Shown one piece after another: positions 1 through 64,000 of a stretch of DNA of 64,000 nucleotides; the first letter of the stretch is position 1; each line of letters starts with the position of its first letter. The notes under the pieces were generated by a model. That model was given only the letters and a program-made list of their open reading frames with translations, did not search any database and had not been told where the DNA came from. Made by a program: the position numbers and the translations under genes. Source of the DNA: Pavona decussata (lineage: Eukaryota); contig CDRNST010000175.1 in assembly GCA_977016875.1 (NCBI GenBank), positions 930,001 to 994,000 of the forward strand. The letters run 5' to 3'.

Positions 1-529
1 CATGCTACCTCCCCAGAGATGTGTTACTTTCATAGAACAAAGAACGCCTAAAAAAAAAAAAACAACGAGCAGAAAAGACAATAACAAAACTTGGATGAGA
101 CTTACGTTTCTTGTATGGTTTTTCTAGTGTCTTTTTATCAGATAGGACACATCCTGGTCAAATCTTCTGTTTTGTCCTAATTTTGATATGCATGGCCCTG
201 CACGTTTGGGCTTATTTTGATTCATTTTTTCTCTAAGAATGGTCACTGTTGACCAGAAATCAGGAGTGTTGTAGGGTACACTTGCACTTGAAGTGTCTTC
301 CTTTTGGTCAGCATGGGAGTGAGACGGAAGGATTGGAACATAATATGGGTACTCACTCTTTTTATAAAAAGTGAAGAAATCTTGTGCCTAACGTAATAAG
401 AGGGTTGTGTTGGCAGTGGCAGAGGCAAATAGAGTAGCTGAAGAGCCTTCTGCTCTTTTTATAAGTGATAACAACTGAAGGGCGTGTACGTGGGAGGGTG
501 CTTAGGATATTCTTGTCCAAGACGTAGAC

Positions 530-883
530 GTACACACCATGATTTTTCTGAGTTGCAAAACCATTATATCTGGGGGTTTCAAAATCATCGGATATTTCCG
601 TTTTTTAGGAAATATTATTTATTCTTGTGTCAAGTTAGTAAATGGCAAAAATTTTTTTTTTTCCCAATTTTTTGTAAAAGTCATTAAAACCCCACTTTGG
701 ACAGTTTAACATGCAGTCAAGACTTTTTTACTCTTGGTAAATTTTAATTTTTGCTCTTTAACTACAGTGAAATTAAAAGCTCGTGAAAGCTCTCTACAGG
801 TTGGGGGATAGAAGCAGAAACAATAATAGAATGCAAGTGCTTCACTTTGTTTAACTGTCAAAAATCCTGTGGAGCCACCTTAA
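530..883. mobile_element. Remnant of a non-autonomous TTAA-ended (Kolobok-type) DNA transposon; only the right end is recognisable
   Basis: Ends in ...GGAGCCACC-TTAA at 871-883. The left end was not found, so the start is approximate. Confidence 0.3.
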
Positions 884-899
884 TATAACAATATTATTG

Positions 900-2910
900 A
901 TTCTTGTGACACACCCTTGGTGAGATCAACAAGCCTCCGAAGAAAGGCCTGACCTGGTAGAACAACTGCACAAGTAAAATTCAATAAGCCAATCAAAGAT
1001 TGAAATTCTTTCAGGGTAGTTTTACAGCGTTTGTGGATGTCCAATAACCGAGCATTGCATTTTTTGAAGCTTATCGTCCAGCAGACGCGCTTCCATATTA
1101 ATCGTGTCGAGTGTTATCCCAGCAAGTTAAGTGGTTGAAGGACCTTCTGTTTTTCATGTGCTATAGGTACCCCTAAACGATCACATAGGCTCAAAAAGTT
1201 GTGTAAATCGGAGGCACTTGTCCCTTGAGATATAGCAATAAACAAGAAATCATCTAGAATATGCAAAACACCAGAAGCACAGAGATAATGTTTAGGAAGC
1301 CACTCGAGCGCTGTGCTAAAGGCTTCAAATATAGCGCAAGACAAAGAACAGCCCATGGGCAAACACCGGTCAAAAAAGTACGAATTATTCCATGTCATAC
1401 CCAGTAAATGGTTATCGTCAGGGTGAATCAAAAAAGATACGGAAAGCTGATTTTATATCGGTCTTGGCCATGTAGCAACCCCTACCTAACGACTTAATGG
1501 GTGTGATAGCATGACGTATTGAAGCATAGTGAACCGACGAAAATTGGTCCGGAATAAAATCATTCACAGACAAGCCATCTGGGTATGACAAATGATGTAT
1601 AATACGAAATTCACCTGGGGTTTTCCTCGGAACTACGCCTAAAGGTGAGGAAATAAAATTATGTAAAGCTGGATGAGAAAATGGACCTACAATTTTCCCA
1701 GCACGCCATTCTTTCTCAAGTTAAGCAGCTAAAATTTCCCGTTGGTCCTCTGCACTGCGCAAATTTGAAGGAAGATGTAAGCGGCTAGTACTAACAAACC
1801 CGACGCGAAATCCAAACGAAAAATCATCAATCAAAAATTGCTTTAGATGAGGGTCATATTGTTGTAAAAGAGAGCTAAGTGTGGATACTTTTACCGGCGT
1901 TACTGGCAAGCTGTTTATTATGTGATGGAGTTGCGATAGCTCTATCCTCGGCTAGTTGGGAATGTTTGAGGCAGAGTGACAAGACATAATGGCATTTAAC
2001 ATTTATGGTCATATCTGCAGCCCGCACAGGGACGTCTGGCGTTGAACGTGAAACACACCCCTCTGACCATTGATTGTTTTCCCCTGAACTGCAGGTTGGG
2101 CTTGTCAGTTTCAAAATATCTGGATTTGGCACGAAAAGTGGCCGCGTGACGCCATAACTCCCAATGTACTACTCCCCAAGGGTACTTTTGTGGGTTGCCT
2201 TGATGCAGATACTGGAACTGTTCATCGTAATAGTGCCAGTCCCCCCCATCTGTGACGATGTCGTGCACTGTTTTGCAAAATTGCATCAAGTTGGCGTCTC
2301 TCTGGGGAATTTTTCGCTGTATGCTGCGACAAATGAGTGGAGAGCCGATACCCACTCGTGAATAGACGTCAATTTCTTTGCATTGCTTACCAGTTCAAAT
2401 GTAAAATTTGGGGTTTTGGACCCAATTCCGGGGGTGGGAGCAGTGATAGATAATGCAAACTTATCCAGATTAGGGATGTATCTAGAAGAGAGCCAAAGTT
2501 GACGAATTCCTCAGCCCAGATCTTATTCTTTACGAGTGCACATAAGCAGCTACCTAAAAGCACACCTATACTAGAAAAAAAAGGCGCACTGGGTAATATC
2601 TCACTACCTGACGACTCAACGGCCCCCATTGGAGTATGGGTAATAGATGTCACGTCGTGTTGCACTGCGTCAGCGACCAGATTGAGGGAACTGGAAGAAT
2701 TCTGGTCCGCAATGGTCGACTGTATCGCTGTTTTCACCGCAGCTACAATAGATGAAACCATTGCATTGGAAAGGCTCTTCGATCCCACGCCAGATGCAGA
2801 TGCCTCAACGGCCGCTTGAGGTGGAATTTCGACTGGGTCAGGAAAAAATTGTACGTTGACAGTATCATCTGCCGATCCATCCGGCGCGATTTCCTTCCTG
2901 GCGGCATGTT
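900..2910 (-). mobile_element. Degenerate DIRS/Ngaro-type (tyrosine-recombinase) retrotransposon: gag, RT and start of RNase H; truncated
   Basis: Gag-like WHYYDEQF..PWGVVHWELW and a C-terminal CFTFN..C..C.YDHKC knuckle (1996-2355). RT start PVTPV..LLQQYD..LIDDFSFGFRVG (1721-1909). RT core LPMGCSLSCAIFEAFSTALEW..LHILDDFLF (1114-1431). LKEFQSLIGLLNFTC..PGQAFLRRL at about 920-1020. Frameshifted. Confidence 0.85.
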
Positions 2911-3719
2911 GATTAATAAGGCCTATGAAACTTAGCTAGAGTTAATTCAGACATGTTATAGGCAAAGTCGGAATTAGACAACAAGGAAAATCCTGGGGAC
3001 AGAATGCATTGTACATTAATTCACACATGCAGGATGCCCATTAACCAGCTACAACAATCGTATGTCATCATATGTGATGTGAGAGCGTCAGTCATTGGCC
3101 GATCACATCGGTGTCTATAAATACACATGTAAAAGCGTTAATAGCTGCAGTAAATTGGGCACGTCAACGACGGTCATGCGGTAACTAAACTGTTACTTGT
3201 CGTTCAGATTACCTTTTGAACAAAGGATACCCAATACCACCTAGCCGTTAAGCAAATTATTTTATGCTTGAGTCTTTCTGCCCTTTAGTTTTCTTTTTAA
3301 ACTAAGAATGTTAAATAAACGCATTTTTTTAAGACGATCGGTCACTGCGAAGTGTTACTCATGTTATGCTGACAAGGCCAGTCGCACAGGCTAGGTATTG
3401 TACCAGTCATGGTCATCACTTGTACCAATCTTACTGTTCATTACTAATAGAATTACGCAATCCTGCATCCTGGTATTGCCCTAGTGCTCACGGTCAGTTG
3501 CTTAGTGAAACACGCTGAAATATCAAAATTTAAACTGTCTAGCTGTCGAGTCGCGCCTCTTACTGGATTAATGTATTTATGGCTCCTGGTGTATTGCAAT
3601 AAATTACTACAGATGGCTTCGTGTCGATATGCCAAACTTGTTGGAGGCGTTTGTGGATGCAGTTCCGATAGTCTTTTAACTTTGTGAAGTGAAACTCATA
3701 CTCGCTCGAGTAGGTAAGA

Positions 3720-4230
3720 AACAATGTTCATATATATTTTGTAGTTGCCTGGCCAGATGTACAGACAACTTCTCTGCTCCTACACTTAAAATATATATAG
3801 CGGACCTCTTAAGACAAGAGGTATGAGTGTGAGCAAGTAAACCAGTTTTACTCTTTAAGGCATTATGGTCTCCTGTTGGCAATCCAGCACTGATGAGATT
3901 TTCTGGGTTGCGGCAGGGCTTTTTCGCATTTACAGGAAGACATTTCCTAGCGAGAACTCTAGCTGGAGCCTGCCTGGCTATCATGGCCATCTTGACCGAA
4001 TTTTCTTGTTGATGGGAAAGGGTTTTATTAAACTTTCCCATGATTGAAATGCCTTGTTAAGTGTATCTGTCAGTACTTTCCAGATGTCACTCCTTAACCA
4101 GGTCTGACACGGACGATTGCACGCCAGTAGAGGATCTATTATGCGTGACCTGAAAAGTTTGGGGTAGCGCTGGGTTAAGGAGGGTGGTGGGTAATGGTGA
4201 GGAGACCCTCCCTGAATATGCACACTAAAG
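3720..4230 (-). mobile_element. Possible 3' fragment of a Penelope-like element (thumb/linker to GIY-YIG)
   Basis: LPVNAKKPCRNPENLISAGL resembles the PLE linker. It is followed by HTSC...AIYILKC (with a frameshift), like the start of a GIY-YIG domain. Very decayed. Confidence 0.3.
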
Positions 4231-5083
4231 CTGACTTTTCTGCCGTTGTTCTATTTTGTTTCATTTTTTGTTTCTTTTTTTTTTTCCTAGTTTCAATCTG
4301 CATTTCACGTCTCTGGAAGAATATGTCGCTTAAATTTTAACCGATTTGTTTAATAAAACCTTCAAGGAGGAGGAGGATGGGGGGAGGGTAATTAAAGATA
4401 TCTGTACTAAGATTCGAAGACAGCCTCCGGGTACCTGGTACCCAAAGTCTGGCTGGGCATCCTCATGATTAGGCTATGGATCGTAGTGTTATGGAACAGC
4501 TGACTGATGGATGAAACATTTCCAGTTTTCATGCAGAAGCAAATCTGCCACTCCACCAAAATTCACTATACAACAAAGTTCTTCTCTAAAAGGCTAGAGA
4601 TTATCACTTGCTTGCAAAGTTGATATGAGTCATTAATTCGCCCTATTTTCCAATTTTAGCCTGGAACGTTCAGTGCGGTAGATTTATTATTGTATTATCT
4701 TACAGGTCTGGAGTGTTTGATATCGACAAAACTCATCTTGAACTGACTATTTGTTCGAGGCACTGTGATCTGTTTGGGGTTAGATGGCAATCTAACAAAA
4801 AGAACTCTGCTGCTTTGAGTTTATGGTGTTCGCACTTAAGCAGAGAATGCGGTATTGCCCTGTCCTGGTCCGTCACCATTTTATCGTTTTCAATGTTTCA
4901 GAAAAAAATAAAATAAAAAGGATGCTTAGAGAGACAGTTACAAAGCATAATGTCAAAGTCAGCCCGATGTAGGTAATTGTGTCACGTGCGCTACAGGAGT
5001 AATTGTTGTTTGCCATCCTTCAGACGTATAACTGTGGGGTCCAAGTTACTTGAGAATCCTTTTCTCTTGATAATTGATATTAG

Positions 5084-5626
5084 TAGAGTCAAACCTCCCG
5101 TAAGCAACCAAAATGTCAAGCGTAGGTGGTTTCTTACGATAGGTGGTCTAAATTTTCAACTCATTAGCATAAGGTGATTCCAGAGGTTTAGTAGCCACAA
5201 ATAACGTTTTTCAACTTTCAGAAAATTATAATGCCAGTATAATTTCAGTATCCAAGGTGATGGTTCGCCTGCGATAAGTTACCCAACACGGCAAATGGGA
5301 CAAGTCTATTTCAGGACACCTACAATTGTGACATTCGTGTCCCCTGAACTACCCAAGAATGTACATGTGATAATGTTACGATGTTACAGAGGTAAATTGT
5401 CCAACTTCTGACAGGGGATAGATATGAGGACTTTTGTCGCATATGTGACAAGTGGTCACTTAGGGGTGGTAAAAAAATTTTTCTTAAAATGGTCGCGGTT
5501 GCCTACAAGAGGTGGTCACTTACGAGAGGTTCCAACTATAGTGATTTGACTGGGAATAATTTGGAATTTTGGCTCAAGAGAGGTGGTCGCTTACGAGGGG
5601 TGATTGCAAGGGGAAGTTCGACTGTA
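5084..5626. mobile_element. MITE, Tc1/mariner-type (TA-flanked TIRs)
   Basis: Left end TAGAGTCAAACCTCCC versus reverse complement of the right end TACAGTCGAACTTCCC. Internal repeated GGTGGTCGCTTACGAGA-like motifs. No ORF. Confidence 0.6.
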
Positions 5627-6403
5627 TGAGGGAAAGGCAGCAGTATAACATCGGGCATAGTACGTAACAAATACGTGGGAAGTCTGTGCCTCGCTGTTAT
5701 AATGTAACTAGGCAACAGTGTTGAATTTGAATGAATGTTCCGTTTACACATCAACTAAATCTGCTAAAATGTTGCAATTATCTCACAGATAACCTCGACT
5801 TAGGTGAGAAGTACTTCAAGATATTGAGTTTCCTGTATTTTTCATAAGTTTTTCACAAGTTGTTTGTCAAACATTATTCATCAACTGATATTATGTTGCG
5901 TGCATTCCTAGGCTTCGCAATTTAAAATGAACATTACATAAAACTACAAAAATGGTCATTTTATCTTGATATTGATTTACAGACGAAAACTGACATCGCA
6001 CATCATTTAATGCACCATCTAACAGTTTTTGGATACCCTTTTGCGATAGTGGGAAGTGCTTGCACCGTGGAAGGTCAAAACTAACTAGCTTGAGCACTTT
6101 GGTTTGAAGACTGCAGGCGCTCGCAGAATTTGTCATTTCATTTATCCAGGCTAGTTTCTCGATAAAAGCTAAGACAAATGATACTTTTAGTTGGAATAAT
6201 AGCTTCGATAGGGAAACCCATGTATTACACAAGTTTTCGAGAAATGTTTGTCAGTTTATATAACCTGATATGTGGTTGTGGAATTGTGTAAACAAATCAA
6301 AATGAAACCGCTACACTTACAATTGGTAACAAAAATGGTTGTTTCGCACTGGTATTGACTTTCATGTTGGATATAATATATCGCTCGGATATAATATAAT
6401 ATA

Positions 6404-8694
6404 TTGCTCTGTCAGAGCTTCGACCTAACTCCAATGTTCGCCAAGGTCGACAAAGCAAGGCGCTCTAAATGGAAGCAGTCTTCGGAAACCTTTACAAGGA
6501 ATGTCATCTCTGAGGAACGAAATGGAAAGATCAAACAGAGTGCATATCTAAAACGCGAGATCAATTCTATCTATAATGAGATTCGCCAGAGCTGTAGCTT
6601 GCTTCGCTACACTTGTGTTCTACGCACAATGGTAAGCCTTAGGAAGTAGCACCATCAGGAAGTTATGAACACTCACACAAAGAAGATCGCACGGTTGCTC
6701 AACATCGAAATGGACGTTGACGAACATATTTTAAACCTGTCATCCTACAACCCCTCCTTTTTCCAGAAACTGGTTCTTTGCCGCAGATTGAAATTTGCTA
6801 TTCCTCAACGTGTCTCTCCCATAGATATGAAAGCAAGCTTTGAAAAAGCTTATTGGAGCCTTGAACCCCACCTCAATAGTGATAATTTAAAAGAAATATC
6901 TGCGGCAACATTCCGTTCCATTGCGCTCCATTACATTGAGCGCAAGAGTCCGAAACCTTCAAAGACACTGCTGAGAGCTATCGATGAGTTAAAACGACGC
7001 GACGACATCGTTATCACGAAACCCGACAAAGGGTCTGGTGTTGTGGTCTTGGACAAAACCGAATACTTACGATTACTATCTGAAGCCTCAATCAATGATA
7101 CAAGCAAGTTCTGTGCCGTTCTTCTGGAGAAACCCAAGACCAGGGGCAGACCACCCAAATATTATCACCCTCTACTACAAAAGGAGAAGACCCTAGATTC
7201 CATTGTTCGTAGAATCCTGCCGAAGACCATCGCAGACTCCGTGAGCCCTACAGGTTCCAGATTGGCACATTTATATGGGTTGCCAATAACCCACAAAGAA
7301 AAATTGGCTATGAGGCCTATATTATCAGCGACCGACACATACAATTATCCCCTTGCAAAATGGCTCGACGAGAAATTGAAGCCCTTGTTGCTTAATCAGT
7401 ATACAGTTACTGATACTTTTGATTTCACAAATGAAAATAACTAGTTGAAGATCAACAATGGGGAAATCTTGGTTTCGTATGATGTCTCCTCGTTATTCAC
7501 AAATGTGCCTTTGGACGAAACAATAGAGATCCTGGACAACAGAGCCTTTACAAACAATTGGTTCAATACAACGCACAATCTTGACTTTACCAGAACGGAT
7601 CTTCTCGATCTCCTAAGCGTAGCCACCAAAGGCCAACTTTTTCAGTTCGACGGGGCTCTTTACGAACAGACAGATGGCGTTGCTAGGGGTCCCCTGTCGG
7701 GCCCTTATTAGCCAACGTCTTCATGTCATCCATCGAAGATACCCTTGAGCGGCAAGGAAAACTTCCATCCTTTTACCGTCGATATTTCGATGATACGCTC
7801 ACTGTAATGCCTGATTTAGCAACAGCAACTACTTTCCTGCATACCCTCAACAGTGCCCACACTTCAGTCAAATTCACAATGGAGGTGGAAAAGAACGGCA
7901 AGCTACCTTTCCTTGGCACTGAGCTACTCAACCATGCACCGCGGATTGAAACCGAGATTTATGTGAAACGAACAAACACAGGTCTATTATTACACTATCA
8001 AAGCCATGTAGACAATCGCTACAAACGGAGCTTACTGACAACAATGCTTGATCGCGCACACCGATTATCTTCCTCCTGGGCCTATTTCTCTGAAGAGGGT
8101 GATCGCCTAAAGAACGTTTTCGCACACCTTAAATACCCTAAACGCTTGATAAATTCGACCATTAACACCTTCCTACACTCAAGAATAGTTGACCAGCAGC
8201 CCCCACAGACGCCGAAAGAACCAAGAGCCGTTGTTCGTGTAGTCATACCGTTTAAAGACCAGGAATCGGCAAATTATGTTAAACAAGAACTTAAGGATCA
8301 TAGCATAAAGGTGCAGACAACTGTCCAGCCAGTATTCGTTAGCCGCAAAGTTGAGCAAGATCTAAAAGTACGCAAAACGAAGCCACTGATCGTCAACCAA
8401 CAATGCGTCGTTTATCATTTTCCATGTGACCTGTGTGATGCGGGTTATGTAGGCTATACGCGCGGACACTAACACACACATGTGGATGGACATAAACAAA
8501 AAGCATCTTCAGTGTATAAACACTACCACGAACAACATGGCGAAGTCCCGAAAGACCTACTGAGGCGTTTTAGCATTCTGAAAAAGTGTAGAAATAAGTT
8601 CGATTGTTTGGTTAACAAAATGCTTTTCATCAGAGATCTAAAACCCACTCTGAACGTGCAAAACTACTCTATTCGCGCAAAAGTATTTACTTAA
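6404..8694 (+). mobile_element. Penelope-like retroelement (RT + GIY-YIG), near full length, with stops and frameshifts
   Basis: ITKPDKGSGVVVLDK, LYGLPITHK..MRPILS, SYDVSSLFTNVP, YEQTDGVA.G, RYFDD, LPFLG, then CVVYHFPCDLCDAGYVGYT..H and C-terminal KPTLNVQ across ORFs 6404-6649, 6665-7444, 7445-7711, 7723-8472 and 8482-8694. Confidence 0.92.
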
Positions 8695-8759
8695 TTAGCC
8701 TTAAACACTCTATGCTAATTTATTGTTACACCTTGCCGCAGACTCTGTAATTTTTTACT

Positions 8760-8802
8760 TCTCCTTGACAATGGCGTCATGAAGACACCGAAACGTCGGT
8801 TT
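8760..8802 (+). ncRNA. Hammerhead-ribozyme-like motif in the Penelope 3' pseudo-LTR
   Basis: TTGACAAT-GGCGTC-ATGAA-GACACC-GAAAC-GTC: a short stem II followed by GAAAC and GTC, just 3' of the PLE stop codon. The core deviates from canonical CUGANGA. Confidence 0.55.
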
Positions 8803-9817
8803 ATATCATTAATCTTTGCATGTCTCTAAAAGACTTTTTACATACATTTAAAACAGAGTTGAACTTTTTTATGTAAATTAACCGTGATAATACTCGCAAC
8901 ATGGCGGGTCAAAATGCCAATCAATTAGCGTGAGTCTCTTGTTTTTAACGCGCTCTCACAGTTTGCTGTTTCATTTACCCAAACTACATTTTCGGTAAAA
9001 GCTAAGATAAAATGATACTTTTGGCGGTAATAATAGTTTTGATAGGTAAATCAATGTACCAGATCGATTTTTTTGCCTACGAATCTGGCCAAAATTAAAC
9101 GTCACGCAATACTTCCGCGAGGCATAATTTTGGAAATTCCATAAGAAATTCAGGATCAATATTCATTAAGACCAAACAGCTCTAAATCGCCATTAAAGGA
9201 TGATATTTTAATGGCATGCATCAGTTTTTCCTGGTACGGTTTCCATTTTGGTTTGCTAAACTTCAATAAAAGTGTAATTTCAGGACCAATTTCGCGCGCT
9301 GTGAGAGGAAATTACTAAACCTCGTCTCGAGAAGAAAATAAAAATCCAAACAACTTCAAAGTTCAATTTTTGTACATGTTAGCAACGCCCTTTATTATGA
9401 CAAATCTTGCATGGGTATAGTTGATATTTACAGCAAGCCGCTCTTAAAATGCAATAATAGCACATGGGCAGAACAGAGGAAGACACCAAAAGCCTACTAA
9501 ACGCAACTCCTTGGCGAAGGCTATAAATTTGCTAAAATTAAAACTGGTCGGGGAAAAAATTTCTTAGGTTGTTATGCGTTATAAAAAATGCATTACTGCC
9601 CCCTTTACACTCCTGTACAGTTTATGCTGCCTTTTTGTATTTAAGTGGAGACCATTGTATGACAAGTATGAACTGGAAGCCCGCCAAAATCCCTGATGCG
9701 ACCAATATATGGCAAAGGGGAGCGGTTCTAAGACCGCATGAAGGTACTGCGCCAGGATTTGTACATTTGCATTGCAAGTCCCATCTGGGTGCTTTTTAGC
9801 CGTTTGACCGACACAAA

Positions 9818-10135
9818 TTAAGCGAACCCCGTACTCGGTAAACAGACCAAATCCTCGATGGCAGAGCCAACAGATGCCGGAGAAGACTGACGGCGTGTGA
9901 GGTCCTTAGTACCGACTTGTAAAAATACAACATCAGGTTTAAAACGTTCTACTTCGGTTAAGTCAAACCGCCTAACCTTATCGATTGTGCAACCCCCCAC
10001 GTCATGCCAAAGAATTGTAACCGAGGTATTAATGTTTAGAGTAAGGTTATATGTGGGACTATTCTTAATAATAAAGTCCCGGAACCTACGTATAAAGGAG
10101 TGACCCAAAATCAGAACCCTTGACTGTTCCATACC
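9818..10135 (-). pseudogene. SGNH/GDSL hydrolase-like ORF fragment of the type carried by Ngaro/DIRS retrotransposons
   Basis: VLILGHSFIRR (block I), WHDVGG.TI (block II), PDVVFLQVGTKDL (block III); truncated. Confidence 0.7.
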
Positions 10136-10540
10136 GCGAAAAGAACTTGCCTGAAAATTTGAACAGATAGCTTGCCACATGATGGTGTAGAGGTAGAAAG
10201 GGGCGCTCCTATTTGCGCAACATACTGTAAAGAAATCCTCGATCACTTGCTCCCTAGTACCCAGTTCCGGCAGCCAGTGCCTGATAACAACAGGTATCCC
10301 AATGCAAAAATGTAATTATGTTTGGGACATAATTTTTGTATTTAGCATTTAAGAAGACTGTCTATTACAGTCTGTGTTACTGTTTTACTGTCAAACAGGT
10401 ACAAATAACCAGAGAAGCTCCTACGAGACGCAAGGAAAGTAACAAATCAGGAAGTGAACCAGCACACAAAAAGAAGAAATTTCCTTAAAAAGTAGTTTCA
10501 CTTGCAAGGCTGGCTGTTATTCGTGGAAGCTCATTTCTTT

Positions 10541-10569
10541 TAGTAGTAGTAGTTGTAGTAGTAGTAGTT

Positions 10570-10611
<42 letters not shown>
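10541..10611. repeat. (TAG)n microsatellite, the LINE tail
   Basis: Directly visible. Confidence 0.95.
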
Positions 10612-11469
10612 ATTGCTTTATTTGCATGACCACAAGATTTACAGTATTGCAAAAGCTTATATAATCTAATTACTAACAAAAACAGTGTAAAGTATCATAA
10701 CAATATATAATTAATTCTAAGTTACATCATCAATATCCAATAATAGCCTGTCACGTATAATCATACATGAAGAAATAAACTTCATAACCAGTTTGTTTAC
10801 ATTATAGTCTTTAGAGTTCATCAGTAGTTTCACAATGTCTGATGTCGATTTCGTTTGAATATCAGGTATCATTTTACTTATGTCTTCATAGAATGTCTGC
10901 CTCTGTAAAGAGTAGCAACTACATTGAAACAAGAAATGAGTTTCATTTTCCACTTGATTTGATTGACACAACTGACATAATCTTAACTCTCTAGGGAGAT
11001 GATCTTTCTGATATCTACCAGCTTCAATTCTGAGTTTGTGGTTACTTAATTTAAACTTAACTAGGTTTCGTCTATCAGGAAAATTTCTTAAATGAGTTAA
11101 ATAATTAGACGAAGAGTATTCATTCGTGAAAATCTTATAGAACTCTAACTTTTTTGAGTGTTCAAGATTGTGTTGCCAGAAACGTAGATACTTGTTTTTC
11201 ATATTAGTTTCAATTTGCCTTATTGTCTCATTGCTAAAATTTTCAGGATTTAGATCAGATGGATAGTATTTTTCTAACATGCCCATAAATTTGGAGTAAA
11301 AACCGGAATTATTAATGGAGTGTAAATGTTTTGACATCAGAAAAGATTGCTTAACGATAAAGTCATTCTCCTTATTGTTTAGGTAAACAAAGTATTTCAT
11401 AATTTTTTGGTTTATTGCAATAAGTAATGGATATCGCCCTAACTCAGCCCTACATGCTAGGTTAGAGGC
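10541..11469 (-). mobile_element. 5'-truncated RTE-X-like LINE with a (TAC)n 3' tail
   Basis: ORF 10717-11508: RAELGRYPL...FKLSNHKLRIEAGRY..RLCQLC...ENETHFLFQCSCY (C-terminal CCHC). On the minus strand AATAAA is followed by the (TAC)n tail at 10541-10611. Confidence 0.8.
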
Positions 11470-11500
11470 TAGTAGTAGTAGTAGCAGTAGTAGTAGTAGT
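11470..11500. repeat. (TAG)n microsatellite at the LINE 5' junction
   Basis: Directly visible. Confidence 0.95.
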
Positions 11501-12516
11501 TCAGGCAAACGCTCTCCAGGACAATTTCAGTCGGATCTTAGGTAGTGGGGCCATTATCTGCTTTGCGGCCTTTGCTTTCCTTCGTTGGCATTCGCAGCAT
11601 TCTCTTTTCACCTCACGAATCTCATATCTTGCCTGCATGATCCAAAATTGAGCCGACATCAATGACAGCGTGTGATTGGTTTCTAATGAGTGGTTGCTTC
11701 CCTTATGAAAAGATTTCATAATCATCCTCGTCACCGAATTCTTCCTTGGCAGAATGACAGGGAACCTTGCATTAAATGGCAAATAGTCAGTATAGCGTAG
11801 TCTGCCATCTGATGGAAGTAGGCCATCTTCGTCCAGGACTGGCTTCAAACTCAATAGCTTGAAAGAGCCTTCTGTTCTACCAGTGCCTTGTAATCTTCAT
11901 GAAATGCTTCCTTGATGATTTCGATTTCCGCATGTGCGATTTCTTGGCAACCCAGCTTCCCATAACTTCTCTCATTGATATGTATCCTGCAGTTGTTCAC
12001 AAATCGCCCAACCCATGCTCTAACTCTCACTAGTTTTCTCCAACTTGAAAATCGGCTGGGCTGTAAAGGGGAAGGTGTCTCTGGCATCAGAGCAAACAGG
12101 GTTGATTCTTGCACTGGCTCTCCAGACGTCTTCATTTTCTTCCCCACTTCCATTGTTACTTCGGGACTTGGATCAGTCTTTGTCTTTGGCCACGTTTCTT
12201 GGTCCTTGCTCAGAAAGGTCGGTCCCCGCCACCACATCTCACTTGGTTTCAATTCAGCAACTGCGGCTCCTCTAGTCAGAAGATCAGCTGGATTCTCTCG
12301 GGTGCTCACATAGTGCAACTGACTAGGATTATTTGAATCATGTATCTCCCCAATCCGATTTGCCACAAATGGCTTAAAGCTCCGGCTGCGACCTTGTATC
12401 CACCACAAGACTTTAATGCTGTCACTCTAAAATGTCAGTTGGTTCCTGTCAAACTTGAGTACCCTTGCTATAGACAGGGCCAATCTCAATCCCAAGATGG
12501 CTCCCATTAGTTCAAG
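11501..12516 (-). mobile_element. Older BEL/Pao element (BEL-A), downstream part: RNase H end to integrase zinc finger
   Basis: RLELMGA, FVANRIGEI, YVSTRENPADLLTRG, WWRGP, LLPSDGRL, FPVILP, H..H..C.EC, QIMAPLP; frameshifted. Confidence 0.88.
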
Positions 12517-12521
12517 CCTAG

Positions 12522-12915
12522 TGTGGCAACCGCTTTTCTTTCGAAGAAGGGCGCGCGGAAACGACGATTACAAAGGCCAAAAGTCTAACATAATCCGTAT
12601 TGGTCCTGTTTATTTTAAGTCACTAACTGAGATCAGGCGATCACCGAAAGGCAGAAAATCAACAAACATACATACAGCTTGAGGTAGTCCTACTGTTGAA
12701 CCGCATACAAGACCGTCAAAGACTGTAAGGCTACTAATCTGCACGGGTTGCGTGAGAAATTACTGTCGCTTCGAGCGAAGCTCAAACCAAGTCAAGACGT
12801 TCAGCGACGTCTCAGCTCCACGTGGAGCTTTAACAGTCCCGTATGAAAAGACGTCATGACATGTGATGTGTCTCGTTGCGTAACGCAATGCCTAAACGGT
12901 TGAGAGGCCGTTACA
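12522..12915 (-). repeat. 3' LTR of BEL-B
   Basis: 394-bp direct repeat of 23269-23662, with about 9 substitutions by eye. Confidence 0.96.
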
Positions 12916-13072
12916 TGGCTCCCCCAGACATGGTAAAATGTATGAAATTACAGTAAACAAATATGAATAAAACTAAATGTTCTCAGAGTTCACTAAGTAA
13001 AGGTCTCTCTTCCTGAGAATTGTTCTGGCTCCCCGACGGGGTCGTACTCTGGTCATTAAGGTCTACTCAAGA

Positions 13073-14590
13073 TCAACCGTTACTTCTATCTTCATCTTGT
13101 CGGTAAATCAAGATCAACTTGTGAATAGGTCTGTCAAATACCTTTCTGGTACCAGATCGAGTAACAAGCAGACGGACTTTACGAACCAGGCCATTATCGC
13201 TGGGCAAAACTCCGGTAACTTTCGCAAGTGGCCACTGGTTTCTGGGGCATGTTTTGTCACGGATCAGGACGACATCACCAACTTGACTGTTAGGGCTGGT
13301 TTCGTTCCATGTCTGGCGTTTTTGCTGCAGCATGCAATATTCTCGTTGCCAGCGACCCCAAAACTGTTCCGTCAGGTACTGCACTCTGTGCCACCGTTTC
13401 TTCGTGTAAAGATCTGGCCGCGAGAAGTTTCCTGGAGGTGGTAACACTACTTTAGCTTTAAAGGTGAGCAGGTGGTTCGGTGTGATTGGTTCAGGCGCAT
13501 CTGGATCTGACAAATTGTCGATCGTAAGTGGGCGACTATTTACGATGTTTTCTGCTTCTGTGAACAGAGTTCGTAGAGCTTCATCATCTAATTGGTGGGC
13601 GTGGTCTTGCAAAAGGCTTGAGAGAACTGCGCGTACGGTGCGAATAAGTCGCTCCCATATGCCGCACATATGGGATGCAGTTGGCACGTTCATTCTGAAC
13701 TCGATCAGATTGCAATCTTGTGTCAGGAGAAAGTTCTTGGTTGCATCAGTATTGACTTCTTTCAAAGCAGCACTGAGCTCGTTTTTGCCTCCCACAAACT
13801 TTGTTCCTCTGTCGCATCTCAGTTCCCTAACTTTGCCTCTTCGATTGATGAAGCGTCTGAGAGCATTGATAAATGAATCTGTTTCCATTGTGTTTAACGT
13901 TTCCAAATGAATGGCTCGAGATGATAGGCATGTAAAGATTATACCCCAACGCTTTAGTTCTTTTCGACCCTCTTTGATGTACCAAGGGCCGAAAACATCC
14001 ATGCCTGTATACGTGAAAGGCGGGGCAGGAGTAAGCCGTTCTTCAGGAAGGTTAGCCATCTTTTGGACTTGAGCAGATCCGCGTAACTTGCGGCAAGTAA
14101 CACATCTCTGAAGCAGATATGAGATAGAAGAACGACCATTGATTATCCAGTAACCGGCTTGGCGAAGTGCATTGTGGGTCATTCCACGGCCCTGGTGGTG
14201 CTGGTCTCTGCTGTGGTAGTATCTGATAAGGAGCCCTGTGATATGACTCTTTTTAGGGACGATAATTGGATGTTTCACTTCAAAGGCTAAGGCAGCTTTC
14301 TTGAGTCGACCCCCCACTCTGAGTAATACTTTTTGGTCAAGAAAGGGATCCAGTGTGAAAAGTGAGCTTGTCTGTTTCAACTTTTCGTTTCTGACGCGGG
14401 CGCTGTTGCGGTTCTGGAACATGTGGTCACCCTCATTTAGCTTTTGGAGAACCAGGATCTCTTTCTCGAAGTAACGTAACTGCACTGACTTGAGAATAAC
14501 TTCTTCTGCTAAGTGCATTTCTTCCACCGTTGGCGGGCCAGCTACTGGTCGTTTATTGCACTGCTTGTTAGGTCGAATCTTTTCAATCAT
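13073..14590 (-). CDS. BEL/Pao integrase domain (C-terminal part of pol)
   Basis: HHQG..C..C zinc finger, GMDVFGP, RAIHLE, CDRGT, GIWERLIR, LTPNHLL-like ITPNHLL, WPLAKV..DNGLVRKV. Confidence 0.9.
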   Translation of the reverse strand: MIEKIRPNKQCNKRPVAGPPTVEEMHLAEEVILKSVQLRYFEKEILVLQKLNEGDHMFQNRNSARVRNEKLKQTSSLFTLDPFLDQKVLLRVGGRLKKAALAFEVKHPIIVPKKSHITGLLIRYYHSRDQHHQGRGMTHNALRQAGYWIINGRSSISYLLQRCVTCRKLRGSAQVQKMANLPEERLTPAPPFTYTGMDVFGPWYIKEGRKELKRWGIIFTCLSSRAIHLETLNTMETDSFINALRRFINRRGKVRELRCDRGTKFVGGKNELSAALKEVNTDATKNFLLTQDCNLIEFRMNVPTASHMCGIWERLIRTVRAVLSSLLQDHAHQLDDEALRTLFTEAENIVNSRPLTIDNLSDPDAPEPITPNHLLTFKAKVVLPPPGNFSRPDLYTKKRWHRVQYLTEQFWGRWQREYCMLQQKRQTWNETSPNSQVGDVVLIRDKTCPRNQWPLAKVTGVLPSDNGLVRKVRLLVTRSGTRKVFDRPIHKLILIYRQDEDRSNG

Positions 14591-14718
14591 TCTCTGGATA
14601 GAGACGATGCTTCTTTTCAGGCGGTCGAGCGCTGAAGAATGGTTGAAGCGTTCTAGTTCTAGAACTTTGGGGAAGAGTTTGTCTTCTTTCCACTTGGTAA
14701 CTTCGTGGTTCGCAATGA

Positions 14719-17700
14719 TTTCAATTTCAATTTATTCAATTTCAATTTATTAAAGCACATTTTTCACGAAGGTAAGGCAAGAATGCACTAGCCCACAAAT
14801 AGCATAGGCTAATCTAGGCGGGTAGTGCAGTTGATTAGTATATATTTACAGAATATAATTTAAAGATATACCAATAATTAATGTGTAATAAGTTAAGTAA
14901 AAAATAATGACTGTCTAAATTAAAATTAAGAAAGTTTCATATTAGCTAATCATACCACTGATATTTGAAGTTTTTAATCAGAGTGCTGACGTCAACATAA
15001 ATATCCTCTTGATCAAGAAGTTTTAGTAATCTGGTCTGAAGGCATTTCTTAAAGGAGGCTTTAGTTTTTGCACGGAAAGATTCCGGTAATTCATTCCAGA
15101 TTTTACAACCAAATCTCGAAAATGAGTGGCTCAGTTGTGTCAGCTTTGAGCATTTTATATGAAATTTGCCCGTGGATGCAGACCTGGTTCTATACGAGTG
15201 CACAGAATCTACTCGATCAAAAAGATTTATTAGGTTCAGGGGAGCACATTGGTTATTGATATCATGCATAAGACTGGCTATAGATAATATATAGAAATAT
15301 GAAATAAAGCATGTCAACTGGAAGGATATTAGAACATACGAATAACAGGATGGCATGCTCTCTGTTATTGCGGAAATAAATTAGACGTAAGGCTCTTTTT
15401 TGGAGGATTAAGATTTTCTCCAGATTTGATTTTGAAGTTTGGCCCCATACTGAAAGACCCTAAGAAACGTAAGGATGGATTAGAGAACGGTAAATATGAA
15501 GAAGAATAGAAGTGGGTAGAACGTATCTCAACCGTGATATAATACCAATTGTTTTACTTATCTTAAGCGAAATATAATTAATGTGATATTGCCAAGAGAG
15601 GTTGCTGTCGATCAACACACCCAGATACTTAACACAATCTTTTTGTTCAAGGTGTTCGAACACATTGTGTTCGCAGTCGAATACTTTTATGTGAAGGCGA
15701 TTTGCTGTCGCTCTTTGGCGAGGGTGAAATAATACGTAATTAGATTTTTTAGTATTTAAAGTCAACTTGTTAGCTAGTAACCAATCACAAACATTTTCCA
15801 ATTCTTTGTTTATTATAAGCTCGAGGGTCTTTAAGCATTTGTCAGCAAATAGCAGATTCGTGTCATCAGCGAATAAAAAGAAATCTAGTTTACTAGATGA
15901 AGCTTGAATGTCGTTAACATATAGAAGGAATAGTAACGGTCCTAAAATTGACCCCTGAGGAACGCCACATAATACATTTTCTTTCTCCGACACCACAGAA
16001 CCGATTTGAGTTGATTGAGACCTACATGATAGATATGATTGAAACCAATCATTGACAATGCCTCGTACACCGTAGTGGTTGAGTTTATGCAGTAATATTC
16101 CATGATCAACAGTATCGAAAGCCTTTTGCAGATCAATAAATATGCCACATGAAAAAAGTTTATTATCCATGTTTGTTTGAATTTTGTTAATTATATTTAA
16201 TAGTGCATGTTCGGTGGAATGATATTCGCGAAAGCCGTATTGTGATGTGGATAATATATTGTGGTTTGCAATAAATTTTTTAATTCTGTTGAACATTAGT
16301 TTCTCGAACACTTTATTAATATTAGATAGAAGTGAAATAGGGCGATAATTTCCACATTCAAGTTTGTCGCTGGTTTTATAAACGGGGATTACTTTTGCAT
16401 ATTTTAGTTTATTGGGAAAAGTTCCTGATTCAACCGATAAATTCATAATCGGTTGGGCTATGATAATATGTGGCTAGCGCATTTCAATATTCGAACTGGG
16501 AATGAGTATAATCCGTGAGCTTTATTGTATGATAAGGAAACGATCTCATTACTAACTTCTGCAGGTATAATTGGATCGAAGAAGAAAGAGTTTGAATTTG
16601 CGGGCGACAGCCCTTGGAGGTATGTACGAAAATTAAGTTTTGAATGTGGCGTCCCCGAGGCCAGTTTATGGCCCACGGTAGCAAAGTGTTTGTTAAGCAC
16701 ATTCGATATATCCTGTGCGTCAGAAATCACTCTCTTGTTGTTCGGTGCTCTTATTGAGGTAATTGTCTGTTTCGGTTTCTTCCTGCGGCCAATAAAATCA
16801 TTTATCCCTTTCCGTGTTTTCTTAGTGTTGTGTAAGTTTTGCGAGAAAAAGTTATGAAAATAAAGCTTTTTGCTTAATCTAGTTAAAGTTGAAATTTTAT
16901 TGCGATAGAGTTTATATTTTTGGTTTTCTCCCGAGGGATAGAATTGGTTTTTTAGACTTATAGATCTCCTGATGCCTTTTGTGATCCAAGGTTTCAGTTG
17001 CTGTTTGGCTTTACGCCTTGAGGTAATTTTCGTAGGAGCGTGTTTATTTAACACCCTGAGAGTTTTGTGGAAAAAAGTGGAGAATGATTTGTTTATATCG
17101 CGATTCGAGTGGCCTTTACTGTCCCAATCAATTTGCTCCAGGTCATTTAGGAAAGAATCGTCAGAAAAGGAAGAAAAATCGCGATATTCACGACAGATGG
17201 CTGTAAGTGAAAATTGCAGTTTATAAGCAGGCGAGAGGCAGAACTGGGAAAAATGATCACTGATGTCTGACACAACATTACCACTTAAGACGGAATCGAG
17301 ATCATCAACTTGACTGGCAAGGATATTATCGATTAGTGTGGCAGAGCTGCTATGGAGCCTTGTTGGTTTATCGATAACTGGGGTTAGAGCATAACTTTGG
17401 AGTAAAAGTAGGAAGTCGTTGGCATATCTACAAGTTTCGAAATTGAGGAGATTTATGTTGAAGTCGCCGAGAATGTAAATAGGTTTGGAGGAGGAGCTAT
17501 ATTTCTCTAGACACGAGTCAAGGTAGTTTTGAAAATCCTCAGGAGAGTTATGCTGCCTATACAAAATAGCGCAGATGACATTTGTCTTTTTGGGAAATTG
17601 AAGTTCTATCCACAGTCCTTGAAAAGAGACATTCGAAGTTTTTTCAATTACCTTATAGCTAATTCCTTCCTTTATGTACATACCAACACCTCCGGCAGAG

Positions 17701-18294
17701 AGAGGTGTTGGGACATATTCAAAAGAATAACCTGGTATATCAGGATTAAAGGTGAGAAAATTAGCATCAGCATTGGTAATCCGTGTTTCTGAGAGGCCTA
17801 TTACGCTAAAATTAAAGTTTAATTGATGAAGTAAATGATCCTGGAAATTTTCAATGTTTCTTTTTAGACTCCTAATGTTCTGATGTATAAAGGATAAAGA
17901 CGAGTCCGATACGGACCTCTTTATCTCGGAAAATTTGTACGGGGAGTAATAATTAGATCGAAATTGTTTGTGTGCAAAATTCTCATCAGGATTTATGTCT
18001 TCATTGATGTTTAGGTTAAAGAGATCTAAATCGTAAAGACTAGGTAATTTGTCTAGAAGTTGTTTTGTGGGTAAATCGTTAGCCAAACTATTATTAAATT
18101 GACCATGGACGGTAGGTAGACATGAAGTTACATTATAATATGGTAGTTCTTTAAGATCATTTCTGCGTTGGCGAGAAGTTTGAATGTTTGTTATTACAGT
18201 GATGAGGCTTAGAATAAGATTAAGAGTTGTGGTAACAAACTTATCTCTGATGTCGGCTGGTGAGAACTTCCAGGTCGCTCATGGATTTTAGTTT
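14719..18294 (-). mobile_element. CR1/L2-clade LINE (APE + RT), 5'-truncated, inserted in BEL-B pol; TSD AATGA
   Basis: APE ORF 16458-18086 (HQNIRS, GLSET, GDFNINLL, PTR, DISDHF). RT ORF 15460-16446 (YRPISLL, DLQKAFDTVDH, GVPQGSILGP, FADD). C-terminal ORF 14946-15356. (ATTGAA)-type tail at 14719-14750. AATGA at 14714-14718 and 18295-18299. The BEL frame ...SDSRV/IANHEV... rejoins across the insertion. Confidence 0.93.
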
Positions 18295-21200
18295 AATGAC
18301 ACGGGAGTCGGAGGATTTATTAATGAGAGCCGTTGCTTGGCGTTTCTTTACCTCTGGGTCTTCAGGATTCAAATCAGGAGCTGGGTCATGGTTCACCACC
18401 GACACTTGATTCTTCCAGAAGAAGTCGGGACCTTTGAACCACAGTTCATTTTCCGAGAGTTGTTTGGCAGTTATGCCTCTTGAGGCAATATCAGCGGGGT
18501 TGTCAGAGCTGGAGACGTAAAGCCATTGTGTTGGATCTGAGCTGTCACGGATTTGCTGCACGCGGTTTGAGACATGCGTATGGTAGCGTCTTGCTTCGTT
18601 GCGTATATAACCCAGAACGACGGAGGAGTCAGTATAAAACACCTTCACTAGATCGAAGTACTTCAAATCTCTGCTAAGCATTGACGCCACATTGACTGAA
18701 ATCACGGCTGCAGTGAGTTCACGACGTGGAATTGAAATAGACTTTAGCGGTGCTACTCTGGCTTTACCCATAAGGAGGCTGACATGTACTTGATTAGCAT
18801 TGTTTACAAGGCGCAAATAGGTTACTAGACCCAGGCTTAAGTCACTGGCGTCGGAGAAGCTATGCAGTTCTGTGGTGACCGGTTCACCAAAATCGCAGGG
18901 TTTGACACATCTTGGGATCTTGATATTCTCTAGAAGGGGTAACTGATCTCCACTTTTCCCATCGTGAATGAATGTGGTCTGGTACAGGATCATCCCAATC
19001 GATGCCGTCACGGCACAGTTCCTGGAGTAACTGTTTCCCCACTAAAATCACTGGCGCCACAATGCCTAACGGATCGTATACTGAGCTTACGGTTGATAGA
19101 ATCCCTCGGCAAGTGAGAGGTTTGTCTTTAAGCTGAATACAGAATCCAATGATGTCAGACTCTATGCACCAGTAGGTACCCAGTGAGCGTAGGACTGGCA
19201 GAATATCATGCCGGAGATCCAGATCCTTAAGGTCTTTCAAGCGATCTTCAACAGGTAGAGCTTTCCAACACTGTCTTACTATTACTTGCAAACTTGTGTA
19301 AGCGCACATTGACGGTTGCACACATGGCTTGAGTTTTCTCGATAACTTTGATGGCGGTTTCAGGCGTGTCAAAAGACTTTAGTCCATCGTCCACATAGAA
19401 ATCATCTCGTAGGAAATTCGCTGCTTCCGGACCAAACTCTTGTCGCCCAGCTTCAGCTGTCATTCTTAGACCAAAGTTGGCAACGCCCGGCGAAGAGACA
19501 GCCCCAAATAGATGGACATTCATGCGATACTCAATGATTTGGCCGTCCAGGTTGTTATCCTTGAACCACAGGAATCTCAGATAGTCTCTGTGTTCAGGGT
19601 TTACGTAGAAACCATGGAACATCTTTTCTATGTGGCATGTCACTGCTCTTCTTCTTTCCAAAATCGTGACAGTACACTAATGAGAGCATTCATCATGTCA
19701 GGTCCTTGCAGGAGGAGTTTATTGAGAGACTGATTGTCGAAGACAGCACTGCAATCGAAGAGTATCCGAATCTGGTCAGGTTTCTTCGGATGGTAGATGT
19801 CAAAATGCAGAAGAAACCAGACTTTGCCTGCTTCGGTCTTAAGTTCCTCTGATGGGACGGCACTGGCGTGATTTCTGTTGAAGAGGTTTTGCATAAATTC
19901 GGTGTAGTGGTTCCATACTTTTCCATTTCTTAGGAACTTTCTCTTGATGCCTAGTAATCTCTTCAAACATTGTTCACGATTATTTGGCAGAGAAACAGTA
20001 TATGTTTTAAAAGGCAACAGCATCTCCCAATTTCCCAAATCATTTTTGTGTATGCCAGTGGTAAGGATTTCACTGAAGCGCTTGTCTTCTACGATTTCAC
20101 CTTTCTCAGTGCCTGGGATGTTTCAGGCATGATAGAGTTCACTATAATCCAACTGCATCATCTCTCTTATTTGCTGAGGCGAGGTAACGTCTTTAAGGTG
20201 CTGTCTTGTGGCGAAGGACACTATGGACTCTTCTTTGAAACGGTTGCTTGTTGGCACAGTGAAAACATTCTGAGGGTATTCACTTTGTACTGTGATGCGG
20301 TTTACTGAGGCACAGTTCAATGTTTCTTCTTCTTTGTCGATGCAAACTGGACCAATGATCGTCCAGCCGAACTTGTATTCTTCAGCCCAAGGTTCGTTAT
20401 TGCTGCCATAAATAATGCGCAGTGGCTTGAATGGTGAAGGAATGTTACGGCCAATTAATAAGCCTATCTCCACATTGGGACGGTAATGAATGCGACAGGC
20501 AATTTCTTCCAAATGCTTTCAAGATCTGGCTATTTCTGGTGTCGCAATGTCTCTTTGACTAGCCGGAATATTCTCTTGTGAATAAGCAAAAGGAATCTTG
20601 ATGGACTTGTGACGATTTTCGGTGTCTTGGATTCGTAGACCATTGACTTTCTTGGTGCGGACACTGTTCAAGTCTGTGATCGTATTGATTTCAAGATTCA
20701 CTTCTTGGCCTTCGACCTTAAGCTTCTCGAGAAGGGGTTCAGTGATGAAGACATCTGTTGACTGATCGTCCAGCACTGCATAGGTGGGTACCTTTGCTGA
20801 GGGATTGTCTTGGTGGAAGACTTCAATCAGGACTATTCGAGCACAGGATCGCGCTGGCCGTCCTTGCCCGCAAACTTGAGAACAGGCGGAGTTAGTTTGA
20901 CTGGTGTCCTTTTTCTTATGTCTGGTCGGGTCATGCAGTATAGTGGCGTGCATCTGATTGCAAATCTTACATTCCAACTTGTCTCTTTTGCAGTCCTTCG
21001 AGACATGTTCATTAGAGCTGAAACATTTTAGGCAGATCCTGTTTTTCAACAAGAAATCTTTGCGCTCCTCATAGCTCAGTTTCTGTTGTTTACAGTCATT
21101 CATAGCATGAGATTTCATCTTGTGATAGAAGCAATAAGTGTTAAGTTCCGCAGGGGTGCTAGGGTCTGGTTTCTGAGCTTCAGTTGTAAAAACATTCGAT

Positions 21201-23268
21201 GTTTGGTTTAACTCAACTGGAGAGGTTACTTCACTATCAAGTTCTGTGCCACGGGTGCTGGTTAAAGCACTGCCTGCAGATCGTTTACGAGGTGTATGGT
21301 TGGAGTTCTTAGAGCGGTCTGACTGTGTTGAGCTGCTCGCTCCCTAAGTGAGAGTGATCTGAGGAATGTTTGTCCGTTCAGCATCATATCGTACTTCCTG
21401 CACAAAGTCTTTAAAGGAGGGGAAAGCATCTTTGCCATGGCTTTTCTGAAGCTTTAGCACCTTGTCTGACCGCTTGTTCTTGAACCAAGCAGGAAGTTTT
21501 TCAGCAAGGCTTTGGATCTGTGACGGGTAATTGAGAACTCCTAGGCCGCTCATGTGCTGACTTGCAATCTGAACTTGGTACAGAAAGTCACTAAATTCCT
21601 CTAAAGCAGCAGCGTCATATGGAGGAATCTTTGGCCAGTTCGCCAATCTTTTATCAAAACTGGTACTAATAATCGCAGGATGACCAAACCGTTCCTTGAG
21701 AATTGTACGTGCTGCTTGTATACGCTGTCTGGGTCTTGAACAAGGTACTGCAGTTGTTCGATAACCCTTTTGGCTTTACCATCCAGATATTGGTATAATA
21801 AGTGCAGTTTCTGCTGGGCTGTGATAGGTATTGAATCGATTAAGCTGTCGAACGCGTTCTCCCACAGGAAGAACTTTGTTTGGTCTTGCTCATCTCCCTT
21901 AAACACATCCGGTTTAGCCTGCGGTAGACGTTGTAGCTGTGTCAATCTGGTTAAAGTGTCACTGAAATCTATCAGGTAATCTTGTGGTGGAAGGGTTTGA
22001 ACTGGATTGGGTGATGGAATAAAATCTGGTGGATTTCCACAAAAGCCTCTTGAAGATGTGAGACCTGGTCTGTCCGTGTGGGGCGTGGCAAAGGTTGTTG
22101 CGACATTAGATCCAAAGCTAGCTCTCGTGTTTGTACTGGTATAGACCGTTTTGCATGAAGAGGACGTTGTGTACTGAGTTAGGAGGACCTGTGTTCCAAG
22201 GCTGAATCTAGAGTGTGTACTAGAATAAACTGTGTTACTGGTGGGAGACGTAAACATTGGTGAGGCACTTGCAGTTGGAAATGCTTGAAAATTCTGCGGT
22301 ACTGAAGGAACAACTTCTGGTGTTGACGTAACCCTTTATTATTGTCCCTCGGGAAGGCGGGTATAGGATCGTACTGTTTGGTTGGCAGCAAGGGAGATTG
22401 AAAATCGTCCGCTTTGTCCTCTTCTTCCACAGCTTTCTGGTACACGGCCTCTTGCGCTCGGACTTCTCCAAGTTTCTTTTGAATTTTTAGCTCTTCTAAC
22501 TTTTTCTCTTGCTCTGCGATGACTGTTGAAAACTTCAGTTTCTCTTCCAAGGCCACTCTTTTAGCTCTTACGTTTATCAGTGTGTCCCTGTGTGAACTTC
22601 TGCTTGATAGACTTGACTTTCGCGAGTGACAAGATTTTTGAGAGAAAACAGAGTCATTGTCCTCTCGAACCTTCTTAATTTCATTTGCAGCTGTAGCACG
22701 AATGGACTTCCATGTATCCAGCAAATAGGCTTGCTTTTCGGTAGCACGCTGAATTTCAGTTCGGTCATCTGAAAGCTCTATCCACTCGTCAAATAATCGT
22801 AATGCATCATTTAGTTCCTTTGTAACAACGGTGATTTCAGTTTTAATTTTACTTGTGTCTTGACCAGAGTGTACTAATTCTTCGAAGCTACTCAGTCTTG
22901 CGTGTAATTCGCGATCTTTGGATAACGCGGCGGTTTTCTTCAAGCCACTTTGATACTCCCGGCCTTTGGCCGTGAGAGTCCTGGACCTAGTGTTTTCTTC
23001 CGTAATGTCAGTAATTTTACTCAACGAAATTTCAATTATTTTTGGACGCGGCGACGCATCTTCCAACGAAATAAAAGGCACATCACTAACCTCTGTTCCT
23101 GTTAAGGCGACATTTTTTTTGATGTTGTATTTGGTATGTCTCTAAGGATGCTTGGTTTGATGAGGAATTCATCTGGTGTTAGTCCGATGCCAGTGTCACT
23201 TTGTTGATCTTGGTAATGTTTTTGTGAATCCATGTTTTTTTATCTATGAGGAATTTCCAGTCTTTGAC

Positions 23269-23662
23269 TGTGGCGACCCCTTTTCTTTCGAAGAAGGTCG
23301 CGCGGAAACGACGATTACAAAGGCCAAAAGTCTAACATAATCCGTATCGGCTCTGTTTATTTTAAGTCACTAACTGAGATCAGGCGATCACCGAAAGGCA
23401 GAAAATCAACAAACATATATACAGCTTGAGGTAGTCCTACTGTTGAACCGCATACAAGACCGTCAAAGACTTTAAGGCTACTAATCTGCACGGGTTGCGT
23501 GAGAAATTACTGTCGCTTCGAGCGAAGCTCAAACCAAGTCAAGACGTTCAGCGACGTCTCAGCTCCACGTGGAGCTTTAACAGTCCCGTATGAAAAGACG
23601 TCATGACACGTGATGTGTCTCGTTGCGTAACGCAATGCCTAAACGGTTGAGAGGCCGTTACA
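23269..23662 (-). repeat. 5' LTR of BEL-B
   Basis: Direct repeat of 12522-12915. Confidence 0.96.
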
Positions 23663-23667
23663 CCTAG

Positions 23668-25300
23668 GAATACTTGTTGCTGAAAAGGGTGCTGCCCGTG
23701 TTTTAGAGGCCACTAAGCTGGTCGAGATTGTGCCATCCTTGTAAAGGTATCTATCTTACATACTTTGCCGCTCCATATGCACCAGCTGACCCGTCAGTAA
23801 AGGTGTGTAGGGTTACTGCCTCAACACTACGATCTAATCGCAAACAACGGGGAACTTTGATATCTGATAACTCTCCAAGCTCCTCTGACCACCTTTTAGC
23901 TCTTCTAGCTTGGCTTTGGTCTAGTAGGTCATCCCATCTAGAGGTCCACATCTCTTAAAGAAGTATCTTCGCTCTAATCACATAAGGTGCTAGGAACCCC
24001 ATAGGATCAAACAACATGGCAATTTTGCGCAGAAAGTTTCTGCTTGGGTAAGGGATAGTCATCCTTAGGTGGGTTCGCTCTGTAAGTTAAAACATCTTCT
24101 TTGGCCAAGTACAACACCCCAAGTGTCTTTACCGAAGGCAAATTCCCTTTGTCTAAATCAACGTCAGCAGCTCTGTCTCCTTCTGGAATCTTCTCAAGTA
24201 CTCGCTCGGAGTTTGAAAGCCATTTCCCTACATGCATACCGGCTGACCCCCACAGTTTTGACAACTGGTCATACAGTTCTAAGCATTCCTCATCACTAGG
24301 TGCAGAGTCCATACTATCATCCATGTATGTTGACTCCAAGATCGTTTCAGTAGCTTTCGGGTACTGTTCCTTGCTTTCCATTGCGTGCTTCCGCGAGACA
24401 GCTTTATAGGGGCACAAATTGACACCAAAGACTAAGCTGTTAAATTGGTACTTTTCGGGAGGCCTTGACTGATCCAAATCTCTCCATAAGAAGCCATGAA
24501 AAGGTCTACTTGATGGCTCCATCCCAATTCGCAAATACATCTCAGCAATGTCACAAACGAGGGCAACTGGGAGTCTCCGAAAATGAAGCAGCACATCAAA
24601 GACATCACATTGAAGCTTGGGCCCTTGATAAATAACGTCATTCAATGATACACCATTGCATTTTGCAGAAGCATTGAAAACCACATGAGTCTTAGTAGTC
24701 GTCTTCTCTGGTCTCACAATTGCAAAGTGACGGAGGTACCAGGCTTTCTCATCCTTTTCGGAGGGCGACACCTTGGAGATATAGCCTTTCTTTAAGTACT
24801 CAGTGATGACATTAGAATATGCTCCTGACAACTGTGGATCGTTCAAGAGCCCTTTCTTTGTGCTTAGCAATCGATTGTCATAGCTGTCTGGCAATTCTGC
24901 ACCATCTGGTTTCCACGGCATGGCGACTTCATATCTCCCTTCTTTGAACTGCACTGAGTTTTCAAATTGTTTGATTACTAACTCTTCTTCTGGTCTTAGT
25001 CTCTGATCCACGTCTCAAGCTCCCAAAACGTTTGTAGAACAGAGGTTAGCTCCTGGTGATGCACAAAGTAGGCCATGTTAAGATGGATCAAAGGTGTACC
25101 ACCGGCAATCACATCTGCAGCCCCATGCATGTCCAGCCCAAAAATGTCAGTCGAGCCACAGGCTCACCAGTTTGCCCACAAATGCCCTTAATCCTAACCC
25201 CGATATACTCTCACCATCTATCTACTGGGCCTAGTTTTTCTTCACGTTCAAGTACCCTCCGTTGCTTTTTGATCCTTCGAGTTGGCTCTTCCTATCCTTG
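23668..25300 (-). mobile_element. BEL-A upstream part: protease end, RT and start of RNase H
   Basis: ORF 24007-25011 (YEVAMPWK, WYLRHF, SLNDVIYQGP, DIAEMY, YMDD) and LHTFTDGSAGAYGA (23751-23951). Continues into 12516 through the SIP/RLEL motif. Confidence 0.9.
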
Positions 25301-25379
25301 CTACACTAAATTTTCCACTCTTTCTCTTTTCACTTTGATCCCGATATATAATATGTAGAATCACTGTGAGGCAATAAGG

Positions 25380-25628
25380 TGGTTTCCTTGTCCCTGCGAA
25401 GTCTTTTCGTTTCCTATTACTCTGTCAACAGTCTATTATGTACAATTACAGAAGGCACTTGTACATGCTAGACTTATCAGAGTCTCATCCGCGGGTGCCA
25501 TTGGGTAAGACACTCTTCTGTGTTTGTCATGAACAACCTGACTGGATGGATAGCCACTATATTCCCGTTTTGCAATTTGAGAACTATGGTGGCATCTTCT
25601 ATGGTTAGGACAGTGGCACCTTCACCGT
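25380..25628 (-). pseudogene. Possible PIF1-like SF1 helicase C-terminal fragment
   Basis: GEGATVLTIEDATIVLKLQNGNIVAIHPV, then (frameshifted) SYPMAPA..TL and a QG motif, resembling PIF1 motifs IV-VI. Abuts the assembly gap. Confidence 0.35.
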
Positions 25629-25815
25629 NNNNNNNNNNNNNNNNNNNNNNNNNNNNNNNNNNNNNNNNNNNNNNNNNNNNNNNNNNNNNNNNNNNNNNNN
25701 NNNNNNNNNNNNNNNNNNNNNNNNNNNNNNNNNNNNNNNNNNNNNNNNNNNNNNNNNNNNNNNNNNNNNNNNNNNNNNNNNNNNNNNNNNNNNNNNNNNN
25801 NNNNNNNNNNNNNNN
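25629..25815. other. Assembly gap (N run)
   Basis: 187 N. Confidence 1.
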
Positions 25816-27259
25816 GGTTAGATGATCACAGGGCCATTCGTACAAGCCACCAACGCACACAAGTTCTCCCTCGTCAAATGTACCATGGCACAAGGGACGC
25901 AAGCCTGGTGACATAACTTTTCTCACTTCCACCACATTCCCTTGGGAAAGTGTGGCCATGAATCTGTGTTCATGGTGATAGAACACACATGGCATGGACT
26001 TTCCTGTTTGCGTTGAACACCAGCATTCAAAACTCGGTATCTGCATTGAGGGAAAAACAATACAATAGAATATTTTGAATAAACGTACCGGTACATTTGA
26101 TTCGAGTATAAAAGGCTCAAAAGCAAGACTTACAGAGATGCACAATAATCTATACCTTGCAGAGGGTTTAATGATAATAGACTAAAAACTAGGACAAACG
26201 TTATTTCTTAAAACTCCTGCTTTGACAATGTTACAGCATATGATAATACTAATGATGATACTTTTTATAAGAATATCTATTTACCCAAATGACAGTATCC
26301 ATGCTATATAGATGTAATGACGAGGCATTTCACAGCGACATGCGCGGGCATCAAACACTAGAATGGAAATGGCAAATTGTCATCTTGTTAGCTCTTTTGG
26401 CAAGTGGTTTATTGTGGTCAATTACCATAATAAACGGGCCATGCAAATGAAAAATGGTTTTCAACACTGAACATTAGTTGGAAAATAGTGTCCAATCTTA
26501 AGGCATGTTTTGAAACGAATTTAAGGGTCCAAAAAATGATCTAATTTAGTTTCCCTTGTAGCTAAGCCTGCCAAAAAGACAAATTAGAAATAACATGCGA
26601 GAAGCACTTTGACTTGAAATTCGACTCAAACTACAACCAATCTGGTTGATGTTCTCATTTTGATTTATTTCTTCCACCTCAGCCCATGCCATGAGTTCAT
26701 TTTATCCAATTCACTTATGTGTCAGTTGCTAATAAATTTTTTTCTTTGTGTTTGCACCACATTCCTTTTGCACTACACAGCAACATCAAGAGTCCCAAAC
26801 TTCCCGGTAAAAATAAACTATCACAACTGCAATTGCTCAAATATATATAGACATTAGTATAATGCGCATTTAATAATGCACACTTGCTCACCTCTGGAGA
26901 TAGAAAACCAGCAGTAGATGGAGTGCTGGGTAGTGATTGAGTCGAAAAAGTGGGTGTATGAACACTTACAGGAATTGTGGTTGTGTGGGACGTGATTGTG
27001 TGGGAAGTAGGAGGATGAACACTAACGGGGACATTTACCTCAGAAGCAGATGAGTGAACATAAACTGGGAGATTGATTTGAGAAGCGGATGGGTTTAAAG
27101 TCCCTGAAATGAATGGAAAAGTATTAGGAGCAATGGACAATGCGGCAATGGGAGAGCTTGAGGAGAGAGACCATTGGCGGGAACAGCAACAGATTGGGTT
27201 GGAGATGAATCAACTTTGGATGGGACTGCGGATAAATTAAAGAAACAGAGAAACTCCAC

Positions 27260-29060
27260 TCATGATGAGTCAATCACAACTTTCCGCCGTTGAGCACTGC
27301 CATAAAGGCATGACTTTTTTGGATGTGCCCCAATTTCTGCCAGCAACCCTGAATTCAGGTCTTTGAATTTGATGCCCATTTGCACAATTCTTGAATAGGG
27401 CATTTTGCTCCCTTGTCTCTGCATAAATTCACCTGTAAGAGTAACAAAAGGATGGTAGGAGCATATCCGTAGCAAAATTTAATGATATCACCCTTTTTCA
27501 GATCAAAAGGACATTTTCCCAGATCAACCCATACATTTCATTCTCATAATAAACAAGAGCAAAGTCTTGCCAGAAAACAAAAAGGGAGAGGAGATTACGT
27601 AATTAAATAAAAAAAATCCACAATAAATATAAAGTTTGATAACAGAATATTCAAGTAAAACACAATCAACTGACTGCCATGTATGGTGTCATGAACACCA
27701 TGAAATGATATAATTTTCATCATGTAAACAAGGCTATAAGGCACTGTACAATAATTATTATAATGTTGCGCCCACATTTTGATTCAATTTCCCTTATATT
27801 TTTCTTCTATATCCATTCTATATTTATAAATGCGTAAAATTTATTGAAGTGATTGAAAACCTAGGTATGTAGAAAAGTGGAACTCAGTACGTCATTGTCT
27901 TGACCAAATGCACAACGTACAGATACCTCGCAGTGCTTAGGTTTAATCTCTGGTTCCTCAATGCAGTTAACCTCCATCATCTGTTCCTGAAAACATCCAT
28001 ACCTCTCCCATAGCAGGTTTGGTACCACAACTCCTCTAAAAATTTTATCTTAGTTTTCTTGCTTTCTTATGAAGTTCAACTTATGCTTTGAACCTGGCCT
28101 TCTCATCTTCAAAAGGGAAGTGAAGGTGGTGGCACGGAAGAATGTTTCAGGAACAACCAATAAACAATTTCTTACAATGTGAAACGATCCAAGGGTATAG
28201 ATGTCAATTCCAATGTAAATTGTAAATGTGTAAATTCCAATAATTAACATCAACGATGAACAGCTAAGTGGATATACAAAGTGTTTTAATACCTGGATCA
28301 TTGAAGTCATTTTCATATATTTTATGCATTGGATTATTCTAGAGATCAATTATCTAACTAAAAGGTAAGTAAGGTTTCAGTTTTATTTTGCTGTATTATG
28401 TCATGCAGAAAGCAAATAACACTTGCCATGCTTTAACTATCATTGTTGGTACATATCTGTGATTGATCAATAATATGTGCTATTTCAAGAATTCCAAGTT
28501 AACATTTGTAGTAACTTAATTCATGGGTTTTCCACTTCCAATCTTTTAATAATGATTACATATTAACTATGACTCATTTCATATATCATACATTGTAAAG
28601 AGTATTTCAAAAGTGAGTTGGCAATCAATAATTAATTAGGTAAAACTCCTGCCCTGTTGGAGTCAATAACGATATTTATTAAACTACAAATATTAAGTAA
28701 TACAACTATTTTTGTACATGTGGGAATTTTAATAGTTATAATACGTTACTGCTTTCATAATGTTGTTTATTATCTTCTTTGCCCGTTTATCAGGTGATGG
28801 TAATGATACCTATAAGTTTGAGCCTACATCTGCTGCCTTCTTTTGGTAAGAATCTTTGGCAGATTCAGGCAACCCTCTCCACTTTTCACCAACGCCTCAG
28901 AATACTGCAGCACTCCCACCCTTTTGTTCTGTGGAGGCAAGAAAGACATCTGCTTTCAACTTTGTACACAAACAAAAAAAATTTACCTTGGTGAAGAAAC
29001 TCCCTTGTGAAGGCATTAAAACCGGATGGTTGCCTCACCAGTTTCTTGACACTCTTGTAA
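27260..29060 (-). pseudogene. Fragmented multi-exon ORF of unknown function with an HMG-box-like start
   Basis: KKLVRQPSGFNAFTREFLHQ followed by a GT donor (~28987). Candidate exons at ~27925-28150 and 27260-27434 with AG/GT boundaries. Confidence 0.25.
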
Positions 29061-29850
29061 CGATGTGAGGGGTGGACAGCAATGTTGTGATATGCCGCCT
29101 CCACATCAAACTTGGCCATCAGAGCTCCCTTGCCAAACTGGGAGACCATGCGAATCACTTGATCAACAGTGATGTAATGGAAGGAATATTCCTCCGTACT
29201 GATGCCAGCATTAACACTAGCCCCTCCAGGTGAGGAGAAGTCCACAATCAAACACCATTTTCCAGGTTGACCCTTTTTGGGAATAACCCCAAAACTACTA
29301 ACATGCAGCCAAGGAAATGGGGGAACATTGAAGGGGCCAGCAATCCTACCCAAGGATACTTTATTGGCTAAATAACAGTTAATGACAGTGGGGTTCTCAT
29401 CACCCGAGGGTTTGTTCTTTTAGCCAACTTGAGTGGCTGGGATGGACAGAAGCCCAGCTTAAATCCATGACGCAGCCCATCTAAAACATAGGCAACTAGC
29501 TGACGATTAGGGTGGAACCTCAACTCCCAGGCAAACTGATCCACCTGAAGGGGGCTGACTGCTGAGACCAGAGGAAAACCAGCTATATAGAGAGAAAAAC
29601 CCCACAGGATCCCTCCCAGGTCCCACTGACAAATACACACAGCCTTCAGAACTGTCATCCAATGCATCAATTATTCATAAATCAACAAACAACATCTGGG
29701 TTCTTTATTTGGAAAAACAACAATAGACAAGCAAGCACAAGCTGAAGGGGAGGAAAAACATTGTCTAAGAATAACAAGGGGCCTAAAAACTAAGCACGTA
29801 AAGTCCACAAGAATCACGGTGTCTTTGATTTGCTGCTGGAACGTGGCAGG
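29058..29850 (-). mobile_element. Second DIRS/Ngaro RT fragment
   Basis: SPLQVDQFAWELRFHPNRQLVAYVLDGLRHGFKLGF; GRIAGPF..SSFGVIPKK..GKWCLIVDFSSP..SVNAGI..ALMAKFDVEAAY. Confidence 0.85.
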
Positions 29851-29852
29851 GA

Positions 29853-29912
<60 letters not shown>

Positions 29913-30295
29913 TAGATAATCTTTATTTATCCACGGACAATTCATCAGCTACAAATAAAACATTGAAATGTATATCATTATCAACATTGTAAAAACTATA
30001 CTTAAAACGTAAACCTAACTAAAGCTGCTTTCCACGAATGCTGTGCCTCAACGTACTTTTTTAATTAAGCTCTTAAATAACCCAAGGGACCCTGCTTGTC
30101 TTATGTCACAAGGAAGACTGTTCCACAGGGTGGCGCCACTATAGCTAACACTATTCTTATAATAGTTTGTGCACGGCAATGGAACATTGAGCTTATTCTC
30201 AGAGTCTCTTAGGTTATACGCAGTTTCTCGCCTTTCAAATTTAGAACATAAATAGTCCAGAGCGAAACCGTGCAGAGACTTATAGACCATTGCAG
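29851..30295 (-). mobile_element. 3' fragment of a CR1/L2 LINE with a (GATA)n(GACA)n tail
   Basis: MVYKSLHG..DYL..YNLR..LNVP..TNYYKNSVSYSGATLWNSLP..FK; AATAAA-like signal; tetranucleotide tail at 29851-29918. Confidence 0.85.
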
Positions 30296-30459
30296 CATTG
30301 TGGGAAGGAGAAGCAGGATGCCGTTTTGAAGCATCCTTAGTCTGACTTGCAGCATGGCCAGAGCAGGCTGAGCCAAATGCCTGGACAACTGGAGGTTGTG
30401 GATGAAACAACTGGAGTCGGGGAATCATCCTGTGGATTAGGTGTTTGTGTTGGGTTTTG

Positions 30460-32051
30460 TGTAAGTGCGTAATCTTCACAAAAAGTGTAGGTATTTTTGC
30501 TTAGTAATGCCATATTTGAAATCCACTACACAGGTGTTTGAATCGCATCGTTTCTTTTCTTGTGTTTTTCACCTCTCATAGAATGTAAAAAGCATTTGTT
30601 AAATTGCGAGTTGTATGCATAGTAGAGATTTACTTGATTTGTGATAAAAATCTTATGAACTAGACTGCCGTGCAAGATGTAGCAGAATTTATAATCGAGA
30701 AGGACTTGGTGATATTTATTTAGCCCTTTGTTATGTATAATTCAAGGCAAACTAGCTTCGGGTTTATCACAAATAACAATTTTGCCTAAATTATTTACTA
30801 GTTTAATACTCCATTGTTTTTCAAATAAAAAACTAACAAAGGCTTGAAAAAATTCTTCAGGTACAAGTAAGGGGTTATCATTATAGTCCTAATATGTCTT
30901 TGTAAACAGAGTTAAATAATTATTCATGTAATTTAGATAGCTTCTTCCTGATTTTGGCGTTTCCTCTATAGGTTTCTTGATGGCTTTGTTGGCACTTCTC
31001 TGTTTGAAGGGCTTGTGACTACAAAGTGCTCTTCAAGGGTCTTCTTCAACCGATCTGTGGGTGGCTTTACCCTAGTAAAGGTTTCAGCCAAGCTCACAAA
31101 ATCGTGATGGATGGATTCTCCTCCTTGTTCACCAAAGAAACCTAAGGGGAACTTCTACTTCCTGATGAAGGGGACTGCGTGCTCCTCTAGCATGTGCATC
31201 TTTGGTGGAAAGGTTGATGTCGGAAAGCAACGTCTAAAGGACATCATCATCTTTTTGATAAGACAAAAAAGGGTGGTAATTTATTATATCGTTGTGTTGA
31301 AAATGACTGATACTGCAGTATAACACTTCAATTTAATGATGAAGTCAGTCATAGTAAGTAGTCTACTAGCATTACAAAAAATGTTCACTAACCAAGAACA
31401 GATATCGCCTCATCTGTTATTGGGTGGCTGCTGTTGCACTTCAAATGACAAGTGGAGAAGTCTTAAGTGACTGGTGCTTGTTCCGGATGACCTTGGCTGT
31501 TTCCAGTAGTGAGAGACAGTGTCTCTCAGTTGCATCAGCAACACCTCTACATATTTTGGATATGTTGGTGACCTGATGAAGTAAGCAATTTAAGTTTTAA
31601 AACTACAGTAAAGGCAATAAAGATTGTGTTGAAATTAGTATTGCTGTGACAACACAAAAATACAAATTCCAATACAATGAGATCTTGTGGTATAATCTTA
31701 GGGTAAGTTGTTGTTGTTTTGAAACTTTAGTACCTGCAAACAAATGCAGATAGGGATTTCCTTTAAAGCTGTTGCTATGTTAGGCTTGCCGCTTGACGTT
31801 CATTGCCTGGAGAGTGCTTTGGAAAGCTTCACTGATGCGACCAGCACCTTTTGGAAGTTTTAAATATTTTTTTACACTTGCCACAAGTGTTTCCTGTTGA
31901 GAAACGATTGATTGAGTGGGAGGGAGCTAGCTAATGATTTAAAACAAACCATTGTTAACTGGTTTTGTTTACAGCATGGCATAGTAGTGATTGTTACCTT
32001 CCCCTTTGCTTTCATCCTCAGATCCTGGGCATGGGCCAGTAATTGAGTCAC
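30460..32051 (-). mobile_element. RAG1-like (Chapaev/Transib-related) transposon copy A/C, 3' part
   Basis: Exons NVKRQAYHSNSFKGN..CLQ|gt (~31733-31860) and FPPKMHMLEEHAVPFIRK*KFPLGFFGEQGGESIHHDF..DRLKKTLEEHF (~30937-31255), with the catalytic-type E at 31116-31118. Terminal repeat not found; left boundary approximate. Confidence 0.8.
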
Positions 32052-32171
32052 AAGACACGTCGATTTCAAAGAGGAAATTTAGTTTATTTGGCCCGCGAAC
32101 TGATTTTACAGCGGACGCCTCCATGAGGCTCATCTCCCATAGCAAAACGGTTGCTTCATTGTTGTCGGTTC

Positions 32172-32310
32172 AATGAATGAATGAATGAAATCTTTATTTA
32201 AACATGGTAAAAATATAAGGGTAACAATAGAAAATGACGAAATTCATCTTAAGTATAATTTTCTATTTACTGGTTTACATATTGGCCGTGTGGGAGTCCG
32301 ATACAGGGAG
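32172..32310 (-). mobile_element. Short LINE 3' tail, (TTCA)n, inserted in copy B
   Basis: (AATG)4 followed by TCTTTATTTAAAC, which reads as AATAAA plus a tetranucleotide tail on the minus strand. Confidence 0.5.
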
Positions 32311-32999
32311 CCATCTATCAATTTTTCTCTTGAAGTTGCGTAGAGATGTTGTAGTGCGGATATCCTCAGGAAGGGAGAGGGAGGAAAAGTATTGTTTTAG
32401 AACTAATGAAAAATGAAGGAGCAAGGGAATTCTCGAAATTTTCGCCCAGAAAACCCGATGCGTAATTTCACCGTCCTTTTAGCAGTGTTCTGGTCGCCTT
32501 AAAGTATTCGAAATTGTGAACTGCTCTGAATTTTATGCAACAGATGACACTCAAAACTTCGAATAGTGATACTGGAAGAATTCGATTGTGTGGTAAGTGT
32601 TTTATTATTAATTCGTTCTTTTGCGTAACTCAGCACCAAAGTTTGGGGTTTTCCACGTGTTGGGACGCCATTTTTAAATTCCTTCCCCGGACTAAAGAAA
32701 TAAGCAGGTTCTTTTTATTCAAATTTTTCCATTTTGCTTGGGTTTTTTAGCATCATGGAGCAATGAAATGTCTTTATTCAGTCAAAAATAAAGAATATGC
32801 CACTTTTAGTATAGAAGTAATGATGTTTTGGGCAGTTTCAATCGCTAATAAACGTGTGAGCAAGACTTGATTGAATTTCATGAATCACAAAAGGCAAAAT
32901 ACATAAGCTTCAGTTTTACAGGGTTTCAGTGTAAAAAATATAAAAGTGCTATAATACAAAATGCTAATACAGCTGTAGTAAAATATAATAAAACAATCC

Positions 33000-35900
33000 G
33001 TGTATTCCAGCTCTGCCTGGTTCCTTTTCAGGTTTCTTGTCCTCTTTTCAGGCATGATTTTCCTGTCTCTGGGTGGACAATCAAGTAGTGCTCCTGCAGC
33101 TTTTGCTTGAGCCGATCAGTGGCTGGTTTGACTTTGCAATATGTTGCAAGTCGCACAAATTCATGGTGAATGGATTCACCGCCCTGTTCTCCAAAGAAAC
33201 CAAGTTGGAAGTGCCATTTTGAATGAATGGGGCAACATGTGGAGCTTTTGATGGAAGCTTTTGTCACTAAACCTTGTTGTGATATATGCCATCAGTTGTT
33301 TGATGTCATCCTATGAAATTGAAAAGCAGTCAAAGACAATACGACATCAACTTGCTCTTGGTTACGGTAAAGTTAGGTGGTTAACAATAGTCATTTCCCA
33401 ACCACTGGTATGTCATTACCTCAAGGACATTGGAAGAACTAAAAAGCTTTGCGAATTTTATATTGGCATTCAGGGCCGGAGATGGTAAGAAGTTAGACCC
33501 GGGGAACTAGGTTGCGTTGGCATTTGTTTTTACCCTCAGTAAATTAATAAGTTGGTTGGTAGCGTGTAGCTAGTACAACATAATTTGAATTCCAAGTTTG
33601 TGGCTACGGGAATTTATCAAAACTTGTGGTAGCTTTTATTCCACTCTTAAGTGTTATATACCTTTTTTGTAATCAATTTTGTTGATTAGTTTAGTTCCTT
33701 TCTCCTAGGTGGAAAATATGGGCCAGGTGTTTTTATAGACAAAGTTTACATTTACCCAAGACATTGATTTCAGGTTCTTTCATTGGCTTGCTTGAGTTTT
33801 AATCTTAAAGTGACACGTGGCGAACAGGGAGAATAGGTTGAAATATTTTTCTCTGATGCCTTCTGCGATTCCATTTAATTCTGGGCAGGTGTCTCTGGTA
33901 ACATTTGTGACAACACTGCAGAGTTTTTCAATGTTCCTTCCCTGTAATGAGTCAGTATGGATTAGACAGCCATTTAAAAAATGCATTTTAAGATTTTGAA
34001 TGCAATAACTAGTAAATGTGTGTACCTGAAGACAAATGTTAATGTGATTTCCCACAAAGCTGTTGCTGTGGTACGCCTGTCCTTTCACGTTTATTGATTA
34101 GAGAGTGTTTTCTAACTCTTTCAAAATTGTGCCTTCCTCTTGGGCAAATTTTGTGGCTGCTCTGATGTTGACAGCAGCAGTCTCCTAGTAAACCAAGAAT
34201 AAGATTGAAATGTTGGGAGACATCATAACAGGAATGAGAACATTAAGTAAGACCTGTCAAGTGTGGGGGTAAAGGGGTCTAGGTTTGTTACTTTACCTTG
34301 TTCTTGCAGTAGTTTAAGCGTGTCCAAGAGTTGTGATATCACAGGATGTCCCTGGGCATTGTCTAAGTCAAGCGTTTGTAATAATAATACCGACATCCTA
34401 TTTTGATTGACATGTAATTTAATACTCTACTACAATGTATTGTATCAGCGACGTCTCCATAGGATATATAGTTTTTAATAAACCCATGGTCTAGTCAACT
34501 ACTCTGTCCGTCCACTACTCTTTTTCCGAAACCTATTCGTTAACAACCCAGATCATTACAGCGTTGATGCGGCAATGAGATATGTTATGTACTCCTGGGT
34601 GGCTGCTGCTTGCTCCAAGTACTGCTTGGCTTGTGTCTCATGTTTATGTGCTTCTCTTAGGGACTGTTAGTGAGAGTCAATGGTTAAATCATTAGGATCT
34701 GCCTCACTTTCAGCAAACTTGGCGATGATCCTTTCATCCATTTCACTGCACTCATTTTTATACAGCACATAATACTTGAGAAACAAGCCAAGGCTAATGT
34801 GGAGTCCAGGAATACAAATCTGAAAAGAGTAAGCAAAATTACAATTAACAGCAATGATATTAGTATTAAATTATGGGTATCTATGTCATCTTTACTTGCT
34901 CTACGGGAATGTTGAAGAGAGGAGCATGTATGACATTGTAGAAGTCTTTAGCCTTCTTCACGCCCCCTCCACCTGCCTCAAACTTCTGTAACATTTCGCT
35001 CAAGTGCTGGATGGTGCGGATACTGACTGGTCCTCTCTGGTCCTTCGGCAGCTTCATTTTGATTGATAGTATAGTACACCAAAGACATGGATTTCGTCCT
35101 AAAAATTAAAAAAAGAAGTTACGAGATAGATTTCGTGATAAATATATTTGTATCTGGGACTGTCTTGATAATAAGGAAAACTCACCATTTGCTCCTGTTA
35201 TTCCAATGACTTTACAAAGGAATTCGTAATCCCCGAACATAAACAGGTGGATAGTTTGGTTTCTAAATGTTTCAAAAGAAACAAAAAGAGTTTGGAAGCA
35301 AATGAGATTATCCAGCAACAACAATTAAACAATTAAAGTGATCATAGAAATGGTAGTATTGATCATATCTACTCACTGCCACTGTTTGCACCAGATCATC
35401 AAGCTGTTCCTTGTGGGGCATTGTCGCTGTTATCATGTTGTTTCTGGTGTCCTTTGCTTCGAACAGACAGAAATTACATTCTTCTTGCTTGAGTTGGGCT
35501 TCTCAACATTGGCCAAGTGGAAGCCAAACTTCATTGAGCCCTGTCCATGATCACCCCCAATTTTCTCATAAATTTCACTGCCAGGGGTGTTCCCATCGTG
35601 CTAGGTTAAAAGCTCAGCCCTGATAACATAATGAACATGCAAATAGTAATTATTCTAGTAAAACGTTCTTTTTAAATAACTGTCTTAAAATACTTTTAAA
35701 AAATGTTAAACCAAACAAGTTGAATATTCACTTTGAATTGCTATTAATGAAGTTTATCTTTTCTTTGACATCTGCTACATAGGCACATGGAGTTCCCTTG
35801 ATGACTGTCACCACCTTCTCCCCTCTTTTCTCCAAGTGTTCCATTGGCAGCATCTCCGACCCGAGGCTGTTTTCCCATCAGCTGATGCCTTCATTTTGGA

Positions 35901-36798
35901 CTTTAGGAACAAAGTACCCATGCATTTCGGGGGAAATCTGTCCCTGGCAAAGCTGTTCCATTGCTTGCTTCCTCCAAAGTGGCTGAAGGGGAGTCAGCTG
36001 CTGGGTTAGGGGCAGGGTTGGGGACTGCAATATTAGCTTGGCCAGTTCACAGATGGTTTTTGTGGTCTTCATAGGAGAGCTCACAGTAACAATTCTTACA
36101 TCCTACCTAGAGTTCTGCTATAAGCCTCAGAACCATTCGTGCTGGCTTCTTTTATGTGGTCTGCTGAGCTCAGCGGTCCTGCATGCCAGGCAGTCTAGGG
36201 GAAAGCCTGAAGACTGAAGGGCCTGTTTGAAACATTCCCCACAGAAATAGTGTTCACAGAGTGTTTCCACTGGTTTGAATTGGATGTCTTTACAAACAGG
36301 ACAGTAAAAATCTTCCTTGACTTCCTGTGAAAATTCAATGTCTGATAGGAAATTGGACTGTCCATTTCACTGTCTTCAACTTTTCGAGTGAGACTCAAGG
36401 CCGTCTCTTGTCGCTGGTGATCTGCTGTTGGGGGTCTGTTGCGTTGTTCTAAATTTTTTCTTACCCCGTTTCAGTTTTTTAGCTCTTCCTCCCTTCTTTT
36501 TTTCCTCGGCGCAACAGCATGTGACACAGTCATAATCGCTGTGAATGTGCCAAAAACCGGGTCCTTGTACTCGAGTTGGTGAAAGGTAACAAAGGTTACA
36601 GAATTGAGTGGGATGAATTTCGGGGTCATCCTTTGAAACATTCATGCCAAACTTTTCGATCAAGAATTCCCTTTATTCGTCACAGGAGTAACTTGTATCA
36701 TAAGGATCGTTAAATTTCGATAGAAATCCAGCACATATACAGAAAAGTCGTCCTAGGGTCTGATTGTTTTCGTCCTCATTGGGAGTAGCGGTGGCCAT
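33000..36798 (-). pseudogene. Intron-containing RAG1-like transposase of copy B (N-terminal Zn domain, RING, ZnB, DDE core), with stops, frameshifts and the NBD region deleted
   Basis: ATG at 36798. DDPEIHPTQFCNLC..WHIH..CVTC; RING CPVC..PVETLCEHYFCGEC..CLAC; IGGDHGQGSMK (D at 35550-35552); LFMFGDYEFLCKVIGITGANG|RNPCLWC (D at 35229-35231); GLHISLG; QAYHSNSFVGNH; GFFGEQGGESIHHEF (E at 33175-33177). GT/AG introns. Confidence 0.88.
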
Positions 36799-37280
36799 GT
36801 TGAAATCAAAGGGTTGTTACGAGCTATATTAAATTTGGCTGTTACTCGCGTAGACAAATTCCTAATAAAAATGTGAGCTGGTGGTGATTTAAAGTAAAGG
36901 GTATTCTACTTATCTGATGGATTCTTTGTTGCCAGAAAACTCAGAGGTGTCAAGAATGTCGTAACAAACTTCCTTTATTTCTCAAATGCGCATCCGCCAT
37001 TGCGCGCCAAAGAGCGAAAATACTGCCTCTCTGTTTGTCTCAACTTGTCCCACAATTGCCCTATTCTTTTTTCAGCTATTACTTTATGATCTGTTACGCA
37101 TATATATCTTTCATCACCTACTACTACGCATTACGTTTTTCCTTCCATATGTCTGAAGGGTCAAGTCGCCACTTCTGCTCTGTTAAGTATTAACAGCGGT
37201 TCTAATGACTAACGTGAAGTTAATAATGCGCGGTCAACAAGCTTGTTTCCTCTGAGCGCCCTCTGAAATCGACGTGAAGA

Positions 37281-40040
37281 GGATTGAGATTAGTCTCTTG
37301 TAACAATTACAATCCTCACGTTGTTTCTAGTGTCTTTACCCTCATAGAGTGAAAAGACCACAGTGTTTTTAGTAGAGTTGGGATGTGGGACACTAGCCAG
37401 TTGAAATGTTAGTTTCATTGATCCCTGACCATGGTCACCTCCCAAGTTCACAAAGATTTTATCTTCTGGAATGAGACCACCATACCAAGTCAGCAGTCCA
37501 GTACTGGAAACGAAGAGAACATACCAGAAGTTAGTATCCGAATACTGTAGTGCTGCTGAGGGCCAAGGTTTTAAAGGATTGAACAACAGACAACGAACGT
37601 CTTTACTCAACGTTTTATTCTCAAGCACACCACTTCTGAAGCCCTACACAAGGAATATATCTGTCACAAGATATGTGTGTCATGAGTTACACTAGTCACG
37701 TGAACACAGCTTTGCTACAATACTTTATAATTTACATCCCCACGCAGTTTAAAAAGTCATGGGAAAAAATGTTTGTTACCTGAAACAACTTTCTCTTCAA
37801 GCCAACCCTATAGGCATATAGGGTCTCCTTCATGACCGTCATGTTTTTTTTTCCTCGTTTCTCGTGGTGCTCCATGTGAACAAATTGGCTTTCCGGGTTT
37901 TCTCCAACAAGGCTCTTTTTCTGGAAACGTTGCTTCCTCTCGCTATCTAACATATGTTCCATTGTTTGAACCATCTAAATATATGGAAAATGTTTAATTC
38001 ATTCAGAGACAACCTGGGAGGAATTTAAAGCTCCAGGAAAGCCCCAGATCAGCTTTCATTGCCAGTGCTTCTCCCTCTGGTAACTCTAAAATGAGGTCTT
38101 TTCCCAGGGCATCTCTCAACATCTTTTCCAGCTCGTCCTTGGAAATGCTAGTTAGGTGCTTCACCACATGAATGGTCATTTGGTGCCCGCTTACTGAGGC
38201 ACCAAACCGTTGAAGGTCCCTTGTTCTGGTCCGCACGTGACCATCACTGACCTGGTCACTAGGCTTTTAAGCTTGGCGTACAACACTAAAGTTCAAGGGG
38301 TTGACGTGGAAACATAATTTTGAAGGGCACTGAATGAACTATTCCAAAGCATAGTAAATGAAATTTGTCACCAAAGTTGTCAGTGAGTTTATGCTGACTT
38401 ACCTTACCACCTGTTTTCAGCATGGTATTGCCATCATTTGACTCTGTAAGCTTGGATTTCACAAAAAGCGGTCCCAGCTTTTTAACCTCAGGTGATATCA
38501 TGCCCTCTCTTAGTTCCATGATAGCTTGTTCAAGGCTCCCTCTTGGTGGATTCAAAGGAGGGGCAAGTGCAGGTTGCAGTGCCAGGGGTATGGTTTGCAC
38601 CCTTTGTGCTGTGTTTTCAGTTATTGGATCTGGACAGATGTGTTTCCCACTGTCTTCGTAGTGGCATTTGTTTTTGCATCGTTTGCATTCGACCTCTAGT
38701 TCCCCCAACAGATGGAGAATCATTCTTGTGAGTTGCTTGAGATCACAGGGTAAGATTTCCTCCTTGCACACTGGACATAATAAAGAGGTACTGGCAAAGC
38801 TTACTGCTTGTCTCAAGCGCCCTGCACAAAAATAGTGCTCACACATTGTCTCGATAGGGAATCCAAGAATCTCTCTGCAAACTGCTCAATTAAAGTCCTC
38901 TTTAACCTCCCCCACACATTCGAATTTATCCAAAAAAAAATTTCAGTGCAGTTGACTAACAGGCACGTAGAAAGCTCCTGGATGTGTTCAAAGAGTGCTT
39001 GACTTTCTAAGCCTTGGTCAGTGTTACTGCTTACACTGTCAGTGGTTTTCTTTCGACCAAGGGACTCTTTTTAGGAGGCCTTCCACCTTTTTTATTTTTA
39101 GCCCAAGAGAGAACTTTTACAGTCACCTTTATAGTAATGATAAGAAAAGCAAAGACCGATACAATGTGGAATTACGTTTTAGAGTTTACTATATTTCGAC
39201 TGACCTTTTTCAGGTACAATGAGAATTTGCATTGGGACATGCGCTTATATTACAAGTATTTGTGCAAAAACAGAACTACTTAAAACTAAAGTGATTGATA
39301 GTATAAAAGATGAAGCAAATGAAAAAATAAAAAGGAACAAAGCTAGTAAATTTCTTCGCTAATTTTCAGGCCATGTGGAAGAAGTGTTCTTCCTTTTGAG
39401 ATTAGAAAGGCTTTCGTCCTTACGGATTAAGTCTCAGTTGGAGTAGACTTTTTTATGGGGATTAATTACATGTCGTTAGTGGTGTGGAAGTGTTCTGTGG
39501 CTTTGGTTTACTTACCCTCATAGTGTCTCCCAAACCATAGAGCTGTGTGTCTTTGAGTTACTTAAATAGCACGCGTTGCCTTTTCAGTTTCCAAATCAAA
39601 CTTCTCTTGCAACATTTCTCTATATTCTTCGCATTTGTAGCTAGATTTCCACTGATCTTTGGATTTCTGTAGCTTATTACCATGAATGTGGCATAAAGTT
39701 TCGAAGCATTCTGTATGAAACTGATGAAAGTCAGTCATGTTGGACTGAAGATAAGGATATTAAGTAGACCCAATAAAAGAAAACTCGGCAACCAACAAAT
39801 ACAATTTCTAGCCCAATAGACTGAAAATATACCAATGTTTCTTGAAACGAACCTCTTTTTAACGGAAAAACTTCAGGAAGACATAATTTCAAATTCTCTA
39901 TTGATTTCGCAACATGCTTCCGCTATTACGTTCTTCCTGCGTGATTTCAAAGACACCCCAGTCATTATTGATGATAACGTATTCTTAATATTCTAAATAT
40001 GCGCAGACATATCTTTCATCACTAGCTACTGCACATCCTG
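37281..40040 (-). mobile_element. RAG1-like transposon copy A/C, 5' part (Zn domain, RING, NBD-like region, first catalytic D)
   Basis: ATG at 39738 (MTDFHQFHTECFETLCHIHGNKL). KKGGRPPKK; RING VCREILGFPIETMCEHYFC..CPVC; VECKRC..HIC; LKTGGK|gt; GEALAMKADLGLSW; LGGDHGQGSMK (D at 37434-37436). Conserved subterminal motif at ~40000-40035; TIR lost. Confidence 0.88.
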
Positions 40041-40789
40041 AACTCTTGGCTAGTGAGTCTTCAAGACAGATGACTTTGTCATCAGAGTGTGGAGGTAAAC
40101 CGATGTCAGGTAACTTGGTTTGCAGTCGCACCCAGATAGGAGGGAGTCTGTATTATCTGGGTGTCCATATTAACCGGGCTCTTAGAAAAATGCTGCAAAC
40201 ACGTCTTATTGATACAAACACTACAACAGACCTTTTTTGCGACAACAAAATGTTGTTTAATTTCTCAACTGTACAGTCACTGAAACCGTAACTGTAACAA
40301 GTTCAAACTAAAGAAACCTAACGCTCATTTATCAGTCACAGACTAAAATTACTTTATTGTTCTTGAAACACGACAATCCAGTCAAAGTCCTCATCCCCAT
40401 CAGCCCCCATGTGGTGGCTGATGCTAATAGCGGAAAGCAAAGGATGTCAAAGAGGAAGTAGGCTACAAGCAGTGACTGCAGCAAGGCCAAGAAAGTGAAA
40501 CTTTTGTGTAGGCATTGTAGGCAGAAAACTCGAAGTATAGTACAAGGGTCAAAAATTGGATGAAAGCCAGACTGATCATGTCACGCTATTTTGCTACCTT
40601 TTTGCAGTACGAAATCGTATCAACCTGTAGAAATCTGGCATTATTTTAACAGGGCACAATACCTACAATTAGCACACGATTTTCACAATGAAAATAGACA
40701 GTGTGTAGCTAAGCATTGTCCATAAAATGGGGTTGATGGTGTAAAAAAGTTTGTCCCTCAGGACACAGAAAGTGTGCATTGTCCGTATT

Positions 40790-40919
40790 AACCAGTGGTC
40801 GTATTATGTAGGCTAATTTTAGAGAAAATATATGAGCTTTTTGTCAGGACAAACGAAACCGTCCATAATATCCAATTGTCTGTATTAAACGGGTGTCCAC
40901 AGAGCGGGGTTCCACTGTA
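40790..40919. mobile_element. Partial Tc1-type MITE end
   Basis: Ends in GCGGGGTTCCACTG-TA. Repeated GTCCGTATTA-like motifs, also present at ~40145-40180. Confidence 0.4.
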
Positions 40920-40929
40920 CGGCGTAAAG

Positions 40930-41810
40930 GTTGGATGCAGATGTACACACACAGGAACTGATGCAAGGCATTTATCCACCTTTATCATCGAAAATTTTAC
41001 ACTTGGACGTTGGCCTGAGGCCACAATGTGGTGAGTTTCCTGTGTTCTACACCACTAATAACAAGGAGCCTTTCCTTGCTTGGCTATTAAATGAAAGACT
41101 ACACTTTGCTGCGAATTTAGTACCGTGCTTTGGGCTTGGTGTCCTTTGTGGGCTAGCTGTATGACTCTTCCTTGAAGGCTAGCAGGTGCCACTATTCAGG
41201 TATCTCGGAGAATCATTTTGAAGCTGTCATCAACAGTGAGTTCATCTTGAACACTTTGGAACGGTAGCAGGGGGCATGGTTGACATCATTTCACCCTTTG
41301 TGGTTTTTTACCTTACACCACACGGTCTCTCCCATGTCCAGGGTGTCTGTTTTTTTGTCAGCTAGCATAGAGGCTTGGTTATTGTTGCAAACCCTTTCAT
41401 GTACTGCCATGCCCAGAAAAGAGCGGAGTTAAGTTTGGTTCCATGGTTCAACTGCATTTTGAAATGCCCCCCTTTCTAGGGGCTGGGGCTATGCCATCTT
41501 TAGATTATAGTGGGTTTGTTAAATTCGCACTTCTGTGGATTGGCGTTTTGGCCTTGCACTTTATCTAACACTTGGACATGTTTGCTCTGTTCTTTGCACT
41601 TGGGATGTCAAACTACTTCTGGTTTTCGCCATTTTACCTGTAACAGTGTACACTGGGACTTGCTTAAATTCGGAATTATCAGGATTTTGCACCTCAACAA
41701 ACTCATACAACAACGAAGCATCAGTTGTTTGCATATGCTCTGTTAAAATTTTGATGGTTTCCGATGGGAATTTCCTAAACATTTCGCTTATTTGTAGATC
41801 TAGATTCACG
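40930..41810 (-). mobile_element. Heavily deleted Gypsy-type LTR retrotransposon remnant
   Basis: LRSFLGMA..FATITKPL..LTKKQTPWTW (~41330-41440, RT/RNase H linker). HRKLTTLWPQAN (~41010-41045, integrase). Confidence 0.5.
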
Positions 41811-43102
41811 TAACTATTTCAATATTCCACAACTTACAAGCAATGTAAGGGGAATTACCTGAACTGAATTGAAAACTGAACTGTTGATCAGGCCATGGTT
41901 TTCATTTACAGCCTGATTATAGATGACGTGCGCCTGGGATCTGAAACTTTTCACTAAATGAAACAAAAATCTGAAACCCGATCCCATACCAATCTGATCA
42001 TGAGCGATCCAGGTGCAAAGTGGATCATTTAGATTGCAATCTAAGATTGGTTTAGTCCCTAATGCAACGGAAAATCGAATTGTCGATCTCAAAATCCCGA
42101 TTTTCATTGATTAAAAGGAACACGACCCAATTTTAACCCCTTTGCATACCACATTTTATCTTTAATTCCTTTTATTATAAAGTGAAGCCAGATGGAAAAG
42201 CATATATCAGAAGAGGAAACCATGCTTTTCCAAGTGATGACATCAGAGATTTGTTCAGGCTGCAGCACCAAAATGGCCTCAGTCTACCAGAAGCTGTTGC
42301 CAACATCAGGAGTTTCCTAGTGCCTCATGAGTACACACGCAACCATGACAACCCATGGCAAGCATGACAACCCAGAAACCATGCTGGACATGCTCAGATA
42401 AGTTGTGCACTACCAGTCCCTGGTTCCTGTCGGGGTAACCCTTAAAGACTTGGCCAATCAGAACTCCTAAGCTAAACTTCCATATAATAAAACCTTGTCT
42501 TATACCAAAAAGTGAACACAAGTGTTGTGGGGTACTTAGATCACCTTGAACAGTTTTCTTTGTTATAACCAGTTGCTTTTTCACACAGGAATCATAATTG
42601 AAAACTGTGATTCCTCACTGAGGGAGTGTTTCATCATTGTCCTCCATCACACGATAAACCTGCTACTGCTCCTTCACTGCTTGTTTTAGGAGCAGGGCAT
42701 TCTGTTAAACTGCTGTACTTTCGGTAAGAAATGCCTGTATTTTTTGCCACGGTCCTTGGATGATGACATACTTAAGTGTCTTCCTGGAAAGCTCGTCTTG
42801 ACCATGTTGGTATATTTTATTACAGTGGAACTAAACGTCCAATTTGTTTTCGTTTTAATTGATTCTATTAACTTCCCTGATGATTCCAGCGAAAACGATT
42901 TTGGAATAGCTTTTTTCCATAAATTTTTATGATTTTGTGAACTTTAAATTTTGGCGCTCTTTTGATCCACCACCACGCGTGAAAGGAGAATAGGACGAGC
43001 TTGAGTGTGACGTAATCCAAGGAGTTAATGTTTAGCACGTGACGGCACGGCAAAAGACAACTTGGAAAAATTTCGATAGATGCGAGCAAGTTTTCCTTCA
43101 TT

Positions 43103-43751
43103 ATGCCTGATGTGTGTGTCGTTTACGGCTGTAACAACGTAAGCAATCCACCACATGGAGTAAGTTTCAACAAGATACTGTACTATGGTAAAAGGAATCC
43201 GGAGGAAGTCAGAAGCTCTTGCTCCAGCTGTCTGTTTTTTCTCTCCTTTTTTCTTACACTTTTAAATTTAGCCATTCTTCGTCTGCCAAAGGTTCACCCA
43301 CATAGGCAGCCATATCACTTTCATCGCTTGAATCACGTGACTCGTGCTCCGCTTCGCTTTCTACTTTGATGGCAAAATAATCATCTTTAGAATAGTCATC
43401 TTCAGAATCTAAATTCTCCTCCTCTTCCATGCCTCCTCCTCACTTGACTCGATATATTCATCAGGTGAGGCCATGTTCAAATTTTCGCTCTCGACAATAT
43501 CTTGCTATCAAAACCCAGTTAAGTGTTTCTTGAAAGCATAGCGCGATAGTCAGCCTACTCCTTGGATGACGTCACAGTATAACTCGATCCAGGTCCCCCA
43601 GATTCGAGGCTGTGGGTTTTAAGACAAAGTTCAAACGGCTCTAGAAATGCAAGAATTTTATCAATCTCGATAATTTTTTCAAATGCTTGACCAGGACAAT
43701 TAGCAGATTTAATTTAGCAAAAAAAAAATTGGGGGGTTAGTTCTACTTTAA
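43103..43751. mobile_element. Internally deleted Kolobok-type element: THAP head (+) fused to an acidic head of a P2X7-C-terminus-like accessory gene (-); TTAA end
   Basis: MPDVCVVYGCNN...GVSFNK (THAP start) at 43103. Minus-strand MASPDEYIESSEEE...AYVGEPLADEEW from ~43474. Terminus ...TTCTACT-TTAA at 43748-43751. Confidence 0.6.
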
Positions 43752-44759
43752 GTATGTAATTTAAGGCTACTTGAAAGGTGTATAGTTACCTGTCTGTGTC
43801 TGCTTTTCTTTGCCATGATACCCTCCACCAGGCGAAGAGTAATGGTATGAAGATCTATTTTTAATTGGAATTTTTCTTTGCTAACCTGAAGAAAAATTCT
43901 GCCTTTTGTAATTCACATTTCCATTGAAAGAGTGCCACACTGGACTTTGCAGATGAGATCTGAAGCCTGGCATAGGTTCCCTGTATGGTGGCTTACTGTG
44001 GAGATGAGGACTTGGGGTTTTTTGATACATTTTTAGTCCACAGTTTGCTGTGAATGAGGAATTCTAAATGGTGCTCACTGGTTTTGCACTTTTTTTTGGT
44101 GATTTGGAATGGTTCACCCTTTGTTCCTAGTACAGATAACAATCATCTGTGCTATTTTAAACAGATTCCAGCACAGAAAATTTTTCCTTGTCTCAGCAAA
44201 AAAATTAATCCTGGTTCTTTCTCTGGAAACAATGGAAAAGAATTCAAATGTTATATATAAACATGCATGTGCCTGGTAGTCACCAACAGTGGTTTTAAAA
44301 TGTCCTGTCTTTACCTATTTAATTTGAAATTCTCAGACAAATAAATGTTAAATGTCATAAAGTAATGATCTCCAGTCTCTTCTTAAAACTATCCCTTCCA
44401 CCCATCTTTTTGTGATCAATGCATGCAAGTTTCCAACGAATCACATTTTGTCTGCACAAACTAACAACTCCTACAGAAGTGGGAATTTCTAGAGTTTCAA
44501 CACAGAGACAGTGTGCTTCTGCTACAGGAATTTTCTTTAACTCCTCAGCTTTTGGTGTAGGATTCTCTGGTGTTTTGTAAATCAGTTGGGATTGTTGCAC
44601 CAATATATATACCAAGACCAGGTTTAAGGCCGACGCCATCTTGGAGAAATACAGCTTCAGCTTGGATCCCTGAGTAGGGAAAATTATCGCAATATTACTG
44701 TTTTCATACAATGTAATGCTAATAAAGTTTTGAACCAGTGAGCAATAAATGCCATATTT

Positions 44760-46100
44760 GTGTCAGATCAAAGAAAGAAGAAGTCTTTCTCTGTGGCAAG
44801 ACAGCCACGGGTATTAAAACATGAAGGAACTTCTGCGTAATGTTTTAATACAGCTTTTATTGGTAAATTTTATTGGTTATGTGGTGTGTATGAGCCCATG
44901 ATAGGATTTTCAGTAAAACGTGCCACCAGTGGACCTGGCGGAGATGGCCGAATCCATATGTAAGCACGGACGAGACAGACAAACGGAAGGATGAATGAAC
45001 ACAAGGCCAAAACCACAAAGGACACTGAATGACTAATTTAATAACCACAGGATGTCCCTAGGACACAAGGCAAAGTGAACAGACACAACCGAATATCTGC
45101 ACGACCGCGCGAACGAAGAAACGGTACCAATTGCCAATTTCACGGTTGTTTTTCCGAATTGGGGGCTTCTGGTTGTTCTTGAAATACTCATTAATAATTA
45201 AAAGCTATAAATTAAATTAATGAAAAATTTGCAGAAAAAAGAAACTTAATTTTAATGACTTAAGTGCGCGTAGCATAGTGAACTTTTTTGTCAGATTTTT
45301 GCGTCAGATCGCAGAAAGAAGTCTTTCTCAGTAGCATGACAGCCATAGGCATAAAAACATGAAGGAACTTCTTCGCAATGTTTTAATAGAGCTTTTAATA
45401 ATTAGTGAAGTTTTATTGTTTATAACAAGTTGATGCCCATAATTGTTTTTGTCAGTTTACTAGAGACGGAATAAGTCCTACTCTGTAGCATTGCAGCTTA
45501 ATATTAAAACATGAACAATGCTCTTCTAATGTTTTAATATGACTTTTATATTTAGGGTTTACCAAGAGAGCCCATGATAGAAATTTGGGTATACCGTGCA
45601 ACCAGTAGAACTGATGGAGAAGGCTAAATCCATATGTAAGCACGGACAAGACAGACAACCGGAAGGATGAATGAACACAAAGCTGAAAACCACATAGGAC
45701 ACTGAATGGCTAACTTAATAACCAGACAATGCCCAGAGGAAACCAGACAAAGTGAACAGACAGAACTGAAAGTCTGAATTACCATATGAACGAAGAAACA
45801 TGCCAAATGCCAATTTCACGGATGTTTTCTGAATTACAGGCTTCTGATTATTCTTAATTACTGTTAATTGATAATTTGGATCTAGATTATATTAATAAAA
45901 ATAGTTTAAGGAAAAAAAACATTAACTGAACCATACAGATACAAGGCAAGAGATAGACAGATGGAACGAGGAGTGAACAGAAGGCCAAAACCGCTAAGGC
46001 CAGTGAATGATCAACTAAATAATCAAACAGTTACCACACGGATGTCAGCCCAAATGAACAAACCACACGACTGAAAGTCAGCCCAGCCCTATAACCGAAA
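44760..46100. repeat. Diverged tandem repeat, about 550-680-bp unit, about 2.5 copies
   Basis: GTCAGATC..AGAAAGAAGTCTTTCTC..AAAACATGAAGGAACTTCT at ~44762 and ~45303. GAGCCCATGATAG..ATCCATATGTAAGCACGGAC..GGAAGGATGAATGAACACAA at ~44892 and ~45568, partial third copy at ~45950. Confidence 0.8.
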
Positions 46101-46943
46101 GATCAGCCCAAGACAACAACTACATGGTTGAAATAAATGAGCTATTTATATATATATATTTAATTTATAATAAAAGTTTCCTCATTTGTTTTCAGATCTA
46201 TCGTTGTTTTTATGCATTTTTAATTTATAACAATTGTTTTTTTCTTTGCACATCTGATTGATGGTGAATTACATAGTAATACCCGTTAGCACTACTGCTT
46301 TGATTTCAAAAATGAAGGGAACTGTTCATTGTTTTCCATAATTTTTTAACTTTTAATTTTTAAGTCTAAGCCCGTGCAGAAAGTGGAAATAAAATTATAC
46401 TATGCACGGCGCTTTCAGAGCGGACATTTAGTTGACCCGCGCCTGCATTTACACTTCCCAGCATGCACTCAAAATCGGATAGCAACCGCATAGCAACGGG
46501 GACAGCGCCTTTGTTTACGCGTGGATTGCTGAAAAGCCTTTGTCTTTGGACCAATCAAAACTACGCTTTATGTGGCCCTAAGGGAATATTCTGTTTCAGA
46601 ATGGCGACCAGGGATGTTGAAGAAGAAGGCCGATGTCGTAAACCCGAACATTTTTGTTTAAATTCTCGCAAACCTGGACCCAAACGAACACAGCGTGATT
46701 CCTTGGACATTTCTTAATTACGTCGACTAACCTAAATTGTCGACTGGTGGCTTCAAACAAGGAGTTTCCCGGAAGATTTCAGGGGCTATCGCGGGGAGAC
46801 TTATGATCAAAGATTCACTTTTCACGGTAAGTTTATCTATAGAATGCCCACTCGTCGCGCAATTGCTTCTGAGATTTTTGGATTTCATTCGCTCACTGCT
46901 GCCATATTTTAATGATAACCCGACCGCGCTGCCCTTTCCCCTG

Positions 46944-47651
46944 GATCTGTAACAACTTGTTTAACGTTCTTTAGACAAATAAGACTTTGTGTTTATCTTT
47001 ATTTTCAATATTTCGGATAATTATAATCTGGATATTGAACAAAAATTACATCTGTACAAAGTATTAACAAAACGTTGAAGCTGAAACTATGAAAGAATGC
47101 AAAACTGGTGTGATTTCATCTACAATTTATGCCAATGTCCGGTAATTTTAGTGTGGCAAATTTCACTTTTCAAATTTAAGCCCAAATGTAGCTAGCATTT
47201 TAAGTTGAACCACTGGGTCTGGATTCCTCAACTTCGGCTGCTTTTCTCTTTAGGTTCCTTGTGCGTTTTTCTGGGATTAATTCGCGCCCTTTAGGGCGAT
47301 CTGTAACAACTTGTTTAACGCTCTTTAGACAAATAAGACTTTGTGTTTATCTTTATTTTCAATATTTCGGATAATTATAATCTGGATATTGAACAAAAAT
47401 TACATCTGTACAAAGTATTAACAAAACGTTGAAGCTGAAACTATGAAAGAATGCAAAACTGGTGTGATTTCATCTACAATTTATGCCAATGTCCGGTAAT
47501 TTTAGTGTGGCAAATTTCACTTTTCAAATTTAAGCCTAAATGTAGCTAGCATTTTAAATTGAACCACTGGGTCTGGATTCCTCAACTTCGGCTGCTTTTC
47601 TCTTTAGGTTCCTTGTGCGTTTTTCTGGGATTAATTCGCGCCCTTTAGGGC
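46944..47651. repeat. Near-perfect 354-bp tandem duplication inside copy D
   Basis: Units 46944-47297 and 47298-47651 both start GATCTGTAACAACTTG and end CCCTTTAGGGC, with about 3 differences. Confidence 0.95.
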
Positions 47652-49312
47652 CGACAACAACGTAATGTTGTTCAAGCATCTTTTTCAAGCGCTCCGAGGC
47701 TGGCTTGACGACAATGTTGGTTTGCTCGAAGAGTTTGAACTCGTGGTGAACTGATTCGCCGCCTTGTTCACCAAAGAATCCCAGAGGAAACTTTCATTTC
47801 TTGATAATTGGCACTACGTGTTCCTCGAGCATATGTAACTTCGGAGGGAAGGTTTCATTGGGGAAAGTGCTTCTGTAATAGGCAGTAAATTTCTGTATGT
47901 CATTTTCATATTACCTTCGTAATCTGTCCAAACGATACCAGGACAACCCAACGTCTTCTTTCATGGACAGTGCCTGGCCTTCAGGTAGTTCGAGGGTCAG
48001 TTCAGTCACAAGGGCTTCTGACAGTAGTGTCTTGCGTTCCTCTTTACTCTTCTGGCGTAGCATCTTCACCAGGTGCTTGTCCATCTCTCCACTACTGACT
48101 GCATCGCCCATCTTCTTTATGGCACTTGTTCGGCATCGAAGGTGCCTTGCTGATACCGATTCACTGGCCTTTTCAGCTTGGGCTAGACGTGTAAGTACTA
48201 GGGGCTGTGTGTTCAAGAATTAAAAAATAATAAAAACTGGTTTACCATTACAGTGTAGATAATTTTCGAGTGTCCATAACATTATGACAGATAAGGAGAA
48301 CCGTGCTAACAGAACAGGGCATTTTTCCATACCTTTCCAGGTCCAGCCAATCTTGCTGTCTTTCCATCATCAGAATCCTTCATCAGGAGTTTAACGGCAG
48401 CAGTGCTAAGCCTTACCACATCTTTAGATATCTTGCCCTGACTTAGCTCTGAAAACGCGTCTTCGAGGGTGCGTTGCGGGGCAGGTGCAGCAGGTTCGGG
48501 ATTCTGGGGTGGAGCCACTTGGTCAGGTGGGGTTGTTCCAGCATCACATTTATGATTGAGGCAATTTTGGTATTCTAATTCCTGCTTGCATGCCTTACAG
48601 CGAACATCCTGTTGGCAAATCAACTGGAAGAACACCCTCGGGGCAGTTCTGAGGTCTGATTCATTTGTTAGGTTGAACTTACACATTTGACAAGAAGGTG
48701 GACCATCCATAAATTGTATTGCTTTAGCCAAGCAGTCAGCACAGGAATAATGGCTGCAAACTGTTTCAATTGGTATATCCAAAACGTCTTCACAAATGGG
48801 GCAGAAAAATTCGTCTTTAATTTCTCAATGAGTTCGAAATTTTCCCCAAACTGGGGGTGTCAAAGTGATGGTTTAGAGTCTCTTAATGTGATGACCTTCT
48901 CCTTCAAAACTGTTTTGATTGTTTTTATACTGTTCGAATTAACCGTATCATTCGTGCTTTTTGGGGCATGTTTTCCTCCTCCTCTTTTGGATTTTTTGGG
49001 TCTCCCACCCTTTTTGGCTTTCTCCTCTCTTGTACATGTGCTACAATTGCCATCGTCCGTATGGATTTCCCAGTAATTGCGCTTGCGTGTGTGAGTAACA
49101 TAACACAAGTTGCAAAACTGCGGAGGGTGAATAGCCGGGTCATCTTTTTCAGTGTTGATTTGGAAGTTCTCCTCCAAAAATGCCTGGTGGTCCTTGCAAC
49201 TATAGGATATCTGGTACGTTCGTTTTAACTTCTTGAGTCGATTTCCACAAATTCTACATAAATTTGCGAGATTTTGAATGTGAATTTCATTGACCTCGCT
49301 GCCCTCTGCCAT
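47540..49312 (-). pseudogene. RAG1-like transposase of copy D: N-terminal non-core region and NBD-like region joined directly to the last exon
   Basis: MAEGSEVNEIHIQNLANLCRICGN..FQINTEKDDPAIHPPQFCNLC..WEIH..CSTC..KKGGRPKK; RING CPICEDVLDIPIETVCSHYSCADC..CQMC; VRCKAC..HKC; GQALSMKEDVGLSWYRLDRLRR; then FPPKLHMLEEHV..GFFGEQGGESVHHEF. Confidence 0.9.
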
Positions 49313-51074
49313 GTCTACCTTCCAGATGACTGTCGTATTAAATGGGGCTCTATTTCCAAAACTTCGCAATCTATAGAAACGGGGGTTTAAGAATCGAAGA
49401 CTTTAAGTGTAAAGTAGTAACTGGGAGTTAACCAGTTGTAAGAGAAAACTCCACGCAAAACACAATTTAAGTCCAAACATTTTTATTATAAGACACGCAC
49501 CCGCCATTACCCAAAATCGCCACACAACGGAAAGCGATTTTCTGCGCTATGCTAGACTTGTCAGGTTTCGTGCCTATGACTACATTACTTAGTTATGCTA
49601 AAAATTGTTATTGCGCATATATATCTTTTAACACCTTCTACTACGCATTGTATTTACTTCAGCACTGTTTTGTGCGTGATCTATCCTCACTGCCACTGTT
49701 AGTTATTAACAGACTTAATAACTACGGAATGCGGTCAAGTTAATATAGTGCGGTCGCCAAGCTTAATGTCCGCTCAGGTCTGGTTTGAAAGTGCCGTGTG
49801 TGTTAGTAAAACTGGTGAAGATAACTAAGCCCCATGGAAAAAGTTATTTATGTATAATAAAACACTGGCTCTGGTCCTTTCAAAAGCTTGATTTATTTTT
49901 CCGATTTCTCATTTCAGAAATGCCAATGAGAAAAATTATAGTTTTGTACACATTCTGTCAATCTCTCTTAATGTCTTGTTCAGTTCTTTGGTTATTAAAA
50001 TTTGTTGAGCAGATAATTGCTTTGCCTTGATTAGCTTTTGCTTCAATATTTTGCTTTCTTGCTCCTTTTTCTCTTTCCTTTTTTGTTTTTGTCTATTTTT
50101 TTCTGCACTTGATAATCCTTCCTTTTGTTTCCTTCTTTTGCCAATTTTCTTTGCTTTCTTTTTAAGTTTTCCATTTTTTTCCATCTAAAATGCGTGAGGA
50201 AATTACAAAAGTATTGGTTGATTTTAAACTGTAGCCTGTAAACATAAGCATCATTTTAATAGTGGCAGACACTATATTTCTATATTAGACTTTATATAAG
50301 AAATTGAATTTGGTAAAAAGCTGTTTGTGAGCTCACAATAATTTAATACTTAAATATTCAAAGGGTTGGAGATGCAAACCTCTTTTCTTCAGGAGTCCAG
50401 AAGGCTTGCATGGTTTCTTGGCCGCTAGGTAGGGATGGGTGTAACTTCTGTAAATAACCGAGTTGGGACTGGGCAGGAATCCGTTGTTTGCAAATGTGTA
50501 AGCTGGCCAGAGAACCTACACGTTTCAAACCATTTGGCACTAACTGGCTGGGCCCTTACGTGCACTCTACCCTTCAAAGATTGAAGTATCCTATCTTCTT
50601 ACGTGAAAAATTAATTTTACAAGTAACCATGCCTTTCTTCAGGAACAATCCTGACTCTTCCAGCCGGTGCGCAATATTTTCAAGCGTCTCGTCTGATTCG
50701 TTCCCTGACTGGATGCAACAAATGAATGGCTGGTGAGTCCATAATACTGGTTAGAATTACTATAGTGGCGAATGTGGGATAATGGGGTGCTAAAAAACTT
50801 ACCATTTTTTGCTAGATTCACCTGCATCAAACCAGAGCGGCAGATTTCTCTTTGGTATATGCCTATGCCGACATACGCGACATAAGTACGCAAAATCAAA
50901 GCTTGTCAGGCGTTAGACTATTTTGAAAATAACGGGAAGAGCTCATGCAACAAAGAAGCCGTTAAAATAGTAGCTTGTGCAGTCTTAACTGCGGAAAATT
51001 TAAAAATTCGAAATGACCGTAGTACTACCAACCGTTTACCATTTGACGATTGTAATTCTTGTGGGCAATTTGAA

Positions 51075-52550
51075 ATGAACAACATGAAACGAACAAGTAA
51101 TGGGAAAATCTATAATGCTTTGGAGAACGAAGGGTTCGAGGGATGGAGAAAAAAGGTTTCCATGTCTAGGCCTATATCTGCTCTTTTGAAAGCTGAATTA
51201 CTCCATGTGGACTTGCTATACGAGAGGCTTGTAGACCTTGAGACCAGCCTGTATGAGTTTGAGAGACAGAATGAAGAAACATTTTCATTTCAGCCTGGGC
51301 AAATCAGCGGACTTATTTCTGATAAAAACAATGGGATAAGGAATTCTAGAAATGCGATTGATTCTCTTATTGAGGAGGTGAAACTAGAGATCAATAATTA
51401 TCGACAATTATTGTCTGATAACTTAACGTAAGTTTTTAATCTCTTCCGAAGTTACCAAGTTAAGGCAAAAAAAAGAACCCCTAAAACTTAGTAGGGTGCA
51501 ACAGAAGAAAGCTATGAGAGGAAATGTAAATAACATCTACCAACTGCGCCGAGAGTTAAGAAGTTATGATAACGTGGCTGATGAAAGAGATAGAATTTAT
51601 TGAATGGATCTAATTGAGCGGAAACAGAATCTAAGGCAAAAGTGCAAAGCTAACGAAGTCATGATAATGGAGAAACAAAGACAAAGAGACAATTTACATA
51701 ACTTTACAAACACTTCTGTCGATAGGGACTTAAAATCATTGCTAGATAGGAGCGGAGGATTTGTTCCAATCTGTACCAAACCATGCTCTTCCCAGAAGTT
51801 GCTACTAGATTTTAAGAGACAGACGGAGGAGGCTCTGTTAACATTTATTTGCAAGGTTACAGGTCAAAGTAGAATAATTTCACCTACCCACAACTCTAGA
51901 GGGACTAACAAGAAGACCAGTAAAAGATTTGCAAGAAGCCTAATTACAGCGAATTTAAGTCATCACAAACTTAGTAAGGATAACCGGCAGTATATTTACA
52001 ACTCCTTGAGATTAATTGATCGGTATAAGGTAAAAGCTATCAAAGTACAAAGATCCATTTTTTCAGTTGGCAAGTGTTGAGGAAGAGATAACTTAATGTT
52101 GGAAAATTTAAAACTTTTTGCTAAAAGAAGTGATTGCATACTGAGGGCGAGTGATAAGAAATTGGGTCGGTCCTTAAATTCTTTAGGATGGTATGAGAAA
52201 GAATATAAACGGCAACTAAAAACCAATTTTTATTCATGGGTTGGGGATGTAAGCAGAGAGAATGAAGTAAAACATAAGTGTAGAAGGGAGTTGAGGGTTA
52301 TAGTAGACAAGTTTAAACAACTTTTGAAAGAGAAACAGATTAGAAAGTTTCATTTGGGGGTAGTTAACGACTATACCTTGCCTAGTCTAAATTTAATGCT
52401 AAGGTCCATAAATTGACAGATCCTGCTTCTATGCAAAATGAGGGTCAGCTTAAAGGAAGGCCCATTGTCACAGGACATAGTTGATGCACTTTAGAAGCAT
52501 TTAGGTATTTACAGCAGAAATTTAGGGAGTTGCTAAATAATTTTATTTGC
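51075..52550 (+). mobile_element. 5' portion of a Penelope-like retroelement with a long coiled-coil N-terminus; truncated within RT
   Basis: NLHNFT..LKSLLD.SGGFVP; ILRASDKKLG...WYEKEYKRQL..FY; LPSLNLML/KVHKL...KGRPIVTGHS. These are PLE RT N-terminal motifs. Confidence 0.75.
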
Positions 52551-53529
52551 TATATAAGGCTATATCTTCCCTTCTGCCTTATGGTCCGCCCTGGCAAAGG
52601 CGAATTCAGGTGCTCCAGTTGAATTTACCTGGTCCTCGGAGAAGATACACTGTTGCCTCATGGCCACAGTATACAATGATTAAATAGAAGAAACTAGAAT
52701 TGAGAGAAAAGAAGATGAAAAGTAGGCAGAAAAAGACAATAATTAGAATCTACAATTCACTAAGGAGAGTTGGATCTTGGCTATGTTGTCATATGATAGT
52801 GTTCTTTTCTCCTCAGATGAAATCAGAACAAACACACAAAATAAAACAGAGAAACAACTTTTTCGCCGCCAGGAATCGTGTGGTGAAAAAGTGTTATGGT
52901 ATTTTCATGAATGATTCATTGAATTTACTGGACTGCAGTCTACAAATACTTTAAATAATCATTGTATTTTGTTACATAAATTCCAACCTGTTTCATCTGA
53001 ATGCAAATGCACTTGAGAAATTGAAGGATTTGTGGACTTCAGCTGGAGAAGCAGATCCTCTAGGATGGAAGTGACTGCATACCAGTCTTTTGTACAGGAG
53101 TCGAACAGATGAGGATACAATATGACTTCTTAAGTTTTAATGTTTTCGTCTTTACAAATGACCCTGCCTATAGGCCAAATAAATGAAGGCTTCCCAAACC
53201 ACCCTGTCTGTTTCTCTCTAAACTTCATTTACTGGAATTTCATTGCCCAATCCATTACAGTGATTGCCTCAGAGTTGGTCAAGTTCGGTAAGGGGTGTTG
53301 CTTTGCCTTTTCTTGGTTGCATGATCTTAGCATGTATGCCTTCCAGCGAAGGTTGCTTTGTTTTGCTTTCATAAAATCGTAAAAGGTAAATATGTTACAC
53401 TGCAGGGTAGGTTGTTTGAAGAAGGTAAGAGAAGCACGTCAAAGTCACCTTTACTTCCCAGAATGTGTGTAGAGAATTATATGAAAATATTAAAGTTGTT
53501 TAAGATTCAAACCAAAATAAAAGTCGACA

Positions 53530-54240
53530 AATGCATTGCAGTTAATCTAAATTACAACCAGGTGTACATTCCCCAGTACGAGAACACTGTATGCTTAGGA
53601 ACGAACCGTATATCCAGGCTATGTTTTGGTTTGAGAGTAGAGGTCTGGTACTTTGGAGACAGTTTAGCTATATCTTTTAGCAGATGAGGCTTGAGCAACA
53701 ATTCCTCTAGTGTTACAGCAGCAGTCGAGCCTGTGAATTGAAACATTACTTATTAATACACCCGAACCATTACTGTTGTTCTCGTTTATTTCTTTATTTT
53801 TGGTTCTAATGGTTCTTATGTTTATGTTTGTTTTCTTGATGTTGTATCGATAGACCAGACTAATGTGCAGACTACCTTGTTCGTGTGCTGTACTTGTGGT
53901 ATCTGTTTCTTCGAATGCTGCAGAAAGAACATGGAAAGATCCCATGTTTATTAATTTATTAATTATAAGAGCAGTCCTGTAAGTGGCATACCAGGCATAA
54001 GCCAAAGTCTATCTCTGTCCTCCCCTTCTAGTTCTCCATGCCCACATTCGGAGTGTACATAACTGTTAGGGTTATTGTGAATGTTTTCGATGTGGAGAGG
54101 TAGCATTTTCCACTTTTCTTGCATCCATCTGGGGTTGATGCCGTACACCAGTGCATGTGATTAGAGATGGACTGGCGCCACTGACCAACATCTTCACATT
54201 CTTTCTTTTTGGCAAGCTTGTCAATCTTTTCACTCAAACC
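53530..54240 (-). pseudogene. Kolobok-type transposase C-terminal exons
   Basis: WRQSISNHMHWC..EKWK.LPLHIENIH..CGHGEL..WL.PG; LLKDIAKLSP.YQTSTL..KHSL..FVPKHTVFSYWGM. Confidence 0.7.
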
Positions 54241-54677
54241 TGATTGAGAAACGAAATAAAAATGACAACAACCAAGCCTAAATAGATGCGACTGTTACAT
54301 GTTTCATTCTGCAACCACAACCATAAAGCCATCTTACTGTCATGATACTTGTTATTGCAGTAGAAAGTTCATGCAGATTTCAAGGCTTGAAGTGCATTAG
54401 TCTGTTGTGTACATGTTGTTGAGCCTGTGATAAATTCTGGAATTCTCTGAAGAATTTCCAACATGTCAATTAAAAAGGCATCCTGATGACAGGAGTTTGC
54501 AACATTACTGGAACCATTGATGTACGAGTTAAACATTAATGAAACTTGAGGCTGTTCAGAACTTTTTAACTGCGTTTCTTCTATATTTTCTCTGAAAGGA
54601 GACCTTTCAGTAGCACAGTTCGTTTTTAAATGCACTTGTCTTGATTGCAAATAACAAATGGTCTTCTACGTTTGGAA

Positions 54678-54790
54678 TAGCCTGTGAACAGGTTCCCAAG
54701 TGGGGTATAGGGTGAAAAGAAAAGTAGACGAGTCGGGCGAGTGGAGCGCAGTATGGGGGCGAGGAAGGAAGAAAGCAGAGCCTGTGGACA
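54678..54790. mobile_element. Short interspersed repeat or MITE fragment beginning TAGCCTGTGAACAGG
   Basis: GC/purine-rich block abruptly interrupting AT-rich sequence, with a TAG-flanked terminus. Confidence 0.35.
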
Positions 54791-55414
54791 TTCTTTAAAT
54801 GCCGACGTCTTGTGATACCAGATTCTGGTATCACGCTCTGATTGGTTAGATAGGCGATTGTTGACAGATTTGCAAGAATGGTTGACACATTGAATCGTTT
54901 GAATCTCGCGCGGTGACATTTGCATAATTTGTGACCTTCTTTGGTTTTGCAGTTTGGAGAGGTGGAAATCGAACCAATCTTTTCCTCCTCAGATCATTGA
55001 GCTTATAAAAGAGATGAATTTTTCTGCAATCTGTAGATAAAAACGAAGATGTCTTTGGGATGTTTACTGACTGGTTTCGACAAGAGTTTGATCTTCCAGT
55101 TGCTTCCTTGGATGTAAAAAGAAATGTGGAACTTTGAGTGTTCTACGGTTGTAATTGTCACGCTGTTGGTGTTTAGAATGAAGGACAAGGTTTAGGAGAT
55201 GTCAATGTTGTCAGGAAAAAATTTAAAGGTGAGGGACGGAAGACAAGTTGCTTAAAGACTATTTCAAGGAGCATTTTTATTTTCTCCAAATGATCCTTGG
55301 CTTTTCTTTTAATTTCTTTTACTTTTGGGTGAAGAGATGTTGGTGGTGCACATTACCAGAAATCGGGGACATTTCATGCCCGCGATTAATTATCAGCGGT
55401 ATCTCGTCTTCAAA

Positions 55415-56432
55415 ATGGCCACCGTAAGCAAACCAAGGGAGCGTAAACGTGTTCCATGCCATATTTTAAACAGTCTGAGCTCACTCGACCTATTTTTTGA
55501 CGAAAATGTAGAGAAAAGAAGATCTTCAAGGAAGAGCGTAGGAATTTATGAGGCTGAATGGTTGATCACAAGTAGAGAAGACTCGGTAGTAAGGGAAATA
55601 GTACATTTTGTGCTCCTTTTGTGTGCATTTAGCCCTGTAGCCTGAAGTTAAAATCCCTGTTACGGTGTTTGCCCTTTTAGGGAACCAAATATCTGGTTAA
55701 ATGGAAAGGATATACTTCGTTTGAAAACACTTGGGAGCCTAAAGAACATCTTTCCCTGCCTTTGCTGTTAAATTAGATATTCTTAACCTGATAATATTAG
55801 CCACTTATCAAGCTTTGTTTTTGCAAGGTTTTATAGTAAGCTAAAAAACCTAACAGCCTTGTTACAGTTTTTTTTAACTTTGACTACAAGTTAAGACATA
55901 CAGACGAAAAACTTAAAGCAAAATGATTCTTGCAGCCTAATTAAGAGATGTATCTTGTGATTCTAATTATTGTGCCCAATTTTAACAATCACCTGTCTCA
56001 TGTTATTTTTGTAGATCCTTTATATTTCCCAAACCTGACACTGGAATCATTCAAGGGAATGTTGACCGCCTCAGACATGCCATGCTTGAGTCCCTCAGGC
56101 ACAAAGGTCCTGAACAAAGACTCACGTTATAGTTCAGACATGATGTGTTTAAGTATTTATTCCGTGACAAAGGGAGGAAATCACAAGACAAAAATTGGAC
56201 GCTTTCTGGAGAAGGTGATTTCATCAAATGTCAACTCCCCAGCAAGTGGTGCTGTTTGTTTGACAATCATGGTGATGGCGCTAGGGTCAAATTTCCAGTT
56301 AAGATAAGGACACTACTTTCTCAGTCTCCCAAATCTCATGAAAAAGTGGGGGAGGGAATAGTGGAAAGGCCAAGGGTCTATATTGAAAAAATATCAATTA
56401 AGTTTATCAAAGTGTCATTTTCATGTTCCTAG
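55415..56432 (+). pseudogene. Three-exon chromodomain protein
   Basis: Exon 1 55415-55588 (..GIYEAEWLITSRE|gt). Exon 2 from 55681 ([24 protein letters not shown], chromo signature). Exon 3 56015-56432 with one in-frame TAG. Confidence 0.8.
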
Positions 56433-56993
56433 TAAGATAAGAAGCCTAATGCCTTTTATTTTTGTGTTGGGCCTTAGCGAAAAAAAAATTATTTCAATTA
56501 AGACTGAAGATGATTAAAAATTTGCCCAGTGTCTTTTGTAAGTCTTTTGTGCCGGAATTTTGGTACGTTTCAGGTACTCTGACTCAGAAGCATTGTGGAG
56601 AATTAGCCTGCAAAAATTTAGCAGCCTAATTCAGCACAGTTTTTGCCTACGGATGTAAGCCTTGCAGAAATAAAAGGCATAACAGTATTTCCTTAGTCCT
56701 AATATAATACTTTTTTAATACAGGGCTGCTCTGAAAAACACATCAGTGATGTGTGCACACAGTTAAAATAAAATCATCAGCGCTATTACTATCCTTTAGT
56801 TCAAAGGGTGAAATCTGTGAAATCTTAATAGATGCTCTTGCCTTGTTATATTTTGGTGGAAAGAATTTAATATCATTATGCAATATTTTTCCTTTGATAA
56901 TTATTAATTGCTGTGTTCTCATTGTAAAGTTTTCCTAATAACTAAAGAGGACTGGGATATTGATCACCCTTAAAACTCAAGGGCTTAGCACAG

Positions 56994-57760
56994 TTATACC
57001 CTTTCCTTAACATTAATGAGTTCCTGTTTTTTAAGTTTAGAAAGGCCTTTGGTGTTAAGGCCCCTTTCTTTTACAATTTCCCTCAGCTGTTTGATGGTGA
57101 ATTTCCTGTAATCTTCAGTTGACGTGAGCTCTTGCGTGTCATGATCTTGAGCAGAATCCTCAATTTGTAATCTTTTTTGTTTCCTTGTTTGGCTGATTTC
57201 ATGACCCCAATATTCAAACTTTCTTTTGGTGTAGTTAGCTTTCTTCCGTTCATGGTGCTTTAAATCCCACTGCCTACTTACTGTGCACAAAATGTCTTTG
57301 GCACCATCCCATTTGTTGGATTTATGGAAAAGGATCCTCTTGGCATCATCATTTTTTTCCACCCCTTGGCCTGTGAATTTTTTCAGACAACCATGTCTTT
57401 GAACAAAGGAAGGAAGGTGGTAGGGAATAAGGTGCATGTATGGGGTGACCCTGGGTGTGGTATACCCAGGGCAAACTCCTTTTAGTGAACAAAAAAGGTC
57501 AATCCATGCTTTTGCTTCATCAAATATTTCATTGGCAGCGCTGTCGGTGAGGTTGAAATCAGAGATCTTATTATACAAAGTACCAAAATCAGTCCGTAAT
57601 TGTTTCAGAGCCATCTGCATTTCTTATTTCCAAATAGAAAATGATATTCCGAGGTTGCTGATTGCTTTAACCAGTTTTTGGAGATATATTCCTTTGGGTT
57701 GCCCCCTAGACTTCTGAAAATCTTCCACTGCATCTCTTTCAAGCACCTCTTTGGTGATAA
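56994..57760 (-). pseudogene. Transib/RAG1-core-like transposase C-terminus with a SAP/Rho-N-like tail
   Basis: [37 protein letters not shown] aligns by eye to RAG1 [34 protein letters not shown]. C-terminal [22 protein letters not shown]. Confidence 0.7.
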
Positions 57761-57949
57761 GTGCATTGTAGTGCAAGTGTGTTAAGTGTAAATTAAAATA
57801 CTGTTGTATATTTTTACTCTTTCTGTTTGCATCCTCACTGTCCAGTTGACAAACTTTGCTGTCAATACAACTGCATCTTTTAAATGGGCCCGGGTTAAGG
57901 TTATGCTGATCTCTTTAGTTGGGAATTGCTATGCAGGTTATCAGTAGTT

Positions 57950-59610
57950 AAAAATTTAACTTGTTTTCTTTCAGGGATGTTACCTGGTATGATTTGTCAC
58001 AGTTCTGTGAAATACTGCAAAACAGATCCAGTAAAAGCTCTCCTGTCCGCTCTGCAATAAGCCACAAGTTTGGTTCACTTTGGCCATGGTGGTAGAGTGG
58101 GACAAATGACTCGATAAAATCACTCAGAAATCCTGATGACGCGATTGACTTTGCTGTCTCTTCAATCTCCTGAGCTGTTTCATATTTTTTTGTGTTGCGC
58201 CGTGACACAGAGTGCCACACTTCCACTTTTTTTTCGGCAATCACCTTCAGAATACTGGCTATTTTGGACCAGTATTCTGGAAGGTGATTACACTGTCAGA
58301 CACAGTCGCTAAGGAAGGACAAGGTAGATTTATTGTAATGGCGCCTTCTCCAGGATATAAAAATAACGGCCATTTCAGCCATTACTTTCTCATAGAGTTT
58401 CAGGTCTCCAGTGCTAAAAATGTTATACTGGTAAAATACCAGGGGGACAACATGTTCAAGCAGTTGCAGTGCTGTAACAAACTCATGTTGTTTGCACGTG
58501 GAAAACTTTTCTAGTACTTTCGATTGTATCAGTTGCCAACCGAGTAATGCCGCAGTGACACATAGTGATTTTCTAAAGGGTTGTGGTTTTGTTGCCAAAA
58601 TCCCACCAAAGACACTTGAATATAGTTTGTCAAAAAAAAAAACTTGAAGTGGTGGACAACATCTTCACATGCATTGAGACACACATGAAATGGCCCTGTT
58701 CTGGTACAATGCTGATGCTTGCGTTCCACCCATTGGCTATTAACTTTTTGGGATAGTACCAGCCAGGCCAGTCCGCAGGTAGTGGCAGGATGAATTTCTG
58801 GGCGAAATCCCATTGTTGTGGACATTTGTTTCGCACATGTTCTAGGGCCGTTTTGTAGTTGTCCATGCTTTTCAAGTCCTGTTCAAATTCGTCACTCAGT
58901 AAACATGTTTCTAGTGTCTCAAGGTCTTGTGTTGATGGATCTGAGTACACTCTGAATAGCAAATCAAATAGGTATGTGTAAACATAAGAAATGCAGGACA
59001 GCACTACAGAAATACTGGGAAAACACTACAGTCAACTGCCACTTTAAATCAGTCGTTAGTGAAAGAGAGGAGTTGTGGGGGTGTAAATCTGTCTAAATCC
59101 CTTTCAATTCTGTGACATTGCTTTGGTGTGTGGGTGACTGTGGTGTCATGTAGGCTGTCTTAATATTTTTATCATTTTGACAATTGGCAGCATCTCAAAA
59201 AAGGTTTGTTGTGCAACAAATTTGATTTTGTTTCTGATAATGGGTAACTGTAAAATAAATTAACGTTAGTTCCCGTAGTGCTGCCTGTAGTCTTCCTGGG
59301 TCAACATTCTGCAGGTATGTTGGTAATTGGTCCAAAAACTGGTGTTGCATGTGTGCTAAAGTGGTGGTCATTGCATGTTGGATTGAACTGACATTGATTC
59401 CACCAAGGCAGAGGTGTTCGTGGTCATCAACATTCACTGTTACTCATCTGTGTAGTGTCTGCGCTGGAGGGACTGCTGTGATTGTGGGGTGTATGTCTAC
59501 TAAACATGATGCTATGTGGACAACATTGTTGTTAATAGGTTTGCAGGTGTGTGCCGTGTATGTATGTTGTGGAAGTCATCAAGCATGAGAACCATAAAAC
59601 ATGCCAACTG
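57950..59610 (-). pseudogene. Second, different DDE-like transposase region (multi-exon, frameshifted)
   Basis: LDDFHNIH (~59560-59585), LPADWPG, GPFHVCLN, RRRHYNKSTL, EKKVEVWHS: a D..D..H..E pattern of an RNase H-fold enzyme. Confidence 0.5.
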
Positions 59611-59727
59611 TGAGGAGAGAAAAGCAGTACAGTCAGTTATTGAAGGAAAAATGTATGACTTTTGTGCTTATTTAAGTTACTATATAAATATTTTTGAGTC
59701 TCTCTGTATCACTTTTCTGCAGCAATA

Positions 59728-59945
59728 ATGTATACTAATGTATACTTTTAACTTAAAAAAAGTATGCTCCATTTGCACTTCAAGTATACTGTAAGTATAC
59801 TTAACAAAAGTATACTTAAAGTAGAGTACTTTTGGTCACTTAAAAAAGTTTACTTCAAGTATACCTCACAGGAAGTATACTTTAGGTGTACTTTCCAAGA
59901 AGTGTACTTGGAGTGTACTAAAAGTATACTTTAAATGTACTTCAT
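59728..59945. repeat. Cluster of palindromic AAGTATACTT-like units
   Basis: More than 10 variants of (A)AGT(A/G)TACT(T) within about 220 bp. Confidence 0.8.
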
Positions 59946-60599
59946 GCATATTAATATTTTTAGCTAGTTTATCAAGAAATTGGGGTGCCACTTCAATTGG
60001 GAGTGAAACATGAAAGTTTAGTTTTATCACCTGAGTTGGTTAAAGTGCTCAAAACTCTCTACAGTGGCCAACTGACATCAGTTGATAAAATCATTTTCAT
60101 ATTTTGCTATTTACACAGGGTAACTTAGATGTCTATAGTATATATCATACCTGTTTATTATGGAATCTTTGGTTGCAAAGTAAAGTGCTCCATTGTTTTA
60201 TTGATGAAATAGTATGTCTAACGTTTACACACAAAAACTGGAAGAGAATGCCTCTAGATTTTGATAGTACAATAAAAGCCCAATGTAACAAAAAGAGTAT
60301 AATAAAATCTGAAAAGTCGAAAGAAAATTAATTATTAACTATTTTGATAAGTTAATATTCAGGCCCAATGATGTTTTCAAATTTCTTCCTCAATTCATTT
60401 AGGTCTGGGTTAATTATCATTTTAATGTAATTTTCATGTTGATGAAATTAATTACCCAAACATAAATTATCATGGTATACATGTGCATATTCACAGCTGT
60501 TGATTGAGATTCATAACATTAAAGTTTTTTTACAAATTAAAGAAAAAAAGTAAGTCATTTTCTAATAAAAAATTTAACATTTCAGAAATAAAAAAGATT

Positions 60600-63530
60600 T
60601 AATCAATAGGAGTCTTCCTTTTTGACTTGGACTCCACGCAGGTTATTTTGTTCCCCAGAGCAATTTTTACTGCACTGTCGAAAACTTGGGTGGGGAATCT
60701 TTTCCTTGTGTAGCCTGCAAAAATAAAAACGTATAGTACGAAAGTCTCAGAGTAAAATAATGATAGAAATTTAATCTCATTTCATTTGAAAAGTAGCGAG
60801 TCGTTGTTCAATTAAATTAACCTAATAACTGAGGGAAAATATTTTCACTGGTTTGCATCTGTCATAAGGAGGCAATATGGAGTAAGCGGTAAAGACTAAT
60901 GCCATCTTTGTTCTACATGTTCTTTGCTGTTATGTGACTGTATGTTATATACAATGGTACATTTATTTATGTATTTTTTTTGTTCACATGCAATTATGTT
61001 TTTATATACTACCAGTAATATCTAGATCAAAATTTTGTTTACTTTGTTAATCTAGCCAGGGTTCTTTTTTTGTGTGCAATGACCTAACATTCTAGTGAGT
61101 GAGCTGTTTAATGAAGTGTAATATATAAAGAACTCTTATGCAGAAAACTGTTGAGGATGCCAGTATCCAGGCAGGGCTTGTTTTTTTCCAGTTAGGCTTT
61201 TGCCTATTAGTTCCTCATCCTTGTAAAAACAGCTTAGCAAGAAGCAGCCTGTTGCTGTAGCTGTTTTCTTTGAAAAAGCTTTTGTGATGTGGCTTTCATA
61301 GACAAAAACCATTTGTCCAGGAGACAGTTCTATCATCTGCAAGCAATACGATATATATGGTAATTACTGAGTTCATGCATCACACATTCACATATGCATC
61401 GATCTTAGCAGTTTTTGTCACTAAAACACTTGCCAGTACCATTTATTTGTTTAAACGCAAATTTTATGCTGAACAATCATATTTTGAATGCATCTCAGTC
61501 CCAAAGAAAAAAAACTTAACCTTGTACCCAGATCTTTTCACTCTTCAGGGAATGAAAAGGTCTTATAAATACTTTAGAGATTGGCATTCAAGGGCACATG
61601 TTTTAGAGTTGTTTTGTGTCATGGTAAACTCACACATGCAAATGTACACTGGCATACATAGTTTTGTGGTCTACACAAAAATAGTGAAACTGTTTGTGCT
61701 GGCTGGAGAATGAAGCTGATTCCACCAAACATTCAGTCACCAAAGACATGGTGTGATATCTGGGTACAAGATTGCAAAAATTAGAAATACTTTATAGACA
61801 GAGCACTTGTTTTAGGGTTATGTTTCCCTAATGCCAATACACTTATTGAAAGAACATGTATAAATTTATAAACAAAATAACTTGATTGCTACTTTCGTGC
61901 ACCTCCCTGCTAAGTAATTTATATTACAGTGGAAATGTCTGTTGCATTTAATTACTATTATTTTAAAGAAAGTGCGACAAATTAGCTTGGTTTTTATTGC
62001 AGTTAAACCCCTGAAAAAATGGTGATTAAGCAAATAAATTATGTTTTCTTACAGGAGGTCAGTCTACACAAGGTTTTAACTGTGAATAACATGAACCTGT
62101 CATTTCTTGTAAGCAACTTCTTTCTGTGTGTAAGGCTTGACAGTTTTGATTGTTGTTAAAGAATCTTAAAACATAACAATTTGCACCAATAATATAAGTT
62201 AAGGGGTACGATGAAAACGTTTGTGACTTGTGATGTAACGTACATTAAATTCTCCCTGTACAAGGGAATACAACACAGTTCACATGAGGCAATTAATCAT
62301 ACACCACTAAACGCTTTTTTCTAGGCAACCGTTCATTATTATAGTTTGTCTGATATAGTCCAAAACAAATCTTACTTTGTCACGGTCAGCTGTTGAGTTG
62401 AAGCCACTATCATTTGGACCTAGGCAATAATGTAAACACAACATTTATAAATCAAACTTGATCCACAGTTTTTATATACCATGCTTTGACTAGAAAAGCC
62501 TGGTTATAATTTCTTAACACAATATACGTAGCACAAATTTAGAGTAAGGAATCTAAAAACATTGTTGTGGCAGTGTGTTGAAAGCTGAAATAGAAGTTCG
62601 ATTATTAATTACTGTATGTCTTTATAATAAATTAAGATTTACAGCAAAAACGATTAGGAAAATTTGTTTGCTTTAAACTTTGAAGATTGACATCTAGTAC
62701 GGTTTGTTATGATTATGCTACCGGTCAAAATTAAATTGAGGGTATTATTTTCAATCTAGGTTGATTCTCAATTTCTTTTGTCTCCTAGGTACCTAAGTTA
62801 ACAAATTTTAACCTAAATTTAATCTTGACCGGAAACAATAATTATGGTTTCTGGTCAAGATTAAATTCAATTCAGGTTAAAATTTTTGTGGTATAATTTA
62901 TATAAATTTTTGTGGTATAATTATACCACAGAGCTATGCTCAAAACTCAAAGTTAACATGCTGCTTGTAACAGGAACACCTGTTTGTCTTCAGGGGTATA
63001 AGATTAGCTTCTACATGTAGAGAACATAAAGCCTGTAGTTACTTACTGAAATCGTCCATTTCGTTTTCCTCATCGTCATCACTTCCATCTATGAAGGGGC
63101 CTGCGACAACTCGTTCTAAGTTGCTGAATATAACTTCACTGGAATTTAAACAATTTTCCTTGTTTCTTCCTCCTTTCCTCTGTACTTCTCTCTCTCTTTG
63201 CTCTAGTTTTTCCTTTTTTCTTTCCAGTTCTCTTTCTTTCTCCTCCATATCTCTGCCTTGGTCATCAATCTCTACCACTGACTTATTCAGTAGTGACAAC
63301 TGCCCTAGAATATCAAAATCCCTTTCATCAAGGGCCTTCTTCTTCTGCACTTTTTCTTTCTTCTTTTTCTTTTTGTATTTTTTTTCCTGTTTCATTCCTT
63401 TGAGCTGCAGGCTCTTTGTTGGCTTTGCCCTTCCCTTTGTGTGTTGCCACAGTACTACTCTTTTTTATCGGATGTGGACTCCATTGAATTTTTTGTTTTG
63501 ATCAACTGGTCTTTATCATCTGCCCCAAGA
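60600..63530 (-). pseudogene. Multi-exon BEN-domain protein with an N-terminal basic/coiled-coil region
   Basis: 61136-61342 IELSPGQMVFVY..TATATGCFLLSCFYKDEELIGKSLTGK (BEN-like). Last exon YTRKRFP..AVKIALGNKI (~60600-60715). Coiled-coil/acidic exon at 63039-63395. Confidence 0.6.
62720..62930. repeat. Local inverted and direct repeats (hairpin-forming)
   Basis: CCGGTCAAAATTAAATT (62721) pairs with AATTTAATCTTGACCGG (ending 62832); a third copy at ~62852; TGTGGTATAATTATACCACA palindrome. Confidence 0.6.
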
Positions 63531-64000
63531 AAAAAAATTCAGAGTAAGTTATTACTCGGGCCGTAGGGCAGCACGAGGTAAGGTATCGGTAACATAATCA
63601 AATTCTTTTTTTATTTTTGGGGTCGTGATGGGCCATGAGATAAGACTTCGCGCCACAAGTTATTGTTCTCGGTCTCGTTTTTGTACTTGGGCAGCTTGAG
63701 TAAAGTTTTCAGTCGTGTTATCAAATTCAGTTAAGTAATTGGGGAATGGGAGGGGAGAGCCCCGAACTCCCTAATTTTTTTTCGCTTCCTTAGCTCCCCC
63801 TCCCTTTCCCTTATGTATTCTGCGAGTCGCTATTCTTTTGAATCAACACATTTGGCGTCGGTTGTGAAGCGTTCGTGAACGGTTTCCCTTAGCGCAGAGA
63901 GGGTTCTGGAGTCGTTAGAACAAAAAGGTGATGGCAATGATAGCATGTCAAGTAGCGAAGAAAGCGAAAACGTAAAGATTAAAGCCCATGGATATAGCAT

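Follow-up and report, generated by a model that had tools for sequence, protein, structure and literature searches.

Short and long bipartite ends in a clade of anthozoan Chapaev transposons

Two transposon copies, B and D, lie in a 64,000-nt stretch of the Pavona decussata genome (assembly GCA_977016875.1, contig CDRNST010000175.1, positions 930,001-994,000 of the forward strand; hereafter the window, in which the coordinates below are numbered). Their two ends are built from the same kinds of boxes set at different distances, which raises the question of whether the unequal spacing is an accident of one copy or a property of a family, and whether the transposase makes use of it. A sequence-only reading of the window had described both copies as RAG1-like transposons that may require one short and one long end. 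The elements are arranged as follows.

32056-37276, minus strand: copy B, a Chapaev element of 5221 bp, identified from its ends, exon matches and Pfam hits
32052-32055, plus strand: left target-site duplication of B, AAGA, 4 bp; right copy at 37277-37280
37277-40040, minus strand: upstream part of the host copy interrupted by B, with N-terminal, RING, exon 2 and catalytic exon pieces
30945-32055, minus strand: downstream part of the host copy interrupted by B, with the C-terminal exon at 30945-31247
46405-49798, minus strand: copy D, an internally deleted element of 3394 bp

Copy B sits within another copy of the same Chapaev family, and its transposase exons are decayed, with stops and frame breaks. 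The termini of the host copy were looked for and were not located. Copy D lacks the catalytic exons but retains the N-terminal ones, exon 2 and the C-terminal exon; it also carries a tandem duplication of 354 bp. Exon matches place the gene on the minus strand in both B and D, and the long spacer is therefore at the gene-upstream end. The terminal box pattern occurs four times in the window, against 0.48 occurrences expected. Read box by box, the four ends are:

32056-32068, plus strand: B downstream end, box 1, CACGTCGATTTCA (direct reading)
32069-32070, plus strand: B downstream end, spacer AA, 2 bp (direct reading)
32071-32082, plus strand: B downstream end, box 2, GAGGAAATTTAG, starting GAGGAAA
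32092-32097, plus strand: B downstream end, box 3, CCCGCG
37264-37276, minus strand: B upstream end, box 1, CACGTCGATTTCA
37253-37263, minus strand: B upstream end, spacer GAGGGCGCTCA, 11 bp
37241-37252, minus strand: B upstream end, box 2, GAGGAAACAAGC, starting GAGGAAA
37228-37235, minus strand: B upstream end, box 3, GACCGCGC
37178-37198, minus strand: B palindrome, CTGTTAATACTTAACAG, of a kind found at upstream ends only, about 80-100 bp from the terminus
46405-46417, plus strand: D downstream end, box 1, CACGGCGCTTTCA
46418-46419, plus strand: D downstream end, spacer GA, 2 bp
46420-46431, plus strand: D downstream end, box 2, GCGGACATTTAG, starting GCGGACATT
46436-46442, plus strand: D downstream end, box 3, CCCGCGC
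49786-49798, minus strand: D upstream end, box 1, CACGGCACTTTCA
49774-49785, minus strand: D upstream end, spacer AACCAGACCTGA, 12 bp
49762-49773, minus strand: D upstream end, box 2, GCGGACATTAAG, starting GCGGACATT
49748-49755, minus strand: D upstream end, box 3, GACCGCAC

Re-reading the window returned the four end sequences exactly as the sequence-only reading had given them, and the third box that it had noted was found at all four ends (GACCGCGC and GACCGCAC upstream, CCCGCG downstream).

B and D belong to a clade of Chapaev DNA transposons that is present in anthozoans at low copy number. A single multi-exon transposase gene is found in each element, and its product has a RAG1-like zinc domain (Chapa) at the N terminus, followed by the invariant basic motif GGRPxK, a RING, a conserved helical region and a DUF1280-type catalytic core. 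For these copies, Pfam and homology searches were run exon by exon. The N-terminal exons in the window matched RAG1_imp_bd (E = 2.7e-7) and a RING, and the catalytic exon matched DUF1280 (E = 5.8e-10); full-length relatives, with DUF1280 values down to 7.5e-23, have the same RAG1_imp_bd, RING and DUF1280 combination. Residues 8-243 of one relative, P0059, match RAG1 residues 106-374 at 4e-8, and the RAG1 chains matched in the PDB align through the N-terminal zinc domain and RING-zinc-finger region. The RAG1 core (PF12940) gave no match at E values up to 1 with either the exons or the full-length relatives. No RAG1 chain matched P0059 residues 205-420, which follow the RING, and no PDB match reached the catalytic core.

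The termini point to the same family. All 34 ends in our collection begin with CAC but one, a CAT variant in L037, consistent with CAC..GTG termini, and a perfect 4-bp target duplication flanks six of eight complete elements (AAGA, ATGG, TTAA, AACA, ATGA and AGAC). The exceptions are copy D, in which three of four bases match, and L026, which has none; 5-bp flanks do not match. A CACAGTG-like heptamer and an A/T-rich nonamer-like box are absent, CAC being the one feature in common and box 2 reading GCGGACATTTAG. Because resemblance to RAG1 is limited to the zinc domain at the N terminus and the RING, whereas the catalytic exons match DUF1280 and not the RAG1 core, and because the duplication is 4 bp rather than 5 bp, the label of RAG1-like transposon, in the Transib or ProtoRAG sense, does not fit these elements. 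DUF1280 has been equated with the Chapaev transposase and grouped with RAG1 (PMC3985635), CAC..GTG termini and a 3-4 bp target duplication are Chapaev hallmarks (PMC4079192), and some lancelet and sea anemone Chapaevs carry Chapa and RING (PMC4411706). The present clade shares the CAC..GTG termini, 4-bp duplication, single gene, Chapa/RING and DUF1280 core of the Chapa and RING subgroups of Chapaev (CMC) from lancelet and Nematostella.

The proposal that these elements work without RAG2 was borne out at the level of gene content. A convergent RAG2-like partner gene was sought in the 5275-bp L006 element, at positions 2225-7499, where the transposase exons span 2679-6719 and the other ORFs are only antisense pieces of at most 83 aa; the element leaves no space for a second, RAG2-like gene. 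L006 is the best-preserved copy, and its exons are open. No RNA run contains it, and the few contigs that are 90-95% alike come from related copies.

To determine whether the unequal spacing extends beyond B and D, ends were drawn from the Pavona decussata genome, Nematostella, other anthozoan assemblies and a metagenome scan in which any gap of 0-16 bp was permitted. Each end has a 13-bp CAC box (box 1; positions 1-13, at the cleavage site), an internal box of about 12 bp (box 2, consensus GCGGACATTTAG) and a GC-rich box 3. The gap between boxes 1 and 2 is 11-12 bp at the gene-upstream ends (n = 20) and always 2 bp at the gene-downstream ends (n = 14), a difference of 9-10 bp, or about one helical turn. 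None of the 34 ends falls outside these two classes, so that gathering copies and comparing their spacers revealed two discrete classes and no free variation. The Pavona genome alone supplied nine upstream ends with a gap of 11-12 bp and five downstream ends with a gap of 2 bp, and the gaps in Nematostella and three other assemblies were again 11-12 versus 2. The metagenome scan returned 18 matches, 11 of which had family hallmarks, defined as box 3 or a GC-rich stretch resembling it and, where the contig was long enough, an adjacent, correctly oriented transposase exon. Of the 11, the six that lie on the N-terminal exon side have a gap of 12 bp and the five on the C-terminal exon side a gap of 2 bp; the remaining seven matches, with gaps of 6-10 bp, are without hallmarks.

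Symmetric ends are not the rule among complete copies: all seven elements in which both gaps could be measured combine a long upstream with a short downstream end. Three copies of one lineage differ in their flanks and are thus independent insertions. L008 and L011 have truncated downstream ends, C241 has a deletion of its upstream box 2, and the ends of L023, L025 and L029-L031 were sought and not located. A gapped-pattern search of the Pavona genome for short non-autonomous derivatives gave 11 matches, seven of them family ends and four due to chance. Neither an element with two like ends nor near-identical copies were seen in the Pavona genome, observations that carry little weight in the former case since the family is low-copy. 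The short/long arrangement holds in roughly a dozen diverged lineages from several species and is a feature conserved in the family, not the accident of one copy. In L022, a more distant element with the Chapa-RING-DUF1280 combination, the ends consist of a plain 10-bp inverted repeat with no detectable box 2, and given this element the bipartite asymmetric architecture may belong to a single clade.

The long spacer is conserved in length and not in sequence, with an information content of 0.57 bits per position compared to 1.75 in box 1 and 1.40 in box 2. The earlier description of the long spacers as unrelated holds in that the spacer is the least conserved segment, and fails in that it usually opens with RA and often has GC at positions 5-6. 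The proposed co-variation of the boxes within elements was confirmed for box 2 (permutation p = 0.004). We also considered whether the long spacer is a tandem copy of box 1; alignment against shuffled spacers did not support this (p = 0.22, nine lineages).

A single ancestral insertion or deletion of 10 bp at one end, passed on as functionless spacing, is one way to account for such constancy, as all lineages share descent, the RA start and frequent GC of the spacer suggest residual common ancestry, and the distant L022 is without the architecture. However, subterminal DNA outside the boxes cannot be aligned between lineages and the spacer sequence is nearly randomised, yet not one end has left its gap class. 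The N-terminal exons of different lineages are only about 30-40% identical. At the downstream ends the distance between boxes 2 and 3 drifts by up to 8 bp, while that between boxes 1 and 2 is constant, indicating that indels accumulate nearby where they are tolerated. We therefore regard neutral inheritance as quite improbable.

The additional 10 bp could instead serve expression of the transposase gene or binding of a host factor, as the upstream-only palindrome might, and play no part in the pairing of ends. The long end is always promoter-proximal, and further conserved motifs are restricted to upstream ends (ATTAAC near +57, and GTTAAT-N3-TAAC at +75 to +105). Against this, the 10 bp are the least conserved part of the end, which would be surprising in a promoter element or binding site, and what is conserved is a length between two boxes that are found at both ends. 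A regulatory role of this kind is unlikely in our view.

We favor a reading, to which we assign a probability of roughly 0.55, in which the ends of these elements come in two geometries and synapsis favors, or even requires, one end of each. One module of the transposase would read box 2 and another would read box 1 and cut there. A shift of one helical turn would alter the distance between the boxes without moving them to different faces of the DNA, so that the two ends would present geometrically different substrates. Pairing of unlike ends would suppress the joining of like ends from neighbouring copies, and a RAG2-like partner would take no part. From the end sequences we infer that the transposase may require one long and one short end. 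In form the ends resemble 12/23 signals, with two spacer classes and one of each per element. In a search for an equivalent of the RAG1 nonamer-binding domain, neither a profile of the conserved helical (exon-2) region nor P0059 residues 205-420 gave a match among solved structures, and no protein domain could be linked to box 2; the predicted structure of this region is of low confidence (pLDDT 58) and had no Foldseek match.

Ends whose spacing differs by about one helical turn are known from some Transib families and from RAGL-A (PMC1131882, PMC10462144), the spacer classes of PflRAGL-A being 10 bp apart. V(D)J signals and these elements have in common with the Chapaev clade a cleavage-proximal CAC box, a variable spacer of fixed length, an internal box, and two spacer classes about one turn apart with one of each per element. 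The clade differs from them in its DUF1280 core with no Pfam RAG1 core match, its 4-bp rather than 5-bp duplication, the absence of a RAG2-like gene, an internal box that is not an A/T-rich nonamer, gaps of 2 and 11-12 bp, and a long end that is gene-upstream. In the Drosophila P element the terminal repeat and internal transposase-binding site are 9 bp apart at one end and 21 bp at the other, which its authors liken to 12/23 signals (PMC7776569). The P element thus shares unequal box spacing between its ends, but its GTP-dependent, THAP-domain transposase is unrelated, its repeats are 31 bp long and its duplication is 8 bp. CACTA (En/Spm) elements, which also belong to CMC, have short CAC-initiated terminal repeats, internal binding motifs and non-equivalent ends. 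They have many dispersed subterminal repeats and need two proteins, in contrast to the single internal box at fixed distance and the single gene of the Chapaev clade. We found no description of a fixed 2 versus 11-12 bp bipartite end in Chapaev in the literature searched, the original Repbase Reports lying outside it.

These comparisons bear on whether the Chapaev ends and 12/23 signals descend from asymmetric ends in an ancestor shared with Transib and RAG-like transposons. One analysis groups Chapaev with Transib (PMC4411706), DUF1280 has been placed with RAG1 (PMC3985635), some Transib families and RAGL-A are asymmetric (PMC1131882, PMC10462144), and all of these ends start with CAC. Past the CAC, however, there is no sequence likeness, box 2 is not an A/T-rich nonamer, and the gaps are 2 and 11-12 rather than 12 and 23. 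The short end of Transib is the 5' end, whereas in the Chapaev clade the 5' end is the long one, and the distant Chapaev L022 is without asymmetry. The 9/21 spacing of the unrelated P element (PMC7776569) indicates that the feature arises independently. We consider homology by descent very unlikely. A broader conjecture, that the entire Chapaev-Transib-RAG lineage has from early on had a fixed one-turn difference between its ends, which the transposase enforces unaided with the RAG1-like N-terminal or post-RING helical region measuring the spacer, strikes us as just as doubtful; if true, 12/23 logic would be older than both the capture of RAG2 and the split of Chapaev and Transib.

To our knowledge, Chapaev transposases are the sole carriers of the RAG1 N-terminal zinc domain and RING outside the RAG lineage. 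Should the asymmetry turn out to be neutral or regulatory, the result would amount to no more than a detailed account of how the ends of a known family are built. The end architecture bears on whether asymmetry in the ancestors of RAG was inherited or evolved repeatedly, and strict short/long ends without RAG2 would offer a simple one-protein system for studying how a transposase enforces the pairing of unlike ends.

Re-reading of copies B and D, two elements of the studied family in the window, reproduced exactly the four end sequences given in the sequence-only reading. Each end comprises a 13-bp CAC terminal box (box 1), an internal box of about 12 bp (box 2) and, further in, a GC-rich box (box 3). 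A window search with the terminal-box pattern CACGKCRMTTTCA returned 4 occurrences against 0.48 expected by chance, all at the four ends. Because both copies carry their gene on the minus strand, the 2-bp gap between boxes 1 and 2 belongs to the gene-downstream end (32056 and 46405) and the gap of 11 or 12 bp to the gene-upstream end (37276 and 49798).

Features of the two window copies
32056-37276, minus strand: copy B, 5221 bp, nested in another family member, AAGA at both flanks
46405-49798, minus strand: copy D, 3394 bp, catalytic exons lost, flanks TATG and TGTG
36379-36672 and 48863-49402, minus strand: first exons bearing KKGGRPKKxKRG (alignment A4)
37178-37198 and 49694-49714, minus strand: palindrome CTGTTAATACTTAACAG

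The host of copy B is a diverged member of B's own family (30945-32055 and 37277-40040), and the AAGA duplication is clean; the host's own termini could not be located. Copy D contains a 354-bp tandem duplication (46944-47597, 99% identical) that takes in part of the C-terminal exon.

Pfam searches of exon-sized reading frames, each exon separately, matched the RAG1 N-terminal zinc region (RAG1_imp_bd, 2.7e-7) and a RING finger in the first exons, and DUF1280 (5.8e-10) in the exon with the GGDHGQGS motif. The same combination is found in full-length database relatives. Where these relatives matched solved RAG1 chains, the N-terminal zinc domain and the RING-zinc-finger region anchored the alignments, which in no case extended to the catalytic core. 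DUF1280 is taken in the literature to be the Chapaev transposase and is placed beside RAG1 among RNase H-like enzymes (PMC3985635); CAC..GTG termini and target duplications of 3-4 bp define Chapaev elements (PMC4079192). In lancelet and Nematostella subgroups a RING comes after the Chapa domain (PMC4411706), a subject also covered by a 2026 preprint about the zinc domain at the RAG1 N-terminus. A perfect 4-bp target duplication flanks six of eight complete elements. The elements are Chapaev, not Transib or RAG-like transposons. Their earlier description as RAG1-like is thus apt for the N-terminus and, remotely, for the core, and does not hold in the Transib or RAG-like sense; Pfam shows no RAG1-core match among the exon-sized reading frames of the window copies. 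The proposed absence of RAG2 agrees with the best-preserved copy, L006 (5275 bp), in which one multi-exon gene fills the element and leaves no room for a partner gene.

Copy number is low, at about a dozen loci in the 602-Mb Pavona decussata genome. These loci were fetched and their ends read: the gap is 11 or 12 bp at all nine upstream ends, which represent five lineages, and exactly 2 bp at all five downstream ends, which represent four. Elements in other assemblies were reached through homologous first exons.

Gaps between boxes 1 and 2 (bp) and target duplications of elements in other assemblies
L024, Nematostella vectensis: upstream 12, downstream 2, AACA
L028: upstream 12, downstream 2, ATGA
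L026: upstream 11, downstream 2, no duplication
L033, Tara metagenome contig: upstream 12, downstream 2, AGAC
L037: upstream 11 in the CCGGACATT register, or 12 if box 2 is CGGACATT; downstream end not found

A scan of JGI metagenome contigs for box 1, any gap of 0-16 bp and box 2 gave 18 matches. Six have a gap of 12, each with an upstream-type box 3 next (6/6) and, where the contig extends far enough, the N-terminal exon after it. Another five have a gap of 2 and a box-3-like GC-rich stretch; the C-terminal exon adjoins four of these, and the fifth, L044, has no transposase exon on its contig. The other seven, with gaps of 6-10, have neither box 3 nor transposase, and about that many are expected by chance. 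The ends are bipartite and fall into two spacer classes that differ by 9-10 bp, each element having one long and one short spacer. The totals (20 upstream ends at 11-12, 14 downstream ends at 2, and one long and one short end in 7/7 complete measurable elements) confirm and greatly strengthen the asymmetry described in the sequence-only reading.

The complete element of L026 (termini at 7518 and 12953) has typical ends and lies between GGTA and CCAT; these flanks may have been swapped through recombination between copies. The Tara metagenome contigs L032-L036, five in all and drawn from different samples, share one element at one site, and their flanks are identical; this looks like a single insertion that became fixed in one host species and not like five events. 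Two B-like copies, at L017 6777 and L018 2414 (G000:C43 and G000:C216), share flanking sequence beside the upstream end at ~86-88% identity and look like copies of one duplicated segment and not like separate insertions. Arrays of 20-bp units with CACGGCAATTTCA, nearly the box 1 sequence, occur at L038 452-562 and 934-1011 (G000:C10:1647251-1647810) and at G000:C24:1950158-1951565 and 3184166-3185721. They lie inverted at both sides of ~600-bp units, and elsewhere exceed 1 kb; they may represent either a foldback-type repeat with no relation to the family or a derivative multiplying a putative transposase-binding motif.

First-exon identity between lineages is only ~30-40%. Across 12 aligned upstream ends, information content per position came to 1.75 bits for box 1, 1.40 for box 2, 1.51 for box 3 and 0.57 for the spacer, which has retained its length and lost its sequence, as the two original long spacers had suggested. 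The distance from box 2 to box 3 at downstream ends spans an 8-bp range, so insertions and deletions just a few bases from the box 1-box 2 gap are evidently tolerated. Neutral inheritance of a single ancient indel is an unlikely explanation, as such drift nearby has not been matched by any in a spacer that lost its sequence yet kept its length. Box 2 matches that at its own element's other end at 8.0/9 positions versus 6.9/9 for other elements (permutation p = 0.004), so the claimed co-variation within elements holds for this box. In one lineage, three metagenome copies differ in their flanks and therefore represent separate insertions. Taken together, exon divergence, spacer and box information, tolerated indels, box 2 co-variation and separate insertions argue for selection on spacing.

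An alternative, which we regard as unlikely, is that the upstream-only segment acts in expression. In its favor, upstream ends alone also hold the conserved palindrome CTGTTAATACTTAACAG (core GTTAAT-N3-TAAC) at +75 to +105, in the window copies and in L006, L010, L024, L028 and L033. It is kept from P. decussata to Nematostella, and in the C47 lineage, that of L006, both arms are altered jointly, CAG...CTG replacing CTG...CAG. The palindrome could be a promoter site, a dimeric-factor site or an additional transposase site.

We infer instead that transposase parts read the boxes and that unlike ends pair. One part would read box 2, and another would read box 1 and cut there. A one-turn shift would leave both boxes on the same helix face, making the same contacts possible at long and short ends in different geometry, and the synaptic complex would favor or require unlike ends. 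Candidate box 2 readers are the Chapa zinc domain, the invariant GGRPxK motif that immediately follows this domain and a conserved helical region from the next exon; none of the three was linked to a known DNA-binding fold. Immediately following the N-terminal zinc domain, the stretch KKGGRPKKxKRG keeps G, G, R and K invariant in the first-exon alignment A4, a distant 951-aa relative included. It might contact DNA in the manner of an AT-hook or act as a signal for nuclear import.

End length asymmetry of about one helical turn, as in this family, is already known. Some Transib families have a 5' end resembling the 12-bp signal and a 3' end resembling the 23-bp signal (PMC1131882), Ptychodera RAGL-A ends differ by 10 bp and some RAGL-B elements are likewise length-asymmetric (PMC10462144), and the unrelated P element has 9 versus 21 bp (PMC7776569). 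The literature searched, to which the founding Repbase Reports do not belong, holds no description of end asymmetry or a spacer for Chapaev. Common descent with the 12/23 signals is unlikely, and a 12/23-like pairing rule is unproven; as an analogy for the architecture, the 12/23-like reading is fair. The more distant Chapa-RING-DUF1280 element L022 lacks box 2 and ends in a plain 10-bp repeat, and the bipartite, unequal-end architecture may therefore be confined to the anthozoan clade described here.
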